Part shown: positions 1 to 64,000 of the stretch, one piece after another | How positions within the stretch are numbered: position 1 is the first letter of the stretch | Layout of the letters: every line of letters starts with the position of its first letter | NCBI GenBank assembly: GCA_900320225.1 | Contig: ONRL01000015.1 | Coordinates: forward strand, 24,383-88,382 | Direction: 5' to 3' | DNA from: an uncultured Lentisphaerota bacterium | GTDB lineage: Bacteria > Verrucomicrobiota > Kiritimatiellia > RFP12 > UBA1067 | Length of the DNA: 64,000 nt | The notes under the pieces: generated by a model | The model's database searches: none | What the model was told of the DNA's origin: nothing | What the model saw: the letters and a program-made list of their open reading frames with translations, nothing else | Program-made: the position numbers and the translations under genes

Positions 1-28
1 GTCGGCGGCCGAGGAAGCGCAGGACAAG

Positions 29-661
29 ATGGACGCGAAGGTGAAGATCAGCCAGATGCCGAGCATCGGCCCGCAGTCCTTGATCATGGCCCCCGCGCTT
101 TCCGCGCAGGGCGGCCTCCAGCCCATCTCGAAGGGACGGCGGCAGTGGGGCGTGTACGACATGACGTACCGCACTGCGCAGCGTTGGACGGAGGAGCTCA
201 CGGTCAACTGGTATGTGCTCTGCGACACCTCGAAGGCGAAGCAGAAGGACAAGTCGAAGTCCGCGAAGCGCCTGCCGCCGTACGTCTACTACACGCTCGT
301 GACGCGCTATGTCAACATTCCCGAAGGCGACCACCGTTCCTGCGTGTGCCTGCCCCCGTCGTTCATCGAGCGCTACGGCGAGCCGGTGGTGATCACCTGC
401 GAGATCGTGACGAACGACGGCAAGCTGCTCGACGGCGAGACGGTGCTCAGCAACATCGGCAAGCCGTTCGTCGCCGGCAAGTTCACCGAGGAGACGAAGG
501 ACAAGGCCGAATGGTGGGCGAACGATGAAATCATCAACGCGAAAATCCAGAAGGGCCCAGAGAAGGGCGAGGCGTTGATCGAAGTCCGCCAGGGCCTCGT
601 CGACCGTTCCAAGTCCCCGTTCTATCTTGTCAACAACGCCGACTACGAGGCCATCCAGTAG
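29..661 (+). CDS. hypothetical protein; reading frame is open to the window start so the true start may lie upstream
   Basis: 210-aa ORF in the same orientation and directly upstream of the pilM/N-like gene (10-nt spacer); no recognisable motifs. Confidence 0.45.
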   Translation: MDAKVKISQMPSIGPQSLIMAPALSAQGGLQPISKGRRQWGVYDMTYRTAQRWTEELTVNWYVLCDTSKAKQKDKSKSAKRLPPYVYYTLVTRYVNIPEGDHRSCVCLPPSFIERYGEPVVITCEIVTNDGKLLDGETVLSNIGKPFVAGKFTEETKDKAEWWANDEIINAKIQKGPEKGEALIEVRQGLVDRSKSPFYLVNNADYEAIQ

Positions 662-670
662 GTTTAAGAA

Positions 671-2425
671 ATGTCCCGCATCCTCACACTCAACATCGGC
701 GCGTCGAAGGCCACGTTGGCCGAATACGCGCTGAGCGGCAAGCGGAACCTCACGCTCACCGCATACGGCAGCGCCGACCTGCAGACGGTGGACGTGAACG
801 ACGCGTTGTCCATCTCCGCCTCCCTGCCGCCGGTCATCTCGCAGATCATGCGCGAGACGGGCATCCGCCCCGCTCCGCTCGTCGTCTCGCTCGGCGGGCA
901 GATGGTGTTCCCGCGCTTCGCGAAGTTCCCGCCCGTCGGGGACAAGGCCAAGCTGGAACAGCTCGTCAACTACGAGGTCGAACAGAACGTGCCGTTCCCG
1001 ATCGACGAGATCGTCTGCGACCACCAGTTCCTCGGCGTGATGCCGGACGGCGACCAGGCGGCGATGATCGTCGCGGCGAAGCTGGACGGCGTGCGCGCGG
1101 TGACCGATGCGGTCGCCGCCGCCGGCCTGAAGGCGGCCGTCGTGGACGTGTCGCCCCTCGCGGTGCTGAACGCGCTGCATTTTGCGCAGCCTCAGCTCGC
1201 CGGATGCAGCGTGGTGCTGGACATCGGGTCGAAGACGACGAACCTGATTCTCATCGAGGGCGAGAAGATCTACAACCGGTCGATTCCCGTGGCGGGCAAC
1301 ACGATCACCAAGGAAATCGCCCAGACGTTCGGCTGCTCGTTCGAGGAGGCCGAGCAGCTCAAGATCGAGCGCGGCTACGTGGCGCTGGGCGGCGTCATGG
1401 AAGACGAGGACGAGATCACCGACAGGGTGTCGAAGATCATCCGCACGGTGCTCACGCGCCTCCACGCGGAGATTTCCCGCTCCATCAATTTCTACCGTTC
1501 CCAGCAGGGCGGGGCGGCGCCGTCGCGCCTGTTCCTGACGGGCGGGACCGTGCGTCTGCCCCAGCTCGACCAGTTCTTCATGGAGTCGCTCCAGGTCGAC
1601 GTGGAGTACCTCAACCCGTTCACTGCGGTGCGCGTGGGCGGTCGCGTCAACGCGGCCGCGCTGGAAAACGACGCGTTCACGCTCGCCGAGTCGGTGGGCC
1701 TCGCCCTGCGCCAGACGGACGTCTCGGGCTTGATCCGCATCAACCTGATGCCGCCAGAGCTCTTGGCCCAGGCGCGAAACGTCCGCCGCATCCCGTTCCT
1801 CGTGGTAGGCGCGGCCGGGCTGTTGGCGGCGCTCGGACTCGGCATTGTGCTGCAGAACCGCGAACGCGACGCGGTTACGGCCCAGTTGGAATGCGTCCAG
1901 GCGCAGAACGGCGCCCTCGACCAAAAGGAAAAGCAGCTCAAGGCCGCGCAAGGTCGCGAGAAGGCCGAACTGGCCAGTTGCGACGAACTCCAGAAACTCA
2001 TGCGGGGCCGCACGGCCGTGCTCGATCGCGTGCGCGCGGTGCGCAAAAGCCTTCTGCCGGGAATGTGGATCTCCAAGTGGGAACACGTGCCGCCGCAGCA
2101 GGGCGAAGACGAGGAGGAGTCCTTGGAAGGCGTCAAGATTGTCGTCTGCGGATGGAAGGACTCGATGAAGGCCGAACTGAAAAAGTGGAAGGGCCAGCAT
2201 CCGGACGATACGAGCGGCGACGTCGCGACGGTCATCAAGAAGGCGATTGAATCCGTTGGCGGCCTCGTCGCTCCCGCCGAAGAGGGCGCCGACGCGGTGA
2301 CCGTCGACCTCCAGACGGGGCCTTCGCTCGAGGAGATCACGCTGGCGTTCAAGTTCGCGCCGGCCGCGTCGGCCGATCCGAATCCACCTGCCCGGAAAAA
2401 ACAGAAGAGGAGGGGCAGAAAGTGA
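671..2425 (+). CDS. pilM: type IV pilus assembly protein PilM fused to a PilN-like membrane/coiled-coil region
   Basis: N-terminal actin-like ATPase fold typical of PilM (LNIGASKATLAEY...VVLDIGSKTTNLILIEGEKIYNRSIPVAGNTITKEIA...AEQLK). A single TM helix (IPFLVVGAAGLLAALGLGIVL) and long coiled coil follow, as in PilN. Lies upstream of a secretin. Confidence 0.6.
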   Translation: MSRILTLNIGASKATLAEYALSGKRNLTLTAYGSADLQTVDVNDALSISASLPPVISQIMRETGIRPAPLVVSLGGQMVFPRFAKFPPVGDKAKLEQLVNYEVEQNVPFPIDEIVCDHQFLGVMPDGDQAAMIVAAKLDGVRAVTDAVAAAGLKAAVVDVSPLAVLNALHFAQPQLAGCSVVLDIGSKTTNLILIEGEKIYNRSIPVAGNTITKEIAQTFGCSFEEAEQLKIERGYVALGGVMEDEDEITDRVSKIIRTVLTRLHAEISRSINFYRSQQGGAAPSRLFLTGGTVRLPQLDQFFMESLQVDVEYLNPFTAVRVGGRVNAAALENDAFTLAESVGLALRQTDVSGLIRINLMPPELLAQARNVRRIPFLVVGAAGLLAALGLGIVLQNRERDAVTAQLECVQAQNGALDQKEKQLKAAQGREKAELASCDELQKLMRGRTAVLDRVRAVRKSLLPGMWISKWEHVPPQQGEDEEESLEGVKIVVCGWKDSMKAELKKWKGQHPDDTSGDVATVIKKAIESVGGLVAPAEEGADAVTVDLQTGPSLEEITLAFKFAPAASADPNPPARKKQKRRGRK

Positions 2426-3451
2426 GTATGACGAAACAGCAGAAACTCGGCGCGTGCTTCGGCGGCGCGGTCGGCGTAATCGCGCTTGCGCTGGGGTGGT
2501 TCCTCTACAGCGCCTATGCGGAGCATCAGGCGGCCGTGGAAGGTGATGCCGAGGAAGGCACGGAAGGCCTCGTCGGCGCGAAGGAGAAGAACGCCAACTA
2601 CTACGAGAAGAGCAATCCGTTCCCGTCGGCCGAGGCGATCGCCCTCGTCAAGTCGAACGAGATGGCATACGCGGCGTGGAAGGCCGCAGCCATTGATCTG
2701 GCGTCCCGAGGCGACTGCCCGCCGCCCCCCGAGGGACTTGAGCGGACGGTCTTCAAGCAGACGCTCTACGAGCAGGTCACGAAGATGCAGAAGTTGCCGG
2801 GGGGCGCGGTCGGCCGCATCTGCGCGCCCACGTTCCTGTTCGGGTTCGACCAGTACCTGGGCGAAACGGGCGGAACGCCGGAGCAGAAGGATCTTCCGAA
2901 GCTCTATGCGCAGCTTGCCACGATCACGAACGTCGTGGACATCTTCGCCCAGAGCGGCGTGCTGTCTCGCGACGCAGGAAGACGCCGAGGAGGAAAACGC
3001 GCGGAACGTCAAGCAGCGGAACAAGGCCAAAGCAAAGTCCGCCAAGGACGAGTCAGCCGACGAGGCGCCTCGACGTTTTGACTTCCGCTTGGAATATACC
3101 GTACGCGCCTCGGCTTTCGTGAAGGTGCTGAATGGACTGGCGAAGAGCTCGCGTTTCTACGTCGTGAACGATTTCGGGTTTGAGTGCGAGGGCGACTCGC
3201 TCAAGACCCGCCTCGACCGCGCGAAATCCTCCTCGACCGCGGGCGGCGGATCGTCCAGGGGCCGCAGAGGGCGCGAGCGGGAGAAAAAGGAACAGGAGGT
3301 CGCGAGTGGCTTCGTGACAAATCCCGAAACCGATCCGCCTATGCTCGTGCGCATGAAGCTTTCCGTTTATGATTTCGGGAAGGGCCGTGCGCGTGCCGAT
3401 GCCCTGGCGGCGGAAGATACCCCCGCAGTTCCCAAGAAGGAGGGCAAATAA
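2422..3451 (+). CDS. PilO-like membrane protein, apparently frameshifted: N-terminal part in the 2422 frame and C-terminal part in the 2486 frame, switch near 2960-2975
   Basis: N-terminal TM helix (GAVGVIALALGWFLYSAY) in one frame. Conserved-looking C-terminal domain (FDFRLEYTVRASAFVKVLNGLAKSSRFYVVNDFGFE) only in the +1 frame, whose own N-terminus is Arg-rich GC-frame junk. No in-frame start for the C-terminal part. Confidence 0.4.
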
Positions 3452-4626
3452 TGGCGGTCTCCAAGCAGAACTTCATCAAAGACCATTACGACTGGCTCGT
3501 GGCGTTTGTCGGACTTGCCTTGCTGGCGGGCGTCGTGTTCTTGTTCGTCTCCTCGGACAACCTGTCCGAGGAGGATGCCCGCAGCGCCTGCGAGGCCGAG
3601 CTGAAGCAGCGCAAGCCCGTGCACAAAGACGTTGCGGCCGCGGACTTCTCCGTCCTCGACAAGGTGCGGAGCGACATGGAAGCGCCTTCGCTACTCCAGG
3701 TTCCGAGCGACAAGGCGGGGAATTTCCTCGCGAGCGAGTGCCGCGTGTACTGCCAGAATCCCGACGTCGCGGCTTGCCACAAGCCGATTCCGTTTAAGAG
3801 CCAGGAGTGCCCGTACTGTGGGTTCAAGCAGCGGTCGGAAGACGACATGGAAGCCGTGCGCGGAGGCGTCGACGCGGACAATGACGGCATGCCCGACGCC
3901 TGGGAGCTGAAATTCGGACTCAATCCGAACGATCCGGCCGACGCGAAGAAGGACGCCGACGGCGACATGTTCACGAACTTCGAGGAGTACGAGGCGAAGA
4001 CCGATCCGAAGAATCCTGAATCCCATCCCGACTTCCTGGACTTCTTGGCGCTTGCCAGCGACTTGAGGACGGAAGAGCTTCCGTTCATGTTCAAGATGGC
4101 CACCCCCATTCCCAGCGGACATCGCCTCACGTTTGTGGCGACGGCGCGGAACCAGGAGAAGAAGCCTGTCATCGGCGACGCCGTCGTCAAGGGCATGGCG
4201 ACCGCCGAGGTCGGGAAGGAAGTCGTCTTCGAGTTGATGAAGATCAAGTACGTGAAGGGTCGCGCGCAAGACGACAAGGTCAAAACCGGTTGGCGCGTAG
4301 TGAAGTACGACAAGAAAGAAGACCGTGTCCTGAAGCCCGGTACGGAGCAGAAAGTGCTCGTGGACGTCTCCACCGCCGAGCTTGAGCGTATCCGCGACAA
4401 GCGCACGATCACCGTTCAGGTTGGAGTTAGAAAGCCCGTGGCCATCGAGGAGCAGATAGACCTTGTGTGGAATCGGGGCGAGGGCAAGAAGTTTACGGTT
4501 ACGGCGGGAAGTGAGTTCTCCCTCGTGAACCGAAAGTACAAGGTGAAAAAACTTGCCAAGGACGGCAATGCCTGCAAAGTGACCATTGAAGACCTTGGCA
4601 AGAAGACGGAAAAAATCATTCAGTGA
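3451..4626 (+). CDS. membrane-anchored periplasmic protein with a Cys4 zinc-ribbon-like motif and thrombospondin-type-3-like Asp-rich Ca-binding repeats; sits in the PilP position of the cluster
   Basis: TM helix LVAFVGLALLAGVVFLFV; CRVYCQNPDVAACHKP...CPYCG; DADNDGMPDAWELKFGLNPNDPADAKKDADGDMFTNFEEYEAKTDPKNP. ATGA start/stop overlap with the upstream gene. Confidence 0.5.
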   Translation: MAVSKQNFIKDHYDWLVAFVGLALLAGVVFLFVSSDNLSEEDARSACEAELKQRKPVHKDVAAADFSVLDKVRSDMEAPSLLQVPSDKAGNFLASECRVYCQNPDVAACHKPIPFKSQECPYCGFKQRSEDDMEAVRGGVDADNDGMPDAWELKFGLNPNDPADAKKDADGDMFTNFEEYEAKTDPKNPESHPDFLDFLALASDLRTEELPFMFKMATPIPSGHRLTFVATARNQEKKPVIGDAVVKGMATAEVGKEVVFELMKIKYVKGRAQDDKVKTGWRVVKYDKKEDRVLKPGTEQKVLVDVSTAELERIRDKRTITVQVGVRKPVAIEEQIDLVWNRGEGKKFTVTAGSEFSLVNRKYKVKKLAKDGNACKVTIEDLGKKTEKIIQ

Positions 4627-4628
4627 GA

Positions 4629-4661
4629 CTTGATTCTTGGGAAAGAAAAGGGTATTATACT
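4629..4661 (+). promoter_or_regulatory. sigma70-like promoter (TTGATT-17-TATTAT) upstream of the secretin gene, followed by AAGGAG RBS at 4672-4677
   Basis: cttgattcttgggaaagaaaagggtattatact in an AT-rich 60-nt gap within an otherwise 65% GC region. Confidence 0.35.
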
Positions 4662-4685
4662 ACACATCCTTTAAGGAGCAACTAG

Positions 4686-7600
4686 ATGAGAGCCATAAAA
4701 ATCCTTGCGACCGTCTGTGCGGTTTGCGTTTCTTTTGCCCTCGCAACGAGTGTGTTTGCGCAGGACGATCTCGACAATTTGTTGAACGATCTAGAGGGAG
4801 AGGCCAAGAAGAAAGAGGCGAAACCCGCGGAGGTGAAGCCTGCGGAGGCGAAGCCTGCGGAGAAGCCCGCCGAGCCCGCGCCCGTCGCGGAGGCGAAGCC
4901 TGCGGAGAAGCCCGCCGAGCCCGCGCCCGTCGCGGAGGCGAAGCCCGCGGAGAAGCCCGCCGAGCCCGCGCCCGTCGCGGAGGCGAAGCCCGCGGAGAAG
5001 CCCGCCGAGCCCGCGCCCGTCGCGGAGGCGAAGCCCGCATCTGAGGTTGACAACATAATTGATAACCTCGCGCAAGTTCCAGCTAAGGCCGCTCCCGCGC
5101 CCGTCGCGGAAGCGAAGCCCGCGGAGGAGAAGCCGGCCGAACCGGCTCCCGTCGCGGAAGCGAAGCCCGCAGAGGAGAAGCCGGCTGAACCGGCTCCCGT
5201 CGCGGAAGCGAAGCCTGCGGAGGAGAAGCCTGCCGAGCCTGCTCCCGTCGCGGAAGCGAAGCCCGCGGAGGAGGTGACGGAAGAGGCGAAGTTGTTGAGT
5301 GATATCCAGGCGACCGAAGAACTGCGTCGCGACGCGCTGAAGACGCATGCGCTCGGAGAATTGGAAGAGGCTCGCGCGGCGTTGCAGCGGCGCGAGTGGG
5401 ATCTCGCCTACACGAAGTTCAGTTTGGCAAACGTCGGCTTGAAGGGGGATGCGCTGACAGCTCCGTTCTGCAAGGAATGCGAGCAGGGCATGGCGAAGGC
5501 GAAGTATGAGGCGGCCAAACAGGCGCTCAAGGAGTCGAACAGGGAACTCGCTGCGCAGTATGCGGAGGAAGCGTTGAAGCTGGGCCATCCGCACGCGGGG
5601 GCGTTGCTGGACGGATTGAAGTCCGAGCAGACCCAGGAGACGGAGACGGACATCACCGAAATCAAGCATCGTCGCAACGATCCGGATTACAAGAAAGATC
5701 GCGACCTCACGCGCAAGCGCCTGCGCCTGTCGTCCCAATATTTGGCGGTGGCGGATTTGAACAGCGCGCTTGAGCAGTGCGACCTCGTCCTGCGGTCCGA
5801 TCCGTACAACCAGCAGGCCATTGCCCTGCGTTCGCGCATCCAGCGCAAGCGCCAGATGATCATCGACAAGGAACGCGAGGCGACACGCAATGGGATGATT
5901 GCGGACGTTGGCGCGGCGTGGCGCCCCGTTTACGCGGTTGATTCGGTCGAGCTCTCGAACTTGGACGGCGGGACGATGAAGACGCCCATCGGCGGCGATC
6001 CCGAGCGGACGATTGAGCAGTCAATCGAAAAGCGCATGAAAGAGATGGTTCTGCCGTCGATCTCGTTCCGGCCGCCGGCCACGATCATCGACGCGGTTGA
6101 CTACTTCCGCCAGGCGTCGAAGGACTTCGACCGTCCGGAGATCCCCGTTGACCAGCGTGGCTTCAACTTCATCCTTACGCTTGACAAGGCGTTGACGGGA
6201 GGCGAGGCGCCCGCTGAAAACAATGCCGAATCCGCGTTTGGCGCGGCGGCGGAAGACACGGGCAGCGGCGGTGCCGTGCCGCAGATTCCGAGCATCCAGG
6301 CCTCGAACATGAGCCTCTGGGAGGCGATGTACCAGGTCTGCAAGAGCTGTGGCTTCAAGTTCAAGGTGCAGGGGTCTGTCGTGATGGTCATGCCGAAGAA
6401 CATGACAACGGACGAGTTGATCACCCGTTCCTACAACGTGGTCGAGTCGTTCGTGGACCGCATGAACGACGCATCCAGCGGCCTCAAGAACGAGAAGGCC
6501 GGCGACTTCGGCGGCGGTGGCGGCGATTCGGGCGAGGGCAACGACGAGGACGCCTGGAAAAAGTACTTCGAGGAGATGGGCGTGGCGTGGCCGCTGAATT
6601 CCCGCATCAAGTACATCAAGGCCATCGGCAAGCTCCGCGTTACCAACACGGCCGACCAGCTCGCCATCCTCGAACAGGCCCTGAACGAACTGAACGTCAC
6701 CCCGATGCTCATTGAAATCGAGACGCGTTTCGTCGAAGTGGCGCAGGAGGACTTGAACTCCCTCGGTTTCGAATGGCTGCTCAACAGCGATTACTCCTTC
6801 AACGTGGGCGGCAAGCTCAAGAAGGCGCTCAACCTCAAGGACGGCGCGTGGACCCTGAAGGAAGGGCAGGAGACCTTGAGCAGTTATACGCGGGAGATTA
6901 CCACGATACAAGGGAACGGGACGTTTTATGAGATGGACGGGGGTGGAACGACGCCGGTTGCCGTTCCTTCGTCTGATGCGAAGAAGGATACGATCACCGC
7001 GACTTATACAATGAGTCCCGACCAATATGGTTGGTCCAATACTGATGAAAATGGTAGCCGTTACACCCGCTCGAACTGGAACCGCACGGGCAAGAACGTT
7101 GGCATCAACGCCGTCAACGGCACGGACTATTCGTCGGGCATGCGTTATCTCTCCACACAGGACAACCACATTTCCGGCCAGGGGTCGTCGAAGAACGACC
7201 AGTTCATGCGCGTGAACGCGTTCCTCGGCAACGCCGACCTCTCGATGATTCTCCACATGCTCTCGCAGCGCAGCGACACGGACCTCCTCTCCGCGCCGAA
7301 GGTCGTGACGAAGGGTGGCCAGGAGGCGACGATCAAGGTCGTGACGATTTACCGTTACCCGCAGGACTACGACGTGACGATCCAGTCGACCTCTTCGTCT
7401 TCCACGTCGTCTATCACGGGTACCGGCAGCGGCAGCGACGGCAAGATCCTCCCGATGGTGGAACCGCAGAACTTCGAGACGCAGGAAGTGGGCGTGATCC
7501 TCACCTGCACGCCGGATGTTTCGGCGGAAGGCCAGATGATCAACCTCCAGCTCACGCCGAAGGTGATCGGCGAGCCGACGTGGCGCGACTACGGCATGAA

Positions 7601-8006
7601 GGTGCCGATGTCGTCCGTGATGAGCTCCACCGCGCAGATGGCGGCGCTCGCGAGCGGCAACGAGGACATGCAGTGGTTCACGGTGCCGATGGAACAGCCC
7701 TTCTTCAAGGAGCGTTCGATCGACACGCACGTCTCGATCTACAACGGCGCGACGATCGTGATGGGCGGGCTCATCACGGAAGAGCGCAAGTCAATGGAGG
7801 ACAAGATCCCGTTCCTCGGCGACATTCCGTTCGTCGGCCGCTTCTTCCGCAGCCGCAGCGAGTGGTCGAACAAGCGCAACCTGTTGATCTTCGTCACGGC
7901 GCGCCTTGTGGATCCGCGCGGTCGCCAGATTACCCTCGGCACGGGGGACGACACCGGTGCGACGGAGCAGCCGGAAGCCGGCGTGACGCCCGCCCCTGCG
8001 AAGTGA
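4686..8006 (+). CDS. pilQ: type IV pilus/type II secretion secretin (PilQ/GspD family) with signal peptide and a long Ala/Pro/Glu/Lys tandem-repeat N-terminal region
   Basis: Signal peptide MRAIKILATVCAVCVSFALATSVFAQ. C-terminal secretin domain (LSAPKVVTKGGQEATIKV...ILTCTPDVSAEGQMINLQLTPKV...GGLITEERKSMEDKIPFLGDIPFVGRFFRSRSEWSNKRNLLIFVTARLV). Confidence 0.8.
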   Translation: MRAIKILATVCAVCVSFALATSVFAQDDLDNLLNDLEGEAKKKEAKPAEVKPAEAKPAEKPAEPAPVAEAKPAEKPAEPAPVAEAKPAEKPAEPAPVAEAKPAEKPAEPAPVAEAKPASEVDNIIDNLAQVPAKAAPAPVAEAKPAEEKPAEPAPVAEAKPAEEKPAEPAPVAEAKPAEEKPAEPAPVAEAKPAEEVTEEAKLLSDIQATEELRRDALKTHALGELEEARAALQRREWDLAYTKFSLANVGLKGDALTAPFCKECEQGMAKAKYEAAKQALKESNRELAAQYAEEALKLGHPHAGALLDGLKSEQTQETETDITEIKHRRNDPDYKKDRDLTRKRLRLSSQYLAVADLNSALEQCDLVLRSDPYNQQAIALRSRIQRKRQMIIDKEREATRNGMIADVGAAWRPVYAVDSVELSNLDGGTMKTPIGGDPERTIEQSIEKRMKEMVLPSISFRPPATIIDAVDYFRQASKDFDRPEIPVDQRGFNFILTLDKALTGGEAPAENNAESAFGAAAEDTGSGGAVPQIPSIQASNMSLWEAMYQVCKSCGFKFKVQGSVVMVMPKNMTTDELITRSYNVVESFVDRMNDASSGLKNEKAGDFGGGGGDSGEGNDEDAWKKYFEEMGVAWPLNSRIKYIKAIGKLRVTNTADQLAILEQALNELNVTPMLIEIETRFVEVAQEDLNSLGFEWLLNSDYSFNVGGKLKKALNLKDGAWTLKEGQETLSSYTREITTIQGNGTFYEMDGGGTTPVAVPSSDAKKDTITATYTMSPDQYGWSNTDENGSRYTRSNWNRTGKNVGINAVNGTDYSSGMRYLSTQDNHISGQGSSKNDQFMRVNAFLGNADLSMILHMLSQRSDTDLLSAPKVVTKGGQEATIKVVTIYRYPQDYDVTIQSTSSSSTSSITGTGSGSDGKILPMVEPQNFETQEVGVILTCTPDVSAEGQMINLQLTPKVIGEPTWRDYGMKVPMSSVMSSTAQMAALASGNEDMQWFTVPMEQPFFKERSIDTHVSIYNGATIVMGGLITEERKSMEDKIPFLGDIPFVGRFFRSRSEWSNKRNLLIFVTARLVDPRGRQITLGTGDDTGATEQPEAGVTPAPAK
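4846..5275 (+). repeat. coding tandem repeats: ~4 x 45 nt (AEAKPAEKPAEPAPV) then ~4 x 48 nt (AEAKPAEEKPAEPAPV) inside the secretin N-terminus
   Basis: near-identical DNA units gcggaggcgaagcctgcggagaagcccgccgagcccgcgcccgtc and gcggaagcgaagcccgcagaggagaagccggctgaaccggctcccgtc. Confidence 0.9.
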
Positions 8007-8009
8007 CGC

Positions 8010-8633
8010 ATGATGAAGATTGCCTTGACAGGCGGCATCGCCTGCGGCAAGAGCCTGTTTGCCAAGTTCCTTCGGGAACTTGGCATTCATGTTCTTGACG
8101 CTGACGACGTCGTCCATGAACTCGAAGCGCCCGGTGGCGCAGCCGTGTCGGCCATCGTTGCGCGCTTCGGCTCGGATGTCCTCGCGCCTGATGGCGGGAT
8201 CGACCGCGCGGCATTGGCCGCGCGCGTTTTTTCGGATCCTGCCGCCCGCGTCGACCTCGAGGCAATTGTTTTCCCATTGGTGCGTTCGCGCCTTCGGGAA
8301 AGCGGCACTCCTGCCGCTTCTCCTTCTCCCTCCTTCACCATTCACGTAATTCCTCTCCTTTTTGAGTCGCATTGGGAATCGGATTATGATATACTTCTCT
8401 GCATCGCCTCCCCGGTGGATTTGCAAATCAGCCGGATGATGCAGTCACGCGGTTATTCGCGTGCGCACGCGGAGGCACGTCTCGCGGCTCAATGGCCCGT
8501 GTCCGAAAAAGCGGCTCGATGCCATTACACCGTGATGAACGACTCCACACCCGAACACCTGAGGGACGAAGCCCAACGGCTCGTTGCCTGGTTGAAGGAG
8601 CAAATAGAGAATGAGTGCAGAAGAAAAGAATGA
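8010..8633 (+). CDS. coaE: dephospho-CoA kinase
   Basis: P-loop [20 protein letters not shown] motif; ~200 aa. Contains an in-frame palindromic insert (see repeat 8296-8330). Confidence 0.85.
8296..8330 (+). repeat. family-B palindromic element (GAAAGCGGCActccTGCCGCTTC) inserted in frame within coaE (encodes [12 protein letters not shown])
   Basis: same palindrome occurs intergenically at 41895-41925 and 46994-47025. Confidence 0.7.
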
Positions 8634-10491
8634 TCAGACCGCAGCGGAAGCCGCCGTGTCCACCGCAGGGAAAACCGCGAAGAAGGTTGCGACGACCAAG
8701 AAGAAACGTGGCCGTCCCACAAAGGCGGAGTTGGCTGCGCGTGCGGCGGGGACGCCTTCGCCCTCGTTGGAGAGCCCTCAACCGACAGCAAGTGTGCCGC
8801 CACAAGAATCCGCACCGGCTCCAACGGAGACAACGGGCACCCCGCCCGCTGCGGCCGCGACACGCGCGGCCTCGCCGGAGACCGCTCAACCGGCAGCAAG
8901 CGTACAACCGAAAGAATCCGTGCCGGCTTCGACTGAGACAACGGGCACCCCGCCCGCTGCGGCCGCGACAAGCGAGGCTCTCCCAAAAGTTTCTGCGCCT
9001 GCACAACCCACCGTTTCGCCTCCTGGCGAACAGCCGATGAGCAATCGGCAGCGGCGTCGTATGGAATGGCTTGCGCGCGCCGCGCAGCGTAACGGGAACC
9101 GGCCGAACTTCAAGGGCGGCAAGCATGTCCAGATGTTGCCGCAGGGCAACCGACGCCCGGCCTTTGAGGTTCCGCAGAATCTTCCGCCCCCCGTTCCCGC
9201 CGTGCCGCGCAACCCCGACTTGCCGGAGTACAACCTTCAGGACATCCATTCCTGGGACAACGGCGAGATCGTCGCGAAGATGTGGCCGGACGCGAACCCC
9301 GAGGACCTCGGCGCGATGAAGCGCCACGAAATCATCTTCGGTGCGATCCGCAGCTATCTCAACCGCGGCGGCGCCGTAATGGCCACGGGCTGCCTGGAAG
9401 TAGTGAAGGAAGGCTACGGCTTCCTCCGCAGCGCGAAGACGAACTTCCTCGCCTGCCCCGAAGACGTGTTCATCCCTCAGCAGCAGATCCGCCGCCACGC
9501 GCTCCGCACGGGCGACACCGTGGTGGGCCCGATCCGCGACCCGCGCGACAAGGACCGTTTCTTCGCGCTCGGCAACGTCGTGTCGGTGAACGGCAAGACG
9601 CCCAGCGAGGCGGCGCGAATCGTCCACTTCGAAAACCTCGTGCCGACATTCCCCACGCGCCGCATCATCCTTGAGACGACGCCGGGTGAATTCTCGATGC
9701 GCGTGGTCGATCTCTTTACGCCAATCGGCTTCGGGCAGCGCGGTCTCATCGTCGCGCCGCCGCGCGTCGGCAAGACGGTCCTTCTGCAGAAGATGGCGAA
9801 CGCCATCACGAAGAACCATCCTGACGCCGTCCTCATCGTGCTGCTCATCGACGAGCGTCCCGAGGAAGTGACGGACATGCAGCGCAACACGAAGGCGATG
9901 GTCCTCTCCTCCACGTTCGACGAGGAGCCGCAGCACCACGTGAACGTGGCGGAGATGGTGATCGAGATGTCGCGCCGCCAGGTGGAGAACGGCAAGGACG
10001 TGGTGATCTTGCTCGACTCTATCACGCGCCTCGCCCGCGCCTATAACACGGTGCAGCCGCACTCAGGCAAGATTCTCACCGGCGGCGTGGACGCCCTTGC
10101 CCTGCACCGTCCGAAGCGCTTCTTCGGCGCGGCGCGCAACATCGAGGGCGGCGGTTCGCTCACGATCATCGCCACCGGCCTGGTGGACACCGGTTCGCGT
10201 ATGGACGAGGTGATCTTCGAGGAGTTCAAGGGTACGGGCAACATGGAGTTGTGCCTCGACCGGGGCCTCGCCGACCGGCGCATCTTCCCGGCGATCGACA
10301 TCGACAAGTCCGGCACGCGCAAGGAGGATCTCCTGCTCGCGCCGCTGGAGCTGGAGAAGACCTGGGCGTTGCGCCGCGCGTTGTCCGACGCCGGTCCCGA
10401 ACGTGCCATGCAGACCGTGCTCGCCGGCATGAAGAAGTACAAGTCCAACCCCGAGTTCCTCCTTTCAATTGACACGAAGAACATCTACTAA
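8611..10491 (+). CDS. rho: transcription termination factor Rho with ~200-aa low-complexity N-terminal extension
   Basis: C-terminal RecA-like Rho core ([50 protein letters not shown]...DERPEEV). The Pro/Ala/Thr-rich N-terminus contains a ~105-nt direct duplication (8776-8990). Confidence 0.9.
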
Positions 10492-12319
10492 CCTGCAAGC
10501 TCGGCTCCTGCTGGTTGCCGCGTCGCTCCTGCTGGTTGCGCTCGTGTGGGCGCTCTTCCGCCAGACGGGGGGATTTGAGTTCCTTCGCCTTGACGATCCG
10601 GGCTACACGTATCTCTGCCCGTTCGTGAAGGACGGCTTGTCATGGGCGAACGTGCGCGAGGCATTCACGAACGTGCGGCACGAGGCCATCTGGATGCCCG
10701 TGACGAACATTTCCTACATGTGCGCCATCTCGCTGTTCGGTCCCGGTGCGGGCGCTCACCATCTCGTGAACGTCGCCATCCACGCGCTGAACGCGGTTCT
10801 GCTGCTGTGGTTGCTGGTCGCACTGGGACAACGGGCGTCTCGCCTGGTGACGGTCGCGTTCCTCCTCGCCGCCTTCTGGGCGCTCCACCCGCAACGCGTG
10901 GAGGCGGTGGCGTGGATCGCGAGCCGCAAGGAGCTGCTTTGCACCACGTTCGTCCTCGGGGGACTTCTCTGCTGGCTTCGCGCGCGGAGACGGGAGGGGT
11001 GGGGATGGATCCCTGCCTTGGCGGGCACGTATGCCTGTTACGCGCTGGCGTGCATGAGCAAGCCCACGGCGATGTGCTTCCCGTTCCTCGTGCTCGCGGT
11101 CGAGGGGATCTTGTGGCCGCGACAAACGCGCTCATCGCCTTTCTCCTTTGTCCTTTGTCAGTTGTCCTTCTTCCTTCTCATCGCTGCCGCCACAGGCGCG
11201 CTGGCGGTCTATTCGCAGACGCATCCCGAAGGCCATGCCGAGCTCGCGCTGTTCAGCGCGCCGCTGGGATGGCGCATCCTCAACGCCACCGTGTCCGTGG
11301 GGCTTTACATTTTCCAGATGTTCATTCCCGTGGGCATTCATCTTGATTACCGTGCCGTGCCGGGCGACTGGCCGCTCCACGGCGCGCTCGGGTTGGTGGT
11401 GCTGGCGCTTGCGGTGTCGGGAATTGGAGGGGAGTGGTGGTGGCGCCGCCGTACATGGCGGCGATCCGGACAGGGCGCCGACGCTGACCGCGCCACTCTT
11501 TTCCTCATGGGGGCGATTGGACTTTGGTTCTTCGCCTCGTTGGGGCCCACGCTGGGCATCTTCGGCAGTTTCGGCGAACATGCGCGCGCCGACCGCTTCC
11601 TCTACCTGCCCGCGATGGCCTTGCCCATCGGTGCGATGCTCTTGTGGGGGAGGCTCGGCTGCGAGGGAGGGTCGCGCTCCCGTGTCCTCGTATGGGGAGC
11701 CGCCGTCTCGGCGGCTCTGGTTGTGGCAGTCTCCTTCACGGTCGCCTATCCGGTCGTGGCGAGCTACCGCACGGACATGACGGCGTTCACGCGCACGTTG
11801 GCGGTCGACCCCGACAACTGGCGCGCGCTTGCACATGTCGGCGAGGCGCGTTGCGCCGCAGGCGATCTTGGCGCGGGCATCGACTTGTTGCGGCGCAGCC
11901 GCACGGTCCTGGCGCGCGACGCCACCGACGGGAAGTTGGCCTACGCGCTGATGCGCCGCGGACGCGCGGAGGATTGGGCGGAAATCCGCGACGTCTGCGC
12001 GGCCGTGGCGTCCAATCCCGCGCGCGACGCGCGCGGGCAGGCGTTGGAGGCGCTGGGCACGGCCGAGCTGGTGGCGCGGAACTGGGCGGATGCCGCCCGG
12101 TATCTGCTCTTCTCCATCAAAGCGCCGGCACGCCACTATTCATCTGCCGACGCCATCCTAAAGCTGGCTTTCGCGCAACACAATGGCGGACGGCGCGCGG
12201 ATGCGCGGAAACTTCTGGAGTGGGTTCGGGATAGTTCGGGGCGCGAAGACCTCGCCAAGCGGGCGCGGGAGGTGCTGTCGGTGCTCGAGTATTCGCCACG
12301 CGGGATGTTGTTTTGGTGA
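10469..12319 (+). CDS. polytopic membrane protein with C-terminal TPR repeats, PMT/ArnT/TMTC-like (GT-C fold glycosyltransferase-like)
   Basis: multiple TM helices, loop with DDPGY acidic motif, C-terminal TPR-like helical repeats; functional family assignment tentative. Confidence 0.45.
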
Positions 12320-12322
12320 GAG

Positions 12323-15208
12323 GTGTACATGGCAGATATCATCATAGAAGGTGCGAAAGTCCACAACCTGCGCGACATCGACGTGCGCATCCCGCGCAAT
12401 TCGCTGACCGTCGTGACGGGGCTCTCGGGGAGCGGCAAGTCCTCGCTCGCGTTTGACACGCTCTACGCCGAGGGACAGCGCCGGTACGTGGAGTCGCTGA
12501 GCGCGTACGCTCGCCAGTTCCTCGACCAGATGCAGAAGCCGGACGTCGAGCGCATCGAGGGGCTGTCCCCCGCCATCGCCATCGAACAGCGCACCTCCGG
12601 CGGTAACCCGCGTTCGATTGTGGCCACCGTCACGGAAATACACGACTATCTGCGTCTCCTCTACGGCAACGTGGGCGTGGCGCACTGTCCGAAGTGCGGC
12701 AAGCCCGTGCGCCGACAGAGCGCGGAGGAGATCGTGGAGTCGATCCTGAAGTTTCCCGCCGGATCGAAGTTGATCCTCTACGCGCCGGCGGTGAAAGGGC
12801 GCAAGGGCCGCCACGAGGAGACCTTGGCGGAGATCAAGCGGGCGGGTTTCGCGCGCGTGCGCGTGGATGGCGTCACCTACGCCCTTGAAGAGGTGCCTGC
12901 CCTCGACAAGAAGAAGAACCATTCAATCGACGTGGTGGTGGACCGTCTCGTGATTCCCGCCCCTGCCGATAGCAGTGATGGCCGAACGGCGTTCGGGCAA
13001 TTTACCACCCGCCTCACCGACTCCGTGGAGCTCGGCCTCAAGACCGGCAACGGCATCATCGTGGTGGAGCGAGTTGCGGACGCGCAGCAGCGCGTCCCTC
13101 CTGTGGTTTTCTCCGAGAAAAACGCCTGCCCCGACTGCGGCATCTCCTTCGACGAGCTGAAGCCGCGCAACTTCTCATTCAACTCGCCGTTCGGGGCGTG
13201 CCCGACGTGCGGCGGTCTCGGCTCCATCTTCTACTTCGACGAGGATCTCGTGATCCCCGACAAGACGCTCCCCCTCCGCGAATGCATACATCCCTGGCGT
13301 CGCGCCGGACACATGGCGATCATGTACTACAACGAGATCCTCTCGCGGATCGCCAAGCAGTACAAGGTGAAACTGGAGACGCCGTGGGAGAAGCTGCCCG
13401 CCAGTTTCCGCCACAAGCTGCTGCACGGCTTTGACGACGACCTCATCCTCCCCTGGCGCACGAACGACAAGCCCTTCGAGGGCGTGATGGCCACGCTCCA
13501 GCGCATGATGGAGCAGGCGGAGAGCGACGAGCGGCGCGAGAAGTTCGAGTCGTACCAGAGCGACCGGCCGTGTCCCGCGTGTCACGGCGCACGGCTCAAC
13601 CCCGTATCGTGCGCCGTCACGGTGGCGGGCAAGACGATCGTCGAGGTGATGGCGCTCCCCGTGAAGGACGCCCTGACGTTCTTCAAGGGACTGACCGGCG
13701 AGAAGTACGCCGTCGTGAAGGACGTCCTGAAGGAGATCGTGAAGCGGCTCGGCTTCCTCAACGACGTGGGCCTCGACTACCTCACGCTCGACCGGTCAAG
13801 CGGCTCGCTCTCCGGCGGCGAGATGCAGCGCATCCGCCTCGCCTCGCAGATCGGGAGCGGTCTCACGGGCGTACTGTACGTGCTCGACGAACCCACCATC
13901 GGCCTCCATCCCCGCGACAACGCGCGCCTGATCGCCACGCTGAAGGAGCTGCGCGACCGGGGCAACACCGTGGTGGTGGTGGAACACGACGCGGAGATGA
14001 TGCGCACGGCCGATTACATCGTGGATCTCGGCCCCGGCGCCGGCCGCGAGGGCGGCCGCGTGATGTATCAGGGCGATTTCAAGGGGCTCCTCAAATCCGG
14101 CACGCTCACGGCCGATTACCTCACCGGAAAGCGGCGGATCGAATCCGGCCGCGCAGGAGCGCGGCCCTCCCGCGGCGGTCAAGCTGAAGCGCGCCCCTCC
14201 CGCAGCAGTGATGGCCGAACTGCGTTCGGTCGATACCTCACCATCTCCGGCTGTACGCACCATAATCTCAAGAACGTCACGGCGAAGATCCCGCTCGGCA
14301 CCTTCACCGTGGTGACCGGCGTGTCGGGGAGCGGCAAATCCTCGCTCATCGACGAAACCTTGAAACGCGAGCTCATGCGCCGCTTCTACCACGCGAAGGC
14401 CGTGCCCGGCAAGTTCCGGAAGCTCACCGGCGTGGAGCACATCGACAAGGTGATCGAGATCGACCAGTCGCCCATCGGGCGCACCCCGCGCTCGAACCCC
14501 GCCACCTACGTGGGCTTCTTCAGCGACATCCGCGAGCTGTTCGCAAAGACCGAGGGCGCGAAGGCGCGCGGCTACACGGCGGGGCGCTTCAGCTTCAACG
14601 TGAAGGGCGGACGCTGCGAGACGTGCGGCGGCGACGGCGTGCGCAAGCTCGAGATGAGTTTCCTTCCCGATGTCTACGTGACGTGCGAGCAATGCAACGG
14701 GCGGCGCTTCAACAAGGAGACGCTCGAGGTCAAGTACGGCGGCAAGACGATTTCCGACGTGCTCGACATGACCGTCGCCGAGGCATACGAATTCTTCGCG
14801 AAGGTGCCGCGCCTCGCGGCGAAGCTGAAGACGCTTGTGGACGTGGGCCTCGGCTACATCGGCCTCGGACAGCCCGCGACGACGCTCTCCGGCGGCGAGG
14901 CGCAGCGCATCAAGCTCGCGACGGAACTCTCGCGCCGCTCGACGGGCCGCACGCTCTACCTCCTCGATGAGCCCACCACGGGCCTCCACTTCGACGATGT
15001 GGCGAAGCTCATGGCGCTCCTCCTCAAGCTGCGCGAAAGCGGCAACACCGTGGTCGTGATCGAGCACAACGTGGACGTGATGCGTTGCGCGGACTGGATC
15101 ATCGACCTCGGCCCCGGCGGCGGCGACGCGGGCGGCACGCTCGTGGCGGAGGGCCCGCCCGAGGCGATCCGTGCCAACCCGGCTTCCCTCACCGGCCGGT
15201 TCCTGTAG
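12323..15208 (+). CDS. uvrA: excinuclease ABC subunit A
   Basis: two ABC ATPase modules ([35 protein letters not shown]; [11 protein letters not shown]), zinc fingers CPKCG, CPDCG, CETCGG. Carries two in-frame palindromic inserts. Confidence 0.95.
12975..13003 (+). repeat. family-C palindromic element (GATGGCCGAACgGCGTTCGGGCAA) in frame within uvrA (encodes SDGRTAFGQ)
   Basis: related copies in uvrA (14208) and valS (25436, 25908), each translating to a D-G-[RQ]-T-[AV]-F-[GD]-[QR] peptide. Confidence 0.75.
14150..14234 (+). repeat. composite in-frame insert in uvrA: tandem duplicated REP-A fragment (reverse orientation) plus family-C palindrome (encodes [30 protein letters not shown])
   Basis: gagcgcggccctcccgcggc / gaagcgcgcccctcccgcagc duplication followed by gtgatggccgaactgcgttcggtcgat. 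The extra ~25 aa are judged, from memory of E. coli UvrA, to be absent from its linker. Confidence 0.7.
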
Positions 15209-15340
15209 GGGGCGGTGAGAGGAGTAGGAGTGGTGAGAGGAGTGGGATGTGAGAGAGGTGGGAGTTCCGCCCCCCCTCTGGCCCATCGCACGATTCTCAC
15301 CCCTCTCACCTCTCCCACTCCTCCCACCACAAGCCCCCAA
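15205..15340. repeat. long imperfect inverted repeat (purine-rich GGTGAGAGGAGT units, then the pyrimidine-rich complement) between uvrA and purL; terminator and/or MITE-like
   Basis: ggtgagaggagtaggagtggtgagaggagtgggatgtgagagaggtgggag ... ctcacccctctcacctctcccactcctcccacc. Confidence 0.6.
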
Positions 15341-15383
15341 ATTGTGCTATACTATTACTCTCCTGCAAGGAAAGCAAAAGACC

Positions 15384-18300
15384 ATGAAACCGATATTGAT
15401 GATGGGATCCGCGGCGTTCTCGCCGTTCCGCCTCGATGCCCTGCGCGCCGCCATGGCCGCAGCCGACTCCGCGTTCGCGGGCGCGAAGATCAACGCCCGC
15501 TGGGTGTACGCGATTGAACCCGAGGGCAAGGGCCCCGACGCCGAGACGCTCGCCCGCGCCGCGCTGCTGCTCAATGCGGATGGAGTGCAGAGTGCAGAGT
15601 GCTTAGTGCCGGGGACTGCACCCAGCACCCAGCACCAAGCACTCAGCACGTTCTACGTCACGCCGCGCAAGGGCACGATCTCGCCGTGGTCGTCGAAGGC
15701 TACCGACATCTTCCGCAACTGCGGTTTGAAGGGCATCGCACGCGTGGAGCGCGGCATCCGCTTCAACGTGTCGCCTGCAGTGCCGCCAGCGGCTCTCGGC
15801 GCGCTCTACGACCGCATGACAGAGGGCGTGTACACCGACCTCGACGACCTCTTCGACTGCCCACCGCCGAAGCCCGGCGTCACGTTCGACGTGCTCGGAC
15901 GCGGCGTGGAGGCGATCCGCGAGGCAAATGTCTCGCTTGGCCTCGCGATTAGCGAGCCCGAGATGCAGTATCTCGCCGAGAGCTTCAAGGCCGCCGGGCG
16001 CAATCCCACGGACACGGAGCTCGTGATGTTCGGACAGGTCAACTCCGAGCACTGCCGCCACAAAATCTTCGGTGCCCAGTTCATCATCGACGGGAAGAAG
16101 CAGAAGGACTCCCTCTTCGGGATGATCAAGAACACCCACAAGAAGAACGGAAAGGGCACGCTCGTCGCCTACAAGGACAACTCCTCGGTTGTGGAGGGTT
16201 TCGCCACGGAGATGTTCGCGCCGACGGCGGACCACGACTACCGCTTCAAGAAGGTGCAGCTCGACCAGCTCATGAAGGTGGAAACCCACAACCATCCCAC
16301 GGCGATTTCCCCCTATCCGGGCGCGGCCACGGGCGTGGGCGGCGAAATCCGCGACGAGGCGGCGACGGGCAGCGGTTCGCGCTCCAATGCGGGCATCTGC
16401 GGCTTCATGGTGAGCGACCTGCACATCCCCGGTTTCCCGCAGCCGTGGGAACGCGAGTACGCCGAGTTTCCGAAGCGTCTCGCCACGCCGCTCGCGATCA
16501 TGACCGAGGGGCCCATCGGCGGCGCGGCGTTCGGAAATGAATTTGGGCGTCCGCAGCTGACGGGCTTCTTCCGTACGTACGAGGGAGTGGCGGCGGGGCT
16601 TTACCGCGGCTACCATAAGCCCATCATGCTCGCAGGCGGACACGGCGTGATCATCCGCGACCAGGTGGAGAAAAAGCCGGTCAAGACCGGCGCGTACATC
16701 GTGCAGATCGGCGGGCCCGCCATGCGCATCGGCCTTGGCGGCGGCGCGGCGAGCTCGATGATGACCGGCACGAACGACGAGGCGCTCGACTTCAACAGCG
16801 TCCAGCGCGGCAACGCCGAGATGCAGCGCCGCTGCCAGGGCGTGATCAATGCCTGCGCGTCGATGGGGCGGAAGAACCCGGTCCTCTCCATCCACGACAT
16901 CGGCGCGGGCGGCCTTTCCAATGGCTGTCCCGAGCTCGTCGAGGCGACGGGCGGGAAGTTCTCGCTCCGCACGGTCCACAACGAGGAGCCCTCCATGAAC
17001 CCGATGGAGATCTGGTGCTGCGAGGCCCAGGAGCGCTACGTGCTCGCGCTGAGGCGCGACGCGCGCGCGTGGTTCGAGGAGCTGTGCGCCCGCGAGCGCT
17101 GCCCCGTGGCGTTCATCGGCGAGGCGACGGGCGACGGGCGGCTCATCCTTGAAGACGAGTACTTCCACGACCGTCCGATCGACATGGACATCCGCGTGCT
17201 GCTCGGCAAGCCGCCGCGCATGGTGCGCGACGTCACGCACGTGGCGCGCGCGCATGAACCGTTGAAGTTCGCCGGCGTCAAGCCGCAGGACGCGTTCTTC
17301 CGTCTCCTCCACCTGCCCACGATCGCCGACAAGACCTTCCTCGTGACGATCACCGACCGCAGCGTGACCGGCCTCGTCGCGCGCGACCAGATGGTGGGCC
17401 CGTACCAGCTGCCGGCGGCGGACTGCGCGGTGACGATGATGGGCTACAAGACGCTCCACGGCCAGGCCATGGCCACCGGCGAGCGCACGCCCGTGGCGCT
17501 CATCGACGCGCCGGCGTCCGGCCGCCTCGCCATCGCCGAGGCGCTCACGAACCTCGCCGCCGCCGACTGCGGCGACATCCGCAACGTGCGTCTCTCCGCG
17601 AACTGGATGGCGCCGTGCGGCGAGCCGGGCGAGGACGCGAACCTCTTCGACACCGTGAAGGCCGTGGGCCTCGATTTCTGTCCCGCGCTGGGCATCTCGA
17701 TCCCCGTGGGCAAGGACAGCTGCTCCATGCATACCACCTGGACCGACTCGAAGGGCAAGTCGCACAAGCAGGTGGCCCCGCTCTCGCTCGTCGTCTCCAG
17801 TTTCTCGCCCGTCGAGAACGTGCAGCGCACGCTCACGCCCGATCTCAAGCCGACGGCGTCGCAGCTCGTGTACGTTGATTTGAGCCAGGCGAAGTACCGC
17901 CTTGGCGGCAGCTGCCTCGCGCAGGTGTACAACCAGCTCGGCAACGAAAACGCGGATGCGGACGCGAAAACCCTGAAGGCGTTCTTCAACGCGATGCAGA
18001 AGATCGTGAAGGGCGGACTCGCACTCGCCTACCACGACCGTTCCGACGGCGGCCTCGCCGTGACGCTCGCCGAAATGGCGATCACCGGCGGCCGCGGCCT
18101 TGACGTGACCCTGCCCGACGGCGATGCGCTCGCCGTTCTCTTCTCCGAGGAGCCGGGCGCGGTGCTGCAGGTGGCGGACGACAAGCTGAAGGACGTGCTG
18201 GCCATCTTCCGCCGTGCGCGCCTCGGCGACTGCGTGCACGTGATCGGCGCGCCCACGGCCGATCGCGCCTTTACGGTCCATGTCGGGTGCCGTCGCGTTC

Positions 18301-19194
18301 TCGCGACGGACATCACCTCCATCCGCCGAGCGTGGAGCGAGACGACCTACCGCATGCAGGCGCTCCGCGACAACCCCGCCTCGGCGAAGGAGGAATACGA
18401 CAACGGCCTCGACGAGACCGACCCCGGCGCCCCGCATGGCCATCCTGCGCGAGCAGGGCGTGAACGGGCATATCGAGATGGCGGCGGCGTTCGCGCTCGC
18501 GGGTTTCGAGAGCGTGGACGTGCACATGACCGACCTCTTGGCGGGGCGCGTGGACCTTGCGGACTTCCAGGGCCTCGTCGCGTGCGGCGGTTTCAGCTAC
18601 GGCGACGTGCTGGGCGCGGGCAGCGGCTGGGCGCGGTCGATCCTCTTCAACCGCAAGCTCAAGGCGATGTTCAAGAAGTTCTTCCACCGGAAGGACACCT
18701 TCTCGCTCGGCGTGTGCAACGGCTGCCAGATGCTGTCGCAGCTCAAGGACATCATCCCCGGCGCCGAGGCGTGGCCGGAGTTCAAGCGCAACATCTCCGA
18801 GCAGTTCGAGGCGCGCTACTGCACGCTCGAGGTGCTCGAGTCGCCGTCGATCTTCTTCAAGGGCATGGCGGGGAGCCGCATTCCGATCGCCGTTGCGCAC
18901 GGCGAAGGGCGCGCGGTGTTCCCGGATGGCGTCGATGCCGCGAAGGCGAAGGCGGCGCTCCGCTACGTGGACGGCCGCGGCAACCCGACGGAGCGCTATC
19001 CGTGGAACCCGAACGGCTCGGCGGGCGGTCTCACGTCGTTCACGACGCGCGACGGACGCGCCACGATCATGATGCCGCACCCGGAGCGCGGCTTCCGCGC
19101 CGCGCAGCTCAGCTACAATCCGGGCGTGTTCACCGGCGAGGCCGGTCCTTGGATGCGCATGTTCCGCAATGCCTACGCCTTCGCAACCCGCTAG
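15384..19194 (+). CDS. purL: phosphoribosylformylglycinamidine synthase (large single-chain PurL) with apparent 1-nt frameshift near 18425-18440 before the C-terminal glutaminase domain
   Basis: N-terminus [20 protein letters not shown] matches the PurL N-domain. The glutaminase domain ([18 protein letters not shown]...[24 protein letters not shown]...GVCNGCQM) is only in a shifted frame. The switch lies at the C-run gaccccggcgccccgcatgg. Also carries an in-frame palindromic insert. Confidence 0.85.
15584..15650 (+). repeat. family-D imperfect palindromic insert (GTGCAGAGTGCAGAGTGCTTAGTGC...GCACCCAGCACCCAGCACCAAGCACTCAGCAC) in frame within purL (encodes [23 protein letters not shown])
   Basis: the two halves are reverse complements built from GTGCWGAGTGC units; low-complexity peptide interrupts a conserved region. 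Confidence 0.6.
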
Positions 19195-19217
19195 GGAGCA
19201 ACTTTCGACTTTTAACT

Positions 19218-19247
19218 TTCAACTATCACCTCATTTTATGGTATAAT
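19218..19247 (+). promoter_or_regulatory. sigma70-like extended -10 promoter (TTCAAC-18-TGgTATAAT) upstream of xseB
   Basis: ATTTATGGTATAAT motif, also present upstream of gspE at 32791-32804. Confidence 0.35.
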
Positions 19248-19300
19248 ACGCCCATCCACAAGGGAGGGAAAGTCGTTTCGCCCCCTGAGGAGGACAACTG

Positions 19301-19534
19301 ATGAGTGAAGAGCAGAAGAAAGAGACGACGTTCGAGCAGTCGCTCGCGCGGTTGGAGCGGATTGTCTCCGAGATGGAGGGTGGGACGTTGCCCCTCGACG
19401 ACATGATTAAGCGCTTTGAGGAGGGCCGTACGCTCGTGGCCGAATGCACGAAGCAGCTGGAAGGCATCCGCCAACGCATCGAGAAGGTCACTTCCGCCGT
19501 TCCGCCCGCTGTGGAGCCCCTGAACATTTTATGA
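19301..19534 (+). CDS. xseB: exodeoxyribonuclease VII small subunit
   Basis: 77 aa, FEQSLARLERIVSEMEGGTLPLDDMIKRFEEGRTLVAECTKQLEGIRQRIEKV. Confidence 0.85.
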   Translation: MSEEQKKETTFEQSLARLERIVSEMEGGTLPLDDMIKRFEEGRTLVAECTKQLEGIRQRIEKVTSAVPPAVEPLNIL

Positions 19535-20664
19535 CAAAAGACATCTACGTACAGGCCAAGGCCGACCATATCGCCTCGCTCGCGCGCGCGACGCCGCTCT
19601 CCGCGGTCGAGGAGCTCGTGTGGAACGCCCTTGACGCGGACGCGCGGGAAGTGCGCGTGGACCTTGTGCAGAACGCGCTGGGCGGCATCGACGCCGTGCG
19701 CGTGTCTGACGACGGAACCGGCATCGACATCCTGCGCAGCGAGGAGACGTTCGGTTCTCTCGGCGGCAGCTGGAAGCTGCAGGACGCGGGAACGACGGCC
19801 TCGTATCACCGTCGTCTTCACGGCCGGCACGGGCGCGGGCGCTTCAAGGCGTTCGCGCTCGGCACGCACGTGGAATGGCGCACCACGATGAAGGCCGGAG
19901 ACGGGTTGATTTCGTACACGCTCGCCGGTGACGCGAGCGACCCCGGGGTATTCCACGTCGCTCAGGCGGCAACGCCGGGGCCGGCCACGGGCACGGAGGT
20001 TTATGTGACGGGGGTGCGTGCGACGGTGGAGTCGCTGACAAGGCCCGAGGTGGTGGTGCAGACGCTGGCGGCGAAGTTCGCGCTCTACCTGAAGGCCTAT
20101 CCAGGTGTTTCGGTGTATTTCTGCGGCCTGCCCGTTTCGCCGGTCATCGTGCAGAAGGGGGTGGCGGACTACAAAGTCCGCCTCGACTCCGGCGCGGAGG
20201 CGAAGCTCGAGGTGATCGAGTGGCGGAAGAAGTTCGCGGGGAAGGGACGCATTGTGTTCTGCGGGCGCGACGGGTTCACGCTCTACGAGCGGCCGTCGGG
20301 CGTCAGGGCCGGCCAGCCGTTCAGTTACACGGCCTACCTCGTGGGCGGGCGGTTCGGCGAACTCGCGGCGGAGAACGCGCTCGTGATGGACGAGCTCCAT
20401 CCCGAGGTGCGCGCGTGGCTGGACGCGACGCGCGCGATCCTGAAGGAGCATTTCCGCCGACGGACGGAAGAGGCCGTGCAGGAACGCCTCCGCCGCTGGA
20501 TCGATGAAAAGATCTATCCGTTTGCGCCGGACGACGCGAGCGAGGCGCGTGCCGCCTTCGACGCGGGCGTCGCCGAGATGCGCGCGCAGATCGACGGCTT
20601 CGATTCCATGCCGGTCGCCGAGCGCGGGTACCTGTTCTCCCTCATTCGAAAGGCGGTGGGCTAA
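19531..20664 (+). CDS. GHKL-superfamily (HATPase_c_3, MORC/MutL-like) ATPase domain protein
   Basis: Bergerat-fold motifs ELVWNALDADAREVRV...VSDDGTGI; ATGA overlap with xseB stop. The N-terminus resembles that of the island GHKL protein at 48840. Confidence 0.5.
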   Translation: MTKDIYVQAKADHIASLARATPLSAVEELVWNALDADAREVRVDLVQNALGGIDAVRVSDDGTGIDILRSEETFGSLGGSWKLQDAGTTASYHRRLHGRHGRGRFKAFALGTHVEWRTTMKAGDGLISYTLAGDASDPGVFHVAQAATPGPATGTEVYVTGVRATVESLTRPEVVVQTLAAKFALYLKAYPGVSVYFCGLPVSPVIVQKGVADYKVRLDSGAEAKLEVIEWRKKFAGKGRIVFCGRDGFTLYERPSGVRAGQPFSYTAYLVGGRFGELAAENALVMDELHPEVRAWLDATRAILKEHFRRRTEEAVQERLRRWIDEKIYPFAPDDASEARAAFDAGVAEMRAQIDGFDSMPVAERGYLFSLIRKAVG

Positions 20665-20667
20665 GAG

Positions 20668-22260
20668 ATGTTCGCGGCCTTGGCCAACAATCCGTGGAGC
20701 AGCACGTGGAACCTCCTTTCGGACGGCGTCGCGATTCTCATCATCGCGGTGCTGTTGTTGCTCGGCGTTCTGGTTGGCTATGCGCTGCGCGGACTCGTCG
20801 GCCGTTGGCGGGCGGAGACCATTGAAAAGCGGATGCGCCTGCGCGAGGAGGAGAGCGAAAGCGAGATCAAGGCGAAATTGAAGGAGGCGGACATCGCCGC
20901 GCGCGCCGCCGTCGTGCGGGCGAAGGAGGAATTCGACGTGTCCGCGAAGAAGCGCCGCGCCGAACTCCAGTCCGTCGAAGACCGCCTCTCGCAGCGTGAA
21001 AACATGCTGGACCGGCGCGCCGAACAGCTGGACGAGAAGGTCGCCGCCGTGGAGGCGAAGCAGGCCGCCGTCACGGCGGCCGCGGAGAAGGCGGCGGCGG
21101 ACGCCGCCACCGCCGACAAGCGGTTGAAGGACCTCGCGAAGATGACCCACGAAGAGGCCCGCCGCGAGATCCTCACGCGCGCGAACGCGGAACTCCGCGC
21201 CGACGCGGCCATCCTTTCCCGCCGCATCCAGGAGGCCGCGCGCGAACAGGGCGAGACGATTGCCCAGCGCCTTGTGGCGGACGCCATCCAGCGATGCGCC
21301 GTCACGCACCTGAACGAGCTCGCGACGACGGCGGTACAGCTGCCGACTCCGGAAATGAAGGGCCGCATCGTCGGGCGCGACGGCCGCAACGTGCGCGCGT
21401 TCGAGGCGGCGACGGGCGTGACGCTTCTGCTGGACGACGCGCCGGACACGGTCGTGCTCTCCGCGTTCGATCCCCTGCGCCGCGAAATCGCCCGCCGCGC
21501 GCTGACGGCCCTGATCGCCGACGGGCGCATCCACCCCGCGTCGATCGAGAGCGCGGTGGCGACCGCGCGCGACCAGATATCGGTCGCGAACGAGGAGGCG
21601 GGGACGGCCGCGGCCGCCGAGGCCGGCGTGCCCGGGCTTCCCGCCGACGTGCTGCGCCTCATGGGCACGCTCGCCTTCCGCACGTCCTTCACGCAGAACG
21701 TCCTGCGCCATTCCGTGGAGGTGGCGCTCCTCATGGGCACGATGGCGGCGGAGATGGGCCTTGACGCCGCACGTGCCCGGCGCATCGGTTTTCTGCACGA
21801 TGTCGGCAAGGCGATCACCGCCGAGAAGAAAGGCGCGCACGCCGTCTTGGGTGCCGAGTTCCTGAAATCCCACGGCGAGGCCGACGCGGTGTGCGCGGCC
21901 GTCGCCGCCCACCATTCGGATCCCGGCACGGACGGCGGCGTGTACGGCGTGCTCTGCTCGGCGGCGGACGCGATCTCGTCCGCACGGCCCGGCGCGCGCC
22001 AGGAGAGCCTCGGCGACTACGTGCAGCGCCTCGAGACGATCGAGAAGCTGGCGCGCGCGCACAAGGGCGTCGTGAACGTCTACGCCGTGCAGGCCGGGCG
22101 CGATCTCCGCGTGCTGGTGGATCCCGACGTCCTTCCGGACGCAGACATCCCGACCCTTGCCGGGGAAATCTGCCGAGACATCTCAAACCAGCTGAAGTTC
22201 CCGGGCCTCATCCGCGTGACGGTCATTCGGGAACTTCGGTGCGTGGAGTATGCGAAGTAA
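20668..22260 (+). CDS. rny: ribonuclease Y
   Basis: N-terminal TM helix, coiled coil, KH domain (GRIVGRDGRNVRAFEAATGV), HD domain (HSVEVALLMGTMAAE...GFLHDVGKA...HH). Confidence 0.85.
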   Translation: MFAALANNPWSSTWNLLSDGVAILIIAVLLLLGVLVGYALRGLVGRWRAETIEKRMRLREEESESEIKAKLKEADIAARAAVVRAKEEFDVSAKKRRAELQSVEDRLSQRENMLDRRAEQLDEKVAAVEAKQAAVTAAAEKAAADAATADKRLKDLAKMTHEEARREILTRANAELRADAAILSRRIQEAAREQGETIAQRLVADAIQRCAVTHLNELATTAVQLPTPEMKGRIVGRDGRNVRAFEAATGVTLLLDDAPDTVVLSAFDPLRREIARRALTALIADGRIHPASIESAVATARDQISVANEEAGTAAAAEAGVPGLPADVLRLMGTLAFRTSFTQNVLRHSVEVALLMGTMAAEMGLDAARARRIGFLHDVGKAITAEKKGAHAVLGAEFLKSHGEADAVCAAVAAHHSDPGTDGGVYGVLCSAADAISSARPGARQESLGDYVQRLETIEKLARAHKGVVNVYAVQAGRDLRVLVDPDVLPDADIPTLAGEICRDISNQLKFPGLIRVTVIRELRCVEYAK

Positions 22261-22288
22261 AGAAACCCAACAACAAAAGAGGTAGAAA

Positions 22289-24070
22289 ATGATCAAGAAA
22301 ATCGTGAGCGTTAGCGTGGGCGCGGCCGTCTGGGCGGTCTTCGCCGCCGAGGGAGTCCGACCCCAGCCCGAACTCATTGGGACGGTCGAGATAGCCGCTT
22401 TCTCGGATTTCCAGAAGAAGGTCGTAGACCTTGGAACGACCATCAACAATCCCGCCGCGCCGATGCTGGCCGTTCCGGCGGTGCAGAGCATGCTGACGGA
22501 ACAGTTCGGGAAGTTCCGGCAGGATGCGGCGATGAAACTTCTGTGCTATGCGAACGTGGCGGCTCTCCGCAAGGCGATCGTAGAGGACGGGGACGACGAT
22601 ATCGATGACGCCTTCGAGGCCGCGTTCCTCTATCCCTGCGCCGAGGGGGCGGATGCATTCCTCGTCAACCACCCCGAAGCGAAGAAGTCCGCGGACGGCG
22701 TGATCGAACTGGAGGACGGCAACGTGGCCCTGTTCGCGCCAGACGGCCGTACATGCGCATTCGCCTCGAACGCCGGCGCCGCGAAGCGGGCGCTGGCCGC
22801 CGCCCCCGCGCCGACGGCGTGTCCGCTGATCCGCATGAATGTCACGGAAGTCGGTCTCGGGCTTCTGGCCGACCTCCACCAGAAACTGGCCGCCAGCCAG
22901 GAGAGCCTGGCTCAGGTTGCGGGAGGCACGAACGAGACCGATCGCCTCGTCTCGTCGTGTCTGAAGTTCCAGCAGGCGCAGATGAAGCGGCAGAACGCGG
23001 TCCTCCGCATGTTCGCGCAGGCAACGATGAGCATGGATCTGGACGAGACGGGGTTTGTTGTCAAGGGCTCGGTGACGGCGAAGCCGGGCGTGGCCGTCTC
23101 GCCCGCCGCCGGGTTCAAGTTGCCCGCAGGCGTGCTGGACGCCGTTCCCGCGAAGGCGCCGTTGTTCGGCGCGGCGAACCCCTTCCTCTACGCGAACATC
23201 CACAGCGAACAGGAGTACCGCGCCTTGCTCGGCGAGGTACGCGATCTCGTCGATTACCTGTTTGCCTGCTTGCGGCAGAAGACCCCCGATTACGTGCAGG
23301 TGGTGGATGGCCTTCGCGCGGCGATTGCCGACCTGCTGACGACGGCTCCGTGTCCCGGCCCGGCCGACTGGGCCGTGGGCGCGCTTGCCTTCGGACCGCG
23401 GCAGGAACCGTATCTGCTCCAATTCGGTGAGAGCGCGACGGCGACCCAGGGCCGTGAAGTGGCCGTCCGTTTCTACGCGGCCCTGGCGGATGCCATCGGG
23501 AAGAAGTGGCCGGGCATCCTCCTCGCGAACGACGCGACGCTGTCCCTGGACTGGGCTCGTTTGATTGACGTCGTCGCCGCCGCATCTGGCGCGACGCAGG
23601 AGGAGCAGGCTCAGGTGGTTGCCGCGAAGGAGAACGTGGCTGCGATTCTGGGCGGGACGGTGAGCGAAGCCTCCACCGTGATGCCGACTCCGACGACCTA
23701 TCGCACGTTTGTCGGCACAAAGGGCTTCACGCCCCCCGCGGCGGCGCCGGCGGGCGAGCGGCGCTTCGCGGCCGCGGTGCCAGAAGCCGCCGCCAACCGT
23801 CCGGGCGGCGTGTTCTACCTGTCGCTGTACGCGCTCGTGCGCGACAACGTCCTGCCGCTTGTCGTCAAGGTCCTGCCCAAGCAGAAGACGGCGCAGTTCC
23901 AGGCAATCGTGTCCGCGTTGCCGCCCGCCGGCGCGAACGGCGCGATCGCGGGGGCGACCTGGTATGAGAAGAACGGTTCGTGCAGCTTCCTGCTGCGTGT
24001 CACGAAGGACGAAATCCGGAACTACGGCGCGGCAGCCAACGCGATCATGTCCGCGCAGATGGCGGAATAG
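22289..24070 (+). CDS. secreted hypothetical protein
   Basis: signal-peptide-like N-terminus (MIKKIVSVSVGAAVWAVFAAEG), Ala-rich, no recognisable motifs. Confidence 0.45.
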   Translation: MIKKIVSVSVGAAVWAVFAAEGVRPQPELIGTVEIAAFSDFQKKVVDLGTTINNPAAPMLAVPAVQSMLTEQFGKFRQDAAMKLLCYANVAALRKAIVEDGDDDIDDAFEAAFLYPCAEGADAFLVNHPEAKKSADGVIELEDGNVALFAPDGRTCAFASNAGAAKRALAAAPAPTACPLIRMNVTEVGLGLLADLHQKLAASQESLAQVAGGTNETDRLVSSCLKFQQAQMKRQNAVLRMFAQATMSMDLDETGFVVKGSVTAKPGVAVSPAAGFKLPAGVLDAVPAKAPLFGAANPFLYANIHSEQEYRALLGEVRDLVDYLFACLRQKTPDYVQVVDGLRAAIADLLTTAPCPGPADWAVGALAFGPRQEPYLLQFGESATATQGREVAVRFYAALADAIGKKWPGILLANDATLSLDWARLIDVVAAASGATQEEQAQVVAAKENVAAILGGTVSEASTVMPTPTTYRTFVGTKGFTPPAAAPAGERRFAAAVPEAAANRPGGVFYLSLYALVRDNVLPLVVKVLPKQKTAQFQAIVSALPPAGANGAIAGATWYEKNGSCSFLLRVTKDEIRNYGAAANAIMSAQMAE

Positions 24071-24088
24071 ACGGAAACAAAGAAGGAA

Positions 24089-26733
<2,645 letters not shown>

Positions 26734-26744
26734 GAGGTGGCATC

Positions 26745-27950
26745 ATGCAGACCGTCACAAACCAGATCAAGCAGTCAATGGCGGGATCCAGCTGGATCCG
26801 CAAGATGTTCGAGAAGGGCCTTGAACTGAAGAAACGCTACGGCGCGGACGCCGTGTGCGACTTCTCGCTCGGCAACCCCGACGTGCCGCCGCCCGCGAAG
26901 ACGAAGGAAGTCCTGGAGGGCCTCGCCGCGAAGGCGATCGAGCCGCTCGGCCTCGGCTACTGTCCCAACGCCGGCATCCCCGCCGTGCGCGAGGCGATCG
27001 CCGCCTATCTCTCGAACCAGCAGCAAACCGACGTGAAGCCCGGCAACGTGGTGATGACCGTCGGCGCCGCCGGCGCGCTCGTGGCGTTCTTCCGCGCCGT
27101 GATCGAGCCGGGCGACGAGGTGCTGTGCCCCGCGCCGTACTTCGTGGAGTACGGCAGCTACTGCGGACACTTCGGCGGCGTCCTGAAGGCGGTGGACTCG
27201 AAGCCCGACGAGGGCTTTCTGCCCGACTTCGACGCGATGGAGAAGGCCATCGGCCCGAAGACGCGCGCGATTCTCGTCAATTCCCCGAACAACCCGACGG
27301 GCTGCATCTACGCGGCCGAGGACATGGCGCGCCTCGCGGCGATCGTTGACCGCGTAAACGCGGCGCGCGAAGCGGAAGGGGGGCGTCCGCTCTTCCTCCT
27401 CAGCGACGAACCCTACCGCGCGTTCGCCTACGACGGCGCGACGGTGCCGGCCGTCCTGCCGCTCACGCCCTACGCCGTCGTGCTCGGCTCGTTCTCGAAG
27501 ACGCTCTCCCTCGCGGGCGAGCGCATCGGCTACCTGGCGATCGGGTCCGCGATGCCGGACGGCGACACGCTCATCAACGCCGTCACGCTCACGAACCGCA
27601 CGCTCGGGTTCGTGAACGCGCCGGTGCTCGGTCAGCGTCTTGCGGCCGCGCTCCTTGACCAGACCGTCGACCTCGAGATCTACGACCGCCGCCGCAAGTT
27701 GATGGCGAAGGTGCTGTCCGACGCGGGCGTCGACTTCGTGATGCCGAAGGGCGCGTTCTACTTCTTCCCGAAGGCGCCGGGCGGCGACGACCTCGCGTTC
27801 GTGGACGCCTTGCAAGACGAGCGTATCCTCGTGGTGCCCGGACGCGGCTTCGGCATGGCCGGCCACGTGCGCCTTTCGTGCAGCGTGGACGAGGCGATCA
27901 TCGCGCGCAGCGCGGAGGGTTTCAAGCGCGCCGTCGCGAGGTGCCGATGA
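26745..27950 (+). CDS. PLP-dependent aminotransferase, class I/II (AspC/AlaT-like)
   Basis: ~400 aa, NPDVPPP...SPNNPTGCIY...SFSKTLSLAGERIGY (Lys in SFSK as PLP site). Confidence 0.8.
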   Translation: MQTVTNQIKQSMAGSSWIRKMFEKGLELKKRYGADAVCDFSLGNPDVPPPAKTKEVLEGLAAKAIEPLGLGYCPNAGIPAVREAIAAYLSNQQQTDVKPGNVVMTVGAAGALVAFFRAVIEPGDEVLCPAPYFVEYGSYCGHFGGVLKAVDSKPDEGFLPDFDAMEKAIGPKTRAILVNSPNNPTGCIYAAEDMARLAAIVDRVNAAREAEGGRPLFLLSDEPYRAFAYDGATVPAVLPLTPYAVVLGSFSKTLSLAGERIGYLAIGSAMPDGDTLINAVTLTNRTLGFVNAPVLGQRLAAALLDQTVDLEIYDRRRKLMAKVLSDAGVDFVMPKGAFYFFPKAPGGDDLAFVDALQDERILVVPGRGFGMAGHVRLSCSVDEAIIARSAEGFKRAVARCR

Positions 27951-29221
27951 AACGCGCGTTGGGAAGGGTTGCGCTTGTCGCGGCCTTGGCATGCGCCGCA
28001 GAGCCGTCGCGCGCTCCGATGGAATGGGCGAGCGTGCATCCGGAAGCCATTGCCGCGTGGAAGGCCGCAAACCACGCGCCGGACGGCGTGGCCGTGGACG
28101 TCGCAGCCCGCACCGTGCGGATTCTGGTGGAGGCGACGGGCCTTGGGCCGGCGGATACGGCGGAGTTCTTCGCCATCGGTCCGCTCTCCGACCGCGCCTA
28201 TGAATCGTTTTTCGTGACGGTTGCCTCCCCGGCGGCGATTGCCGACGCAATTGAGCGCGCGGGCGTGCCGCGCGGCGTACCGCCGGACATCGCGGGCGCG
28301 CGGCTGTGGCCGTGCGGCGAGAAGCTCACGCTCTCCGCCACGCCGGTCTCCACGAACACGCCGGGAGGGTCGCGCTCCTGCGCGACCGCCCTTTCCTTCC
28401 CCGACCTGCTCGTCGACACGGCGGAGAAGGAGGAAGGTGCGATTCTGTCCGCGCCGGTCGTCTACACGGGCGGCGCGCGCGACGCGTCGGGCGCCGTCGT
28501 GGCCGCCACGAACATCCCGTGCGCCGTATTTGCGCTCTACAGCCACACGCCGTCGCTTCTGCAGCTGAACGGACGGTTCGACCAGTCGACGGTGTACGGG
28601 CGCTTCCGCGCGAAGAAGGTGTGGCCGGCGGGTTCGCTGTTTGAGCTGGCGCTGAGGTGGGACGGCCGCACGACCGTGCTGCGCCGGGACGTGGAGCTAA
28701 CCGTTCCCGCGCTGAAGGAGAAGTTGACGGCGCTCCGCGCGGACGCCGCCGCGCACGACCTGTTCGTGCGGATGTCGTTTGGCGAGGGGGTGACCGTGGG
28801 CGAGGCGGCGGAGATCGCACAGGCGCTATCGCTCGTGGACGGCAAGGGCCTGAAGATGGACGGTCCGATGCCGGGGCAGTTCTTCTTCCGTGCCTTCCTG
28901 CCGGATTCCGCATGGCGCGCGCGCCCGGGCCGTCTCTTCCAGCCGTTCGAGGTGCATGTGGCGGCCGACGGCGCGAAGAAGTTCGTGTTCGTGGAGGAGG
29001 ACTGGTCGGGCGAGGGCCTGGATCCCGTGCTCAAGCCGAAGGAGACGCCGTTCGCGGAGTGGGCGGAACTGCCCAAGCTGATCGCGCAGACGGGCGAAAA
29101 AGGGGCGAAGATCAACGTGCTCTTCCTCTTCGCGCCGAAGGCGACGCCCGTCTCCGCGCTCACGCCCGCCGTCTCCGTCCTGGGCGATCGCATCGGCACG
29201 TTCTACGTCTTCGGCGAATAG
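27947..29221 (+). CDS. secreted hypothetical protein carrying an in-frame REP-A element
   Basis: ATGA overlap with aminotransferase stop; signal peptide MKRALGRVALVAALACAAEP. REP-A copy at 28360-28390 translates as NTPGGSRSCATALSF. Confidence 0.5.
   Translation: MKRALGRVALVAALACAAEPSRAPMEWASVHPEAIAAWKAANHAPDGVAVDVAARTVRILVEATGLGPADTAEFFAIGPLSDRAYESFFVTVASPAAIADAIERAGVPRGVPPDIAGARLWPCGEKLTLSATPVSTNTPGGSRSCATALSFPDLLVDTAEKEEGAILSAPVVYTGGARDASGAVVAATNIPCAVFALYSHTPSLLQLNGRFDQSTVYGRFRAKKVWPAGSLFELALRWDGRTTVLRRDVELTVPALKEKLTALRADAAAHDLFVRMSFGEGVTVGEAAEIAQALSLVDGKGLKMDGPMPGQFFFRAFLPDSAWRARPGRLFQPFEVHVAADGAKKFVFVEEDWSGEGLDPVLKPKETPFAEWAELPKLIAQTGEKGAKINVLFLFAPKATPVSALTPAVSVLGDRIGTFYVFGE
28360..28390 (+). 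repeat. REP-A palindromic element (CCGGGAGGGTCGCGCtcctGCGCGACCGCC) inside a coding sequence
   Basis: identical to intergenic copies at 42878, 42961 and near-identical at 42832, 44663, 46960. Confidence 0.8.
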
Positions 29222-29239
29222 CGGGGGGCGCGCTTGTCG

Positions 29240-29365
29240 CGACCGCCCTATCGGTCCAAAGTCCTCCCTCCTTTGTCCTCTGTCGTCTGCCCTTTGTCCT
29301 TCCCCCTTTTGAGGACAGAAGACAAAGGACGAAAGAGAAAGGCGTTAGGACTTAGGACTTTGGAC
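29240..29365. repeat. ~110-bp imperfect palindrome (hairpin arms of ~50 nt) downstream of the secreted protein gene; terminator or MITE-like element
   Basis: ggtccaaagtcctccctcctttgtcctctgtcgtctgccctttgtcc ... ggacagaagacaaaggacgaaagagaaaggcgttaggacttaggactttggacc. Confidence 0.6.
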
Positions 29366-29415
29366 CTTGGACGAACTGCTTGCGCACCCGGCGGGGAATG
29401 TGGTAAACTACGGGC

Positions 29416-29850
29416 ATGATTCAACCGACCATCAACAACGCGGTGACGATCGCGGGCGGCAGCACGGGTACGATGCTGGCGAACCGCTATCGCGTGGTGC
29501 GGCAGCTGGGCAGCGGCGGCATGGGCAGCGTGTGGCTCGTCGAGGACGTGAAGCCCGGCAACGTAATGATCGCGAAGGATGGCACGCCCTACATCCTTGA
29601 CTTCGGCATCGCGCGCGAGATCCAGGAGACGATGACGCGAGTCACCGGCAAGCTCTCCAGCGGCACGCTGATGTACATGTCGCCCGAGCAACACAACGGC
29701 GCCCGCGCCGCTTCCGCCGGGAGGACCGCGTTCCGGCGCGGCCGCGATCATGGCGGGCCTTGCGAAGAATCTGGAGGACCGACCGCCAACATGTACGGCC
29801 GTGCTGGGCGACGAGCATCATCCGCAAAGAGAGACGGCAATGCAGATTGA
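29416..29850 (+). pseudogene. Ser/Thr protein kinase remnant (internal deletion of subdomains II-VIa, degenerate C-terminus)
   Basis: Gly-rich loop LGSGGMGSVWLVED is directly followed by VKPGNVMIAKDGTPYILDFGIAREI...GTLMYMSPEQ (catalytic loop to APE), with no VAIK/Glu/HRD segments. The tail is GC-frame junk. Confidence 0.55.
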
Positions 29851-30580
29851 AACTACGACAGGGCGCGTTGCCGCCAGTGCCGGAACTGTAAATAGGTCCG
29901 TTCACAACAAAGTCCAACTCTGGGAGGACGGCCCTTACTGGGCCGACACAAACATCGGCGCGGAGAAACCTGAAGATTACGGTTTCTACTTCTGGTGGGG
30001 TGACACGGTCGGTTACAAGCATGAGGGCGCTGCCTGGGTGGCGAGTGACGGTTCCTCTTTGGACTTTGAGTTCGGTGAGGGGCATACGCCAACTTGCGGC
30101 AAAAGCCTGCACACCTTGAAGAGTGAGGGGAGGGTTGTTGGAGGTGAAGAAAGAAAATCTTTGCTTGGAAAGTTATTTGGGGTTAAAGGTAGAGAAGACA
30201 GTGTATTGACCACGAAGCATGACGCGGCGCAGGTACATTGGGGCGGGGAATGGCGCATGCCGACGAATCAGGAACTGAAAGACCTCTGCAACAAGTGCGA
30301 CTGGACCTGGACGACAATGAACGGCGTGAATGGGTATGTTGTCCGCGGTAGAGGCAATTATGCTTCCGTCAGCATCTTCCTTCCCTGTGCCGGTTTCGGC
30401 CACGGGGCGTCGCTCGGCCATGCCGGTTCGACTGGCGCCTACTGGGCGTCCGTTCCGCACTCGGACTACAACGACTTCGAGGCGTGGGATCTCGGCTTCA
30501 ATTCGGGCAGACACGCCGTGAGCTACTACTACCGTTACTTCGGGCAGTCTGTTCGCCCCGTCCAAGGGTTCGCCAAATAG
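29750..30580 (+). CDS. DUF1566 (Lcl C-terminal-like) domain protein; alternative start ATG 29840; possibly the detached C-terminal part of the former kinase gene
   Basis: GGEWRMPTNQELKDL and YWASVPHSD motifs typical of DUF1566; local GC clearly lower than surroundings. Confidence 0.5.
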   Translation: MAGLAKNLEDRPPTCTAVLGDEHHPQRETAMQIETTTGRVAASAGTVNRSVHNKVQLWEDGPYWADTNIGAEKPEDYGFYFWWGDTVGYKHEGAAWVASDGSSLDFEFGEGHTPTCGKSLHTLKSEGRVVGGEERKSLLGKLFGVKGREDSVLTTKHDAAQVHWGGEWRMPTNQELKDLCNKCDWTWTTMNGVNGYVVRGRGNYASVSIFLPCAGFGHGASLGHAGSTGAYWASVPHSDYNDFEAWDLGFNSGRHAVSYYYRYFGQSVRPVQGFAK

Positions 30581-30599
30581 CGAACGAAGTGAGCGCATC

Positions 30600-30800
30600 C
30601 AATTCTTCAATGCTTTAATTATTTCGTTCTGCACCGTGTCACTTGCGGAACTAAACGCAAGTCCCTCCCCGGGGAGGGAAGGAGGATTTCGCCGCCTTTC
30701 CTCGTCCCTCCCCTGTAACCAAAGGACCAAACGCAAGCCGTTTTTGCGTTTACTTCCGCAAACCGTAATCTCACCGGCGTTATTCGTTGGACTTCTCCGT
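30600..30800 (+). promoter_or_regulatory. structured 5' leader with mutually exclusive nested stems upstream of the purH-like gene (attenuator/riboswitch-like); class unassigned
   Basis: TTGCGGAActAAACGCAA ... CCCTCCCCGGGGAGGG ... AAACGCAAgccgtttTTGCGTTTacTTCCGCAA. Confidence 0.35.
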
Positions 30801-30853
30801 TGCGTGGAGGCGGGGATTTTGGTAAAATAGGCGGCAACAAGAAGGAGTCTGTT

Positions 30854-31534
30854 ATGGCGTTGAACATCGTGAAAGACATCGACGCGCGCGTTGCCGTGAA
30901 GCACGTGCTCATGAGCGTCTCGGACAAGACAGGACTGGAGACCTTCGTGCCCGCGCTCGTCAAGGCCTGCCCGGGAGTGAAGATCTACTCCACCGGCGGC
31001 ACCTACGTGAAGGTGAAGGAGATTCTCGGCGCCGACGCCGAGGGAACGCTCGTGGCGGTGAGCGACTACACGGGCCAGCCGGAGATGCAGGGCGGCCTCG
31101 TGAAGACGCTCGACTTCAAGATCTACCTCGGCCTCCTCTCGGAGACGTACAACGACGCGCACCAGGCGGACCTCAAGCGCCTCTCGGCGCAGCCGATCGA
31201 CATGGTGGTGGTGAACCTCTACCCGTTCCAGCAGACCGTCGCGAAGGAAGGCGTGACGCCGGAGATGGCGCGCACGAACATCGACATCGGCGGCCCCTGC
31301 ATGGTGCGCGCCTCGGCGAAGAACTACCTGCGCGTGGCGTCCGTCACCGACCCGCTTGACTACGCCAGCATCGCGAGCGAGCTTGCGGACCACGGCGGCA
31401 CGATTGGGTTCGACACGCGCTTCAAGCTGATGAAGAAGGCGTTCGCGCACACGGCGGCGTACGACACGGCGATTGCGGGCTTCTTCACGAAGACGCCCTG
31501 GGCGGAAGTGGACGGCACGTACACGCAGCACTGA
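30854..31534 (+). CDS. stand-alone IMP cyclohydrolase (MGS-like) domain protein, PurH N-terminal homolog lacking the AICAR formyltransferase domain
   Basis: VLMSVSDKTGL...STGGT...VVNLYPF...DIGGPCMVRASAKN motifs of the PurH IMPCH domain; only 226 aa; AAGGAG RBS. Confidence 0.6.
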   Translation: MALNIVKDIDARVAVKHVLMSVSDKTGLETFVPALVKACPGVKIYSTGGTYVKVKEILGADAEGTLVAVSDYTGQPEMQGGLVKTLDFKIYLGLLSETYNDAHQADLKRLSAQPIDMVVVNLYPFQQTVAKEGVTPEMARTNIDIGGPCMVRASAKNYLRVASVTDPLDYASIASELADHGGTIGFDTRFKLMKKAFAHTAAYDTAIAGFFTKTPWAEVDGTYTQH

Positions 31535-31543
31535 GGTTTCGCC

Positions 31544-32389
31544 ATGGAAAGCATGAAGCACCAGATCAACCTCCTCTGCCAGTTGCAGGAGTTGATCCTC
31601 ACGCGCGACGAGCACCACCACACCGGCGACGGGACGCATCTTGATTCGCTCAACGACTCAATCGACGCGCTTGTGGACAAGCTGGAGCCGCAGCCCAAGA
31701 CGTTCTACCAGCGCCTCTACAAGAAAGACCATCTCGTGATGTCGCCGATGGTGGACGGCTGCTGCGGCGTGTGCGGGATGCGCTTGCCCGTCTCGCAGGT
31801 GCAGCAGGTGCGCCTGGCGCGGACGGTGCAGATGTGCAGCTCGTGCGGGCGCATGCTTTACGACGAGGAGCAGGACGCTCCGCGCGTGATTGCGGAGAAG
31901 CCCGCGCGTGGCGAGCCGCGCAAGACGGGCGTGAGCCGGTTCAGCGCGGAGGAACTGATGGTGTGCGACCTCAAGGGCGACACCACGGAGAGCGTGATCC
32001 GCGAACTTGCGGAGGCGATGGCGGCGCATCGGTTCGTGTCGAACGCCGACGCGCTCGTGAAGGCGGCGATGGAGCGCGAGATCGTGCTCTCCACGGCGAT
32101 GGGCGACGGCCTCGCGTTCCCGCACGTGCGGGGCGTGGAGGGCGGCGGGCTCACGCTCGCGTTGGGCGTGTCGAAGAAGGGCTTCGTCTACGACGACGAC
32201 GGCACGCGCGTCCACTTCGTGTTCTTCAGCGCGATTCCCGTGGCGGTGAGCGCGTTCTACCTGCGCCTCATGAGCGGGCTCTCCGAGGCGTTCGCCAAGA
32301 AGGAGAACCGCGACCTCCTGTTGAAGGCGACGACGCCGGCCGAGCTCTGGAAGTCGTTCATGAAGGCCACGCGCTACACCATCCGCTGA
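31544..32389 (+). CDS. fusion protein: N-terminal coiled-coil + C4 zinc ribbon, C-terminal PTS EIIA type-2 (PtsN-like) domain
   Basis: CCGVCGMRLP...CSSCGRML zinc ribbon; C-terminal LSTAMGDGLAFPHVRG (EIIA-2 phosphorylatable His motif). Confidence 0.55.
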   Translation: MESMKHQINLLCQLQELILTRDEHHHTGDGTHLDSLNDSIDALVDKLEPQPKTFYQRLYKKDHLVMSPMVDGCCGVCGMRLPVSQVQQVRLARTVQMCSSCGRMLYDEEQDAPRVIAEKPARGEPRKTGVSRFSAEELMVCDLKGDTTESVIRELAEAMAAHRFVSNADALVKAAMEREIVLSTAMGDGLAFPHVRGVEGGGLTLALGVSKKGFVYDDDGTRVHFVFFSAIPVAVSAFYLRLMSGLSEAFAKKENRDLLLKATTPAELWKSFMKATRYTIR

Positions 32390-32555
32390 CCGGACGCCCG
32401 CCGTTTTGACGTTTTTCTGACAAGCCCTTGACGGGGGCGTGACACTTTCGCCGCTGGTGCCGTGGTATACTACGCGGCGTCAACCACCCCAAAGGAAAGG
32501 ACGGCGGACATGTTCTTCAAGCTTGAAAAGGAAAAACGGGCGCGGCGTGCCCGGC

Positions 32556-32641
32556 TGGTGCCGGAGGAGGGACTCGAACCCTCACGTACTTGCGTACGGC
32601 AGATTTTGAGTCTGCTGCGGCTGCCATTACGCCACTCCGGC
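32556..32641 (-). tRNA. tRNA-Leu (anticodon CAA), class II with long variable arm, CCA encoded
   Basis: reverse complement GCCGGAGTGGCGTAATGGCAGCCGCAGCAGACTCAAAATCTGCCGTACGCAAGTACGTGAGGGTTCGAGTCCCTCCTCCGGCACCA; 7-bp acceptor stem, anticodon loop CTCAAAA, T-loop GGTTCGAGTCC. Confidence 0.85.
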
Positions 32642-32653
32642 AAGACCTCTGCA

Positions 32654-32727
32654 TGGAGCGGGCGAAGGGAATCGAACCCTCGTGGCCAGCTTGGAAGGCT
32701 GGAACTCTGCCATTGAGTTACGCCCGC
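32654..32727 (-). tRNA. tRNA-Gly (anticodon UCC), CCA encoded
   Basis: reverse complement GCGGGCGTAACTCAATGGCAGAGTTCCAGCCTTCCAAGCTGGCCACGAGGGTTCGATTCCCTTCGCCCGCTCCA; anticodon loop CTTCCAA. Confidence 0.85.
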
Positions 32728-32790
32728 ACGGGGAAACGCGGCAAAGTATATCAGATGTGTTTTCATTAGTCAATCGCCCACGCGGGGCAA

Positions 32791-32804
32791 ATTTATGGTA
32801 TAAT
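32791..32804 (+). promoter_or_regulatory. extended -10 promoter element (TTTATGGTATAAT) immediately upstream of gspE start (possibly near-leaderless)
   Basis: same 13-nt motif as upstream of xseB; only 8 nt between -10 and the annotated ATG. Confidence 0.3.
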
Positions 32805-32812
32805 TTCCACCC

Positions 32813-34504
32813 ATGGCTGAAACATCCAGATTGGCGCTCAACGTCCTCAAGGCGACCGGCCTCTATTCCGACGAGGCTCTCGCCCGCATTGCCGCGCAAC
32901 GCGAGGCGAACCCCGAAATGGGACTTGCGGAGGCAACGGTCAAGTTCGGCGGCGTGAAGGAGGCGGAGTTCCTCCAGAAAGTCGGCGACTTCCTTGGCTT
33001 CGCCTACGTTGACCTTGAGAAGGTGCAGCCGCGTCCGGACGTGCTTCAGAAACTGCCGGCGAGCGCCGTCTACAAGTACAACGCGATGCCGCTCCGGTTC
33101 GACGGCGGCGAGCTCACGGTGGCCGTGAGCGACCCGTTCTCGACGGTGGCGGGGGACGGCCTGCGCCTCGCGGCGGACTGTCCGGTGAAGACGGTCCTCG
33201 CGCCCGCGGAGGAGATCGACAAGGCGATCAAGAAGTTCTACGGCGTGGGCGCGGACGCGATCGAGAAGATGATCGAGGACGGCCGCTACGCGGTGGACGA
33301 CGAGGAAGGGTCCATCTCGAAGATCGACGTGGGGGCCGAGGGCGAGGAAGCCTCCATCGTCAAGTTCGTGAACCGGATCATCGCCGAGGCCGACCGCCAG
33401 GGCGCGACGGACATCCACATCGAGCCGCAGGAGACGGAGCTGCGCATCCGCTACCGCATCGACGGCATGCTGCACAAGGTGGACGTGCCGCCGCAGCTGA
33501 ACCGCCTCAAGAGCGCGATCATCTCCCGCATCAAGGTCATGGCGAACCTCGACATCGCCGAGAAGCGCCTCCCGATGGACGGCCGCATCGGCATCCGCCT
33601 CGGCGGCGAGGACATCGACATCCGCGTGTCCACCATGCCCGGCGCGTGGGGCGAGTCCATCTCCCTGCGTCTTCTCGCCAAGAGCGGCAACTTCGTGAAG
33701 ATGTGCGACCTCGGCTTCAACGACCGCGACTTCGCGGTGGTGGACAAGATCATCCGCCGCCCGAACGGCATCTTCCTCGTGACCGGCCCCACCGGCTCCG
33801 GAAAGTCCACCTCGCTCTACTCGTTCCTCCACGAGGTCAACACGATGGACGTGCGCATCCTCACGGCGGAGGACCCGATCGAGTACCAGATGGACGGCAT
33901 CATCCAGGTGCAGATGAACAAGGACATCGGCCTCGACTTCGCGCGCACGTTGCGCGCCTTCCTGCGCCAGGACCCCGACAAGATCATGGTGGGCGAGATC
34001 CGCGACCGCGAGACGGCCGAAATCGCCATCAACGCCTCGCTCACCGGCCACATGGTGTTCTCCACGCTCCACACGAACACCGCCGCCGGCGCCTTCCCGC
34101 GTCTCACCGACATGGGCGTGGAGCCGTTCCTCATCGCGTCCGCCGTCGCCGGCGTGATGGGCCAGCGCCTCTGCCGCCGCCTCTGCCAGAAATGCAAGCG
34201 CGAGGTGCCGCTCGACCGCAAGTACTACGACCTCTCGTACCCGCCGGAGAGGGACACGGTGTTCGAGCCGAACGGCTGCGACGCGTGCAGCCGCACGGGG
34301 TACAAGGGGCGCCGCGCGCTCTTCGAGGTGCTGGAGGTGGACGAGGAGATCGAGAGCGCCATCGTCAAGCGCGCGAACGCCACGCAGCTCCAGGAGATGT
34401 CGCTCGCGAAGGGCATGAAGACGCTGCGCGAGGATGGCTGGGCGAAGGTCTTCAAGGGCGTCACGTCCGTGACGGAGATCCGGCGCGTGACGGAGGACCA
34501 ATAG
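32813..34504 (+). CDS. gspE: type II secretion/type IV pilus assembly ATPase (GspE/PilB family)
   Basis: N-terminal T2SSE_N domain, Walker A VTGPTGSGKSTSL, Asp box, Walker B, tetracysteine motif CRRLCQKC...CDAC. Confidence 0.85.
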   Translation: MAETSRLALNVLKATGLYSDEALARIAAQREANPEMGLAEATVKFGGVKEAEFLQKVGDFLGFAYVDLEKVQPRPDVLQKLPASAVYKYNAMPLRFDGGELTVAVSDPFSTVAGDGLRLAADCPVKTVLAPAEEIDKAIKKFYGVGADAIEKMIEDGRYAVDDEEGSISKIDVGAEGEEASIVKFVNRIIAEADRQGATDIHIEPQETELRIRYRIDGMLHKVDVPPQLNRLKSAIISRIKVMANLDIAEKRLPMDGRIGIRLGGEDIDIRVSTMPGAWGESISLRLLAKSGNFVKMCDLGFNDRDFAVVDKIIRRPNGIFLVTGPTGSGKSTSLYSFLHEVNTMDVRILTAEDPIEYQMDGIIQVQMNKDIGLDFARTLRAFLRQDPDKIMVGEIRDRETAEIAINASLTGHMVFSTLHTNTAAGAFPRLTDMGVEPFLIASAVAGVMGQRLCRRLCQKCKREVPLDRKYYDLSYPPERDTVFEPNGCDACSRTGYKGRRALFEVLEVDEEIESAIVKRANATQLQEMSLAKGMKTLREDGWAKVFKGVTSVTEIRRVTEDQ

Positions 34505-34570
34505 ACGACTTCCCCTCCGGGTGGAGGGGGCTTTCTACGATAAACTCTAAACAGAAAGAAAAGAGAAGAA

Positions 34571-35594
34571 ATGAACTACAAGTACACCTGCCTGAACCCC
34601 ATTGCGGCGGTCGGGCTGAACAACCTGGACGACAGGTATGCGCGCACGGAGGACTTCGCGTCCGCCGACGCCGTGTTCGTGCGCAGCGCCAAGATGGACG
34701 AGATGGTCCCGGGCGCGAACCTCCTCGCCGTGGCCCGCGCGGGCGCCGGCGTGAACAACATTCCCCATGCGGAGTACGCGAAGAAGGGCATCGTGGTGTT
34801 CAACACCCCGGGCGCCAACGCGAACGGCGTGAAGGAGCTCGTGATCGCGGCCATGCTCCTCGCGAGCCGCGACATCGTGGGCGGCATTGAGTGGGTGAAG
34901 GCGAACGCGGCCGACGCCGCGATCAACAAGTCCGCCGAGAAGGCCAAGAAGGCCTTCGCCGGCACGGAGATCCAGGGCAAGAAGCTCGGCGTGATCGGCC
35001 TCGGCGCGATCGGCCAGAAGGTGGCGAACGCCGCCGTGCACTGCAAGAACGTGGAGGACATCTACCGCGCGTGCGACTTCATCACGATCCACGTGCCGGC
35101 GCTCGACTCCACGAAGGGCATGATCAACGCCGAGGCCCTCGCCATGATGAAGACCGGCGTGATCATCGTCAACGCCGCGCGCGACGCGCTCGTGAACGAG
35201 CCGGACATGCTCGCCGCCCTCGAGAGCGGCAAGGTGCGCAAGTACGTGAGCGACTTCCCGAACGCGACGACCGCCGGCAAGAAGGGCTGCATCGTGATCC
35301 CGCACCTCGGCGCCTCGACCGAAGAGGCCGAGGACAACTGCGCCGTGATGGCGGTGAAGGAGATGCGCGACTATCTCGAGAACGGGAACATCGTCAACTC
35401 CGTCAACTACCCCGCGTGCTCGCTCGGCCCCGCCAACAAGGCCGGCCGCGTGGCGATCTGCCACAAGAACGTGGCGAACATGATCGGCCAGTTCACGAGC
35501 ATCCTCGGCAACGCCGGGGTGAACATCGACGGCGGAGGTCGTGGACCAGCTCAAGAAGAGCGACGCCGTGATTCGCGTGCGCGTGATCAAGTAA
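34571..35594 (+). CDS. D-isomer-specific 2-hydroxyacid dehydrogenase (SerA/PGDH-like), apparent frameshift ~35525-35535 near the 3' end
   Basis: NAD-binding GLGAIGQKVA, catalytic-domain motifs. The natural-looking C-terminus (AEVVDQLKKSDAVIRVRVIK-stop at 35594) is in a different frame from the track ORF, which runs on as junk to 35635. Confidence 0.7.
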
Positions 35595-35607
35595 AGGAGG
35601 GCGGCGG

Positions 35608-36861
35608 ATGGCGGCATTCACCTACAAGGCCGTGACCAAGGACGGCAGGCGCGTGGACGGAACGGTCCAGGCCGCTAGCCGTTCGGAGGCGATGGCCGCC
35701 GTCCGCAAGCTCGGCCACACCCCGCTCTCGATCTCCGAGGCGGGCGGAGGCGCCGGCGACGAGAAAAAAAAGAAGAAGTCCGCCGGCGGCCTCTTCAAGA
35801 TGAAGTTCGGCCGCAAGGCCACGAACATGAAGCCCGTGGAGGTGCTGCTCTTCACGGGCGAGCTCGCCGACCTCCTCGAGGCCGGCATGACGCTCGGCCA
35901 GGCCCTCAGCTGCCTCGCCAACCAGGGCGAGGAGGATAGCGCGCAGCGCGCGATCTCGCAGGGCCTCTGCCAGGCGATCGTGAACGGCGAGGCGTTCTCG
36001 GACGCGATCCGGCGCTACCCCGAGACGTTCCCGCCGCTCTATTCGAACATGGTGCGCGCCGGCGAGTCGTCCGGCGCGATGACCGAGGTGCTGCGCCGCC
36101 TCGTGGACCACTACGAGCGCAACGACAACATGCGCGGCAAGATCAAGAGCGCGCTCTCCTACCCGATCGTGGTGCTCTGCTTCGGCGTGCTCGCCGTCAT
36201 CGCCGCGCTCGTGTGGATCATCCCGCAGTTCCAGAAGGTGTTTGACTCGATGGGCGCCGCGCTGCCGCTGCCCACCCGCATCCTCATCGGCATGAGCCAC
36301 GGCTTCAAGCGGTGGGGCTGGCTGATGGCGATCATCGTCGTGCTGCTCACGATCTGGTTCAAGAAATGGAAGAAGACGCCGTCCGGGCGCCTCCGCGTGG
36401 ACGGATGGAAGCTGAAGATGCCCCTCATCAAGGGCATCGTGGCGAACGGCGTCTACGCCTCCCTCGCCTTCACGCTGAAGACCCTGCTCTCGAACGGCGT
36501 CAACGTGCTCCAGGCGCTCAAGATCTCCGAGGAGACGTGCGGCAACGCCGTGATCGGCCAGGCCCTCGCCAACGCCCGCAAGCGCGTGACGGACGGCACG
36601 TCCATCTCCGGGCCGCTCGCGGCGTCCGGCGCGTTTCCGCGCATGATGACCGACATGCTCGCCGTCGGCGAGCAGGCCGGCAACATGACGGCCTCCCTCG
36701 ACCACATCGGCATGCGCTACCAGAAAGACATGGACCGCAACATCACGGCGTTCACGAACGCCCTTGAGCCGATCCTCATCGTCCTCATCGCCGCCGCCGT
36801 CGGCTTCGTCGCAATCGCCATCCTCATGGCCGTGTTCAACATGTCGAAGGCGCTCGGCTGA
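35608..36861 (+). CDS. gspF: type II secretion system inner-membrane platform protein (GspF/PilC family)
   Basis: two GspF repeats, three TM segments, ~417 aa, follows gspE; GGAGG RBS. Confidence 0.8.
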   Translation: MAAFTYKAVTKDGRRVDGTVQAASRSEAMAAVRKLGHTPLSISEAGGGAGDEKKKKKSAGGLFKMKFGRKATNMKPVEVLLFTGELADLLEAGMTLGQALSCLANQGEEDSAQRAISQGLCQAIVNGEAFSDAIRRYPETFPPLYSNMVRAGESSGAMTEVLRRLVDHYERNDNMRGKIKSALSYPIVVLCFGVLAVIAALVWIIPQFQKVFDSMGAALPLPTRILIGMSHGFKRWGWLMAIIVVLLTIWFKKWKKTPSGRLRVDGWKLKMPLIKGIVANGVYASLAFTLKTLLSNGVNVLQALKISEETCGNAVIGQALANARKRVTDGTSISGPLAASGAFPRMMTDMLAVGEQAGNMTASLDHIGMRYQKDMDRNITAFTNALEPILIVLIAAAVGFVAIAILMAVFNMSKALG

Positions 36862-36899
36862 CGCCCATTCCCTATCCAACAAGCAGAAAGGAACAAACC

Positions 36900-37319
36900 A
36901 TGAACAAACAGGAATCACGCACCGCGCGCGAGGCGCTCCGGCAGGGCTTCACCCTGATCGAAATCCTCGTGGTGGTGGCCATCATCGGCATGCTCGGCGC
37001 CGTCGCCGTGCCGGCGTACATGAGCTATCTCGCGGACGCCCGCGTCGCGACCACGCGGTCCCTCATCAGCAACGTGGACGTGGCCGTGAAGAGCTACAAC
37101 ATGAAACACGGCAAGTATCCCGCGTCGCTGGACGTGCTCACGCAGGAGCAGGCGGACGGCTCCGAGCCGTTGCTGGAGGGCGAGCCCGTCGACCCGTGGG
37201 GGAACGAGCTCCAGTACGAGCTGCAGGGCAAGAAGCGTCCCAAGATCACCTCGTACGGCCCCGACGGCGAGGCGGGCGGCGACGACGACATCACCAACTA
37301 CGACGAAAAGAAGAAATAG
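36900..37319 (+). CDS. gspG: major pseudopilin (GspG-like), prepilin-type N-terminal cleavage/methylation domain
   Basis: QGFTLIEILVVVAIIGMLGAVAVP (G-FTLIE motif), 139 aa. Confidence 0.8.
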   Translation: MNKQESRTAREALRQGFTLIEILVVVAIIGMLGAVAVPAYMSYLADARVATTRSLISNVDVAVKSYNMKHGKYPASLDVLTQEQADGSEPLLEGEPVDPWGNELQYELQGKKRPKITSYGPDGEAGGDDDITNYDEKKK

Positions 37320-37355
37320 CGGGCGGCGCATCACCGTCCTTCCTGGATCACGCCC

Positions 37356-38195
37356 ATGAAACGCAGTGCCGGCTTCACGCTGATTGAGATATTGATCGTC
37401 GTGGCCATCATCTGCGTGATGCTGGCCTCGGCGGTCACGAGCGTCGCGTCCGGTCGCGACGCCGCTCGTGCGCGCGCCGCGGCCCGCGGCGTGGCGCAGA
37501 TGTCGCACTACGCCAACGCCCTCGCGATCCTCCGCCAGCGCCCCGCCGTGATCAGCTTCTCCGGAAACTCGATCACCGTGCAGCTCAGCGGCGAGGGCGT
37601 CGATACGAGCGAAGTCGGCTCGCCCGCCCCGCCCATCTACCAGGAAGTGAACGGCGAGAAGGTCGAGGCGCTTCTGGACGAGACGGAAGACGCCGAAGGG
37701 ACCTCGGCCGACGGCGCGCCGGAAGGAGAAGGCGACGCGAAACCGGTGAAGAAGTCCGGCTACCTGTTCACGGAGGACATCCTCGACCTCGATGAACTGG
37801 CCAAGGAAGACGCCACCCGAACGTACGAGGGCATCCTGTTCCGGGTCGAGCTGGTGGACGAGAACGGGCTGGCGCTGGATTCGCTGACGACGACGCAGCT
37901 CCGCAGCGAGGCCGACGCCCTGCTCACGAAGCGCCGCCCGGCCGGTGCGGCATGGTCCAACACGTCCGGGGAAATCGATCTCGGCGCGTCGGGCGACGAC
38001 GAGGAGAAGCCCGAGGTTCGCCCCGAGAACGAAGGGCGCGTCATCTACGAGACGAACGGCAACTGCGCGCCCTACCGCGTCACCCTGTTCGCGGCGACGG
38101 AGGAGAACGAAGAAGGCGAGGAGCTGATGACCGTGAACGTGTCGCGTTCGGGCAAGGTCACCATCGGGGACGAGGAGGATTCGAGACGCCGATGA
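37356..38195 (+). CDS. minor pseudopilin (GspH-like) with acidic C-terminal extension
   Basis: SAGFTLIEILIVVAIICVMLA prepilin N-terminus. Confidence 0.55.
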   Translation: MKRSAGFTLIEILIVVAIICVMLASAVTSVASGRDAARARAAARGVAQMSHYANALAILRQRPAVISFSGNSITVQLSGEGVDTSEVGSPAPPIYQEVNGEKVEALLDETEDAEGTSADGAPEGEGDAKPVKKSGYLFTEDILDLDELAKEDATRTYEGILFRVELVDENGLALDSLTTTQLRSEADALLTKRRPAGAAWSNTSGEIDLGASGDDEEKPEVRPENEGRVIYETNGNCAPYRVTLFAATEENEEGEELMTVNVSRSGKVTIGDEEDSRRR

Positions 38196-38680
38196 GCGCG
38201 CGGGCGGACAGATCGGGTTTCACGCTCCTCGAGGTGATGATCGCCACGATCATCCTCTCCATCGGCCTCGTCGTGCTCCTGACGAGCTTCTCGAACTGCC
38301 AGAAGGTCATGAAGGCGTCGCAGGACCACGAAACCGCCCAGTACGTGCTCTCGCTCGGCGAGACGGTCTATCCCATTCCCTCGCCCGACCTCGTCACGGG
38401 CGATCCGCTGGAGGACGAACAGCTGAACATCCAGGAGACCTCGGCCGAGGACCTGCTCGATGAACTGGACCTGCCCTCGTCCGAGTTGCCGAAGGACCGC
38501 CGCGACGAACTGTCCTCGTACACGTTCGAACGTGCCGTGGACGAGGTCGACGACGAAGAGCTCGAACGCGCCGGCTTCCTCTACACGCTCCGCACGCGCG
38601 TCCGCTGGGGCAGCACGCGCCTGCGCGACGAGGAGCGTCCCAAGCTGGAGGTCCTCACGCTGTGGAGGAAGAAGAAGTGA
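38192..38680 (+). CDS. minor pseudopilin (GspI-like)
   Basis: RSGFTLLEVMIATIILSIGLVVL; ATGA overlap with upstream stop. Confidence 0.6.
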   Translation: MSARADRSGFTLLEVMIATIILSIGLVVLLTSFSNCQKVMKASQDHETAQYVLSLGETVYPIPSPDLVTGDPLEDEQLNIQETSAEDLLDELDLPSSELPKDRRDELSSYTFERAVDEVDDEELERAGFLYTLRTRVRWGSTRLRDEERPKLEVLTLWRKKK

Positions 38681-39594
38681 GGCGCGGGTTCACCATGATC
38701 GAGATGCTGCTCGCCATCATGATCCTCGCGATCATGACGATCGTCAGCACGATGGTGTTCCACACCGTCGTGCGCAACTGGACGCTCGCGACGGACATGG
38801 CCGACAACATGCAGCGCGTGGACTACGTCACCGCGCAGGTCGTCTATGCCCTCCGCAGCGCCTACTTCCCCACGAGCGGCGAAACGACCAACGCAGACGG
38901 CTTCTCGCTGTTTGACGGAAACGAGAACAACGACCCCGAAGAATCCGACACCATCAGCTGGACGAAGCTCGGCCCGGCGATCGTCGGGCGCAACTCCCGC
39001 TTCGCGCGTTCGCCCCACCGGGTGACGCTGTTCGTCCGGTCCGAAAGAGATGCCGACGAGGAGCATCCCGCCGGCCTGATCGCCCAGGTGATCGGCGAGG
39101 ACAAGTTCCGCCCGGACGACTTCGACGAGGAAGACGAGAACAACTGGGACTGGTTCCTGCTCGGGTCGCAGGTTCAGGGCTTCAACTGCCGCGTGCTCGA
39201 CAAAGACGAACCTTTCAGCAGCGGAATGGCCAACTGGCAGGACACGTGGGACACCTCAAACTGCATCCCGCGGCGCGTGCAGCTTACGTTCTGGATGAAG
39301 CCGATCGACGAGGACAAGGATCCCTATCCCGTCGTGCGCGTGCTGGACATCCCGCTTTGGGACATCTCCCAGAATCCGCTGAAAACCGATTCAACCGCGA
39401 AAGACGACGGTAGAGGGGGCAAGAAAACGAGCGGCGGCAAAGGTGGTTCAAGTGGAGGCAAGAGTGATGCCGGTGGCGGCAAGACGCCCGGCCCCGGCGG
39501 CGGCGGCAGTATGCCGGGCCCCGGCGGTGGCAGAATGCCCGGCCCGGGCGGCGGAGGGCCCGGTCCCGGTGGCGGGGGAGGGCCGATGCCATGA
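38662..39594 (+). CDS. minor pseudopilin (GspJ-like) with Gly-rich C-terminal tail; alternative GTG start at 38677
   Basis: RRGFTMIEMLLAIMILAIMTIV; C-terminal GGKGGSSGGKSDAGGGKTPGPGGGG low-complexity region. Confidence 0.55.
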   Translation: MEEEEVRRGFTMIEMLLAIMILAIMTIVSTMVFHTVVRNWTLATDMADNMQRVDYVTAQVVYALRSAYFPTSGETTNADGFSLFDGNENNDPEESDTISWTKLGPAIVGRNSRFARSPHRVTLFVRSERDADEEHPAGLIAQVIGEDKFRPDDFDEEDENNWDWFLLGSQVQGFNCRVLDKDEPFSSGMANWQDTWDTSNCIPRRVQLTFWMKPIDEDKDPYPVVRVLDIPLWDISQNPLKTDSTAKDDGRGGKKTSGGKGGSSGGKSDAGGGKTPGPGGGGSMPGPGGGRMPGPGGGGPGPGGGGGPMP

Positions 39595-40844
39595 GAAGAT
39601 CGTCACGTAAAGGCAGCGCGCTCGTGGCCGTGATCTGGCTCTTGGCGGTGTTGTCCATCCTCATCGCGAGCTATGCGGTCGACGCGCATCTCCAGACGCG
39701 CATCAACATCTACCTCCGCGAGCGCGTCACGGTGGACCACCTGACGGAGGCGGGCCTCGCCATCGCCGAGGTCATTCTCACGGACTACCAGAACGTGTCG
39801 GAGGCGGCCTCGGACTCCGAGCTCGAGGAGAAGCTTGAAGATGACCGCTGGTACACGGAGAAACTTTCGCTCAAGTCGCAGGGCGGAAAGGAAGTGACGA
39901 CGGGGGCCGTCCCCGTCGATGCGTTGAACCCCAACGGAGGCACCGTCTCCGTGACCATTCGTCCAATCGAGTCAAAACTCAACATCAACAACCTTTACGC
40001 CGGCGGCGACCAGAACTTCGGCGAAATCTGGATGCGCATCCTCGCCGTGAGCGGTATTCCCAAGGACTACTGGGACGGCATCGTCAACGGTTGGTGCGAT
40101 TGGCGCGACACGGACGGGACGACGACCGGCGGGGCTCGTTCGGAGAACGCGGGCGCGGAGAACGACTTCTACACTGACGCCTACCAGGATTTCGTCGACG
40201 GGCGCGACGTGGAGAAGAACAAGAACTACAAGCCCAAGGCGCGCGACGGCGAGATCGTCGACATCGAGGAGCTCAAGGCGATCAAGGGTTTCAACGAGTA
40301 CGACGAGAAGCCGATCAACGCGGACGCCATCCTGAACGGCGGCGTGCTGAACCCCGCCGAGGACGAGAAGGACCAGATCGTCGTGACAAACGGCATCAGC
40401 GCGTTCTTCTCCCTCTATGGCAGCGGAAAAATCAACGTCAATGCCGTGAAGGACCCGCGCGTCCTTGCCGTCATCCCCGGCATTTTCCAGGGCAACCCCG
40501 ACGACCAGCGCGCCGACGACGTCGAGGAGGCCATGGCCATCGCCCAGAAAATCATCGAGTTGCGCGAAACCCTTCCAACTGACGGGAAAAGCCCCTTGAT
40601 TTCCTCGTCCGACGAGGAGAACGACACGGGCGCCTACAAGGATTTCAACAATCTGCAGATGCGTCTGCAAGACGTGGGGTTGGATATCCAGAATGACGCT
40701 TCGAACTATCTTTCCTTCCAGCCAGACAAGTTCTTCGAGATCACGATCATCGGCAAGTCGTTTGGCATCGTGCACAAGATCGTCGCCGTTGCGCTCGTTG
40801 ACGGCGACAAGGTGCGCTACCTCCGTTGGCAGGAGGATCCGTGA
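39591..40844 (+). CDS. minor pseudopilin GspK-like
   Basis: RKGSALVAVIWLLAVLSILIASYAV N-terminus characteristic of GspK; ~417 aa; ATGA overlap. Confidence 0.6.
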   Translation: MRRSSRKGSALVAVIWLLAVLSILIASYAVDAHLQTRINIYLRERVTVDHLTEAGLAIAEVILTDYQNVSEAASDSELEEKLEDDRWYTEKLSLKSQGGKEVTTGAVPVDALNPNGGTVSVTIRPIESKLNINNLYAGGDQNFGEIWMRILAVSGIPKDYWDGIVNGWCDWRDTDGTTTGGARSENAGAENDFYTDAYQDFVDGRDVEKNKNYKPKARDGEIVDIEELKAIKGFNEYDEKPINADAILNGGVLNPAEDEKDQIVVTNGISAFFSLYGSGKINVNAVKDPRVLAVIPGIFQGNPDDQRADDVEEAMAIAQKIIELRETLPTDGKSPLISSSDEENDTGAYKDFNNLQMRLQDVGLDIQNDASNYLSFQPDKFFEITIIGKSFGIVHKIVAVALVDGDKVRYLRWQEDP

Positions 40845-41602
40845 CGGAAATAATCTGGTTCATAATAATCTGGGGCATCATACACTGGATTCGGTCTGTC
40901 CTCGAACAGCGGCGGATAGAACAAGGGCAGGCGGCAAGGCGCGTGCAGTCCGAATACGTCAAGGGGCGGATACTTGAATGCTTCAGCAGGATGCTGGCGT
41001 TCGTCTCAAAGGCAGACGGAAGGATCAGCAAGTGCGAGGTTGACGTTGCCAGCCAATGCCTCAAGTCCCTTGGCATTTCGGAAACGGAGTATCGGCGATG
41101 CGTGGAGGCCTTCAACGGCATGCGCGATTTCTCGCTGGAGGCATTCCGCAGGTGCGCGGCGGATCTGGTCGCGATCACGACAAATGAAGTCTGTACGTTG
41201 ATTTATGAAATGCTCTGGATTGTGGCGGCGGCCGACGGTACGCTTGACGCACGCGAAGACGACCTGCTGCGTAACGCGACCGGGCCGCTGGGAATAGACG
41301 GGGGCTTCTACTACCATTTCAAGCGCAGGTATTTCGGATTCGGCGGCGCAGGCGGCTCGGGTGGCGCAGGCGGAGGATGTCAGCACGATTCAGAGCTCGA
41401 AAAGGCATACGCAAGATTGGGATGCTCGGCGTCCGACTCCAACGACGCAGTGAAAGCCGCCTTCCGCAAGGCGGCGATGCGGTATCACCCCGACCGTCTC
41501 AGGGCAGAGGGACTGCCGGAAGGCATGGTCGCGCAGGCAACGCGGTCAATGGCGGAAATCAACGCCGCCTGGGATGTCGTCAGGAAGGCGCGCGGCCTCT
41601 AA
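40841..41602 (+). CDS. djlA: co-chaperone DjlA-like: N-terminal TM helix, TerB-like domain, C-terminal J domain
   Basis: J-domain with HPD (AFRKAAMRYHPDRL); GTGA overlap with gspK-like stop; Gly-rich linker. Confidence 0.65.
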   Translation: MTEIIWFIIIWGIIHWIRSVLEQRRIEQGQAARRVQSEYVKGRILECFSRMLAFVSKADGRISKCEVDVASQCLKSLGISETEYRRCVEAFNGMRDFSLEAFRRCAADLVAITTNEVCTLIYEMLWIVAAADGTLDAREDDLLRNATGPLGIDGGFYYHFKRRYFGFGGAGGSGGAGGGCQHDSELEKAYARLGCSASDSNDAVKAAFRKAAMRYHPDRLRAEGLPEGMVAQATRSMAEINAAWDVVRKARGL

Positions 41603-41793
41603 CCCCCTCGGCGCCGAGCGTCGCGCCCACTATTGCTTTCATGTCAAGTATCCTACCAAACCCGCCCCTGGGCGTGCAGGAGGTTGAAATCCACTGCGTA
41701 TGAGCCAAGGACCGCTTGCACTTTCACTATAAATAGTGTGTCATGCCGCAAACGGTTCCAAGGCAGAACCTGCAAACGCATAAGGAGGACAAC

Positions 41794-41859
41794 ATGAAAA
41801 TTCTGATAACGGTCGTAACTCTCGCACTTTTGCTGTCCGGGTGCGTCTCCATCGGCTAG
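41794..41859 (+). CDS. putative 21-aa small lipoprotein/peptide (MKILITVVTLALLLSGCVSIG)
   Basis: AAGGAGG RBS 6 nt upstream of ATG; lipobox LLSGC; too short for the ORF track. Confidence 0.3.
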   Translation: MKILITVVTLALLLSGCVSIG

Positions 41860-41992
41860 TCCGATCTACGAGCCCAAAGCGGGTGGCCCCCCTCGGGGAA
41901 GCGGCACTCTTGCCGCTTCTCCTGGTAGTTATACACCCGCGTAGCCGCGTGGGGAGGTACCAAGTCATGGAACAATCCAAAGGAGGAAACGA

Positions 41993-42820
41993 ATGGCAGA
42001 CCTTTTTGAAGTGAATGGCGCGAAATGCGTCTCATGCGGCGCATGCGTGCGCGACTGCGCCTTCCGTGCGCTCAAAATGGAGGATGGCGCGCCGCGCATG
42101 GCCTTCCCGGACCGGTGCATGAAATGCCAGCACTGCCTCGCGGTGTGCCCCATGGGCGCCGTCACGTTCGACGGGAAGCGTCCGGAGGACTCCGTGCCGG
42201 TCTACGGCTTGCCACTGCCGAGCCTCGAGTCTGTCGAGAACTGGCTCCGCACCCGCCGCTCCATGCGGTATTTCGCCGACGAGGACGTCGAGCGCGCCAC
42301 GCTTTCGCGCATCCTCTCCGCGCTCGGCAACGCGCCCACCGGCTGCAACGCGCGCGCGCTCACGTTCACGTGCTTCCCCACGCGCGCGTCGATGGATGGC
42401 TTCCGCCGCGATTTCATCTCCGTAATCGAACGCCACCGCAACGGCGCGAAGCTCCTGCCGCGCTGGCTGGCCGTGCCCGCGATCCGCCTGCGCAACGGAG
42501 AGGACGACATGTTCTTCCGCGAGGCAAGCGGGATGCTCGTCGTTTCATCCGACGATACCGCGCCCGGCGTGGCCACGCCGCTCGAGGACGTCACGATCGC
42601 GTGCGCGCAATTCGAGATGCTGGCCAATGCGGCGGGCATCGCCACATGCTGGTGCGGCTTCCTCAAGATGGTGCAGCAGGAAATCCCCGAACTGCTGGAG
42701 CAGACGATCGGCCTTCGCCGCACGGCGCCATTCTACGCGATGCTCTTCGGCCGCCCCGCCGTGCGCTACGCGCGCGGCGTCCAGCGCGATTCCTACGCCC
42801 GCATCGACTTCCGCGGATGA
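41993..42820 (+). CDS. 4Fe-4S ferredoxin domain fused to nitroreductase-family domain
   Basis: CVSCGACVRDC...CMKCQHCLAVCP dicluster motifs; nitroreductase fold C-terminal part; AAAGGAGG RBS. Confidence 0.7.
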   Translation: MADLFEVNGAKCVSCGACVRDCAFRALKMEDGAPRMAFPDRCMKCQHCLAVCPMGAVTFDGKRPEDSVPVYGLPLPSLESVENWLRTRRSMRYFADEDVERATLSRILSALGNAPTGCNARALTFTCFPTRASMDGFRRDFISVIERHRNGAKLLPRWLAVPAIRLRNGEDDMFFREASGMLVVSSDDTAPGVATPLEDVTIACAQFEMLANAAGIATCWCGFLKMVQQEIPELLEQTIGLRRTAPFYAMLFGRPAVRYARGVQRDSYARIDFRG

Positions 42821-42829
42821 CTAACTGGC

Positions 42830-43016
42830 TCCCCCGGGAGGGTCGCAGTTTACTGCGACCGCCAACTGGGACCGCCACCCCGGGAGGGTCGCGCTCCTGC
42901 GCGACCGCTCGGCGTTCCATCGCCGTCAGCGGCTCGGCGAGACGCCTCGCCCCACCGCTCCCCGGGAGGGTCGCGCTCCTGCGCGACCGCATGGGATCGC
43001 CGCCATCTTGGCGGCG
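42830..43016. repeat. BIME-like cluster: three REP-A copies (42832, 42878, 42961), a GGCGAGacgCCTCGCC palindrome and palindrome E (GCCGCCATCTTGGCGGCG)
   Basis: direct reading; same units recur at 44625-44790 and 46900-47170. Confidence 0.85.
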
Positions 43017-43113
43017 CCCCGCATTGAATCTTCATCACACACCATCTTCTATCCTTGCAACTACGCCAAAAAACTGCTAAAATATAAGATGTTGAAGCCC
43101 ACAAAAGTATCTC

Positions 43114-43416
43114 ATGAGACCGAAAAAGACAATCCTGCTGCCCAAGGCGGCCAAATCCCTTCAGATTCTGGGACAGAACCTGAAGTTCGCCCGCATCCGC
43201 AGGCGCATCTCCGCCGCCATGATGTGTGAGCGTGCGGGCATCAGCCATGCGACCTTGACTGCCATTGAGCAAGGCAAGCCTTCCGTGTCAATGGCGGGTT
43301 ACATGTCAGTCCTCTTCTGCCTTAACATGCACGCGGACATTGAGAAGGTCGCCTCGGACGATGTCCTGGGACGCGAACTGCAGGACCTGCAGCTCCCAAA
43401 GAGGGTCCATTCATGA
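43114..43416 (+). CDS. hipB: HTH XRE-family antitoxin (HipB-like)
   Basis: helix-turn-helix SAAMMCERAGISHATLTAIEQGK; ATGA overlap with hipA-like start. Confidence 0.7.
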   Translation: MRPKKTILLPKAAKSLQILGQNLKFARIRRRISAAMMCERAGISHATLTAIEQGKPSVSMAGYMSVLFCLNMHADIEKVASDDVLGRELQDLQLPKRVHS

Positions 43417-44612
43417 AGCGCGTCGAGGTCCATATCGCCGAAGGCGAGACAAACCGTCGCCTTGGAGCGCTCGAATACGACGAACTTCGCGGCAAGGAGA
43501 TATCGTCGTTTGAACTCGACGGCGACTACATCCTCCATCCGTCCGTGCCGTTTCTCGGTCCGGACATCGGACTGTTCCGCGGCAAGCAGTATCCAACGCT
43601 TTCCTACGGATTTGGAATCTTTCAGGACGCAGCGCCTGATTCGTGGGGACGCAAGATCATCCGCCGCCGCGAGAAACGCGGCAATCTCCGCGAGAGCGAT
43701 TATCTCCTCGGCGTATTCGATCTGACGCGCCTCGGCGCACTTCGTTTCCGGCTTGATGGCGCCGAGGACTTCGTGAACGCGGACGGCGAGAATCCCGCGC
43801 CGCCCTGGACGACGCTGCGAACGCTTGAAGACTCATCCCGTCGGTTCGAGGAGGATGATTCCGACGAAGCGGCGCTTGCCGTCCTGCTCCGCCCGGGCAC
43901 GTCGCTCGGCGGCGCACGGCCGAAGGCGAGCGTGACGGCACCGGACGACAGCCTTTGGATCGCCAAGTTCCCTTCGAAGGAAGACGACTTCGATACGGGC
44001 GCATGGGAATACCTTGTCCATGTTCTTGCCGAGGACGCCGGGCTGCGCGTTCCGGAGGCGAAGGCGCAGAAATTCTCCAAGACCGGCACGACGTTCCTCT
44101 GCCGCCGGTTTGACCGCGACGGCGCGCGGCGCATTCCCTTCGCTTCGGCGATGGCGATGCTCGGCTGTGAAGACAGGCAGGAGGAAGGAAACGGCACGTA
44201 CCTTGACATCGCGGGCTTCCTCATGCAGCATGGCGCGAAGCCGGACGCGGACCTGCCGGAACTCTGGCGGCGCATCGTGTTCTCGCTTCTCGTCTCAAAC
44301 ACGGACGACCATCTGCGCAACCACGGTTTCGTCGCCGAACACGGCAGGTGGCGCCTTTCGCCCGCCTATGACCTCAACGCGAACGCGAAGCGTCCGCAGG
44401 CACTTTCCCTTGAACTGGACGCCGGCGTGCCGATAGAGTCTGTCGACACGCTTCTCGATGCCGCCGAATACTTTCGGTTGAGCAAGACGGAAGCGAACGC
44501 CCAGCTCTCCCGCATCCGCACAGCGGTTGCGAAATGGCGTACGATCGCCGTCCATCTCGGCATCCCTCGTCGCGAGCAGGAGGAGATGTCCGCCTGTTTC
44601 GCAAAATCCTAA
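43413..44612 (+). CDS. hipA: HipA-family Ser/Thr kinase toxin (type II TA)
   Basis: HipA_C motifs FLCRRFDR and VSNTDDHLRNHGF; ~400 aa. Confidence 0.75.
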   Translation: MKRVEVHIAEGETNRRLGALEYDELRGKEISSFELDGDYILHPSVPFLGPDIGLFRGKQYPTLSYGFGIFQDAAPDSWGRKIIRRREKRGNLRESDYLLGVFDLTRLGALRFRLDGAEDFVNADGENPAPPWTTLRTLEDSSRRFEEDDSDEAALAVLLRPGTSLGGARPKASVTAPDDSLWIAKFPSKEDDFDTGAWEYLVHVLAEDAGLRVPEAKAQKFSKTGTTFLCRRFDRDGARRIPFASAMAMLGCEDRQEEGNGTYLDIAGFLMQHGAKPDADLPELWRRIVFSLLVSNTDDHLRNHGFVAEHGRWRLSPAYDLNANAKRPQALSLELDAGVPIESVDTLLDAAEYFRLSKTEANAQLSRIRTAVAKWRTIAVHLGIPRREQEEMSACFAKS

Positions 44613-44624
44613 TTCCCCCGCGCG

Positions 44625-44790
44625 CGGTGGGGCGAGGCGTCCCGCCGAGCCGCCCACCATCACCCCGGGAGGGTCGCGCTCCGTCGCGACCACATGGATC
44701 GCCGCCATCTTGGCGGCGCACCCACCCACCCACCACCCCCCAAAAAACCAACTAACTCACCAACCAACCAACTAACCAACAAATTTCGCG
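44625..44790. repeat. BIME-like cluster (GGCGAGGCGTC palindrome, REP-A, palindrome E) followed by CCCA/CCAA microsatellite
   Basis: ccccgggagggtcgcgctccgtcgcgaccac; gccgccatcttggcggcg; cccacccacccaccacc...ccaaccaaccaactaaccaac. Confidence 0.85.
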
Positions 44791-45058
44791 CTTGTGCGGC
44801 CGAGAATGGTATGATAAACTATCGGCGCTTTCGGGAATTGATGCCCCCGGTGGGGCTATACAGCGAAAGCCGTCCGGACGGGACCCATGTCTGGAGTGCA
44901 TGGGATCCTCTTGGGCCGGGTAGCGAGATCCTCCGCTGAAAAACGCGGACGCCACTTCGGTGGATGGCTGGCAGGGCCGATTCCAAACTGCAGCGGCGGC
45001 GTGTGCCGTCGGTGATGTGCAGGAATACATCCCGCATCGCGGGAGAAAGGAATCGGTT

Positions 45059-46855
45059 ATGAAGTTCAAAGTCTTCATATCAAGCGTGCAGGACGAGTTT
45101 GCGGCCGAGCGTCGCAAGCTCAAGGATTGGCTGGGAAGCGATCCATTCATTTCGCGGTTCGTCGAGAGCGTCTTCTTGTTCGAGGATGTTCCTGCGAAGG
45201 GGCGCTCGCCGGTTGACGTGTATCTTGACGAGGTAAAGGGTTCGGATATCTACATCGGTCTCATCGGCGCGCAATATTACGGAAGGAACAGCGTGAAGCT
45301 GGGTGTGTCAGCTACCGAACGCGAATACGCCGCCGCCGTCTCCGCCGGAGTTGAATGCTGGGTTTATCTTTCCAATGTAGAGAAGCGGGACAAGAAGGCG
45401 GAGGCGCTTGTCAAGAAGGTCGGCTCCGCCGCCACGTGGGCAAAGTATGAAGGATTCCCCGAACTCCGCGACGCGGTCTTTTCAAGTTTCGTCGACTTCC
45501 TCGACAAGCGTCATTTGCTCGTCGTAAGCGACTTCGACATCATGGCCTGTCCGCAGGCCCGGATGGAGGACATCTCGACGGAACGCGTGAGCTGGTATCT
45601 GGAGATGCTGCACAGGCACGGCAAAAAATCGTTGCCGCTGGATGCGTCTCCGCAGAAGCTCTTGAAGCATCTCGGCATGTTGAAGGGCAAGTACCTGACC
45701 AACGCCGGAGTCCTGTTGTTTGGGACTAAGCCGCAGGACTTCTACTACCAGACCACGTTGAAGTGCGCGTGGGTCGAAGGAACGGTCTATACGCGCCCTT
45801 TCCTCGACACGGCAAAGTTCGAAGGCGACCTGTTCGCGCTTCTGGAACAGGGCAGAAACTTCGTGATGTCCCGGATCGCGCACAGTCGCGGACTCCGTAC
45901 GGACGGCCCCATCGCGCCGTCGCTTCCCGAAATCCCGGAGGAGGCCGTTGAGGAGGCAATCGTCAATGCGCTCATCCACCGCAACTGGCATTCAAGCGCG
46001 TCGGTTGAGATTCGCCTATTCGCAGATCGGCTTGAGGTGTGGAGTCCCGGACACCTCCCGCCAGATATCACAATCCCCGAACTCTACAAGGAACACGATT
46101 CCCATCCAGTCAACAAGGAGATCCTCAAGGCATTCGACAAGATCAACGTCATTGAGTCTCTGGGCACCGGCATCGAACGCATGATCGCGGCGTGCCATGC
46201 GTCGGGCTTGCCCACGCCGGTCTTCGAATACCATGGCTCTGCTTTTGTTGTGACGATCCTCAAAGACGCATGGACGCGCACCGCGTTGGAATCACTCGAC
46301 CTCAATCCCGACCAGATAAAGGCGGTCTCGTATGTGAAGGTGAACGGCTGGATTTCCTCATCGCGCTATGCCGAGCTGTACAAGGTTCCGATGCGGACGT
46401 CGAGCCGGGAACTTGGCGAACTGGCGCATAAGGGCGTGTTCGTTCTTGTGGGCAAGGGACGGCAGTCCCGGTACGAGCTGAAATCGAATCGCGCCAGAAT
46501 CGCGCCAATCGCGCCAATGCCTGAACAAGGCTCAAAACCCCAGAAAAACAAGGGGAAATTAACGGCCGATCGTAGTTTGTCACCACAAACTAGTAAAGAA
46601 AGCACCCAAGAAATCGCCCAAGAAACCGCCCAAGAAAACCTGTCGGTGGAGGAATCCAGAATTGTAGCTTACATTAAGGCGAATGCAGCGATTACGCGCA
46701 AGTTGCTATCAGAAAAGCTTGGTATAAGTTCTGACAGTGTTAAACGCCGTCTTGAAGCACTCAAGGCGAAGTTGGGCCTCCATCACGAAGGCCCAACCAA
46801 AAAGGGCCGCTGGGTGTTTGGTACTGAGTCCAAAGGAAAGCGGGGTGCCAAATGA
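45059..46855 (+). CDS. DUF4062 + AlbA_2/Schlafen-like + HATPase_c_4 (RecG-C-terminal-like) + wHTH domain protein, putative defence/regulatory ATP-binding protein
   Basis: MKFKVFISSVQDEFAAERRKLKDWL (DUF4062 N-terminus). LIHRNWHSSASVEIRLFADRLEVWSPGHLP...ESLGTGIERMIAACHASGLPTPVFE (HATPase_c_4 motif). Pro/Gln-rich tail with QEIAQETAQEN repeat. Confidence 0.6.
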   Translation: MKFKVFISSVQDEFAAERRKLKDWLGSDPFISRFVESVFLFEDVPAKGRSPVDVYLDEVKGSDIYIGLIGAQYYGRNSVKLGVSATEREYAAAVSAGVECWVYLSNVEKRDKKAEALVKKVGSAATWAKYEGFPELRDAVFSSFVDFLDKRHLLVVSDFDIMACPQARMEDISTERVSWYLEMLHRHGKKSLPLDASPQKLLKHLGMLKGKYLTNAGVLLFGTKPQDFYYQTTLKCAWVEGTVYTRPFLDTAKFEGDLFALLEQGRNFVMSRIAHSRGLRTDGPIAPSLPEIPEEAVEEAIVNALIHRNWHSSASVEIRLFADRLEVWSPGHLPPDITIPELYKEHDSHPVNKEILKAFDKINVIESLGTGIERMIAACHASGLPTPVFEYHGSAFVVTILKDAWTRTALESLDLNPDQIKAVSYVKVNGWISSSRYAELYKVPMRTSSRELGELAHKGVFVLVGKGRQSRYELKSNRARIAPIAPMPEQGSKPQKNKGKLTADRSLSPQTSKESTQEIAQETAQENLSVEESRIVAYIKANAAITRKLLSEKLGISSDSVKRRLEALKAKLGLHHEGPTKKGRWVFGTESKGKRGAK

Positions 46856-46899
46856 AGCTCCGGCGGTTCACATCTGCCGGCGTGGAGATGGCTCGGCGA

Positions 46900-47170
46900 T
46901 CTACGCGGAGGGGCGAGGCGTCTCGCCGAGCTGCCCGGTAGGGCGGTCGCCCCGCGACCGCCGCCCGGGAGGGCCGCGCTTGTCGCGGTCTTTCGGGGAA
47001 GCGGCACTCATGCCGCTTCACTTGGTCAGGCCCGCTCGCCGAGCGGGCCGCCGCCTAACTGGGAAAGCCGCCATCTTGGCGGCGCACCCACCAACCAACC
47101 AACTAACCAACCACCCACTAACCAACCAACCAACCAACAAACCAACAAACCAACCAACCAACTACTCGCT
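46900..47170. repeat. largest BIME-like cluster (six palindromic units incl. REP-A, REP-B, palindrome E) followed by ~80-nt CCAACC microsatellite; marks the core/defence-island boundary
   Basis: ggcgaggcgtctcgcc; ggcggtcgccccgcgaccgcc; cccgggagggccgcgcttgtcgcggtc; gaagcggcactcatgccgcttc; ggcccgctcgccgagcgggcc; gccgccatcttggcggcg; (ccaacc)n. Confidence 0.85.
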
Positions 47171-47422
47171 TCCCCGCGTGCCGCCGATTTGGTATACTTA
47201 TTTCGCCTCGTTCGGAAGGGTGGGGTAAGATAGCCCAGTGACGAGACCCGCCGCCGGGAGGGCCGACAGGATCGGCCAGCGAATTGCAAACCTTGTCTCT
47301 TGAGAATTTGGACCTTCGATACGCTGACACGTGGCTTGCAAGACGATACCCTTTTAACTTGGGGTGTCGCCTTGCCAGGTAGTTTAGCGGGCTGTCCAAG
47401 GCCTTCAAGAGTGCGTGGCATA

Positions 47423-47466
47423 GGCGCGCCCCTCTAACCAGAACAGAGAGGCGCGCCTTTCTGTTC
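47423..47466 (+). terminator. Rho-independent terminator-like hairpin (GGCGCGCCcCTCT-loop-AGAGaGGCGCGCC + TTTCTGTT); orphan, not associated with an annotated gene
   Basis: GC-rich 13-bp stem followed by T-tract, 570 nt downstream of the nearest + strand CDS and just before GC content drops. Confidence 0.4.
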
Positions 47467-47481
47467 GCAAACGAGAGACGG

Positions 47482-48843
47482 ATGAGCGAGCGGAGGAAAT
47501 GCGATGTTCGACATGACTCCTTGCCATGTGGCAAGGGGCAGGATGTCGTATGCCCTACGCATGTTGCTACTGCTGCCAGGTGTGATAAAAAGCGGATAAG
47601 GTTCATTGACCTCTTTGCGGGATGTGGTGGTTTGTCGGAAGGGTTTATTCAAGCTGGATATACGCCAGTCGCTCATGTGGAAATGAATGAGGCTGCCTGC
47701 TTCACGCTCAAGACCCGGATGGCCTATCATTGGCTGAAGAAGAACGGCAAGCTTGCCGACTATTGCGCTTACTTGAGAGGTGAAATTTCACGGGATGAGT
47801 TCTACAAAAAGATTCCTTCGCAAATTCTTGATTCGGTTATCAACGAAGAGGTTGGCGAAAAGACATTGGAGTCTCTGTTCGAAAAGATTGATGCGGCAAA
47901 GGGGGAGGAGACAATTGATCTGATCGTGGGCGGTCCGCCGTGTCAGGCCTATTCGCTGGTCGGACGGGCGAGGAAGTCTATGGAGGGGAATCCTCGCAAT
48001 TACCTCTTTCGGTATTACATTGAGTTCCTTAAGCACTACAAGCCGAAATGCTTTGTGTTTGAAAATGTCGTTGGTCTTCTATCCGCAGCAGACAAAGACG
48101 GCAACAAGTATCTTGATATGATGATTGACGGCTTCAAGGATGCAGGATACACCACTTCCTACGAGACCATCAATACGAAAACGCTTGGCATCCCACAGGC
48201 GCGTAAGAGGGTCATCATCATCGGCGTTCGCGGGAAGAAGAAGTTCAAGTACCCTAAGATGCGCGGCAGGCCATTCAAGTACACGGTCAATGAGATGTTG
48301 GATGGCTTGCCGGCGTTGCCCGCTGGCGGTATAGCGGAACCTTTTGACATCAAGGTGTCCGGTGATACTAAGGCGGCATTAAAGGCAACAGGTGTTCTGG
48401 ATGAAGCTATTCCGGTGACGCAGCATCAGGTTCGTCCGAACAATGCGAATGATTTGGAAATTTACAAGCGGGTTGTTGAGCTCTGGAACAAGGAGCATAA
48501 GCGACTGAGCTATGACACCTTGCCGGCAAGATTGCAAACCCATACAAACCGCAAGACTTTCAAGGATCGGTTTAAGGTCGTGGCGAGTGATGAGAAGGTC
48601 TGTCACACGGTTGTTGCACACATTCACAAGGACGGTCATTACTATATCCATCCTGACATCGAACAGAATCGTTCGATTTCGGTTCGCGAGGCCGCACGCT
48701 TGCAGACCTTTCCGGACAACTATTATTTCGAGAGCAGTTCGAAACGTCCCGGACGCGCCGCACCCTATCGTCAGATCGGCAACGCCGTTCCGGTGATGTT
48801 TGCGAAGAAGATTGCGGAAGCAATGAGAGGCTTGTTGAAGTGA
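47482..48843 (+). CDS. dcm: DNA (cytosine-5)-methyltransferase
   Basis: motif I FIDLFAGCGG, motif IV GGPPCQAYS, motif VI FVFENVVGL, motif X RQIGNAVPV. Confidence 0.9.
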   Translation: MSERRKCDVRHDSLPCGKGQDVVCPTHVATAARCDKKRIRFIDLFAGCGGLSEGFIQAGYTPVAHVEMNEAACFTLKTRMAYHWLKKNGKLADYCAYLRGEISRDEFYKKIPSQILDSVINEEVGEKTLESLFEKIDAAKGEETIDLIVGGPPCQAYSLVGRARKSMEGNPRNYLFRYYIEFLKHYKPKCFVFENVVGLLSAADKDGNKYLDMMIDGFKDAGYTTSYETINTKTLGIPQARKRVIIIGVRGKKKFKYPKMRGRPFKYTVNEMLDGLPALPAGGIAEPFDIKVSGDTKAALKATGVLDEAIPVTQHQVRPNNANDLEIYKRVVELWNKEHKRLSYDTLPARLQTHTNRKTFKDRFKVVASDEKVCHTVVAHIHKDGHYYIHPDIEQNRSISVREAARLQTFPDNYYFESSSKRPGRAAPYRQIGNAVPVMFAKKIAEAMRGLLK

Positions 48844-50948
48844 AAAAGGAACGGATTGCATTTAAGACGCGTGCAAGATTGCTTTGCCAGCTTGGTGAGC
48901 AACTCATCAAGTCTGAAGACATTGCCTTATTGGAATTGATAAAGAATTCCTATGATGCGGATGCGACATATTGCAATGTGCTGATGGAGAACGTTGCGGA
49001 TCCGAAAAATGGACGCATTGTTATTGATGATGATGGTTGTGGAATGAGCGCAGAACGTATTCGCCATACTTGGTTGGAGATCGGCACGAACTTCAAGGAG
49101 AGCCTTGCGGCGGATGAAGCGACCAAGAGGACTCCGAAGTTCAAGCGGATGCGCCTGGGAGAAAAGGGGATTGGGCGTTTCGGTGTGCATCGACTCGGGC
49201 ATAAAATTGATGTATATAGCAAGTCTGCGGATTCGCGGCTGGAAGCGCATTTGGCTATTGATTGGCGAAGTGCTGAGAAAGCGGAAATGATTGAGGATGT
49301 GCCGGTTTCTCTCACGGAGGATATTCCGCATTATTTCAAGGGAAAGAAAACCGGAACGCTTATCGTCATTACCAATTTGAAGGGTGAATGGACGCGAAAG
49401 ATGGCGCGAGACGTTGCACGGGCTATTGCGACGCTTAATTCTCCATTTGAGGAACAGGGAGAGTTTGTTCCGACGCTGAAGTTCACGGGACAAAGAGGCG
49501 AGGGCAAGTGGATTGACGGCATTGTTACATTCGATGAGATTCGTGCTAAGAGTCTCGGGTCGTTCGAAATTATGCTGAGGGGGAATCGAATTAAGAGCTT
49601 TGAGTATCATTTCACGCCGTGGAAGGTTATGGACAAGCTTCAGCCCCGTATGGTGAAGTGGGACTCGAAACATACCGAAGCGCGTTTGATTACGGAGGAT
49701 GATGAAGAGATCGATTTGTCCGAGATCGGAGAGGTGAGTTTCAAGGGGCTTGTCTTTGATTTGGATACAAAGATCCTGAAGCTTGGAATCCAAGATGTTG
49801 TGGGCTTCAAGGGTTATCTTCAGGCCAATGGTGGTGTCCGAGTTTACCGCGATAATATGCGGGTTCTGAATTACGGAGAGCCGGATGACGATTGGCTCGA
49901 CTTGAATTTTCGGCGCGTGAACCAGCCGACGCGCAAGGTAAGCTCAAATGTAATCATTGCCGCAGTCGGCCTTTCGCGTGAAAGCAGTGGTGCGTTGCGG
50001 GAAAAAGCGAATCGCGAGGGCTTTCTGAAGAACGCAGCATTCATGAAGCTTCGGAATGCCATCTTGTACGCGCTCAGCAAAGTTGAGCTTGAACGCAGCG
50101 TTGATAAAGATAGTATTCGCGCGGCTTATGGGAAGAAGGCTGAGATTAAAAATCGTCATGTGACGATGGATGACTTGCGGGCGGATGTCGAGACTTACGT
50201 CAAGAACAAGGTTGCGCGGAAGAAGATGTTGCAATGTATCGACCGTGTAGAGGATCAGTTTGAGGAATTTGCCGATTCTTTGATCAAGAGTGCAGGGGCG
50301 GGCCTAAACTTGTCGATGGTCATCCATCAAATGGAGAAAATCATCAAGAACGTTAAGGCCATGCTACGCAAACGAGGGCACGAGTCCGATGTGGCAAAGC
50401 AAATCGATTCACTGGCATTGCTGATTGAAGGATACAGCATCCTCATCCGTGAGTCTGATCGCAAGGTGCGCAATCTCGATGAGATTGTTGAACAGTCTGT
50501 GTATAATGTCGGATTTAGGTTGTCTGCGCATAAGATTGATCTCGTGGATGCGTATAAAAAGCGTGGAAAATGTCTGGCCTTGTGTACGGAAAACCATGCC
50601 ATTAACGCAATGCTGAACCTTTTCGACAATTCGATTTGGTGGCTGGGCTATTCGAAAACCGAATCACCGAAGATTTATGTGGATATCGTTGAATCGAAGT
50701 TGTATAAGGATTCGATTGCGATTGTTGTTGCTGATAATGGGCCGGGGTTCTCACGGGATCCGGAGGAGATGATCAAGCCGTTTGTCACTTCCAAACCTAA
50801 TGGCATGGGCATTGGGTTGCATTTGACGAATGAGATAATGTTGTCTTTGGGCGGGAAACTCGATTTTCCTGCAGCGAAGGATGTTGGCGTTCCAAAGGCA
50901 TTTGCCAATGGCGCCATAGTTGCCTTGGTGTTTCCGAAGGAGGCCTAA
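48840..50948 (+). CDS. MORC-like GHKL-superfamily ATPase (HATPase_c_3) large protein, 702 aa
   Basis: Bergerat ATP-binding motifs LELIKNSYDADATYCNV...VIDDDGCGMS...GEKGIGRFG. GTGA overlap with dcm stop, so translationally coupled. C-terminal ~400 aa unassigned. Confidence 0.7.
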   Translation: MKKERIAFKTRARLLCQLGEQLIKSEDIALLELIKNSYDADATYCNVLMENVADPKNGRIVIDDDGCGMSAERIRHTWLEIGTNFKESLAADEATKRTPKFKRMRLGEKGIGRFGVHRLGHKIDVYSKSADSRLEAHLAIDWRSAEKAEMIEDVPVSLTEDIPHYFKGKKTGTLIVITNLKGEWTRKMARDVARAIATLNSPFEEQGEFVPTLKFTGQRGEGKWIDGIVTFDEIRAKSLGSFEIMLRGNRIKSFEYHFTPWKVMDKLQPRMVKWDSKHTEARLITEDDEEIDLSEIGEVSFKGLVFDLDTKILKLGIQDVVGFKGYLQANGGVRVYRDNMRVLNYGEPDDDWLDLNFRRVNQPTRKVSSNVIIAAVGLSRESSGALREKANREGFLKNAAFMKLRNAILYALSKVELERSVDKDSIRAAYGKKAEIKNRHVTMDDLRADVETYVKNKVARKKMLQCIDRVEDQFEEFADSLIKSAGAGLNLSMVIHQMEKIIKNVKAMLRKRGHESDVAKQIDSLALLIEGYSILIRESDRKVRNLDEIVEQSVYNVGFRLSAHKIDLVDAYKKRGKCLALCTENHAINAMLNLFDNSIWWLGYSKTESPKIYVDIVESKLYKDSIAIVVADNGPGFSRDPEEMIKPFVTSKPNGMGIGLHLTNEIMLSLGGKLDFPAAKDVGVPKAFANGAIVALVFPKEA

Positions 50949-50949
50949 G

Positions 50950-52260
50950 ATGGAATTGCCACAGAACGCGCGTGTTGCCATCGTCGATAATGTGTATGGC
51001 GAGGTGGAAGGGCTGATGGAGGCGCTTGCATCAAAAGGAGTGCCTGTTGTTTACTATCAGGGACAGAAGAAATTTCCAAAGCTGCCTTTGTCTGGCATTC
51101 GTTTATTGTTTCTTGATTTAGAGCTAGATGGCCTTGAGGGGCAGTCTGATAAGGCCAAAACGGCGACTGCGGCTGCAAATGCATCCACTTTAATCGCACC
51201 TGGTAATGGCCCGGTTGTGATTGTGCTTTGGACTAAGCACAGCGGTAAAGGTGTCGTGGACCGGTTTCGTGGTTATCTGAAGGGTCATATGACAAATCCT
51301 TACTTTGTTGTGTGCATGGATAAGGCGAGTTGTCAGGACAAGGCTGGTAAGTTTTCTACGGCACGAATCAAACGGAACCTTTCCCTGAAGTTGGCGGGGG
51401 CAAATGTTATTGGACTGCACACGACGTGGGAAAATGCGCTTTTCAAGGGCTCTGTGAAGTTGGCAGATCGTGTAGCTGCCATCGCGTCCGCAGATGAGGA
51501 CTGGCAGATCGTGATCTCACGTATGTTTTATAAGCTTTATAAGGCGAATAGCGAGAAGGTCGAGCTTAAAACGCTGAAAGAACAGTTCTTAAGTGCTTGT
51601 TCATTGTATGGTGCGGGGTTGCTGAATGCGATTAACTTCGAATTGTCTCGTTCTTCGTTGTCTTGCGGCAAGAGGTTTTCCTTGGTGAAGGAGAAACTTG
51701 CCGGAGACAGAGAGGCGAGGTTGAATGGATTGCTGAATGCTTTCCTTTATTACGACAAAGACCGAGCCGATCCCAATGTGCCAGGGACTGTATATGCGGT
51801 TCGTTCTGGTGGTGCGGACATTAAGTGTGGCATTGTGGCAGATTTCTTTGTGGAGAAATCGGCGCAGAAAGTGATTCGGAGCAAGGTCGCAAAAGATGTT
51901 CGTCTCTGTAAGATTGTTGTAACGCCATCTTGTGATTGCTCACAGAAAAAGGAGTTTCGATCTGGAGGTGGAAAAAAGTCGAAAACCTATGACCGAGTCG
52001 TATGGGCGCTGCTGGTGAATCGAGCCATGGGTGCGGAGTACATTGAACGTAAATACCGCAAGACCAGATGCTATTTGCTGGAGGGCTTTGAGTATGACGG
52101 CGGCATGTACGATCTGCTGATTGATCTCGACACATTGGGTTTTGAGGTCCTTGACCTCAAGAAACAAAGTCGCCTGTTTACTCTAACATCGATGGTGCTG
52201 GCCGATGTTCAGTCCAAATTGGCGAATCAGCTGAATCGCATAGGCATTGTATCGGTATGA
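50950..52260 (+). CDS. hypothetical protein with N-terminal receiver-like (CheY-fold-like) region; C-terminal part unassigned
   Basis: ARVAIVDNVYGEVEGLMEALASKGVPVVYY...IRLLFLDLELDG pattern of alternating beta/alpha with an acidic pocket. 1-nt gap to upstream stop; ATGA overlap with downstream start. Confidence 0.45.
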   Translation: MELPQNARVAIVDNVYGEVEGLMEALASKGVPVVYYQGQKKFPKLPLSGIRLLFLDLELDGLEGQSDKAKTATAAANASTLIAPGNGPVVIVLWTKHSGKGVVDRFRGYLKGHMTNPYFVVCMDKASCQDKAGKFSTARIKRNLSLKLAGANVIGLHTTWENALFKGSVKLADRVAAIASADEDWQIVISRMFYKLYKANSEKVELKTLKEQFLSACSLYGAGLLNAINFELSRSSLSCGKRFSLVKEKLAGDREARLNGLLNAFLYYDKDRADPNVPGTVYAVRSGGADIKCGIVADFFVEKSAQKVIRSKVAKDVRLCKIVVTPSCDCSQKKEFRSGGGKKSKTYDRVVWALLVNRAMGAEYIERKYRKTRCYLLEGFEYDGGMYDLLIDLDTLGFEVLDLKKQSRLFTLTSMVLADVQSKLANQLNRIGIVSV

Positions 52261-53132
52261 ATATGCGTTGTTGTCGATACATGAAGTTTGGTTACGCGAA
52301 TGCGTCTTTGAGGGATAACTTCTTCAGAGTTAGCGGTCCGCTGGATTTTAATGATCCATTCGAATGCAGAGGATGCTATATTCATTTTGATGAGGCGTTG
52401 CGAAAGTATGTTCATCAGAACTTTGAGAGATTGAGGTTTGAGTCTATACGTCGAACTAATTCAACGACGCCGGAACTTCAAGCAAGGTTTACGGAAGAGT
52501 TCCTGTTTAAGACATACTTTGATTCAGCATCCCGATCGCTTGACAGTTCTTGGATTAACGCTGTTAATGAAACGGTTTTGATGTTGTGCTTTGTCAAGGA
52601 GCGAGGGTTGAAGCCCACCTCTGACGTTTTGTTCTGGTCGCATTACGCGGATTCTGGCAAGGGTGTCCGTATTGTGTTTGACTTGCCCGAAAGACCACGG
52701 GGGGGCGTTTATTATATGAAGGAAGTTGAGTATTGTGAGAAGGTGCCAGCATTTGACTGTCGGAAGATGGATGCTTGGCTTCAAGGGAAAGAATTTCAGG
52801 ATTATTTGGAGCGTATTTCACATGTGAAGGGGAAGGCTTGGGAATATGAGAATGAAATCCGAATGATTATACCACGGCGCATTCCTGAGCAGATGAAGCG
52901 AGTGCCGTTTGCTCATTTGTGTCCTCGTGAGAAAGACGGGGTAACACATTATTTTGTGCGAATTAATTACGATGCGATTCGGCGCATAGATTTTGGACCG
53001 CATGTTGATTTGAAACAGGCAGTGCGGTTAATTGAAGACCTGAAGCACGAAAAAGGTACTGGGCACATAGCATTCTGGCAAGCAACGTTGGGCTCAGGAT
53101 CATACACGTACATTTATCAGAAAGTGGCATAA
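52257..53132 (+). CDS. DUF2971 family protein
   Basis: N-terminal MKFGYANASLRDNFFRVSGPLDFNDPFE matches the DUF2971 signature (...FNDPFE); overlaps upstream stop (ATGA). Confidence 0.6.
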   Translation: MNMRCCRYMKFGYANASLRDNFFRVSGPLDFNDPFECRGCYIHFDEALRKYVHQNFERLRFESIRRTNSTTPELQARFTEEFLFKTYFDSASRSLDSSWINAVNETVLMLCFVKERGLKPTSDVLFWSHYADSGKGVRIVFDLPERPRGGVYYMKEVEYCEKVPAFDCRKMDAWLQGKEFQDYLERISHVKGKAWEYENEIRMIIPRRIPEQMKRVPFAHLCPREKDGVTHYFVRINYDAIRRIDFGPHVDLKQAVRLIEDLKHEKGTGHIAFWQATLGSGSYTYIYQKVA

Positions 53133-53186
53133 GGAATGATAGGAGAGGTGAATCTGGCTCGTAAGGCTTGACTGTGAGTAGTTGAT

Positions 53187-53735
53187 ATGGCGATATGCAT
53201 CAATAAATTAAAATCCTCTCAGGTCCTTGACGACTGTCAAAGGTCGTTGGATTTGTTGGAGAATGTGCCGGATGGGGACAAGCAGTTGTTCCGCATCTAC
53301 TGGACATTCTGCTTGGTAGCGTTACGCAGTGTTGAAGATGCCTTGATAAAAAATGATGCAAAGAGGTATCCAGAAATGATGGCGCCGTTAAAAGAGAGGC
53401 ACAATCAGCTTATGGCGCTTAAAACAAAATACCCGGACAATATAAAGTACGAAGAGTGCGATAGTGACGATTATTTAATCTACCACCGTCTTATACGCGG
53501 TGAGCGTAATTCTGCGGTCCATGAAGCGGCTCAAGCTTATGTAGATGGTATGTGGTCTATGGTTGCTGATAAAGGCCTTGCCAATTGGGGTAATACTTAT
53601 CTGCCGATGTGGGATTTTGACAAATGGGGACTCGATGACTGTAGGGATTGGATGCAAAGAGGGATAGATTGGTGGAGAAAAGAGATAGAATCCATTGCGA
53701 CTAAAGCCATTGAAGCACAAGGGAAAGAAAAATGA
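53187..53735 (+). CDS. hypothetical protein, Trp-rich
   Basis: 182-aa ORF 55 nt downstream of the DUF2971 gene, same strand; no recognisable motifs. Confidence 0.4.
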   Translation: MAICINKLKSSQVLDDCQRSLDLLENVPDGDKQLFRIYWTFCLVALRSVEDALIKNDAKRYPEMMAPLKERHNQLMALKTKYPDNIKYEECDSDDYLIYHRLIRGERNSAVHEAAQAYVDGMWSMVADKGLANWGNTYLPMWDFDKWGLDDCRDWMQRGIDWWRKEIESIATKAIEAQGKEK

Positions 53736-54361
53736 TTTTCAGACTTGGAGAACTTTTTTGTGCCCCAGGAGGTTTGGCTTGGGGTGCCACGCATGCAAAC
53801 ATAGGTAATCCAGAATGGTGGATACAACATGCATGGGCGAATGATTATAGCGTGCGATATTGTTTGCATGGGCAATGCAACTTCCCAATGGAATATAAAT
53901 CGATAAATCGCGCATTGTGTTTGTGCGCTTGATTCGTATGGACGATTTTAAGCTGGTCAACACATCAGGGAGAGAGCGATGACCACGATAGAAGTAAATA
54001 CTATTAGGAATTATGCAGAGATGATACTTGGACATATTAAGGAGTCTAGGTGTAGGCACAAGAAAATATCGTGTAAGGCATTAAAGTTTTGGAGTGCGGC
54101 CATATACAACTTTGCCGAACAGAGTAGACGCTTTGAGAATCATCTTCCTATTGGACGTGAGGGGATAGAATTTATTTCGGAGCATTAATGATGAGTAACG
54201 GCTTGCATAACGGCGATAAAACTCAGGACGATTCTCTTGTTCTTCTGGATGAGGAATGGCCTTGTTACAGTGTGAAGTCTATCTTCAATGCGGTCATGGC
54301 GGTTTGGCTTGCGGAGCCGAGATGTTCCTTTGTTCTTCATCAGTGAATCGGAGGCACTTGG

Positions 54362-56485
54362 ATGATCAATAAGGCAGATTTCTCGGTATGGCTGTCAAGT
54401 GGCAACAAAGAGAACAGCGGCAAAGCCCGCAGTTATTTGACTGCGCTTAACGACATAGATCAAATCCTTCATTCACTCGTCAAGGAGTTTGACTCGCCAA
54501 GTGTTTTTGAGTTGCCAAAGCATTCGCTTGAGACACTTCGCGAATTCTTCATAAAGGAATCAAAGAATTCAGCATCGGTAATATTGGGGATGCAGGGACT
54601 TCATGGTAGTTCGTATCTCAAAAATCGCTTTTACTCCGCAAGTGTCAGCAAGCTGTTGGACTATCTATTAGAGAAGCAGGGAACAGAATCGATTCGTTTT
54701 TCTGGATTTCCAGATCACCTCTCCATTGCGCTGAGGGTCTTTGCCGAAAAGCGGTATGCGGCAGAATGGCAGGACAAGACGAGCAAGGATGGCTATCAGA
54801 ATATCTACGACATGGCAGCGATGACGCCGGAGCAGATTGCCGCAGGGTCGCTTGACGATTTCTACAATGATTTCCTGTTGAAGATCTGGGCGTTCAAGAA
54901 TGGCGGCAGTCGGCGATATGGACAGCTTGACGAGGCAGGTAGAAAAGCCTATCGGCAGTTCGTTGTTGATTTGAAGACGCAGCTCAAGAGCTTTGACTCC
55001 TACTTCCCGCCCAATACGCAATGTCCCGATGGCATGGGCGTGGGCGTGCTTACGGAGTTGATGATGCGCTTCTGGCCGAATTCGTGTTGCAACTACAACG
55101 CAAGTCTCATCCACGAGGCACTTGTTACGTTACACATGGCGGAAGGGGACTTCGTCTGGCCGAAAACGCCGTCCGTCTATCAGGATTTCATGGGCAAGTG
55201 TGCGACTATCCTGCTCAAGATGGAGCAGATGAAACTGCCGCGCCGTTCCGATCCCGGCAATGACGAGCCGCCGGACTACATCACCGTGAACGAGTTTCTG
55301 TGGTTCGTCCGCGAGTACAAGGATTTAATTCAGGAGGAAGTCATGAGCAAGAAGATGAAAACCGATGCGCCTACGAAGTATGACGAAGGCAAGCGCAAAA
55401 CACTCGCGTTCGATCCTAATTCAAAGGATGACGAACTTCTTCTGCGTCTGCTTGCCGCGCTTCGCGCCAAGCCGTTCGCCATCCTCGCCGGACACTCCGG
55501 CACTGGCAAGAGCCGCTATGTGAAGAAGCTTGCGTACATGACCTGCAACATGGACGAGCTGCGTAACGAAAAGCAGCTGCCGGGCAACTATCTTCTCCTT
55601 CAGGTCAAGCCCAACTGGCACGATTCCACCGAACTGCTTGGTTTCCGCAACGCGATGGACGGCGACCGCTACCAGAAGACCAAGCTTATCGAATTCCTTT
55701 TCCGTGCCTATCAGTTCAAGGACACGCCATTCTTCCTCTGCCTTGACGAGATGAACCTTGCGCCGGTTGAACAGTATTTTGCCGAGTTTTTGAGTTCGAT
55801 GGAGTCTGCGGAACCTGTTCCGCTTAATGACATCACCGTGAAGGACGACAATCTTTTCGATCTTGGTTGCGAATGGAAAGCCGCTTACGATTACTTGGCG
55901 GCGAACGGCTTCTCCATCCCGAAGAATCTGTTCATCGTCGGTACAGTCAACATGGACGAGACGACCAACCAGTTCTCGCGCAAGGTTCTTGACCGTGCCT
56001 TCACGATAGAGATGACGGATGTCGACTTTAAGAACTACGGACATGTCACCCAGCCGAGTTATGCCGACACCATCGAGGAAGAAAAGATACAGGCGCTTCT
56101 CAATGGGGAGAAGTTCGTGGATAAGCTTGATGCCGAGGATGTAGCTGAGGGCGCGCCTCTTGTCAAGGTACAGAAAGCCCTGGAGCCAACTGCGTTTGCG
56201 GTCGCATATCGCTTCGCAAACGAATACACGCTTCTGAAAAGGGCGATTGCGTGTTTCGACAAGGACAGTACGATGAAGCTGGACGCGCTTGACCAGGCCG
56301 TTCTAATGAAGATCCTGCCGCGTGTTGCGGGCGAAAAGGATTACATTGAGAAGGTCTATGGCAAGAACGATAACGAGGGTCTTCGGAAAGCGCTTGAGGG
56401 GAAGTCTGTCTCGCTTAAGAAAATTGCCGAGATCATGAAACGCGCCAATGACATGAACGCCCAGTACATCACGTTCTGGCCATGA
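54362..56485 (+). CDS. mcrB: McrB-like AAA+ GTPase subunit (type IV methyl-dependent restriction), with long N-terminal domain
   Basis: FAILAGHSGTGKSRYV (Walker A), FFLCLDEMNLAPVEQYFAEF (McrB-type Walker B), NLFIVGTVNMDETT (sensor). Confidence 0.7.
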   Translation: MINKADFSVWLSSGNKENSGKARSYLTALNDIDQILHSLVKEFDSPSVFELPKHSLETLREFFIKESKNSASVILGMQGLHGSSYLKNRFYSASVSKLLDYLLEKQGTESIRFSGFPDHLSIALRVFAEKRYAAEWQDKTSKDGYQNIYDMAAMTPEQIAAGSLDDFYNDFLLKIWAFKNGGSRRYGQLDEAGRKAYRQFVVDLKTQLKSFDSYFPPNTQCPDGMGVGVLTELMMRFWPNSCCNYNASLIHEALVTLHMAEGDFVWPKTPSVYQDFMGKCATILLKMEQMKLPRRSDPGNDEPPDYITVNEFLWFVREYKDLIQEEVMSKKMKTDAPTKYDEGKRKTLAFDPNSKDDELLLRLLAALRAKPFAILAGHSGTGKSRYVKKLAYMTCNMDELRNEKQLPGNYLLLQVKPNWHDSTELLGFRNAMDGDRYQKTKLIEFLFRAYQFKDTPFFLCLDEMNLAPVEQYFAEFLSSMESAEPVPLNDITVKDDNLFDLGCEWKAAYDYLAANGFSIPKNLFIVGTVNMDETTNQFSRKVLDRAFTIEMTDVDFKNYGHVTQPSYADTIEEEKIQALLNGEKFVDKLDAEDVAEGAPLVKVQKALEPTAFAVAYRFANEYTLLKRAIACFDKDSTMKLDALDQAVLMKILPRVAGEKDYIEKVYGKNDNEGLRKALEGKSVSLKKIAEIMKRANDMNAQYITFWP

Positions 56486-56504
56486 TCGGAGACTTCCTGC
56501 GGTA

Positions 56505-58589
56505 ATGTCTGAAACTGTCTACACATATACGCATGGCGATGTCTTTACGCTGAAGGTGATGGGCCGAAACGCCGGCCGATACGAGGCGTACTGCAAGCGC
56601 ATCGGCGTGGAAGAAGGCTCTGACGAGAGCCGTGTGGACATATCTTCTCCCAACGGAGTGGAGCAGATGGAGCCGCCCTTCTTCGAGACACGCTATTTCT
56701 TGCGGTGTGACTTCAAAGATGCGTCTATCCGCGACGCAGTGTTCTTCCATAAGATGGCCAGCGTTTCGGAGGCGTTCGACTTTGACGGCAAAACGCTCGT
56801 GGGTGTACTTGATTTCGTGAACGCTCCGGGCAAGTTCCACTTTGAGATAGTCTGGTATCGCGGCGGCGTTCGCGAATCGGCGGCATTTGACTGGATAGTT
56901 GTGTCTGAGAAGCTTAACGTCCAAAGTGATTACAAAGAAATCGTCACGACTATCGAGGAGAATGCGCCTGGGTTGGTGCGGGCGTTTCTTGCGAAGTCAA
57001 AGGGCGCGGCGGGGCTTATCCGTCGCGACGACACCAATGACGCAATTTGGGCGGATATTTTCAACGAGATCGGCGACCGTTATCAGAGAGCGTGCGAGTG
57101 GATCGTGAACAGGCCGCACCTCAAGTACATTTCGGAAGTCGAGTATCGGCGAGCAGGACTGGTCAAGCGATGGACGCCGGGCTTGGTCAACAGTTATGCG
57201 ACCATGGGCAAGGGGCGGCGAGCGGTTGCTCTTTTCAGGACGGAACACATATCGCCGCAGGTTGATACGGTAGAGAATAGGTTCGTCAAGTTCACCTTGC
57301 GGAGTGTCGTTGCAAGGTTGGAAAAATTCGCGTCTGTCTGTGAGGGGCACAAGACGGTCAGCGAGGTGTTCGTAAAGGACCTGCGGGCGCGGGCGGCGAG
57401 ACTTGCCAAGACGATGCGCAATCCTTTTTTCGTCGGCGTGGGACATTTCACGGGTTTGCGTCAAGAGAGCATGGTTCTGCAGCGGCGGCAGGGATATGCG
57501 GACATCTATGCGACATGGTTGATGCTCAAGCATACTCTCGATACAACGCAAACGGGTCTGGCAGTTGGACACAGGCCGATCAGCGCGCTCTACGAGTTCT
57601 GGTGTTTTCTGCGCATGGCAGATTTGCTGGAGAAGGACTTCGGATTTGGACGCCCGGAAGGTATGATAGACGGGGCTAAGGTCTATGACGACCTCTTCGA
57701 AGAACCGGACCCTGACAAGATTGACACCACGACGCTCTCTGCACTGACGTACAAGTTTCCCGAAAAAGATGGGGTTTCCATTAAACTACTGTATCAGCAG
57801 AACTACGGCAAGGAGACTGTCGATGGAGATTTGGCTTACTATAATCCGCAACGGCCTGACATTGTGCTAGTGATTGAACGCGGGAAGGATGTGTTCACTT
57901 ATCTGTTCGACGCCAAATACCGCATTGATGAGCGTGGTGGGAAGGATGCTTCCCCAGCTGAGCCGATCAACGACATGCATCGTTACAGAGATGCGATTTT
58001 GTATCGTTCACAAGAGGATGACCGTAAGTTGTCTCGGCAGATCGTTGGCGCGTATGTGCTCTATCCCGGCCGGCCTCTGCCACAGAGCTACAACTACGCG
58101 GAACTGATCAAAAACGAGAACATCGGCGCCATCCCTCTTCTGCCAGGCGAGGATGGCGGGAGCGCACTAAAGTCATTCATTGGCGAAATTCTCAGTAAGA
58201 AGACCCCGGAATCGCACCTTTCCGCCGACATCCCGACTCGCGGCACCACGGTGGTCGTCGGGAAGGACGAGGGCGTATTTCTTGAAAATGAAGTCGTGTA
58301 CGGGACATACGCGGCAGGGCAGCTTGATTGGATTCTTGAGAAGCACATGTACAATCTGCCGGTGGAAGAGTCTGAGAAGTTTGGCATCGTGGATATGGCG
58401 ACGGCCGAGCAGAAGAAAATTCTTTATCTTGTTGCTTTTCGTGGAACCGGTAGTCACCGTGTTTTCAGGCTTCTGCCCGGTGTGCGTAAAGTGACGCCGA
58501 ATGACTTGTGGAAAATGGGATATCCTAGGCAATGTCGCTATGACGAATACTGGTTGTTTAAGTTAGGCGAAGAACTAGGGCTAAGGTAG
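56505..58589 (+). CDS. mcrC: McrC-like partner nuclease (PD-(D/E)xK), enlarged 694-aa variant
   Basis: PD-(D/E)xK core RPDIVLVIE...LFDAKYR near C-terminus; 20-nt gap after McrB-like gene. Confidence 0.6.
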   Translation: MSETVYTYTHGDVFTLKVMGRNAGRYEAYCKRIGVEEGSDESRVDISSPNGVEQMEPPFFETRYFLRCDFKDASIRDAVFFHKMASVSEAFDFDGKTLVGVLDFVNAPGKFHFEIVWYRGGVRESAAFDWIVVSEKLNVQSDYKEIVTTIEENAPGLVRAFLAKSKGAAGLIRRDDTNDAIWADIFNEIGDRYQRACEWIVNRPHLKYISEVEYRRAGLVKRWTPGLVNSYATMGKGRRAVALFRTEHISPQVDTVENRFVKFTLRSVVARLEKFASVCEGHKTVSEVFVKDLRARAARLAKTMRNPFFVGVGHFTGLRQESMVLQRRQGYADIYATWLMLKHTLDTTQTGLAVGHRPISALYEFWCFLRMADLLEKDFGFGRPEGMIDGAKVYDDLFEEPDPDKIDTTTLSALTYKFPEKDGVSIKLLYQQNYGKETVDGDLAYYNPQRPDIVLVIERGKDVFTYLFDAKYRIDERGGKDASPAEPINDMHRYRDAILYRSQEDDRKLSRQIVGAYVLYPGRPLPQSYNYAELIKNENIGAIPLLPGEDGGSALKSFIGEILSKKTPESHLSADIPTRGTTVVVGKDEGVFLENEVVYGTYAAGQLDWILEKHMYNLPVEESEKFGIVDMATAEQKKILYLVAFRGTGSHRVFRLLPGVRKVTPNDLWKMGYPRQCRYDEYWLFKLGEELGLR

Positions 58590-58606
58590 TGGGAGATTGA
58601 GGCGCC

Positions 58607-58684
58607 ATGGGACTCGTCAAGACCAGAAGACTTGTGGCAATGCGGAAGCAGTTACGCCCCCTGTCAGGGTTGCAGCAAGAATGA
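58607..58684 (+). CDS. small ORF (25 aa, MGLVKTRRLVAMRKQLRPLSGLQQE), paralog of 61961-62104
   Basis: GGGAG RBS; first 15 residues conserved with the second copy despite synonymous DNA divergence. Confidence 0.35.
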   Translation: MGLVKTRRLVAMRKQLRPLSGLQQE

Positions 58685-58731
58685 GTATTTTCGTGGCAAA
58701 GAAGTAACATCTAACCTAACCCGGAGGCCTT

Positions 58732-60630
58732 ATGAAAATCATTTATACATACATTGCAGATTTCCCGCCTTTCAAGAATGCGGAAATGAATTTCGTATCA
58801 GATTATAGATGTAATTTCAATGGTGAGAAGTTAAGAATAAAACATTCGAAAGTCTTGCCCAAAGGGTTCTTTTCGCATGATGACCGATTGTGTGTGTCCG
58901 CAGTAGTGGGCCCAAATGGAGCGGGAAAGACTTCTCTCATCCGTTTCTTGAGATCACTCATGTATCCTGTGCAAAAGCAAGAATTCGTTCTTGTTTTGGA
59001 GGCAAAAGGAGATATAATTGTTTACTATAACTTAAACGGCGGAAGAATCCAAGTTGAGGGAGAGGGATGTAAAGTAAAATCCGTCAATAATCGTTACGAG
59101 AATACTGAATTTATGCAGGATGCCATTTCGACTTGCTTCAATGTTGTGTACTATTCGCCGCACTATTCGTTGTCTGTACCTTTCCGATTTACAAATGACG
59201 ATTTTGTAAACCTCTCTACGACATATCTTTTGAACAATACTATGGATGGTTCTTCTAGTCAGGCCAGATGTGTCAGTTCGTCAATCTTTATTGCAGAAGA
59301 ATTTTATCGTCTTGTCCGTTTCTATGAAGCATGTAAAGATATGTCTAATGTCGTTGAGCAAGTTCCGAAGGGTGTCGCATTCGTACCAGACACTCAAACA
59401 TTGGAATTTATTTTTCAATATTATTCTGAACTGCTTAATAAGGAGAAAGTTCGTATCAAGGAGATTCGTAAAGGTATTGTTGTTGGTGAAAGGGAACTTA
59501 CTAATAATGAAATGCAGCGTATAGAGACGATGCTGTCTTTTCTTGGATTTGATTTTGACGATGCCTTTATGTGTGTGTTCCAGTGTTTTGTGGCGATTAT
59601 TTGGCAAAGGAAGATATTCAATGATAAGTTTCTTAATGGAAAGGAATACGGATGTCTTTTGCTTGATTTTTGTGCGTCATTAATTGATTCAGACAATATG
59701 GACAAAAGAACCATTCGTAGTAAAGTCATTAACTTTTTGAAATTGAACAAGCCAGAACAAATTGGGAAGCTAGAATATTTGAATGAGGATGCAAGTAGTA
59801 TTAAGGAAGAAAATCCTTTATTCGCATTTTTTAAAATCCTTAGTGACTTAACATCTCACAGGGGTGGCGAAGGAGAAGTTTACCTGCAAATGCCGTGGAA
59901 CAAATTAATGAAGAACCTAGAGTTTGTAAAAGAACTGTATGGGTGCACGACTGCGATCGGGGCATTTGTTGAGTGGCGTTTTGATCCACCAATGTCATCT
60001 GGTCAATATACTTTGTATTCTTTCTATGCTCGCCTATACGAGTATTTCGTTAATATTAGAGACTGTGTTGCTGGGTACGACGGAAGTGACTTCTCGCATG
60101 AATGGGCTTTTCACATGGAGTCTGGCTGGATTGTGATACTGGATGAAGTAGAGGTGACTCTACACCCAGAATGGCAACGGACGATAGTATCGAATGTTTT
60201 GCATGTGTTTAAGGAATTCTTTAAGGGGTTTAATGTACACCTAATCTTTGCAACGCATTCGCCGATATTGCTGTCGGATGTGCCGGCTGGCAATGTGGTA
60301 TTACTTGATAAAGGCAGGGTGATTAACGGACAAACTAAAGACGGAGAGGAATTCAAGCCTTTCGGCTTTGGTGCGAACATTTATGACTTGTATCGCCATT
60401 CGTTCTTTCTAAAGAATGGCGCCGTAGGGTTATTCGCGCGAAAGAAGATAGATGATGTGGTAAGAAAAATATGCGAGTTACTTGAACCATCGAAGAAGAG
60501 CAAAAAGGAACCCGAAGATAAGTTTAATTATGATGAAGCGAACAAGATTTCCAATTTGGTTGCAGATCCTATTGTCAGGAAATATCTCAAGTCTGTAATA
60601 CCATTAGCGAAGGAACGGGCAAATGCGTAA
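58732..60630 (+). CDS. ABC/SMC-like AAA ATPase (AAA_15/AAA_21 type), Septu PtuA-like
   Basis: Walker A VVGPNGAGKTSL, Walker B/D-loop IVILDEVEVTLHPEWQ, H-loop ATHSP; low GC. Confidence 0.6.
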   Translation: MKIIYTYIADFPPFKNAEMNFVSDYRCNFNGEKLRIKHSKVLPKGFFSHDDRLCVSAVVGPNGAGKTSLIRFLRSLMYPVQKQEFVLVLEAKGDIIVYYNLNGGRIQVEGEGCKVKSVNNRYENTEFMQDAISTCFNVVYYSPHYSLSVPFRFTNDDFVNLSTTYLLNNTMDGSSSQARCVSSSIFIAEEFYRLVRFYEACKDMSNVVEQVPKGVAFVPDTQTLEFIFQYYSELLNKEKVRIKEIRKGIVVGERELTNNEMQRIETMLSFLGFDFDDAFMCVFQCFVAIIWQRKIFNDKFLNGKEYGCLLLDFCASLIDSDNMDKRTIRSKVINFLKLNKPEQIGKLEYLNEDASSIKEENPLFAFFKILSDLTSHRGGEGEVYLQMPWNKLMKNLEFVKELYGCTTAIGAFVEWRFDPPMSSGQYTLYSFYARLYEYFVNIRDCVAGYDGSDFSHEWAFHMESGWIVILDEVEVTLHPEWQRTIVSNVLHVFKEFFKGFNVHLIFATHSPILLSDVPAGNVVLLDKGRVINGQTKDGEEFKPFGFGANIYDLYRHSFFLKNGAVGLFARKKIDDVVRKICELLEPSKKSKKEPEDKFNYDEANKISNLVADPIVRKYLKSVIPLAKERANA

Positions 60631-61786
60631 ACTCGTGATAAATGATGACGATCTAGAGCTGCATAAGGACACCTATTCAACCCCAATCGAGGATATCCTT
60701 GGTTTGCTTGCCAAAGGGGATACTGTGAAGAAAGTTGGGAAAGCGGAAGACGGGAAACTGACAGACATCGATTGGCTATCGGCCAAAACCCCGGAGGAAC
60801 AAGATTTCTATAAAGGAATTCTTGAAAAGTACCAGGAAAAGAACTTTCTTACGACGGAGTTGGACGGCCTAGTTAAATTATGCAAAGAGTTTGACAAGCT
60901 GTACGAACCTTTTCAGAAGGAAAAGCTCGTAGAAATCAAAAATAATTTAAAGGAGATATTTAACTATGAAAAATTTGGAGCAGGACAAAAGCTGGTGGTA
61001 AAAACGATAAATAATGTTCAGTGTTATTCATGGACCAATTGCACCGAATCTTGGAGTGCTTGGCATTTTATCAAACACCTGAATGTCAGAACGTGTTGTT
61101 ATTGTAACGCCGAAACTATTTTCGCATTGTTGCTAAACCAGCCATGTCCTGGAGTTGAAGAAAAACGTTCAAATAGTAAGGCGAAGAAAGAAGATTACAA
61201 GAGGTCTGCTCTTGACCATTATATTGGTCATTCAGAGTATCCGGCTTTTGGATTGTCATTGTATAACCTTGTGCCAGCTTGCACTAGATGCAACACGAAT
61301 ATTCGAGGTGCAAAAGTCTTGGATTATCAAAGCAATATTCATCCATACGAAGAGTCCTTTGATGATTTCTTCAGGTTTAAATACTTCGTGAAGAAGACAG
61401 GCGTGGATTTCCAAGCGTTAACCGAAGACGATATAGGTCTAATTGTTTCGCAACTTGATAAGGACGGTCACATTATAAACATAGATAAAAGAGGAATGAA
61501 CACAGCGAAGTTCTTTCATTTGAAAGAAGTGTATAATCAACTCCATCGTAGCGAAGCAATTGACACGATTCGAAGATATACATTGATTCCAGAAGCACGG
61601 CGAAAAGAACTTGAACAACACTATCCAAATATTGGGCGGGTTGTCCTAGAGCGAATGCTTTGGGGAGTGGATTGTGATCGTAATAATATCAATCAATACC
61701 GCCTAGGTAAGTTGACGCTTGATTTGTTGGAACAGTTGGGTGCGACTTCGCAAGACGAACTTGATCGGATTTGGCAAAAATGGTGA
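60623..61786 (+). CDS. HNH endonuclease domain protein, Septu PtuB-like partner
   Basis: RTCCYCN...DHYIGHSEYP...YNLVPACTRCN (HNH/His-Me finger with two Cys pairs); 8-nt overlap with the ATPase gene. Confidence 0.55.
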   Translation: MRKLVINDDDLELHKDTYSTPIEDILGLLAKGDTVKKVGKAEDGKLTDIDWLSAKTPEEQDFYKGILEKYQEKNFLTTELDGLVKLCKEFDKLYEPFQKEKLVEIKNNLKEIFNYEKFGAGQKLVVKTINNVQCYSWTNCTESWSAWHFIKHLNVRTCCYCNAETIFALLLNQPCPGVEEKRSNSKAKKEDYKRSALDHYIGHSEYPAFGLSLYNLVPACTRCNTNIRGAKVLDYQSNIHPYEESFDDFFRFKYFVKKTGVDFQALTEDDIGLIVSQLDKDGHIINIDKRGMNTAKFFHLKEVYNQLHRSEAIDTIRRYTLIPEARRKELEQHYPNIGRVVLERMLWGVDCDRNNINQYRLGKLTLDLLEQLGATSQDELDRIWQKW

Positions 61787-61960
61787 GCTAACAGGTACGA
61801 GTCGCAAGCCCCATTGGTGGAGGAGCCCGCGAGGGGTGATCTCATTGGTGAGTAGGAGTGGTGGATTAGTCATGGCCATGCAACAGAAAGGCAACGAGAG
61901 ACGCAGAGGTAGCCCTCGTTGATATGGTAACACTGACACAGTAACGCGAGAGGTGAGATC

Positions 61961-62104
61961 ATGGGACTCGTGAAAACAAGAAGGCTGGCGGCGATGCAGA
62001 AGCAGCAGCGCGCGAAGGCGGGGATGAAGCCGCCGGCACCAAAACCTACGCGAATGAATGGTTGCAGGAACGCAACGAATTTCGAGTCAATGAAACGCGG
62101 TTAG
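61961..62104 (+). CDS. small ORF (47 aa, MGLVKTRRLAAMQKQQRAKAGMKPPAPKPTRMNGCRNATNFESMKRG), paralog of 58607-58684
   Basis: GAGAGGTGAG RBS; sits 13 nt upstream of the DUF262-HNH gene. Confidence 0.35.
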   Translation: MGLVKTRRLAAMQKQQRAKAGMKPPAPKPTRMNGCRNATNFESMKRG

Positions 62105-62117
62105 AAGGAGCAATGGC

Positions 62118-63458
62118 ATGAATCAAACTGTTCAACCGATCAATTCTCGTCCGATGACAAGGGTAGAATTCAATACGTTCACCATTCGCACGTTGGTCGG
62201 ATGGTACGAGCGGGGTTTGCTGAATCTTGAACCGGAGTTTCAGAGAAAGTCGGTCTGGAAGAAGCAGCAGCGATCTAGGTTGATGAATTCCATTCTGCAT
62301 GGCTATCCACTTCCGAATGTGGCGATCTACAAACGGTATGATGAGAAGCTCCACTGTGTCCGTTACGATGTGATTGACGGCAAGCAGCGCCTAGAGTCCA
62401 TCTTGCTTTTTCTTGGAAAACTTAGAGGCGAAGATTCGCGTTTTGAGGCGGCGTTTACAGATTGGCGTGACGGAAGGGAATATACCGTCAAGCAGTCTTG
62501 GCGAGACATGTGCCCCAAAAACCAGGGTCAAATCATGAGATTCAAAATACCGGCCGTCTGGGTTCAGGGTGAGTTGCACGAGATACGTGAGATGTTTGTG
62601 CGAATCAATTCAACCGGCAAAGCACTGACTCATCAGGAAGTCCGCAACGCGAAGTACTTCAGTTCTGAATTCCTTCAGCGCATGATTCCCCTTGCCAGAC
62701 AGCTAAAGCGCAACTTCTTAGAAATGGGTGTCCTTTCTGAGAGTGAGATTCTTCGGATGAAGGATGTGGAATTTTGTTCGGAGCTGGTCCTTTCAGTCCT
62801 GCACGGAAACGTTCTCGACAAGAAACGCGCGCTTGATCAGTCAATGACGGATGGGTTCGTTGACATGCGGAGACTTCCAAAGGCGATACGAGACGTGAAG
62901 GCGACGATCCGGTATCTGGCCAAGCTGCTGCCCGACATTCGCGCAACGCGGTTCAAGAAACTTGCGGACTTCTACACGCTCGTGGTCCTGTTCGCGCGTT
63001 ACTTGCGAGAGGGGAAGACGCTGCAGAATGCTAAGGCGAAACGCGAGGCGGGATATCTGCTTGAGCGGTTCGGCGTTCTGGCGGACAAGGCGTACAAGTC
63101 GATCAGCGAATTCGACCGAGAGGCGGAGATTGATCCAAATGCGTTGACGTACATCCAGACAGTTCGCGAGGGCGGCGACACTGCGGCACACCGTCGCGAG
63201 CGAGAGAGGATTGTGGAAAACATCTTGGAGAATGTCTTTGACCAGAAAGACCGCCATCGCACGTTCACAGAAGTTCAGCGGCGAATCATCTGGGCGAATA
63301 CGAAGCGCAAGAAGTGTTACAGGTGCGGGCGCGAGTTGAAATGGTCGAACTTCGAGATCGACCATGTCTATCCTTACAGCAAGGGCGGCAAGACAACGAT
63401 AGAGAACAGTGCAATCATCTGCAAGCGCTGCAATTGCAAGAAAGGCGCAAAGGTTTGA
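62118..63458 (+). CDS. DUF262 (ParB/GmrS-like NTPase) + C-terminal HNH/DUF1524-like nuclease: GmrSD/BrxU-family type IV restriction enzyme
   Basis: LEPEFQRKSVW and DGKQRLESI (DUF262 motifs); CYRCGRELKWSNFEIDHVYPYSKGGKTTIENSAIICKRCN (HNH). Confidence 0.7.
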   Translation: MNQTVQPINSRPMTRVEFNTFTIRTLVGWYERGLLNLEPEFQRKSVWKKQQRSRLMNSILHGYPLPNVAIYKRYDEKLHCVRYDVIDGKQRLESILLFLGKLRGEDSRFEAAFTDWRDGREYTVKQSWRDMCPKNQGQIMRFKIPAVWVQGELHEIREMFVRINSTGKALTHQEVRNAKYFSSEFLQRMIPLARQLKRNFLEMGVLSESEILRMKDVEFCSELVLSVLHGNVLDKKRALDQSMTDGFVDMRRLPKAIRDVKATIRYLAKLLPDIRATRFKKLADFYTLVVLFARYLREGKTLQNAKAKREAGYLLERFGVLADKAYKSISEFDREAEIDPNALTYIQTVREGGDTAAHRRERERIVENILENVFDQKDRHRTFTEVQRRIIWANTKRKKCYRCGRELKWSNFEIDHVYPYSKGGKTTIENSAIICKRCNCKKGAKV

Positions 63459-63515
63459 TGCTAGCACTCGGCTTCTGCCCCGGACGGGGGACGGATTGTA
63501 AAAGGAGGGAATAGG

Positions 63516-64000
63516 ATGAAGGTAATTCTGAGCAGAAAAGGTTTTGACAGTGTCAATGGTAAGATGCCAAGTGCCATAATGCCGAACGGCGATGTCGTTT
63601 CTTTCCCGATTCCTTCAGGTGACAAGACCACATTTGACGACTTACGATATAGGGATGTCTCTTATAAGCAAATATTGGATTCTCTTGTACAAAAGAAATC
63701 TGGATGCAGGGATATTCCTTGGCGACATTGTCACATTGATCCGGATCTGGATAAGACGCGTTGGAAGAAAACACCCCATCATAATTGGAAGCCGGCTTTC
63801 GGCCCGTCATGGAACGTATGGCACTATCTGAAAGAGACGGTTGGGATTCAAAAGAATGATGTATTTCTTTTCTTTGGGACATTTCACTTTTTAACCCAGA
63901 AGGCGCCTAGAGGTTTCGAGTACGCCGCTCGAACCGGCGATTTCTTTCATGACTCGGACTTGCATCTCATCTGGGGATATTTGCAAGTCGGGAACATCAT
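63516..64000 (+). CDS. partial ORF (5' part only, runs off window); N-terminus MKVILSRKGFDSVNGKMPSAIMPNG resembles the Nmad3 (nucleotide-modification-associated domain 3) family, tentative
   Basis: AAAGGAGGG RBS 7 nt upstream; open for 161 codons to window end; family assignment from memory of the Nmad3 N-terminal signature, unverified. Confidence 0.35.
   Translation, partial: MKVILSRKGFDSVNGKMPSAIMPNGDVVSFPIPSGDKTTFDDLRYRDVSYKQILDSLVQKKSGCRDIPWRHCHIDPDLDKTRWKKTPHHNWKPAFGPSWNVWHYLKETVGIQKNDVFLFFGTFHFLTQKAPRGFEYAARTGDFFHDSDLHLIWGYLQVGNI

What the first reader, a model, noticed from the sequence alone, without database searches (positions are those of the whole stretch)
54362..58589. Enlarged McrBC-like pair encoded next to a C5-methyltransferase
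The McrB-like AAA+ (707 aa) and McrC-like PD-(D/E)xK (694 aa) proteins are much larger than E. coli McrBC. They sit about 600 bp downstream of the dcm-containing operon. A methyl-cytosine-dependent restriction enzyme beside a resident m5C methylase implies non-overlapping specificities. Alternatively this is an LlaJI-like arrangement where the McrBC-like subunits are the restriction component of an R-M system.
Basis: partly seen in the sequence, partly recalled or inferred. Interest (0 to 1): 0.55.

Follow-up and report, generated by a model that had tools for sequence, protein, structure and literature searches.

The report
Methylase-linked McrBC-like restriction pair
The two large genes are an intact McrBC-like motor-plus-nuclease pair of a variant branch that normally sits in one operon with DNA cytosine methylases, so it most likely cuts DNA that lacks the host's methyl mark, the opposite of E. 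coli McrBC.

Summary
ORFs 54362-56485 (707 aa) and 56505-58589 (694 aa) are an intact McrB-like AAA+ protein and a McrC-like DUF2357 + PD-(D/E)xK nuclease. The McrB signature is NxD (GTVNMDE), not E. coli's NxxD. That places the pair in the NxD, methylase-associated, two-component-associated branch catalogued by Bell et al. 2024 but never characterised.

The 627-bp "gap" is not a spacer. It holds the first 44 codons of a decayed m5C methylase and the start of an earlier McrB N-terminus. In close relatives (McrC 97.5% identical) the pair ends one operon: GHKL kinase-like, receiver, two m5C methylases, a restriction enzyme, McrB, McrC. In 80 metagenome loci every McrB is NxD. Of the 62 loci with enough upstream DNA, 50 carry an upstream m5C methylase.

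The extra size comes from swappable modules. McrB has a family-specific helical head and a second helical domain with a tentative HhH-glycosylase-like fold. McrC has a YTH/ASCH-like (PUA-like) C-terminal tail.

The best reading is an LlaJI/PcaRCI-like restriction arm of a methylase-linked system. Methyl-dependent Type IV action is not excluded. I rate it a new member of a known but poorly studied kind, of moderate interest.

The parts
54362..56485 (+). McrB-like AAA+ NTPase of the NxD branch (707 aa). Domain order: head (res 1-107), linker motif DHLSIALRVFAEKR (118-131), second helical domain (118-333), AAA+ (about 360-707).
   Evidence: ORF. Motifs. PADLOC PDC-M26A 3.5e-37. 7999 homologs found. 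AF2 model of res 1-345, pLDDT 88.3.
54362..54682 (+). N-terminal 'head' module (res 1-107), an all-alpha, swappable cassette. The cassette as a DNA unit spans about 54320-54668, including its own GGAGG ribosome-binding site.
   Evidence: Only 12 clusters among 1.84 billion representatives; 11 lie in the same McrB-like family or are fragments of it, and the weakest (P0251, E 6.4e-5) is a repetitive protein of doubtful relevance. L012 shares DNA similarity only over 54320-54668. L001 similarity resumes at 54671. Homologs 97-98% identical cover only about res 120-707.
54713..55360 (+). Second all-alpha domain (res 118-333) with a hairpin-like GMGVGVLTELMMRFWP (224-239). Tentatively a non-catalytic HhH-GPD/OGG-like DNA-binding fold. 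Also exchangeable between relatives.
   Evidence: AF2 model. The best structural matches are MutY and archaeal Ogg, but they are not significant (E>=0.8, prob<=0.72). Pfam OGG-like matches 2 of 29 family members, best E 0.08. P0030 and P0036 carry the same head with a different middle domain.
55439..56482 (+). AAA+ domain. Walker A 55490-55513, Walker B 55730-55756, NxD signature GTVNMDE 55940-55960, FSRKVLDRA 55973-55999.
   Evidence: Best PDB sequence hits are E. coli McrB at E 0.1-0.3.
56505..58589 (+). McrC-like nuclease (694 aa). DUF2357 (56802-57518), PD-(D/E)xK PDDEXK_7 (57588-58070) with PD...DAK at 57852-57923, and a variable C-terminal tail.
   Evidence: Pfam 5.6e-31 and 2.5e-28. Motif. 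97.5% identical to the McrC of the intact L001 operon. dN/dS 0.094.
58272..58586 (+). McrC C-terminal tail (res about 590-694): a PUA-like (YTH/ASCH/EVE superfamily) fold and candidate modified-base reader. Swappable; about half of the homologs carry other tails after the conserved DIPTRGTTVVVG.
   Evidence: AF2 pLDDT 86.2. Foldseek hits: YTHDF2 4rdo prob 0.99, E 1.4e-2, TMq 0.52; ZmASCH 5y6c; S. marinus McrB N-domain 6n0s. Tail variability. Invariant aromatics Y20, W30, Y37, F75, Y94, Y103, W104 of the 115-aa segment.
53732..53863 (+). Vestige of an m5C methyltransferase gene: the first 44 codons including motif I (ELFCAPGGLAWGA). Its ATG overlaps the stop of the 182-aa gene.
   Evidence: 77% aa identity to residues 1-44 of the MTase that precedes McrB in L001 and L023. 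Sequence read.
54188..54346 (+). 52-codon ORF in frame with mcrB, ending in a stop 15 nt before its ATG. It is a vestige of the alternative (P0001-type) McrB N-terminus.
   Evidence: GDKTQDDSLVLLDEEWPCYSVKS matches residues 8-38 of P0001 and the starts of many other homologs, 42-66% identity, E down to 1e-10. Translation.
47482..48843 (+). Intact C5 cytosine DNA methyltransferase (453 aa), first gene of the co-directional string.
   Evidence: PF00145 3.3e-60. TIGR00675 dcm 6e-53. PADLOC DrmMII-type model 1.3e-152.
48840..50948 (+). GHKL ATPase (702 aa): N-terminal MORC/Hsp90-type HATPase_c_3 and C-terminal histidine-kinase-type HATPase_c. Counterpart of the HEF_HK 'paraMORC' kinase-like proteins in relatives.
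   Evidence: Pfam 3.6e-21 and 1.5e-16. Homologous to the GHKL genes of L001, L011, L013 and L015. The L001 and L008 versions carry PF19191 HEF_HK.
50950..52260 (+). 436-aa protein (446 aa from the TTG at 50920) in the position of the receiver-domain partner. Receiver-like N-terminus (VAIVDN...LLFLDLELD) and a C-terminal SCDC motif. The receiver identity is inferred, not shown.
   Evidence: No Pfam hit. BLASTP to the positional equivalent in L078 gives 2e-8 (N-term) and 3e-5 (C-term). The equivalents in L001, L008 and L048 are PF19192 Response_reg_2. The profile link to those is not significant.
52257..53132 (+). DUF2971 protein (291 aa), a recurrent accessory gene between the GHKL/receiver module and McrB.
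   Evidence: PF11185 1.2e-6. PADLOC PDC-S31 2.2e-23. 51% identical to the gene in the same place in L011. Also present in L018 and L074.
53187..53735 (+). 182-aa protein of unknown function, a recurrent accessory gene.
   Evidence: No family hit. 58% identical to the 174-aa protein of L015. Also present in L023.

Best explanation
The pair is a functional McrBC-type machine of the NxD branch.

Inferred from the E. coli and T. gammatolerans McrBC paradigm: the 707-aa protein forms an NTP-driven AAA+ ring. It is targeted to DNA by its exchangeable N-terminal modules, a family-specific helical head and a second helical, possibly HhH-like, domain. The 694-aa partner docks through its DUF2357 domain, stimulates hydrolysis and cuts DNA with its PD-(D/E)xK site.

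Inferred from context: unlike E. coli McrBC, this branch is the restriction arm of a methylase-linked (R-M-like) system. A co-encoded C5-cytosine methylase marks host DNA, and unmarked incoming DNA is cut, as shown experimentally for LlaJI and PcaRCI. In this lineage the unit is further joined to a paraMORC-type GHKL kinase-like protein and a receiver-like protein that probably regulate or extend it.

Shown in this window: the methylase that normally lies directly before mcrB has decayed to 44 codons, and the McrB head has been replaced by another cassette. The intact methylase at 47482 is the only one left. Relatives with just one methylase at the head of the operon show that this layout can exist.

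Speculative: the YTH/ASCH-like tail on McrC may read the methyl mark or another modification, either to veto cutting of self DNA or to add a second target class.
For: Family and intactness:
- Walker A, Walker B, NxD and the arginine motif are present and invariant in relatives.
- DUF2357 plus PDDEXK_7 with PD...DAK are present.
- dN/dS is 0.06-0.12 against relatives in intact operons.
- The identical 707-aa McrB-like protein is carried on 12 metagenome contigs; the 4 places shown, from 4 samples, have the same gene order.

Operon membership:
- The gap holds a 44-codon MTase vestige, 77% identical to the McrB-adjacent MTase of L001 and L023. Its ATG overlaps the upstream stop.
- L001 reads GHKL/HEF_HK, Response_reg_2, MTase, MTase, NgoFVII-like REase, McrB, McrC.
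- L011 reads MTase, GHKL, receiver-like, DUF2971, MTase, McrB, McrC.
- L013 reads N6/N4 MTase, GHKL, X, McrB, McrC with a single MTase.
- L015 has a comparable layout.

General linkage:
- All 80 metagenome loci (AAA+ identity 36-99%) have GTVN[MV]D.
- 50 of 62 loci with at least 1.3 kb upstream have an m5C MTase upstream, 38 directly adjacent on the same strand.
- 8 of 30 loci with at least 5 kb upstream also have the GHKL gene.
- Plasmids of cultured bacteria show the same triad. Caballeronia has Vsr, m5C MTase, AAA (GTANMDE) and DUF2357 as adjacent co-directional genes, with overlaps or abutting ends among the last three. Rhizobium has N6/N4 MTase, AAA (GTVNVDE), DUF2357.

Experimental precedent for the direction of action:
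- LlaJI has two 5mC MTases plus an McrB-like R1 and a PD..D/ExK R2, and restricts unmethylated DNA (PMC1459862).

Clade: Bell et al. 2024 describe NxD GTPases associated with MTases, with extra domains on McrC and with two-component genes (PMC11090510).
Against: - No biochemical or genetic data exist for any NxD-branch enzyme (Bell et al.).
- The directly adjacent methylase is lost here, yet both restriction genes stay intact in natural populations. That is easier to tolerate for a modification-dependent enzyme than for a classical restriction enzyme.
- The McrC tail has a fold best known for reading methylated bases.
- Whether the remaining methylase (47482) matches the specificity of the new head is unknown.
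- That methylase could belong only to the GHKL module. The N-terminus of the GHKL protein resembles BbrUII/HgiDII-type restriction enzymes, 1e-22 but below the curated cut-off.
- 12 of 62 informative loci show no upstream m5C MTase.
- I could not check whether PcaIA or LlaJI.R1 carry NxD or NxxD.
Confidence: 0.6

Rival explanations
1. It is a Type IV (modification-dependent) restriction enzyme like E. coli McrBC. It cuts DNA carrying a modified base, read by the YTH/ASCH-like tail of McrC and/or the McrB N-terminal domains. The neighbouring methylases belong to other systems and make marks it does not recognise.
For: - The McrC tail has a PUA-like/YTH/ASCH fold with many invariant aromatic residues.
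- The adjacent methylase has decayed without loss of the nuclease genes, and this state recurs in several metagenome samples.
- The island also carries another Type IV-like gene, GmrSD_N + HNH at 62118-63458.
- Canonical McrBC is Type IV.
Against: - A same-strand, often overlapping m5C MTase sits directly upstream in most relatives and in plasmids of cultured bacteria. That would be dangerous for an m5C-dependent nuclease.
- The two studied systems with this gene layout cut unmethylated DNA.
- The McrB N-terminus lacks every known methyl-cytosine reader fold.
Confidence: 0.25
2. The pair is a decaying or silenced remnant. After loss of its own methylase and the adjacent restriction gene it is no longer expressed or active, and it survives only because the deletion is recent.
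For: - The region just upstream is a graveyard: an MTase vestige, a vestige of an older McrB start, and an unassigned 69-codon ORF.
- No promoter-like signal above chance lies before mcrB.
Against: - Both ORFs are full length with every catalytic motif.
- A GGAGG ribosome-binding site lies 8 nt before the ATG.
- dN/dS is 0.09-0.12 against the intact L001 operon.
- The same configuration occurs in 4 samples among the 12 contigs that carry the identical McrB.
- The new head is itself a conserved module found in other full-length proteins.
- Single-methylase operons of the same order exist (L013).
Confidence: 0.07
3. The pair is an RNA-targeting or abortive-infection effector like the CoCoNuT systems of the same NxD branch. 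It would be switched on by the GHKL kinase-like and receiver proteins rather than acting as a DNA restriction enzyme.
For: - It shares the NxD branch with CoCoNuTs.
- YTH-like domains in that branch were proposed to read methylated RNA.
- Receiver-domain proteins with HEPN-like C-termini occur in L011 and L015, on weak evidence.
Against: - There are no coiled-coils: the longest helix in the McrB N-region is 23 residues.
- There is no HEPN or other RNase domain in either protein.
- The PD-(D/E)xK site is intact, not inactivated.
- The tight linkage is to DNA methylases.
Confidence: 0.05

Closest known systems
NxD-branch, methyltransferase-associated and two-component-associated McrBC systems (the 'yellow' clade of Bell et al., eLife 2024, PMC11090510)
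   Same: - The NxD signature is followed by E (GTVNMDE).
- The pair is associated with a DNA methyltransferase.
- A GHKL/histidine-kinase-like gene and a receiver-type gene lie in the same gene string.
- McrC carries an extra domain.
- McrB has small modular N-terminal domains rather than coiled-coils.
   Different: That clade is only mentioned in the paper and deferred to a later publication, so no member has been described or tested. In this window the McrB-adjacent methylase is a 44-codon vestige. The receiver identity of the 436-aa protein is not statistically established.
PcaRCI (M.PcaI + PcaIA + PcaIB) of Pectobacterium carotovorum (Birkholz et al., NAR 2022, PMC8989522)
   Same: [quoted passage not shown] It acts in defence against phages and plasmids.
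   Different: PcaRCI is a three-gene unit with no GHKL/receiver module. Its activity on unmethylated DNA is shown; here that is inferred.
LlaJI (M1, M2, R1, R2) of Lactococcus lactis pNP40 (O'Driscoll et al. 2006, PMC1459862)
   Same: 5mC methylases are co-oriented with an McrB-like GTPase subunit (R1, which determines specificity through a unique N-terminal half) and a PD..D/ExK subunit (R2). It behaves as an R-M system.
   Different: The window's McrC-like protein gave no Pfam match beyond DUF2357 and PDDEXK_7, so none to RE_LlaJI. The solved H. pylori LlaJI.R1 N-domain is a beta-barrel (my own knowledge), whereas this N-terminus is all-alpha. LlaJI has no GHKL/receiver genes.
E. coli K-12 McrBC (Type IV)
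   Same: An AAA+ protein with Walker A and B motifs sits directly upstream of a DUF2357 + PD-(D/E)xK partner. The best PDB sequence matches are E. coli McrB.
   Different: - The signature is NxD, not NxxD.
- There is no DUF3578 methyl-cytosine reader.
- Both subunits are about 250-350 aa larger.
- The pair is linked to methylases.
- It probably has the opposite relation to methylation.
Response_reg_2 / HEF_HK 'two-component-like' modules next to C5 methylases (Bellieny-Rabelo et al., GBE 2021, PMC8011034)
   Same: The upstream triad of C5 methylase, GHKL (HATPase_c_3 + HATPase_c) and receiver-like protein matches the layout described there. The L001, L008 and L048 versions hit PF19191 and/or PF19192.
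   Different: That paper does not mention McrB or DUF2357 partners. [quoted passage not shown]

Membership tests
Canonical McrBC (E. coli type, Type IV) | AAA+ domain with Walker A and Walker B | tested here: met
   GHSGTGKS (377-384) and FFLCLDEMN (457-465), invariant in 17 relatives.
Canonical McrBC (E. coli type, Type IV) | NxxD GTPase signature (MNxxDRS) | tested here: not met
   The sequence is GTVNMDETT, that is NxD followed by E. All 80 related loci are also NxD.
Canonical McrBC (E. coli type, Type IV) | Partner gene directly downstream with the McrC N-domain (DUF2357) and a PD-(D/E)xK nuclease | tested here: met
   PF09823 5.6e-31 and PF04411 2.5e-28. PD...DAK is intact. The gap is 19 nt.
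Canonical McrBC (E. coli type, Type IV) | N-terminal modified-cytosine reader (DUF3578/ADAM, or a YTH/PUA-like domain) on McrB | tested here: not met
   No Pfam hit in res 1-345. AF2 shows two all-alpha domains. Foldseek returned no match at E<=0.001, and the listed top matches contain no reader folds.
Canonical McrBC (E. coli type, Type IV) | Cleavage depends on DNA methylation and GTP | not testable with these tools
   Needs biochemistry.
NxD-branch MTase/two-component-associated McrBC (Bell et al. 2024) | Strictly conserved NxD, usually followed by E or D | tested here: met
   GTVNMDE. N185 and D187 are invariant in alignment A3.
NxD-branch MTase/two-component-associated McrBC (Bell et al. 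2024) | Contextual association with DNA methyltransferase genes | tested here: met
   An intact m5C MTase at 47482 lies in the same gene string, and an MTase vestige at 53732-53863. 50 of 62 related loci have an upstream m5C MTase.
NxD-branch MTase/two-component-associated McrBC (Bell et al. 2024) | Two-component-type genes (kinase-like and receiver) in the operon | tested here: inconclusive
   The GHKL protein with a C-terminal HATPase_c is clear. The receiver identity of the 436-aa protein rests on position, motifs and similarity to L078. The profile link to PF19192 is not significant. Close relatives L001 and L008 have bona fide PF19191 and PF19192.
NxD-branch MTase/two-component-associated McrBC (Bell et al. 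2024) | Additional domains fused to the McrC homolog | tested here: met
   The C-terminal tail is PUA-like/YTH/ASCH. An N-terminal stretch of about 100 residues lies outside DUF2357.
LlaJI / PcaRCI-type R-M with a McrBC-like nuclease | Co-oriented cognate methyltransferase(s) adjacent to the two restriction genes | tested here: inconclusive
   The adjacent MTase is reduced to 44 codons. An intact MTase lies 5.5 kb upstream in the same orientation. Whether it is cognate is unknown.
LlaJI / PcaRCI-type R-M with a McrBC-like nuclease | R1 is an McrB-like NTPase with a unique N-terminal DNA-binding half; R2 is a PD-(D/E)xK subunit | tested here: met
LlaJI / PcaRCI-type R-M with a McrBC-like nuclease | R2 belongs to Pfam RE_LlaJI (LlaJI proper) | tested here: not met
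   Only DUF2357 and PDDEXK_7 were reported at E<=0.01. PcaIB is likewise annotated DUF2357.
LlaJI / PcaRCI-type R-M with a McrBC-like nuclease | Restricts unmethylated DNA; methylation protects | not testable with these tools
   Needs transformation or phage assays with and without the methylase.
CoCoNuT (coiled-coil nuclease tandems) | [quoted passage not shown] | tested here: not met
   The AF2 N-region consists of 19 short helices, the longest 23 residues, in two globular domains.
CoCoNuT (coiled-coil nuclease tandems) | Extra nucleases (HEPN etc.) and/or an inactivated PD-(D/E)xK in the McrC homolog | tested here: not met
   PD...DAK is intact. No HEPN or other nuclease domain was found in either protein.

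The most novel reading that the evidence does not exclude
The locus could be a snapshot of a self-diversifying restriction platform. A conserved NxD motor-nuclease core would exchange target-reader cassettes on both subunits: McrB heads and middle domains, and McrC PUA-like tails. The exchange would happen by recombination at conserved linker motifs. This would let the same core switch between methylation-protected (R-M) and modification-dependent (Type IV) modes, under control of a paraMORC kinase-like/receiver phosphorelay. The methylase loss and head swap seen here would be one such switch caught in the act.
Probability: 0.12. Interest if true: 0.75.

Novelty: new member of a known kind. 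Interest (0 to 1): 0.42.

Why it matters
McrBC is the textbook methyl-dependent restriction enzyme, but a very large branch with an NxD signature is wired to methylases, and no member has been tested. This locus and its near-identical relatives offer a compact natural series.
- The core is the same (at least 90% identity) across the series.
- At least five different N-terminal reader modules sit on that core.
- The McrC tails are exchangeable.
- Versions exist with and without the adjacent methylase and restriction gene.

Such a series would make three questions directly testable. How does an McrB-type motor couple to unmethylated versus methylated targets? What does the shortened NxD motif do to nucleotide use? 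What do the GHKL kinase-like and receiver genes add to restriction? Practically, systems like this shape gene flow and phage resistance in rumen Kiritimatiellae.

Tried and rejected
- A word-indexed homolog search with the head alone found only 2 fragments and was uninformative. The exhaustive search was needed.
- Pfam on ten different N-terminal regions found nothing except BpuJI_N on a relative, P0115.
- Profile searches of the McrB N-region and the McrC tail against PDB sequences gave only chance hits, ferritin among them.
- I tried to prove that the window's 436-aa protein is a Response_reg_2 receiver. A leave-one-out HMM and hhalign were not significant. Only similarity to L078 holds.
- I looked for inverted repeats or silent cassettes that would indicate a shufflon-type phase-variable head. 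None were found near mcrB.
- The promoter and terminator scan of 53-59 kb was not above shuffled expectation, so the transcription units remain unresolved.
- I suspected MTase-McrB fusions because plasmid records annotate the AAA+ gene as 'DNA methyltransferase'. Pfam finds no MTase domain in it, so I rejected this.
- CoCoNuT membership is rejected: there is no coiled-coil and the nuclease is intact.
- The 69-codon ORF at 53979-54188 matched nothing in any related locus or in Pfam.

Full report
**1. Observation**

The window carries two adjacent + strand ORFs at exactly the stated coordinates: 54362-56485 (707 aa) and 56505-58589 (694 aa), 19 nt apart. They lie in a low-GC island (43-53% GC from about 46 kb to the window end) inside a 60-69% GC genome. 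The island is packed with defence genes. The nearest genome hits are rumen Kiritimatiellae MAGs, with McrC up to 97% identical.

**2. Identity of the two proteins**

The 694-aa protein is clearly McrC-like.
- DUF2357 (the McrC N-terminal domain) scores 5.6e-31 over res 100-338.
- PDDEXK_7 scores 2.5e-28 over res 362-522.
- The catalytic motif PD(451)...DAK(469-471) is intact.

The 707-aa protein is only weakly recognised by general libraries.
- AAA_5 scores 7.5e-4, NCBIfam McrB 0.0086, and the best PDB sequence hits are E. coli McrB at E 0.1-0.3.
- It does carry Walker A (GHSGTGKS), Walker B (FFLCLDEMN) and FSRKVLDRA, all invariant in relatives.
- PADLOC PDC-M26A scores 3.5e-37.
- The McrB signature reads GTVNMDE. 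This is NxD followed by E, not the NxxD of E. coli.
- Bell et al. 2024 (PMC11090510) define a major branch of McrB-like GTPases by exactly this shortened motif.
- They also note a sub-branch associated with DNA methyltransferases, with extra domains on McrC and with two-component genes. They left it for a later paper.
- I found no later paper.

**3. What makes the proteins large**

An AF2 model of McrB res 1-345 (pLDDT 88.3) shows two all-alpha domains, 1-107 and 118-333, built of short helices with no coiled-coil.

The head (1-107):
- An exhaustive search of 1.84 billion representatives found only 12 clusters. Eleven lie in McrB-like proteins of this family or fragments of them, at the N-terminus or internally. 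The weakest (P0251, E 6.4e-5) is a repetitive protein of doubtful relevance.

The second domain (118-333):
- It contains a hairpin-like GMGVGVLTELMMRFWP.
- Its best structural matches are HhH-GPD glycosylases (MutY, archaeal Ogg), but without significance: E>=0.8, prob<=0.72.
- Pfam's OGG-like family is hit weakly by 2 of 29 family members.
- By eye, the position of the catalytic Asp is not conserved.
- I therefore call it tentatively a non-catalytic HhH-like DNA-binding module.
- None of the known McrB reader folds (DUF3578, YTH, PUA, B3-like) is present in the N-terminus.

The McrC tail:
- The last roughly 105 residues of McrC (AF2 pLDDT 86.2) match YTH domains (YTHDF2 prob 0.99, TMq 0.52), an ASCH protein and the PUA-like N-domain of S. 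marinus McrB.
- This points to a PUA-like fold of the modified-base-reader superfamily, with several invariant aromatic residues.
- About half of the McrC homologs carry unrelated tails after the conserved DIPTRGTTVVVG.

**4. The 'gap' and the upstream operon**

The upstream genes are tightly coupled.
- m5C MTase 47482-48843 and GHKL ATPase 48840-50948 overlap by 4 nt.
- The 436/446-aa protein and the DUF2971 protein overlap.
- The 182-aa protein follows, ending at 53735.

The 627-bp interval before mcrB is degenerate coding sequence.
- 53732-53863 encodes the first 44 residues of an m5C MTase, including motif I. It is 77% identical to the MTase that precedes McrB in L001 and L023. Its ATG overlaps the stop of the 182-aa gene.
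- 54188-54346 is a 52-codon ORF in frame with mcrB. Its first roughly 30 residues match the start of the alternative N-terminus found in P0001 and many other homologs.

The pair was therefore once the distal end of the same operon. A deletion removed the adjacent methylase, and in the L001 layout also a restriction gene. The McrB head was replaced as well.

**5. Related loci**

- The identical 707-aa McrB-like protein is carried on 12 metagenome contigs. The four places shown, from four samples, share the window's gene order.
- L001: McrC 97.5% and McrB backbone 93% identical. Order: GHKL/HEF_HK, Response_reg_2, MTase, MTase, NgoFVII-like REase, McrB, McrC.
- L011: MTase, GHKL, receiver-like, DUF2971, MTase, McrB, McrC. 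This is the intact version of the window's order.
- L013: N6/N4 MTase, GHKL, X, McrB, McrC with one methylase only, next to the ribosomal/SecY operon.
- L015: adds an HNH_2 enzyme and three MTases.

A metagenome scan with an AAA+ alignment returned 80 loci at 36-99% AAA+ identity. I annotated them with locally built HMMs.
- Every McrB has GTVN[MV]D.
- 62 of 80 have the McrC gene directly downstream.
- Of 62 loci with at least 1.3 kb upstream, 50 have an m5C MTase upstream, and 38 have it directly adjacent on the same strand.
- Of 30 loci with at least 5 kb upstream, 8 also have the GHKL gene.
- The exceptions carry TPR, MazG-like, MTaX1/DUF4420 or Type I genes.

Plasmids of cultured bacteria show the same triad.
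- Caballeronia pSBC2-5 has Vsr, m5C MTase, AAA (GTANMDE) and DUF2357/PDDEXK_7 as adjacent co-directional genes. The MTase and AAA genes overlap by 4 nt, and the AAA and DUF2357 genes share their boundary base.
- Rhizobium sp. 007 has N6/N4 MTase, AAA (GTVNVDE), DUF2357.

The conserved core is therefore MTase, McrB(NxD), McrC. The GHKL/receiver pair, the module described by Bellieny-Rabelo et al. 2021 (PMC8011034), is a frequent add-on. It is nearly constant among the window's close relatives.

**6. Cassette exchange**

- Homologs 97-98% identical to the window protein align only from about residue 120 onward and carry other N-termini.
- Among 23 clusters with at least 90% backbone identity there are at least five unrelated N-terminal-most modules. 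One relative carries a BpuJI_N DNA-recognition domain.
- P0030 and P0036 have the window's head but a different second domain.
- At the DNA level, L012 matches the window only over 54320-54668: RBS, ATG and head.
- L001 similarity resumes at 54671, at the conserved DRLxxALKxFAEKR linker.
- The McrC tail is exchanged in the same manner.
- No inverted repeats or silent cassettes suggest programmed switching. This looks like ordinary recombination between alleles in a population.

**7. Is it alive?**

Both ORFs are complete with all catalytic motifs, and a GGAGG lies 8 nt before the mcrB ATG. dN/dS against relatives is 0.094 (McrC vs L001), 0.124 (McrB backbone vs L001), 0.06 (vs L011) and 0.109 (vs L008). 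There is no support for the 'further frameshifts' caveat.

**8. Mechanism**

*Shown:* the domain content, the intact motifs, the conserved operon partnership with methylases, the decayed methylase and the swapped head.

*Inferred from the McrBC paradigm* (Niu et al. 2020 and Nirwan et al. 2019, as cited): a hexameric NTPase ring, McrC insertion through DUF2357, NTP-driven translocation and PD-(D/E)xK cleavage.

*Inferred from context and from LlaJI and PcaRCI*: methylation by the linked MTase protects host DNA, and unmethylated DNA is cut.

*Unknown:*
- the nucleotide preference of NxD enzymes;
- the target sequence;
- whether the remaining methylase (47482) covers the new head's targets;
- the role of the YTH/ASCH-like tail;
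- the role of the GHKL/receiver pair.

The main rival is Type IV action, at about 0.25.

**9. Comparison and membership**

The pair works like McrBC but fails two defining features of the canonical family: the NxxD signature and an N-terminal methyl-cytosine reader. It meets the sequence and context criteria of the NxD methylase-associated clade. It resembles PcaRCI most closely in gene layout and in the DUF2357 subunit with large extensions. It is not a CoCoNuT. Details are in the membership table.

**10. Verdict**

This is a real, intact and well-conserved system. It is a new member of a catalogued but uncharacterised kind. The locally new points are:
- the recombination scars, which show that the pair belonged to the methylase operon;
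- the cassette-like heads on a near-identical core;
- the YTH/ASCH-like tail on McrC.

Interest is moderate (0.42).

Noticed in passing
window 47078-47176: A run of CCAA / ACCAACCA short tandem repeats, 10 overlapping copies of a 32-nt register. It lies about 300 bp upstream of the m5C methylase ATG at 47482. It could be a phase-variable tract controlling the methylase operon.
   Followed up: no
window 58606-58676 and 61960-62030: A 71-nt direct repeat (73% identical) brackets the PDC-M62A/B pair: ABC-type ATPase 58732-60630 and HNH-like 60623-61786. In L001 the small ORF right after mcrC matches window 61961-62044 (78% aa). The two-gene cassette therefore looks inserted behind mcrC, duplicating the start of a small ORF. 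L012 has the same pair after McrC.
   Followed up: partly
window 48840-50948: The N-terminal GHKL domain of the 702-aa protein resembles BbrUII/HgiDII-family Type II restriction enzymes (NCBIfam 1e-22, below cut-off) and PADLOC REase_II models (5.9e-11). The methylase + GHKL + receiver-like trio may therefore be an R-M-like unit in its own right.
   Followed up: no
L011:5586-6506 and L015:4149-5051: In these relatives the receiver-like protein is short (300-306 aa) and ends in an RxxxxH motif (RNVFAHR / RNKLAHQ). Pfam hits to HEPN_Cthe2314 and Abi_2 are only faint (E about 0.1). This hints that the receiver can be fused to a HEPN-type effector.
   Followed up: partly
window 52257-53132 and 53187-53735: A DUF2971 protein (PADLOC candidate PDC-S31) and a 182-aa unknown protein recur between the GHKL/receiver module and McrB in several relatives: L011, L015, L018, L023 and L074. 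This suggests accessory roles.
   Followed up: partly
window 53979-54188: A 69-codon ORF sits between the methylase vestige and the old McrB start. It has no match in any related locus or in Pfam, and its origin is unexplained.
   Followed up: partly
window 53768-53788 and 54298-54318: A 21-nt direct repeat (86%). One copy lies inside the methylase vestige. The other lies exactly where the old-head vestige ends and the new head cassette begins (cassette similarity to L012 starts at about 54320). It may be microhomology used in the rearrangement, or it may be chance.
   Followed up: no
window 43413-46855 and 62118-63458: More defence-type genes flank the locus: a HipA_C-like kinase (per L004 annotation), a DUF4062 + HATPase_c_4 + HTH protein, and a GmrSD_N (DUF262) + HNH Type IV-like enzyme. 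Copies of the island in metagenomes continue with Nmad3 and AbiEii genes.
   Followed up: no
L099 (Rhizobium sp. 007 plasmid) 3105-5123, and H10/H11: Public records annotate the NxD McrB-like gene as 'DNA methyltransferase'. Pfam finds only an AAA domain in it, so this is a likely annotation error that has propagated across rhizobial plasmids.
   Followed up: yes

Follow-up and report, generated by a model that had tools for sequence, protein, structure and literature searches.

Short ORFs at the attI1 junction of integrons, which take their tails from the inserted cassette, drive translation of the genes downstream, and amino acid substitutions in one of them, ORF-11, have little effect (PMC8876359). 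Alternative cassettes lodged between conserved flanks are known from the core defence hotspots of P. aeruginosa (PMC10250203) and from the P2/P4 hotspots (PMC9122126). The mini-ORFs described here recall both arrangements. They constitute a large, hitherto undescribed family that is specific to gut and rumen Kiritimatiellae; no paper describing it was found in the literature. The family points to a new way in which banks of immune genes may be organized and possibly also expressed.

Two mini-ORFs and their cassettes

The window, i.e., the whole 64-kb stretch of DNA analyzed, contains two members of the family, and no third copy was found in it. Both lie on the plus strand, as do all features listed below. 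ORF1 (58607..58684) encodes 25 residues, MGLVKTRRLVAMRKQLRPLSGLQQE followed by a stop, and ORF2 (61961-62104) encodes 47 residues, MGLVKTRRLAAMQKQQRAKAGMKPPAPKPTRMNGCRNATNFESMKRG followed by a stop. An earlier interpretation based on the letters alone (the sequence-only reading) gave each ORF a ribosome-binding site; both ORFs are present at the coordinates it gave, with SD-like purine runs (GGGAG...GAGG at 58591..58602, read directly, for ORF1; GAGAGGTGA at 61948-61956 for ORF2). ORF2 displays the complete anatomy: a conserved head (codons 1-25, 61961..62035; MGLVKTRRLAAMQKQQRAKAGMKPP), which is the family-defining block, is followed by a variable tail (62036..62104; APKPTRMNGCRNATNFESMKRG and the stop) that belongs to the downstream cassette, and is preceded by a class-A junction motif (61918..61960; GTTGATATGGTAACACTGACACAGTAACGCGAGAGGTGAGATC) that includes the SD.

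ORF1 is a diverged, truncated member (HMM domain score of 35.5 bits) in which residues 1-15 are kept and the rest is replaced. The two ORFs had been taken for paralogs, and paralogs they are, within one family with a common head. Their first 15 codons comprise seven identical, six synonymous, and two non-synonymous pairs (V10A and R13Q), leaving 13/15 N-terminal residues in common; the similarity weakens beyond codon 15 and fades at about codon 23. As DNA, they form a 71-nt repeat (family D3) with 73% identity that begins at the C before the ATG, and their upstream sequences do not align.

The upstream neighbor of ORF1 is a DUF2357+PDDEXK_7 (McrC-like) gene (56505..58589), partnered by an AAA_5 gene (54362-56485) whose ATPase PADLOC assigns to PDC-M26A. 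The ORF1 stop is 47 nt from the start of an AAA_21/AAA_15 ATPase gene (Pfam; 58732-60630, 632 aa), which is overlapped by an HNH-like gene (60623-61786, 387 aa). This pair matches the PADLOC candidate system PDC-M62A/B (3.4e-62 for PDC-M62A, 2.2e-47 for PDC-M62B) better than PtuA/PtuB; the cassette (58732..61786), an AAA_15/21 ATPase and then an HNH-type partner, is a Septu-like PDC-M62. A GmrSD_N+HNH gene (62118-63458; NsnA/GmrSD-like in PADLOC) starts 13 nt after the ORF2 stop, in a cassette spanning 62105..63458; both distances agree with the sequence-only reading. The island in the window exceeds 20 kb and has roughly a dozen junctions, only two of which carry a copy. Cassettes are thus not always accompanied by a copy, and some copies stand beside genes with no evident role in defence.

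A large family with a conserved head

The near-invariant 25-residue head recurs in 1027 predicted proteins (sequence search matches) with differing tails, and the family makes up at least 367 protein clusters at 50% identity. Such recurrence is far beyond chance. The sequence-only reading had called for a search for further MGLVKTRRL-type ORFs and would have given way to their absence or to frame-disrupting differences; many occurrences, and neither of these, were found. Nearly all clusters are 33-143 aa long, with the head match at residue 1. Among the best 150 of the 367, members are short; the sole long ones (238 and 282 aa) arise by read-through into a signal-peptide protein, to which they are fused. 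Species-representative genomes (Kiritimatiellae MAGs) contain 54 loci, and the hosts are about 40 species-level MAGs from gut and rumen. No member was found in the viral contigs searched. The head family has no match in NCBIfam at E ≤ 10 and none in Rfam, a profile search of the PDB gave only a spurious zinc-finger linker (E 0.46), and the precomputed Pfam annotation is “-” for all 120 matches listed. In the AlphaFold2 model of the head, residues 3-19 form a predicted helix (pLDDT 84-90), and 7/25 head residues are basic.

The conserved block starts exactly at the ATG in 1746/2532 copy pairs, and the head varies least at the first two positions of its codons (0.054/0.033/0.217 for positions 1/2/3). 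Among copies found at the DNA level, mismatches are distributed 33/33/105 over the three codon positions (p = 7e-14); these copies were not used for retrieval, and the test is hence unbiased. Across nine tail families, the head has accumulated 38 synonymous and 9 non-synonymous changes, as compared to 16 and 24 in the tail (Fisher p = 1.4e-4). Synonymous switches in the head include multi-nucleotide ones (AGG to CGA, CTG to TTA, CGC to AGG), its antisense frame is less conserved, and a frame of at least 20 codons is open in all copies. On sequence evidence, these patterns establish purifying selection at the peptide level, confined to the head, with tails near-neutral; the proposal of largely synonymous divergence under peptide-level selection, made from two ORFs, is thus borne out by unbiased codon-position and head-versus-tail tests. 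The same evidence marks the copies as coding, and each is very probably a genuine mini-cistron that is translated. Some persisting copies carry in-frame hairpin insertions at codons 13-19, which would break the predicted helix; their persistence fits the idea that translation through the ORF matters and argues against a strict structural role of the whole head. Truncated heads of 12-15 aa also persist under selection. The tails often translate palindromic repeats or the initiation region of the next gene, or fuse to the next gene in frame.

Start regions, junctions, and cassette exchange

An SD-like run is present at the same spacing in every family member, even where the upstream DNA is unrelated. 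A class-A consensus, ...CCCCGTTGACACAGTAGGATTGAYACAGTAGCGCGAGAGGTGAKGTC-ATG, is common to 32 distinct copies and absent from the other 71 distinct upstream sequences; this conserved non-coding motif of about 45 nt, just upstream of the ORF, includes tandem TTGAYACAGT repeats. Some copies have an extended -10 promoter of their own, and several are the first cistron behind their own promoter; upstream of ORF2, a promoter scan gave only a weak CTGACA-18-GATCAT match. The head starts with A-rich, rare codons, ATG GGA CTT GTG AAG ACA AGA AGR: the codons chosen at positions 2, 3, 6, 7, and 8 account for 2-8% of the synonymous alternatives in core genes, in which AGA makes up 2% and AGG 3% of Arg codons. 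GGA is found in 35/38 copies, AGA at codon 7 in 34/38, and AGA or AGG at codon 8 in 29/38, while R17 is encoded by the common CGC and CGG.

Of 85 distinct copies, 53% have a stop that is no more than 35 nt away from the next start or overlaps it, with ATGA overlaps in L005 and L060. In the remaining 47%, a gap of 60-800 nt separates the ORF from the next gene and often contains a TGGTATAAT-type promoter. The downstream genes inspected have their own SD (in the window, AAGGAG at 62105-62110; also in L005 and L060), so coupling is not obviously required. No conserved RNA structure was detected: the junction is no more stable than shuffled sequence (fold z-scores of -0.41 and +1.53), and RNAalifold over the copies gave -5.1 kcal/mol, no covariation, and no consensus fold.

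Copies sit at boundaries between co-oriented cassettes in defence and toxin-antitoxin islands: all 118 DNA matches are co-oriented with their neighbors. These include NERD, AAA_14/DUF4143, AbiEi/Eii, NgoFVII/PLD, McrC, NYN, GmrSD, ResIII, HsdR, methyltransferase, RadC, KAP, and Fic genes, along with R-M, McrBC, and PDC-M62 systems, and the attachment to different defence cassettes noticed at ORF1 and ORF2 therefore generalizes to many defence and toxin-antitoxin cassettes. Up to seven copies (interrupted ones counted) are found within 7 kb of L013, and successive copies have a median spacing of 1.8 kb. IS110 elements, group II introns, and small palindromic elements cluster at the junctions that bear copies.

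The cassettes that flank a copy, on one side or the other, differ between related strains, and the breakpoints fall inside the head or at its edge. In the window, the McrC-like gene upstream of ORF1 is syntenic and 97% identical in L001, L002, and L009. Identity to L001 DNA is 97% up to 58651, i.e., ORF1 codon 15, where this stretch stops; it is 86% in the stretch up to about ORF2 codon 30, and homology ends at 62052. Beyond this breakpoint the cassettes differ, GmrSD in the window and AbiE/NERD in L001. The ATPase is only 39% identical to its L001 allele, yet the flanks are 86-97% identical in DNA. The L001 ortholog of ORF1 is more complete (MGLVKARRQVAMQRQRAKAVMKPPVKK...), and ORF1 is a diverged, recombinant copy whose conserved part stops where L001 homology stops. 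Family-wide, 18 copy pairs are alike on the upstream side only and 35 on the downstream side only, with breakpoints at +20 to +92 and 0 to -47. Tail and downstream gene stay together from contig to contig: behind the P0060 and P0015 tails lies a constant downstream gene, in front of them an island that varies. Head DNA identity is 0.918 within a locus and 0.843 between loci (p = 5e-8), and synonymous divergence among heads leaves less homology for recombination. The suspicion that the ORFs mark module mobilization is directly supported, in that related strains match on one side of a copy and differ on the other. No integrase or resolvase was seen in the neighborhoods (gene tables of 20+ contigs, ±10-kb flanks), no IntI-type tyrosine recombinase in the 40-64 kb part of the window, and neither Phage_integrase nor Resolvase among the top families of 119 neighboring ORFs; breakpoint positions are equally compatible with homologous exchange and with site-specific recombination masked by the conserved block.

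Possible roles and relation to known systems

The reading that we favor, at a probability of about 45%, is that of a junction leader ORF that initiates strongly, so bringing ribosomes to the borders of cassettes, and that at the same time offers its coding block as portable homology for exchange. With its own SD, a near-invariant basic and probably helical head, and a tail running on into the following DNA, the ORF would recruit ribosomes very efficiently at each junction and keep the inter-cassette RNA translated. In about half of the copies, terminating ribosomes would be delivered onto or beside the next start, by coupling or re-initiation, like those of the integron attI1 ORF-11/ORF-18. 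The block of 75-120 bp, present in direct repeat, may provide homology for cassette deletion, capture, and swapping by general, presumably RecA-type, recombination without a dedicated integrase. Ribosome loading and homology exchange alone leave the amino acid conservation of the head unexplained; a further sequence-specific role of the head peptide could account for it, either through a nascent-chain or pausing effect (the rarest Arg codons placed in tandem, seven basic residues, and Pro-Pro) or through binding by the short basic helix. The idea of a shared regulatory element is plausible: the strong SD, the A-rich start of rare codons, and, in 53% of the copies, the nearby stop would suit it. 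That of an antitoxin-like mini-protein is unsupported, given the almost neutral tails, no functional tracking of cassette type, and no recurrent toxin partner.

Selection on the amino acid sequence could instead reflect a small protein acting in trans, a basic helix of the arginine-rich-motif kind that binds RNA, DNA, the ribosome, RNA polymerase, or Rho as a diffusible island regulator (e.g., an antiterminator or anti-silencer), its many copies arising only through hitch-hiking with cassettes. Irrelevant tails, the predicted helix, its charge, and the distance of about half of the copies from the next start agree with such a role. We take the head to resemble the arginine-rich motifs of lambda and P22 N, with KTRR common to P22 N and with K14, Q15, K19, and A20 aligning ungapped with lambda N, a weak likeness without statistical support that counts on the same side. 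A diffusible factor, however, needs neither copies at many junctions nor strict co-orientation. N proteins require NusA- and RNA-polymerase-binding regions, and the tails here hold no conserved second domain, nor is the head fused to a longer domain in the best 150 of the 367 clusters. Neither Pfam nor NCBIfam nor the PDB gave a family match, no boxB-like hairpin recurs, insertion-bearing and truncated heads persist under selection, and phage contigs lack the family; we regard the trans-acting role as unlikely, albeit worth keeping in view. The rare Arg codons could also make the ORF a sensing leader, in which pausing at AGA-AGR (codons 7-8), at the dense charge, and at Pro-Pro 24-25 gates the downstream cassette and reports the state of translation, e.g., tRNA-Arg(UCU) supply, EF-P, or phage takeover. 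A conserved peptide of about exit-tunnel length that ends in PP, the position of the ORF as first cistron in several copies, and the common control that one leader would give to unrelated defence modules all suit this proposal. Known arrest peptides are most constrained in the residues nearest the peptidyl-transferase center, whereas P24 (30/38) and P25 (32/38) are among the least conserved head positions. To our knowledge, the head matches none of the SecM, TnaC, Erm, or RAPP motifs. Neither alternative RNA structures nor hairpins that would sequester the SD turned up at the junctions, the rare A-rich codons may merely keep the initiation region unstructured, and a long gap separates many copies from the next gene, making a sensing leader improbable.

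Two further readings dispense with a function of the head peptide or place it in a precursor. A purely DNA-level element, i.e., an attC- or att-like recombination site or a mobile-element terminus where the ORF is open by accident, would explain direct repeats with breakpoints inside at cassette boundaries, the conserved non-coding motif of class-A copies, and the gathering of IS110, group II introns, and palindromic elements, as at integron attC sites. Codon analysis largely refutes it: the third-position and synonymous excess of the unbiased tests is limited to the head, conservation begins at the ATG behind an SD of varying sequence, and there is no conserved fold, no integrase nearby, and no copy with a frame shorter than 20 codons, nor does the junction motif GTTGAYA fit the attC core GTTRRRY. 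We consider this very improbable. Precursors of the RiPP or bacteriocin type deserve hardly any credence: they would have a conserved N-terminal leader, a hypervariable C-terminal core, and many paralogs per genome, as seen here, but the neighbors are nucleases, ATPases, and TA genes with no recurrent maturation, export, or immunity genes, the near-neutral tails often derive from repeats or from the next gene, and the strongly basic leader lacks known leader motifs.

Among described systems, lambdoid N antiterminators presumably share the short N-terminal basic helix; an N-type antiterminator was rejected because, although a helix is predicted, the tails are variable and boxB/nut hairpins and phage context are missing, and profile searches of NCBIfam and the PDB revealed no similarity. 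TnaC, SecM, Erm leaders, and toiL are likewise short upstream ORFs with rare codons, Pro-Pro, and a conserved peptide of about exit-tunnel length, and the mini-ORF is indeed a short ORF with a conserved peptide upstream and on the same strand. It differs in that fold z-scores and RNAalifold disclose no alternative mRNA structures or SD sequestration, no known arrest motif is present, the only hints of stalling in the sequence being tandem AGA-AGR and Pro-Pro, the C-terminal end of the head is the least conserved, and a single kind of leader stands before hundreds of genes unrelated to each other. In the orphan cassette arrays of polymorphic toxins (Rhs, CdiA) and in silent pilin cassettes, each variable module follows a brief conserved stretch of coding sequence that supplies recombination homology, as the head may do here, and the conserved-to-variable boundary is again inside an ORF. 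Here, by contrast, every copy comes with an SD and a start of its own, the cargo consists of separate downstream genes, and the ORF tail is near-neutral; a polymorphic-toxin orphan array was dismissed since no full-length master gene carrying the head was seen in the best 150 of the 367 clusters.

The closest parallel is the integron. ORF-11, ORF-18, ORF-17, and the attC short ORFs also have their own SD and span a cassette junction, with a constant N-terminal part and a C-terminus and stop supplied by the cassette, and they promote downstream expression by termination/re-initiation or coupling (PMC8876359), which the mini-ORFs may do by analogy. Integron arrays are co-oriented too, their junctions are likewise targeted by IS110/IS1111-type elements and group II introns, and the islands studied here combine co-oriented cassettes, a very probably translated junction ORF, and a tail that varies with the downstream cassette. 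They are not integrons, as there is no IntI beside the array (window 40-64 kb; 20+ contigs, ±10 kb) and there are no attC-type folded sites, GTTGAYACAGT... being unlike the RYYYAAC/GTTRRRY cores. The ORF is not confined to one attI site but present at many junctions, and amino acid selection on its 25-residue head is strong, whereas ORF-11 tolerates most changes of sequence. A promoter of their own is found in many copies, and the downstream genes usually have their own SD. As in the defence hotspots and the “minimal mobile elements” of Neisseria, where exchange proceeds by recombination in the flanks, alternative cassettes here would be exchanged through their borders. In the Kiritimatiellae islands, however, the flank is a coding sequence under selection in its own right, a mini-ORF of 75-120 bp that is repeated inside the island and splits it into many exchangeable units.

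Two paralogous mini-ORFs in a chromosomal defence island

ORF1 (58607-58684, + strand) encodes MGLVKTRRLVAMRKQLRPLSGLQQE and ORF2 (61961-62104, + strand) encodes MGLVKTRRLAAMQKQQRAKAGMKPPAPKPTRMNGCRNATNFESMKRG; when the sequence is read directly, both lie where the sequence-only reading had placed them, each behind a Shine-Dalgarno (SD)-like run. Their proposed paralogy with mostly synonymous divergence is borne out over codons 1-15, of which seven are identical, six differ synonymously and two non-synonymously. The DNA matches at 73% over 71 nt, beginning at the start codon, and the upstream DNA of the two does not align. The association with two defence modules also holds: the ORF1 stop lies 47 nt 5' of the gene for an AAA_21/15 ATPase, which overlaps that of an HNH-like partner, and 13 nt separate the ORF2 stop from a DUF262-HNH (GmrSD_N+HNH) gene. 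PADLOC classifies the former pair as PDC-M62A/B (Septu-like) and the latter gene as NsnA/GmrSD-like.

The window is chromosomal, with Rho, UvrA, PurL, RNase Y, LeuRS and type II secretion genes as markers; the Rho gene (8611-10491) encodes 626 aa, including a long N-terminal extension. All protein-coding genes identified in the 64 kb lie on the + strand, and the only minus-strand genes are tRNA-Leu(CAA) and tRNA-Gly(UCC) (32556-32727). From ~43 kb onward the GC content drops from ~0.6 to 0.37-0.55 and the region is a defence island, encoding HipBA, a DUF4062 protein, a DrmMII-like methylase, a McrBC-like pair, PDC-M62, GmrSD and Nmad3. The gene for Nmad3 (nucleotide modification associated domain 3; 63516-64000) follows GmrSD with no junction ORF before it, and the island extends past the window end. 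Two other junctions in the window, at 44696-44783 and 47062-47161 (also 44623-44655 / 46904-46936), share a repeated module, in which a GC hairpin GCCGCCATCTTGGCGGC precedes ~65 nt rich in C and A and devoid of G (CACCCACCCACC...CCAACCAACCAAC). Such a G-less, C/A-rich composition is typical of Rho-utilisation sites; it suggests that Rho-dependent termination may separate some cassettes, unlike the translated junction ORFs found elsewhere.

A selected, translated mini-gene at cassette junctions

The 47-aa ORF2 peptide retrieves 1027 predicted proteins, 33-79 aa long among the matches listed, which have a near-invariant N-terminal head, MGLVKTRRLAAMQKQQRAKAGMKPP, in common and continue into unrelated tails. 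When 1.84 billion cluster representatives were searched exhaustively with a profile, 367 clusters reached E <= 1e-3, nearly all shorter than 145 aa and matching from residue 1, with no domain fusions among them. Scanning one genome per species gave 54 loci, essentially all in MAGs of gut or rumen Kiritimatiellae; some of these carry the label Verrucomicrobia or Lentisphaerae, and a few are apparently mis-binned. The family has no match in Pfam, NCBIfam, PDB or Rfam, and literature searches on the motif, on Kiritimatiellae defence cassettes and on leader peptides of defence systems found nothing relevant. No full-length gene with such an N-terminus exists in the 367 clusters, so a remnant of a longer gene, its 5' end duplicated when an island integrated, was rejected, as was a transposase N-terminus; a phage origin was rejected since viral contigs (IMG/VR) hold no relatives. 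Members of 233-284 aa are in-frame read-throughs into a signal-peptide protein; a 105-aa member similarly continues into a 76-aa membrane protein and a 119-aa member into a Cys-rich protein. Resemblances of the head to a Tat signal, ribosomal protein bS22, a ClpX N-degron or an N-myristoylation motif were set aside, as there is no hydrophobic region after the RR and no NCBIfam match.

The family is a real, translated mini-gene in which selection is confined to the head; these 25 residues are its functional part. Similarity begins exactly at the ATG in 1746 of 2532 copy pairs and extends 30-80 nt into the ORF. The class-A motif, a conserved upstream block of ORF2-type copies, is absent from 71 of 103 distinct upstream sequences; a purine-rich SD stands at the right distance wherever upstream sequences were read or aligned. 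Across 38 distinct uninterrupted heads, variability at codon positions 1, 2 and 3 is 0.054, 0.033 and 0.217, and Leu and Arg codons switch between families (CTG/TTG/TTA; AGA/CGA/CGG/CGT). Because copies had been retrieved via peptide patterns, the test was repeated with a position-blind blastn of the DNA consensus, limited to secondary copies that had played no part in retrieval; their mismatches still number 33/33/105 at codon positions 1, 2 and 3 (p = 7e-14). The head (codons 1-28) carries, within nine tail families, 38 synonymous versus 9 non-synonymous changes and the tails of the same genes 16 versus 24 (Fisher p = 1.4e-4). Family size and these codon tests rule out chance or a gene-caller artefact. 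The wobble-aligned antisense frame is open; an antisense gene was rejected, as that frame is less conserved than the sense frame and the position-1 Leu/Arg switches would be non-synonymous there. A structured RNA or riboswitch was likewise rejected, given no Rfam match, single-sequence folds no better than shuffles and no consensus structure.

The 5' end of the head has a nucleotide signature of its own. Preferred codons are GGA at codon 2 (35/38), CTT at codon 3 (25/38), ACA at codon 6 (17/38), AGA at codon 7 (34/38) and AGA or AGG at codon 8 (29/38); in the core genes of this genome, their shares of the synonymous sets are 8%, 8%, 5%, 2% and 2-3%, respectively. R17 is encoded by the common CGC and CGG, and GC content is 44% in the first 27 nt and 71% in the remaining head. 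Two readings fit this signature: a highly efficient initiation region free of structure, or rare Arg codons paired deliberately.

Within one bacterial class, the copies occupy the junctions between cassettes of defence islands. The window and 69 related loci (70 sequences) give 118 DNA-level matches, all oriented like the seed copy, hence copies are co-oriented with their flanking genes. Neighbours on both sides are mostly defence or toxin-antitoxin genes, e.g., NERD, AAA_14/DUF4143, AbiEi/AbiEii, NgoFVII/PLD, DUF2357+PDDEXK_7, NYN, GmrSD and ResIII, and further HsdR, methylases, a Schlafen-type helicase, YafQ, RadC, KAP and Fic. Successive copies have a median spacing of 1.8 kb; one locus (L013) has seven, interrupted ones counted, in 7 kb, each ahead of a one- or two-gene unit. 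A copy usually starts within 60 nt of the preceding stop, and in 53% of 85 distinct copies the next start overlaps the copy stop or lies within 35 nt of it (ATGA overlaps in L005 and L060); the remaining copies precede gaps of 60-800 nt, often holding a TGGTATAAT-type promoter. Upstream contexts fall into classes: ORF2-type copies have a motif of ~45-65 nt containing tandem TTGAYACAGT repeats, others have an extended -10 promoter of their own (TTGGTAnAAT, ~22 nt upstream), and others directly abut the stop of a NgoFVII-like gene.

The 76-aa protein, predicted to span the membrane once (MKKWLISVCGLAAVLIVVLAVF...WRECKYDAKE...), recurs with the family (L060:10156-10386, L070:9620-9937 and equivalents); in some loci its gene comes straight after the small ORF, the two overlapping by ATGA, and elsewhere a head cut short after 14 residues continues into it in frame. 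In L005 and L066 the same partner role falls to a 111-aa protein, and neither protein has a family match.

Cassette exchange and repeats within the head

Alternative cassettes are joined within the mini-gene. Pairwise comparison of +/-600 nt around copies reveals 18 pairs that share only the upstream flank, with similarity stopping +20 to +92 nt into the ORF, and 35 pairs that share only the downstream flank and tail, with similarity stopping 0-47 nt 5' of the ATG. Between the window and a related strain (L001/L002/L009), identity is 97% over 56067-58651, up to ORF1 codon 15, and 86% over 60238-62052, up to about ORF2 codon 30; beyond 62052 the content is unrelated, with GmrSD in the window and AbiEi/AbiEii, NERD and AAA_14 in that strain, each again behind a copy. 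The PDC-M62A-like ATPases of the window and L001 are 39% identical as proteins, and their N-terminal part cannot be aligned as DNA; across 58651-60238, either the ATPase allele was replaced or the N-terminal two-thirds of a defence ATPase diversifies very fast. L001 has a fuller version of ORF1 (MGLVKARRQVAMQRQRAKAVMKPPVKK...), so the window's ORF1 is a recombinant that has been replaced in part; this explains why its match to ORF2 is limited to the first 15 residues.

Tails travel with their downstream genes. In one tail family (P0060), the next gene is invariably that of the 76-aa membrane protein and the island upstream differs from case to case (CoiA, NgoFVII, others); in another (P0015), NERD invariably comes next, and upstream stands a giant helicase operon, a group II intron or AAA_14. 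Head DNA is more similar within a locus than between loci (0.918 vs 0.843, p = 5e-8). The neighbourhoods examined hold no integrase or resolvase; their mobile elements are IS110, group II introns and a single weak Y1-transposase match (L074). A group II intron reverse transcriptase gene lies 200 nt upstream of the small ORF in L074-L076, and IS110 sits inside the NERD gene just downstream of it in L070-L073. These positions at or beside junctions recall integrons, in which group IIC introns and IS1111 elements target attC.

Some heads are interrupted by palindromic elements, which mostly leave the frame open. Imperfect palindromes of 30 nt form one family, TCCNCCTTCGCCAAGGCTACGGNGGA, whose stems show compensatory changes; they stand after head nt 38, 45 or 55 and always add exactly 10 codons (L035:8001, L038:1746, L042:382, L039:4613 and 11053, L019:193, L052:4525, L012:7334, L034:298, L045:5815); at L015:5793 one such palindrome is nested inside another. 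The family looks like a REP/MITE-type element. A 66-nt element after head nt 30 occurs in both orientations (L043:8001, L059:8001 and L054:2595 versus L053:8001 and L057:3296), one of which keeps the frame open and the other brings a TAG stop. The mostly open frames are consistent with translation through the junction being important; as proof of frame selection they are weakened, because the elements are intrinsically 30 and 66 nt, multiples of three. Interrupted copies still conserve codons 1-12/15, with synonymous variation, and the N-terminal part is thus the most constrained.

A perfect 34-nt palindrome, GGTACGTCACATATTCGAATATGTGACGTACC, comes after several truncated heads (L013:2293-2330, L013:6659, L044:4359; upstream in L019:3769), and other truncated heads precede a triple TGTTGCCA repeat and then a TGGTATAAT-type promoter; these units may be operator-plus-promoter modules of the next cassette. 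An interspersed repeat, CCACCGCATTTATATAAATCCGGTGG then CCTGCGGCGGATTTGCCGCGG, lies upstream of TTGGTAnAAT promoters (L060:9903-9950, 10430-10450). Several junction ORFs read through it, and the tails of many members contain ...PPHLYKSGGKPAADLPR..., so such recurrent "tail motifs" are not selected peptide sequence.

Possible functions and known systems

We favor, with a probability of roughly 0.45, a junction leader ORF that loads ribosomes at cassette boundaries and whose coding block serves as exchange homology. Ribosomes loaded at the boundary would often be passed to the next gene, and the coding block would provide direct-repeat homology for integrase-independent cassette exchange. Since ribosome loading and exchange homology leave the amino-acid conservation unexplained, a peptide-specific role must exist. 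The main rival readings address this role. A basic helical peptide acting in trans is an unlikely alternative; AlphaFold2 predicts one helix (residues 3-19, pLDDT 84-90) and disorder elsewhere. A leader that senses through its nascent chain or rare codons is a rather improbable one; the tandem AGA-AGR at codons 7 and 8 would suit it, and the same codons may also suit efficient initiation. The abrupt switches of flanking DNA at the head could be expected of a purely DNA-level site, which the excess of third-position changes largely excludes. A RiPP-type precursor would combine the constant head with variable tails; it too is largely excluded, at the very bottom of the range.

A categorically new role, in which the head is a peptide-encoded common sensor and switch of unrelated defence cassettes as well as a recombination anchor, also appears rather improbable. 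The head would then be a cis-acting nascent chain and rare-codon gate (tandem AGA-AGR, dense positive charge, Pro-Pro) that senses the state of the translation machinery, e.g., tRNA-Arg(UCU) supply, EF-P or ribosome status during infection. Many phages alter tRNA-Arg(UCU) supply. Sensing would turn on banks of unrelated cassettes together, and the coding block would act as an integrase-free anchor for cassette shuffling between strains.

Defence islands are usually described as loose clusters, and to our knowledge, integrons and a few hotspots between core genes are the only cases in which exchange and co-expression of defence modules are understood in detail. Here the joint between cassettes appears, across a whole bacterial class, to be a translated mini-gene present in repeated copies. 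Any genes after MGLVKTRRLAAMQKQQRAKAGMKPP in Kiritimatiellae genomes are candidate mobile defence or toxin-antitoxin cassettes, for which the head is a search handle, and at least 367 different tails form a ready catalogue for new systems in an uncultured gut and rumen lineage. The family offers a possible integrase-free route for shuffling cassettes and a candidate common expression or sensing element of unrelated immune systems; it is, moreover, a clear example of a small protein (~45 aa) under strong selection that neither annotation pipelines nor family databases describe.

Among known systems, the nearest are integron junction ORFs, defence hotspots exchanged via conserved flanks (PMC10250203, PMC9122126), orphan-cassette arrays of polymorphic toxins, and leader and arrest peptides. 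The documented junction-ORF analogue is the pair ORF-11 and ORF-18 of integrons, in which the inserted cassette likewise provides the tail; the amino-acid sequence of ORF-11 hardly matters (PMC8876359). The logic is the same here, but without an integrase or attC and with the peptide under selection; an integron was rejected, as no IntI or attC was found. By their defining features, the family belongs to none of these four kinds, and we rate it as a translated junction or leader ORF of a cassette array; the finding is robust, and the family is widespread in its clade and undescribed.

What the first reader, a model, noticed from the sequence alone, without database searches (positions are those of the whole stretch)
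62118..64000. DUF262-HNH (GmrSD/BrxU-like) enzyme followed by a partial Nmad3-like gene at the window edge
A type IV-like modification-dependent nuclease is directly followed, after 57 nt with a strong RBS, by an ORF whose N-terminus resembles Nmad3 proteins predicted to participate in DNA base-modification systems. The island therefore continues beyond the window and may contain a DNA hypermodification module alongside enzymes that attack modified DNA.
Basis: inference. Interest (0 to 1): 0.55.

Follow-up and report, generated by a model that had tools for sequence, protein, structure and literature searches.

The report
GmrSD-like nuclease with hitchhiking Nmad3 gene
At the edge of the window, a defence island in a rumen Kiritimatiellae bacterium carries an ordinary BrxU/GmrSD-like DNA-cutting enzyme co-transcribed with an uncharacterised 'Nmad3' gene, but the sequence beyond the window holds no DNA-hypermodification pathway.

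Summary
Window 62118-63458 encodes a 446-aa DUF262 (GmrSD_N) + HNH protein. After 57 nt and an AGGAGG site, an ORF starts at 63516 whose 161 in-window residues match Pfam Nmad3 (E 2.9e-33).

I recovered the downstream sequence from metagenome contigs, one of them identical to the last 10 kb of the window. Nmad3 is a complete 275-aa gene. It is followed by an unknown 160-aa ORF, AbiEi/AbiEii and Azaca. There is no Nmad2/4/5, YcaO, kinase or glycosyltransferase, so the hypermodification idea is not supported.

The nuclease's best structural match is BrxU, and all its catalytic motifs are intact. Nmad3 is a large, cellular, unstudied, enzyme-like family. Its recurrent partners, by adjacency and fusion, are Nmad2 and Macro.

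The DUF262-HNH/Nmad3 pairing is lineage-specific. Only 1 of 71 other DUF262-HNH loci has Nmad3, and the closest Nmad3 relatives sit beside other defence genes. Within this lineage the pair does travel as one cassette, bounded by an island-specific ~100-nt repeat.

Verdict: a new member of a known nuclease kind plus a defence-island passenger of unknown chemistry. Interest is modest.

The parts
58606..58676 (+). Upstream copy of the island-specific direct repeat, lying between the McrC-like gene and PDC-M62A. It marks a module boundary.
   Evidence: Found by the repeat finder (family D2). The pattern search gives 2 matches in the window against 0.01 expected.
61934..62104 (+). Copy of the ~100-nt island repeat just upstream of the nuclease gene. 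It holds a promoter-like -35/-10 (61933-61962) and a conserved mini-ORF (61961-62104, MGLVKTRRLAAMQKQQRAKAGMK...). The mini-ORF's TAG stop is 13 nt before the nuclease ATG.
   Evidence: Blastn self-matches, the repeat alignment, the mini-ORF translations with all changes in the first nine codons synonymous, and a promoter-like site at L003 9816-9845, which is window 61933-61962.
62118..63458 (+). DUF262-HNH gene, 446 aa: a single-chain GmrSD/BrxU-like putative type IV (modification-dependent) restriction nuclease.
   Evidence: Pfam, the PADLOC NsnA / PD-T4-2_A hits on the DUF262 part, the AF2 model with Foldseek best hit BrxU, and invariant motifs across 30 homologues.
62211..62660 (+). DUF262 / ParB-like NTPase-sensor domain (residues 32-181), carrying the QRxxxW (Q42 R43 W47) and DGKQR (D87-R91) motifs.
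   Evidence: Pfam GmrSD_N at E 3.2e-25, invariant columns, and the BrxU N-terminus match by HMM at E 5.8e-6.
63315..63455 (+). HNH (His-Me finger) nuclease domain (residues 400-446): C400xxC403, D415-H416, N430, C435xxC438, N439.
   Evidence: Pfam HNH_5/HNH, matches to 4h9d and the Cas9 HNH domain, and invariant columns.
63459..63515 (+). 57-nt spacer with the ribosome-binding site AGGAGG (63503-63508). It contains no terminator-like site and no copy of the island repeat.
   Evidence: Sequence read, the terminator scan on the identical L003 stretch, and the same 57-nt spacing in L110.
63516..64000 (+). 5' part (codons 1-161 of 275) of an Nmad3-family gene. The full gene ends 343 nt beyond the window (L003 11399-12226).
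   Evidence: Pfam Nmad3 at E 2.9e-33, the full-length ORF in L001-L008, and exact identity of L003 to the window.

Best explanation
The locus is a two-gene cassette in a horizontally acquired defence island of a Kiritimatiellae bacterium.

Gene 1 is a self-sufficient, single-chain GmrSD/BrxU-type nuclease. By analogy with GmrSD, BrxU and SspE (inferred, not shown here), its N-terminal ParB-like DUF262 domain binds and hydrolyses NTP and senses modified foreign DNA. That would then license the C-terminal HNH domain to cut.

Gene 2 is a complete 275-aa Nmad3 protein. It is an enzyme-like protein with no significant match to any solved structure and no experimental characterisation. Its evolutionarily robust partners elsewhere are Nmad2 and Macro domains, which points (inferred) to chemistry on a nucleotide or ADP-ribose-type adduct rather than a multi-step DNA hypermodification pathway.

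In this lineage Nmad3 has been captured behind the nuclease and is very probably co-transcribed with it. Even so, the two genes are functionally separable: each family normally occurs without the other. No hypermodification module lies beyond the window.
For: Identity of both genes.

Downstream content. Continuity with the window.

Co-transcription:
- The spacer is 57 nt with a ribosome-binding site and no terminator-like site.
- The first terminator-like hairpin lies after the 160-aa ORF, followed by a strong promoter-like site before AbiEi.
- The ~100-nt island repeat separates every module (McrBC-like | PDC-M62AB | this pair | ORF160 | AbiE | ...) but never lies between the nuclease and Nmad3.

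Cassette behaviour:
- The same pair with the same spacer occurs in a different context, with FtsK plus a Ser/Thr kinase upstream and DUF1016 downstream.
- The DNA homology block runs from 13 nt before the nuclease ATG to the repeat after Nmad3.

Separability:
- Only 1 of 71 metagenome DUF262-HNH loci with at least 250 nt downstream has Nmad3.
- Homologues at 87%, 70% and 64% identity lack it.
- Nmad3 relatives at 77-55% identity sit after HARE-HTH-T5orf172, after BrxL plus a 69-aa ORF, inside an efflux operon, or after DUF4379/SLFN-helicase genes.

Native partners of Nmad3:
- Nmad2 lies immediately upstream in 26 of 58 same-strand neighbours, and Macro in 5.
- Nmad2-Nmad3 and Nmad3-Macro fusion proteins exist.

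Cellular rather than phage origin: 547 or more species genomes carry it, against 9 of 2.9 million viral contigs and none of 50,697 phage records.

Both genes are under purifying selection, with dN/dS of 0.06-0.18.
Against: - The pair is kept together across a recombination event. Between L003 and L110 the first two-thirds of the nuclease gene is 72-88% identical, while its 3' third plus Nmad3 is 91-100% identical. That could reflect selection for the linkage.
- Stand-alone Nmad3 also sits directly behind a GmrSD_N+GmrSD_C gene (L011, 34-nt gap), a GIY-YIG-DUF4357 gene (L076) and a HARE-HTH-T5orf172 gene (L094). This hints at a recurrent link to sensor-nucleases.
- The biochemical role of Nmad3 is entirely inferred. 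The PUA-like (EVE/ASCH) resemblance is not statistically significant (best E 0.36-0.56).
- Modification dependence of the nuclease is assumed from relatives, not shown.
Confidence: 0.6

Rival explanations
1. The two genes form a genuine two-component restriction system. Nmad3 would be an accessory to the nuclease, acting as a reader, eraser or processor of modified bases or nucleotides that widens or gates what the DUF262-HNH enzyme attacks. This would resemble EVE/SRA/PUA-like readers fused to HNH nucleases in other type IV enzymes.
For: - The operon-like layout has no terminator and no island repeat between the genes.
- The pair is preserved in a second genomic context.
- The HNH-encoding 3' third and Nmad3 are co-inherited across a recombination breakpoint.
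- Independent juxtapositions occur with GmrSD (L011), GIY-YIG-DUF4357 (L076) and HARE-HTH-T5orf172 (L094).
- The top-ranked, though non-significant, fold matches are EVE/ASCH/DUF3850 domains in two separate libraries.
Against: - 70 of 71 other DUF262-HNH loci lack Nmad3, including an 87%-identical allele where the island repeat follows the nuclease directly.
- Most Nmad3 genes have no nuclease neighbour.
- The fold resemblance is below significance.
- No nuclease-Nmad3 fusion appeared among the ten long family members scanned.
Confidence: 0.2
2. Nmad3 is an independent one-gene, or toxin-like, defence or conflict effector whose activity is normally countered or completed by Nmad2 or Macro, in the style of DarT/DarG. 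Here it is simply parked next to an unrelated nuclease.
For: - Nmad2-Nmad3 and Macro-Nmad3 pairs are tightly coupled, with 4-nt overlaps or 3-9-nt gaps, and fusion proteins exist.
- Nmad2-Nmad3 pairs are scattered among unrelated housekeeping genes, like small mobile modules.
- Six of the seven distinct contexts of the window-like clade are defence loci.
- Nmad2 belongs to an experimentally validated defence system, NTTI, in PMC13092281.
Against: - The window clade has no Nmad2 or Macro nearby, so if Nmad3 were toxic it would be unguarded.
- No experimental data exist for Nmad3.
- Nmad3 matches no PADLOC model.
Confidence: 0.15
3. One reading: Nmad3 is the first gene of a DNA hypermodification module that modifies host or element DNA, sitting next to enzymes that attack modified DNA.
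For: The Pfam family name and its predicted role. A C5-cytosine methylase lies in the same island at window 47482-48843.
Against: - About 7 kb downstream and about 18 kb upstream hold no Nmad2/4/5, YcaO, aGPT-Pplase, kinase or glycosyltransferase.
- Nmad3 is absent from 50,697 phage genomes, where hypermodification pathways are found.
- Its usual neighbours are not modification pathways.
Confidence: 0.05

Closest known systems
BrxU / GmrSD family type IV restriction enzymes (E. coli CT596 GmrSD, Eco94GmrSD, Escherichia fergusonii BrxU; PDB 7p9k)
   Same: - N-terminal DUF262/ParB-like domain with QRxxxW and a DGQQR-type motif (here DGKQR).
- A helical middle region and a C-terminal His-Me finger nuclease with a D-H-x-x-P motif and two Asn residues 9 apart.
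- A single-chain protein that resides in a defence island.
- BrxU is the best structural match (family definition from PMC4619093 and PMC11322646).
   Different: - The C-terminal domain scores as canonical zinc-ribbon HNH (PF01844/PF14279), not DUF1524/GmrSD_C.
- At 446 aa it is shorter than the usual 580-620 aa.
- The substrate is unknown.
- It is co-transcribed with an Nmad3 gene, which is not a feature of the family.
SspE and Menshen NsnA / PD-T4-2_A (other DUF262-sensor defence proteins)
   Same: The DUF262 sensor/NTPase domain (PADLOC NsnA E 1e-30, PD-T4-2_A E 8e-19, both on the N-terminal part only; SspE 6jiv fold match E 8.6e-3).
   Different: - There is no NsnB/NsnC-type partner and no Ssp modification genes.
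- The upstream ATPase/HNH pair is a separate PDC-M62 module, set off by the island repeat and absent from the second context.
Nmad2-Nmad3 and Macro-Nmad3 gene pairs or fusions (Pfam PF18753/PF18754; uncharacterised)
   Same: The same Nmad3 family with all invariant residues retained, as the second gene of a tight two-gene unit.
   Different: The upstream partner here is a DUF262-HNH nuclease instead of Nmad2 or Macro. The window-like clade (50% identity or more) is found in defence islands without either partner.
Reader-nuclease type IV enzymes with PUA-like domains (EVE-HNH, SRA-HNH, ASCH fusions)
   Same: This is a possible analogy only: a PUA-like modified-base pocket working with an HNH nuclease. 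EVE/ASCH/DUF3850 domains top the fold-search lists.
   Different: The fold matches are not significant (E above 0.3, TM 0.2 or less). Nmad3 is a separate 275-aa protein with many invariant polar residues suggestive of catalysis. No fusion to a nuclease was seen.

Membership tests
GmrSD/BrxU family (type IV restriction) | N-terminal DUF262 (GmrS) domain with the DGQQR-type NTPase motif | tested here: met
   Pfam GmrSD_N at E 3.2e-25, 89.9 bits against a cut-off of 33.2. D87-G-K-Q-R91 and Q42-R43...W47 are invariant in 30 homologues. The motif reads DGKQR rather than DGQQR.
GmrSD/BrxU family (type IV restriction) | C-terminal DUF1524 (GmrD) His-Me finger domain with the (E/D)HxxP motif | tested here: inconclusive
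   There is no Pfam GmrSD_C/DUF1524 hit; the C-terminus scores as HNH_5/HNH instead. At motif level, I-D415-H416-V-Y-P and N430/N439 (9 apart) match the GmrD motifs described in PMC4619093. The superfamily is the same but the Pfam family differs.
GmrSD/BrxU family (type IV restriction) | Overall fold similar to a solved family member | tested here: met
   Foldseek against the PDB: BrxU 7p9k_A at E 1.7e-5, probability 1.00; SspE 6jiv at E 8.6e-3. TM-scores are low (about 0.2) because domain orientations differ.
GmrSD/BrxU family (type IV restriction) | NTP-stimulated cleavage of modified (for example glc-hmC or 5mC) DNA only | not testable with these tools
   This needs enzyme assays or phage challenge.
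Nmad3 (Pfam PF18754) | Sequence match above the curated threshold with the family's conserved motifs | tested here: met
   The in-window fragment scores 116 bits against a cut-off of 27. The full-length cluster representative P0001, 98% identical to the window protein, scores 137 bits. Invariant residues R7 K8 D11, P31-I-P33, C72-H-x-D-P-D77, W174-H-P-H177, R208/T211, R237/N239 and W253-Q-E255 are all present.
DNA hypermodification module (Nmad2/4/5, kinase, aGPT-Pplase, YcaO, glycosyltransferase partners) | Partner biosynthetic genes adjacent to Nmad3 | tested here: not met
   Downstream lie ORF160, AbiEi/AbiEii, 78-aa and 71-aa ORFs and ZacA/ZacB. Upstream lie PDC-M62, a McrBC-like pair, PDC-S31 and a C5-methylase.
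Menshen (NsnABC) | NsnA (DUF262+ParBDB) with an adjacent NsnB ABC-ATPase/DUF3696 and an NsnC effector | tested here: not met
   The NsnA model matches only the DUF262 part. The neighbouring ATPase is PDC-M62A, paired with PDC-M62B, separated by the island repeat and absent in L110.
Integron gene-cassette array (considered for the island repeat) | attC-type imperfect palindromes at cassette 3' ends | tested here: not met
   The repeat copies do not fold consistently (z from -0.3 to -2.5, no common hairpin). There is no Rfam match. The repeat instead carries a promoter-like site and a mini-ORF with a coding-type substitution pattern. I did not search for an integrase.

The most novel reading that the evidence does not exclude
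Nmad3 is the constant catalytic core of a family of small conflict modules with swappable upstream partners: Nmad2, Macro, or sensor-nucleases such as GmrSD, DUF262-HNH, HARE-HTH-T5orf172 and GIY-YIG-DUF4357. On this reading, the Kiritimatiellae island holds a previously undescribed two-component modification-dependent restriction system. A reader or eraser enzyme that may be PUA-like would cooperate with a BrxU-like nuclease, delivered as one cassette whose boundaries are set by a leader-ORF-bearing repeat.
Probability: 0.15. Interest if true: 0.65.

Novelty: new member of a known kind. Interest (0 to 1): 0.35.

Why it matters
The result corrects an attractive but unsupported reading: no hypermodification pathway sits next to this type IV enzyme.

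It also leaves three concrete leads.
1. Nmad3 is a large family (about 2,300 clusters at 50% identity). It gives a confident structure model with no significant PDB match, has many invariant polar residues and has no experimental data. In this clade it lives almost only in defence islands, so it is a reasonable candidate for a new defence-related enzyme.
2. The DUF262 + canonical-HNH architecture is very common (over 1,300 clusters at 90% identity), yet I found no experimental characterisation of it.
3. The module-punctuating repeat with a conserved mini-ORF offers a handle on how defence cassettes are shuffled and expressed in PVC-group bacteria.

Tried and rejected
- **Sequence searches for Nmad3.** A profile search against the PDB gave nothing meaningful. 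Relaxed Pfam scans of 115 members gave no second family. PADLOC and NCBIfam have no model for Nmad3 or ORF160.
- **Literature.** No paper in the library mentions Nmad3 or PF18754 in a relevant sense. The 2013 paper I recalled as the family's source (Iyer et al., Nucleic Acids Res.) is not held. DefensePredictor (PMC13092281) lists Nmad2 but not Nmad3 in the supplementary text that is held.
- **Phage origin of Nmad3: rejected.** There are 0 phage records and 9 viral contigs.
- **Menshen or PDC-M62 membership of the nuclease: rejected**.
- **Island repeat as an integron attC site or a known RNA: rejected.** There is no consistent fold and no Rfam match. The repeat is also absent from viral contigs.
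- **ORF160 as a third member of the cassette: rejected.** It is absent in L110 and is set off by a partial repeat.
- **Structure-based checks I could not do.** I could not map the invariant Nmad3 residues onto the model, because model coordinates are not exposed. A nuclease-Nmad3 complex could not be predicted either.
Full report
**1. The observation**

The + strand ORF at 62118-63458 encodes 446 aa. Pfam finds GmrSD_N/DUF262 (E 3.2e-25, residues 32-181) and a C-terminal HNH domain (HNH_5 E 7e-14, HNH E 1.7e-12, residues 400-446). The stop codon is at 63456-63458 and the next ATG at 63516. That leaves 57 nt, with AGGAGG 7 nt before the start. The ORF runs off the window after 161 codons. It matches Pfam Nmad3 at E 2.9e-33, 116 bits against a cut-off of 27, over profile positions 1-142 of 247.

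**2. Getting the missing sequence**

An exact-protein look-up of the nuclease found 18 contigs. L003 (ENA ERZ919349 scaffold_4516) contains the last 10 kb of the window base for base, so it serves as the continuation. There Nmad3 is a complete 275-aa gene (L003 11399-12226). Downstream come:
- a 160-aa ORF with no match in Pfam, PADLOC or NCBIfam;
- AbiEi/AbiEii;
- two small ORFs;
- in the longer sister contig L001, Azaca ZacA and a split ZacB.

Upstream, inside the window, lie a HipA-like kinase, a DUF4062/HATPase_c_4 protein, a DrmMII-like C5-methylase with a HATPase partner, PDC-S31, a McrBC-like pair (PDC-M26-like) and PDC-M62A/B. GC content falls from about 65% to 42-53% from roughly 46 kb onward. 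PurL in the high-GC part is closest to Kiritimatiellae MAG proteins. This is therefore a horizontally acquired defence island in a Kiritimatiellae genome. Nothing in it resembles a hypermodification pathway.

**3. The nuclease**

Across 30 homologues the QRxxxW motif (Q42, R43, W47), the DGKQR motif (D87-R91), the zinc-ribbon cysteines (C400, C403, C435) and the HNH residues D415, H416, N430 and N439 are invariant. A profile search of the PDB hits the BrxU N-terminus and the Cas9 and Gme HNH domains.

An AlphaFold2 model (pLDDT 84) finds BrxU as its best PDB match (E 1.7e-5, probability 1.00). SspE, ParB/Noc and the Gme HNH nickase follow.

The family is large: 1,324 clusters at E of 1e-10 or better, mostly 430-450 aa with the same two domains. 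The protein is GmrSD/BrxU-like, but with a canonical HNH domain in place of Pfam DUF1524. At motif level the (D)HxxP and N...N signatures described for GmrD (PMC4619093) are present. Modification dependence is inferred from relatives only.

**4. Nmad3**

The family has 2,311 clusters at 50% identity (E of 0.001 or better). Almost all are stand-alone proteins of 260-290 aa. Across 115 members, 25 positions are invariant and another 50 are at least 90% conserved, and many of these are polar. They include R7-K8-D11, C72-H73-x-D75-P-D77, W-H-P-H (174-177), R208/T211, R237/N239 and W-Q-E (253-255). This pattern reads as an enzyme.

The AlphaFold2 model is very confident (pLDDT 93.9, pTM 0.92), yet it has no significant match in the PDB or in BFVD. 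In both libraries the top-ranked weak hits are PUA-like domains (EVE, ASCH, DUF3850) at E 0.36-1.5. I treat that as a lead, not a result.

No solved relative exists by sequence. No second Pfam family appears. RefSeq annotates its homologues as 'hypothetical protein'. I found no paper on the family.

Nmad3 is cellular rather than viral. Relatives occur in at least 547 species genomes, against 9 of 2.9 million viral contigs and none of 50,697 phage records.

**5. What Nmad3 normally travels with**

I analysed 73 species loci.
- The gene immediately upstream on the same strand is Nmad2 in 26, often with a 4-nt overlap. It is a Macro-domain protein in 5, with 3-9-nt gaps.
- Nmad2-Nmad3 and Nmad3-Macro fusion proteins exist, so these links are functional.
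- The wider surroundings of Nmad2-Nmad3 pairs are unrelated housekeeping genes, as expected for a small self-contained mobile module.
- Nmad2, but not Nmad3, appears in an experimentally validated defence system in PMC13092281.

The clade nearest the window protein (50% identity or more) lacks both partners. It sits after HARE-HTH-T5orf172 (77% identity), after BrxL plus a 69-aa ORF (64% and 58%), inside an efflux operon (65%), after a DUF4379/SLFN-helicase/NUDIX/HNH_2 cluster (55%), and after a GmrSD_N+GmrSD_C gene (51%). Six of its seven distinct contexts, counting the window's own, are defence loci.

**6. Is the nuclease-Nmad3 pairing functional?**

For:
- No terminator-like site lies in the spacer. 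The first one follows ORF160, and a strong promoter-like site precedes AbiEi.
- A ~100-nt direct repeat separates every module of the island but is absent between the two genes.
- The pair recurs with the same 57-nt spacer in a different context, L110, where FtsK and a Ser/Thr kinase lie upstream and DUF1016 downstream.
- Between L003 and L110 the nuclease has synonymous divergence of 0.49, while Nmad3 has 0.05.
- The identity profile places a recombination breakpoint inside the nuclease gene near window 62997. The HNH-encoding third and Nmad3 are therefore inherited together, while the sensor part is swapped.

Against:
- An 87%-identical allele (L117) has the island repeat directly after its stop codon and no Nmad3.
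- Homologues at 70% and 64% identity lack Nmad3.
- Only 1 of 71 metagenome loci with enough downstream sequence has it.

I conclude that the two genes form one expression and mobility cassette in this lineage, but neither family depends on the other. A real functional partnership remains possible, at about 0.2.

**7. The repeat**

Its core is a promoter-like TTGACA...TGnTGTCAT, then a GAGAGGTGA ribosome-binding site, then a mini-ORF beginning MGLVKTRRLAAM(Q/R)KQQRAKAGMK. Across 11 distinct copies the first nine codons vary only at synonymous sites.

That points either to a translated leader or to diverged remnants of one gene's 5' end left behind by successive insertions. The repeat does not fold like an attC site, matches no Rfam family and is absent from viral contigs. 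I could not resolve what it does. It is useful here as an independent marker of module boundaries.

**8. Verdict**

The hypermodification inference is not supported.

The nuclease is a new member of a known kind. Nmad3 is an uncharacterised passenger that lives in defence islands, and its true partners elsewhere are Nmad2 and Macro.

Interest is modest at 0.35. The most novel reading not excluded is a new two-component, Nmad3-assisted type IV system, with probability about 0.15.

Noticed in passing
window 58606-58676 and 61934-62104; L003 12232-12277, 12816-12927, 14482-14599, 14750-14807; L110 8229-8324, 9686-9776; L117 2827-2921: A ~100-nt direct repeat punctuates every defence module of the island. 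It carries a promoter-like site, a ribosome-binding site and a mini-ORF (MGLVKTRRLAAM.KQQRAKAGMK). The first nine codons of the mini-ORF vary only synonymously across 11 copies. The repeat is not attC-like, has no Rfam match and is absent from viral contigs. It may be a translated leader or a scar of serial insertion at one gene's 5' end.
   Followed up: partly
window about 62118-62997 compared with 62997-64000 (L003 10001-10880 compared with 10880-12226): The DUF262-HNH alleles are mosaic. Against L110, the first two-thirds (the sensor part) are 72-88% identical, while the HNH third plus Nmad3 are 91-100% identical. Synonymous divergence is 0.49 for the nuclease and 0.05 for Nmad3. This implies recombinational swapping of the sensor region.
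   Followed up: yes
window 44623-44783 and 46904-47161: A second, unrelated pair of direct repeats flanks the DUF4062/HATPase_c_4/HTH gene (44960-46855). It consists of a GC-rich segment plus a CCAACC-rich tract, as if that gene were an inserted cassette.
   Followed up: no
window about 46000-64000: GC content drops from about 65% to 42-53%, marking the defence island as horizontally acquired. The high-GC part encodes housekeeping genes closest to Kiritimatiellae MAGs.
   Followed up: partly
window 54362-58589 and 58732-61786: There is a McrBC-like pair: an AAA_5 ATPase that hits PDC-M26A, then a DUF2357+PDDEXK_7 protein. It is followed by a PDC-M62 A/B pair, an AAA_15/21 ATPase plus a PtuB-like HNH protein. 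In sister contigs L001, L002 and L004 the 707-aa ATPase is replaced by a 913-aa protein preceded by two C5-methylase genes.
   Followed up: partly
L001 13167-14509 and 15692-18652 (beyond the window): AbiEi/AbiEii, then Azaca ZacA, then ZacB split into two ORFs (308 aa and 269 aa). ZacB may be frameshifted.
   Followed up: no
window 15249-19301: The PurL (FGAM synthase) ORF aligns to relatives over only about 75% of its length. Its 100%-identical cluster representative lacks the GATase domain PF13507. A frameshift or a split gene is possible.
   Followed up: no
L091 5775-6822 and L109 5771-6822: In two BREX loci a conserved 68-69-aa cysteine-rich ORF (...EEDLL.KIEEFKAAGCKLFG) sits between brxL and an Nmad3 gene, with 16-23-nt gaps. 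It may be a small partner protein.
   Followed up: no
L003 14778-14892: One copy of the island repeat carries a 66-nt insertion (TATCCGCCCCTTGCGGGGGTTCGCG...) inside the mini-ORF.
   Followed up: no
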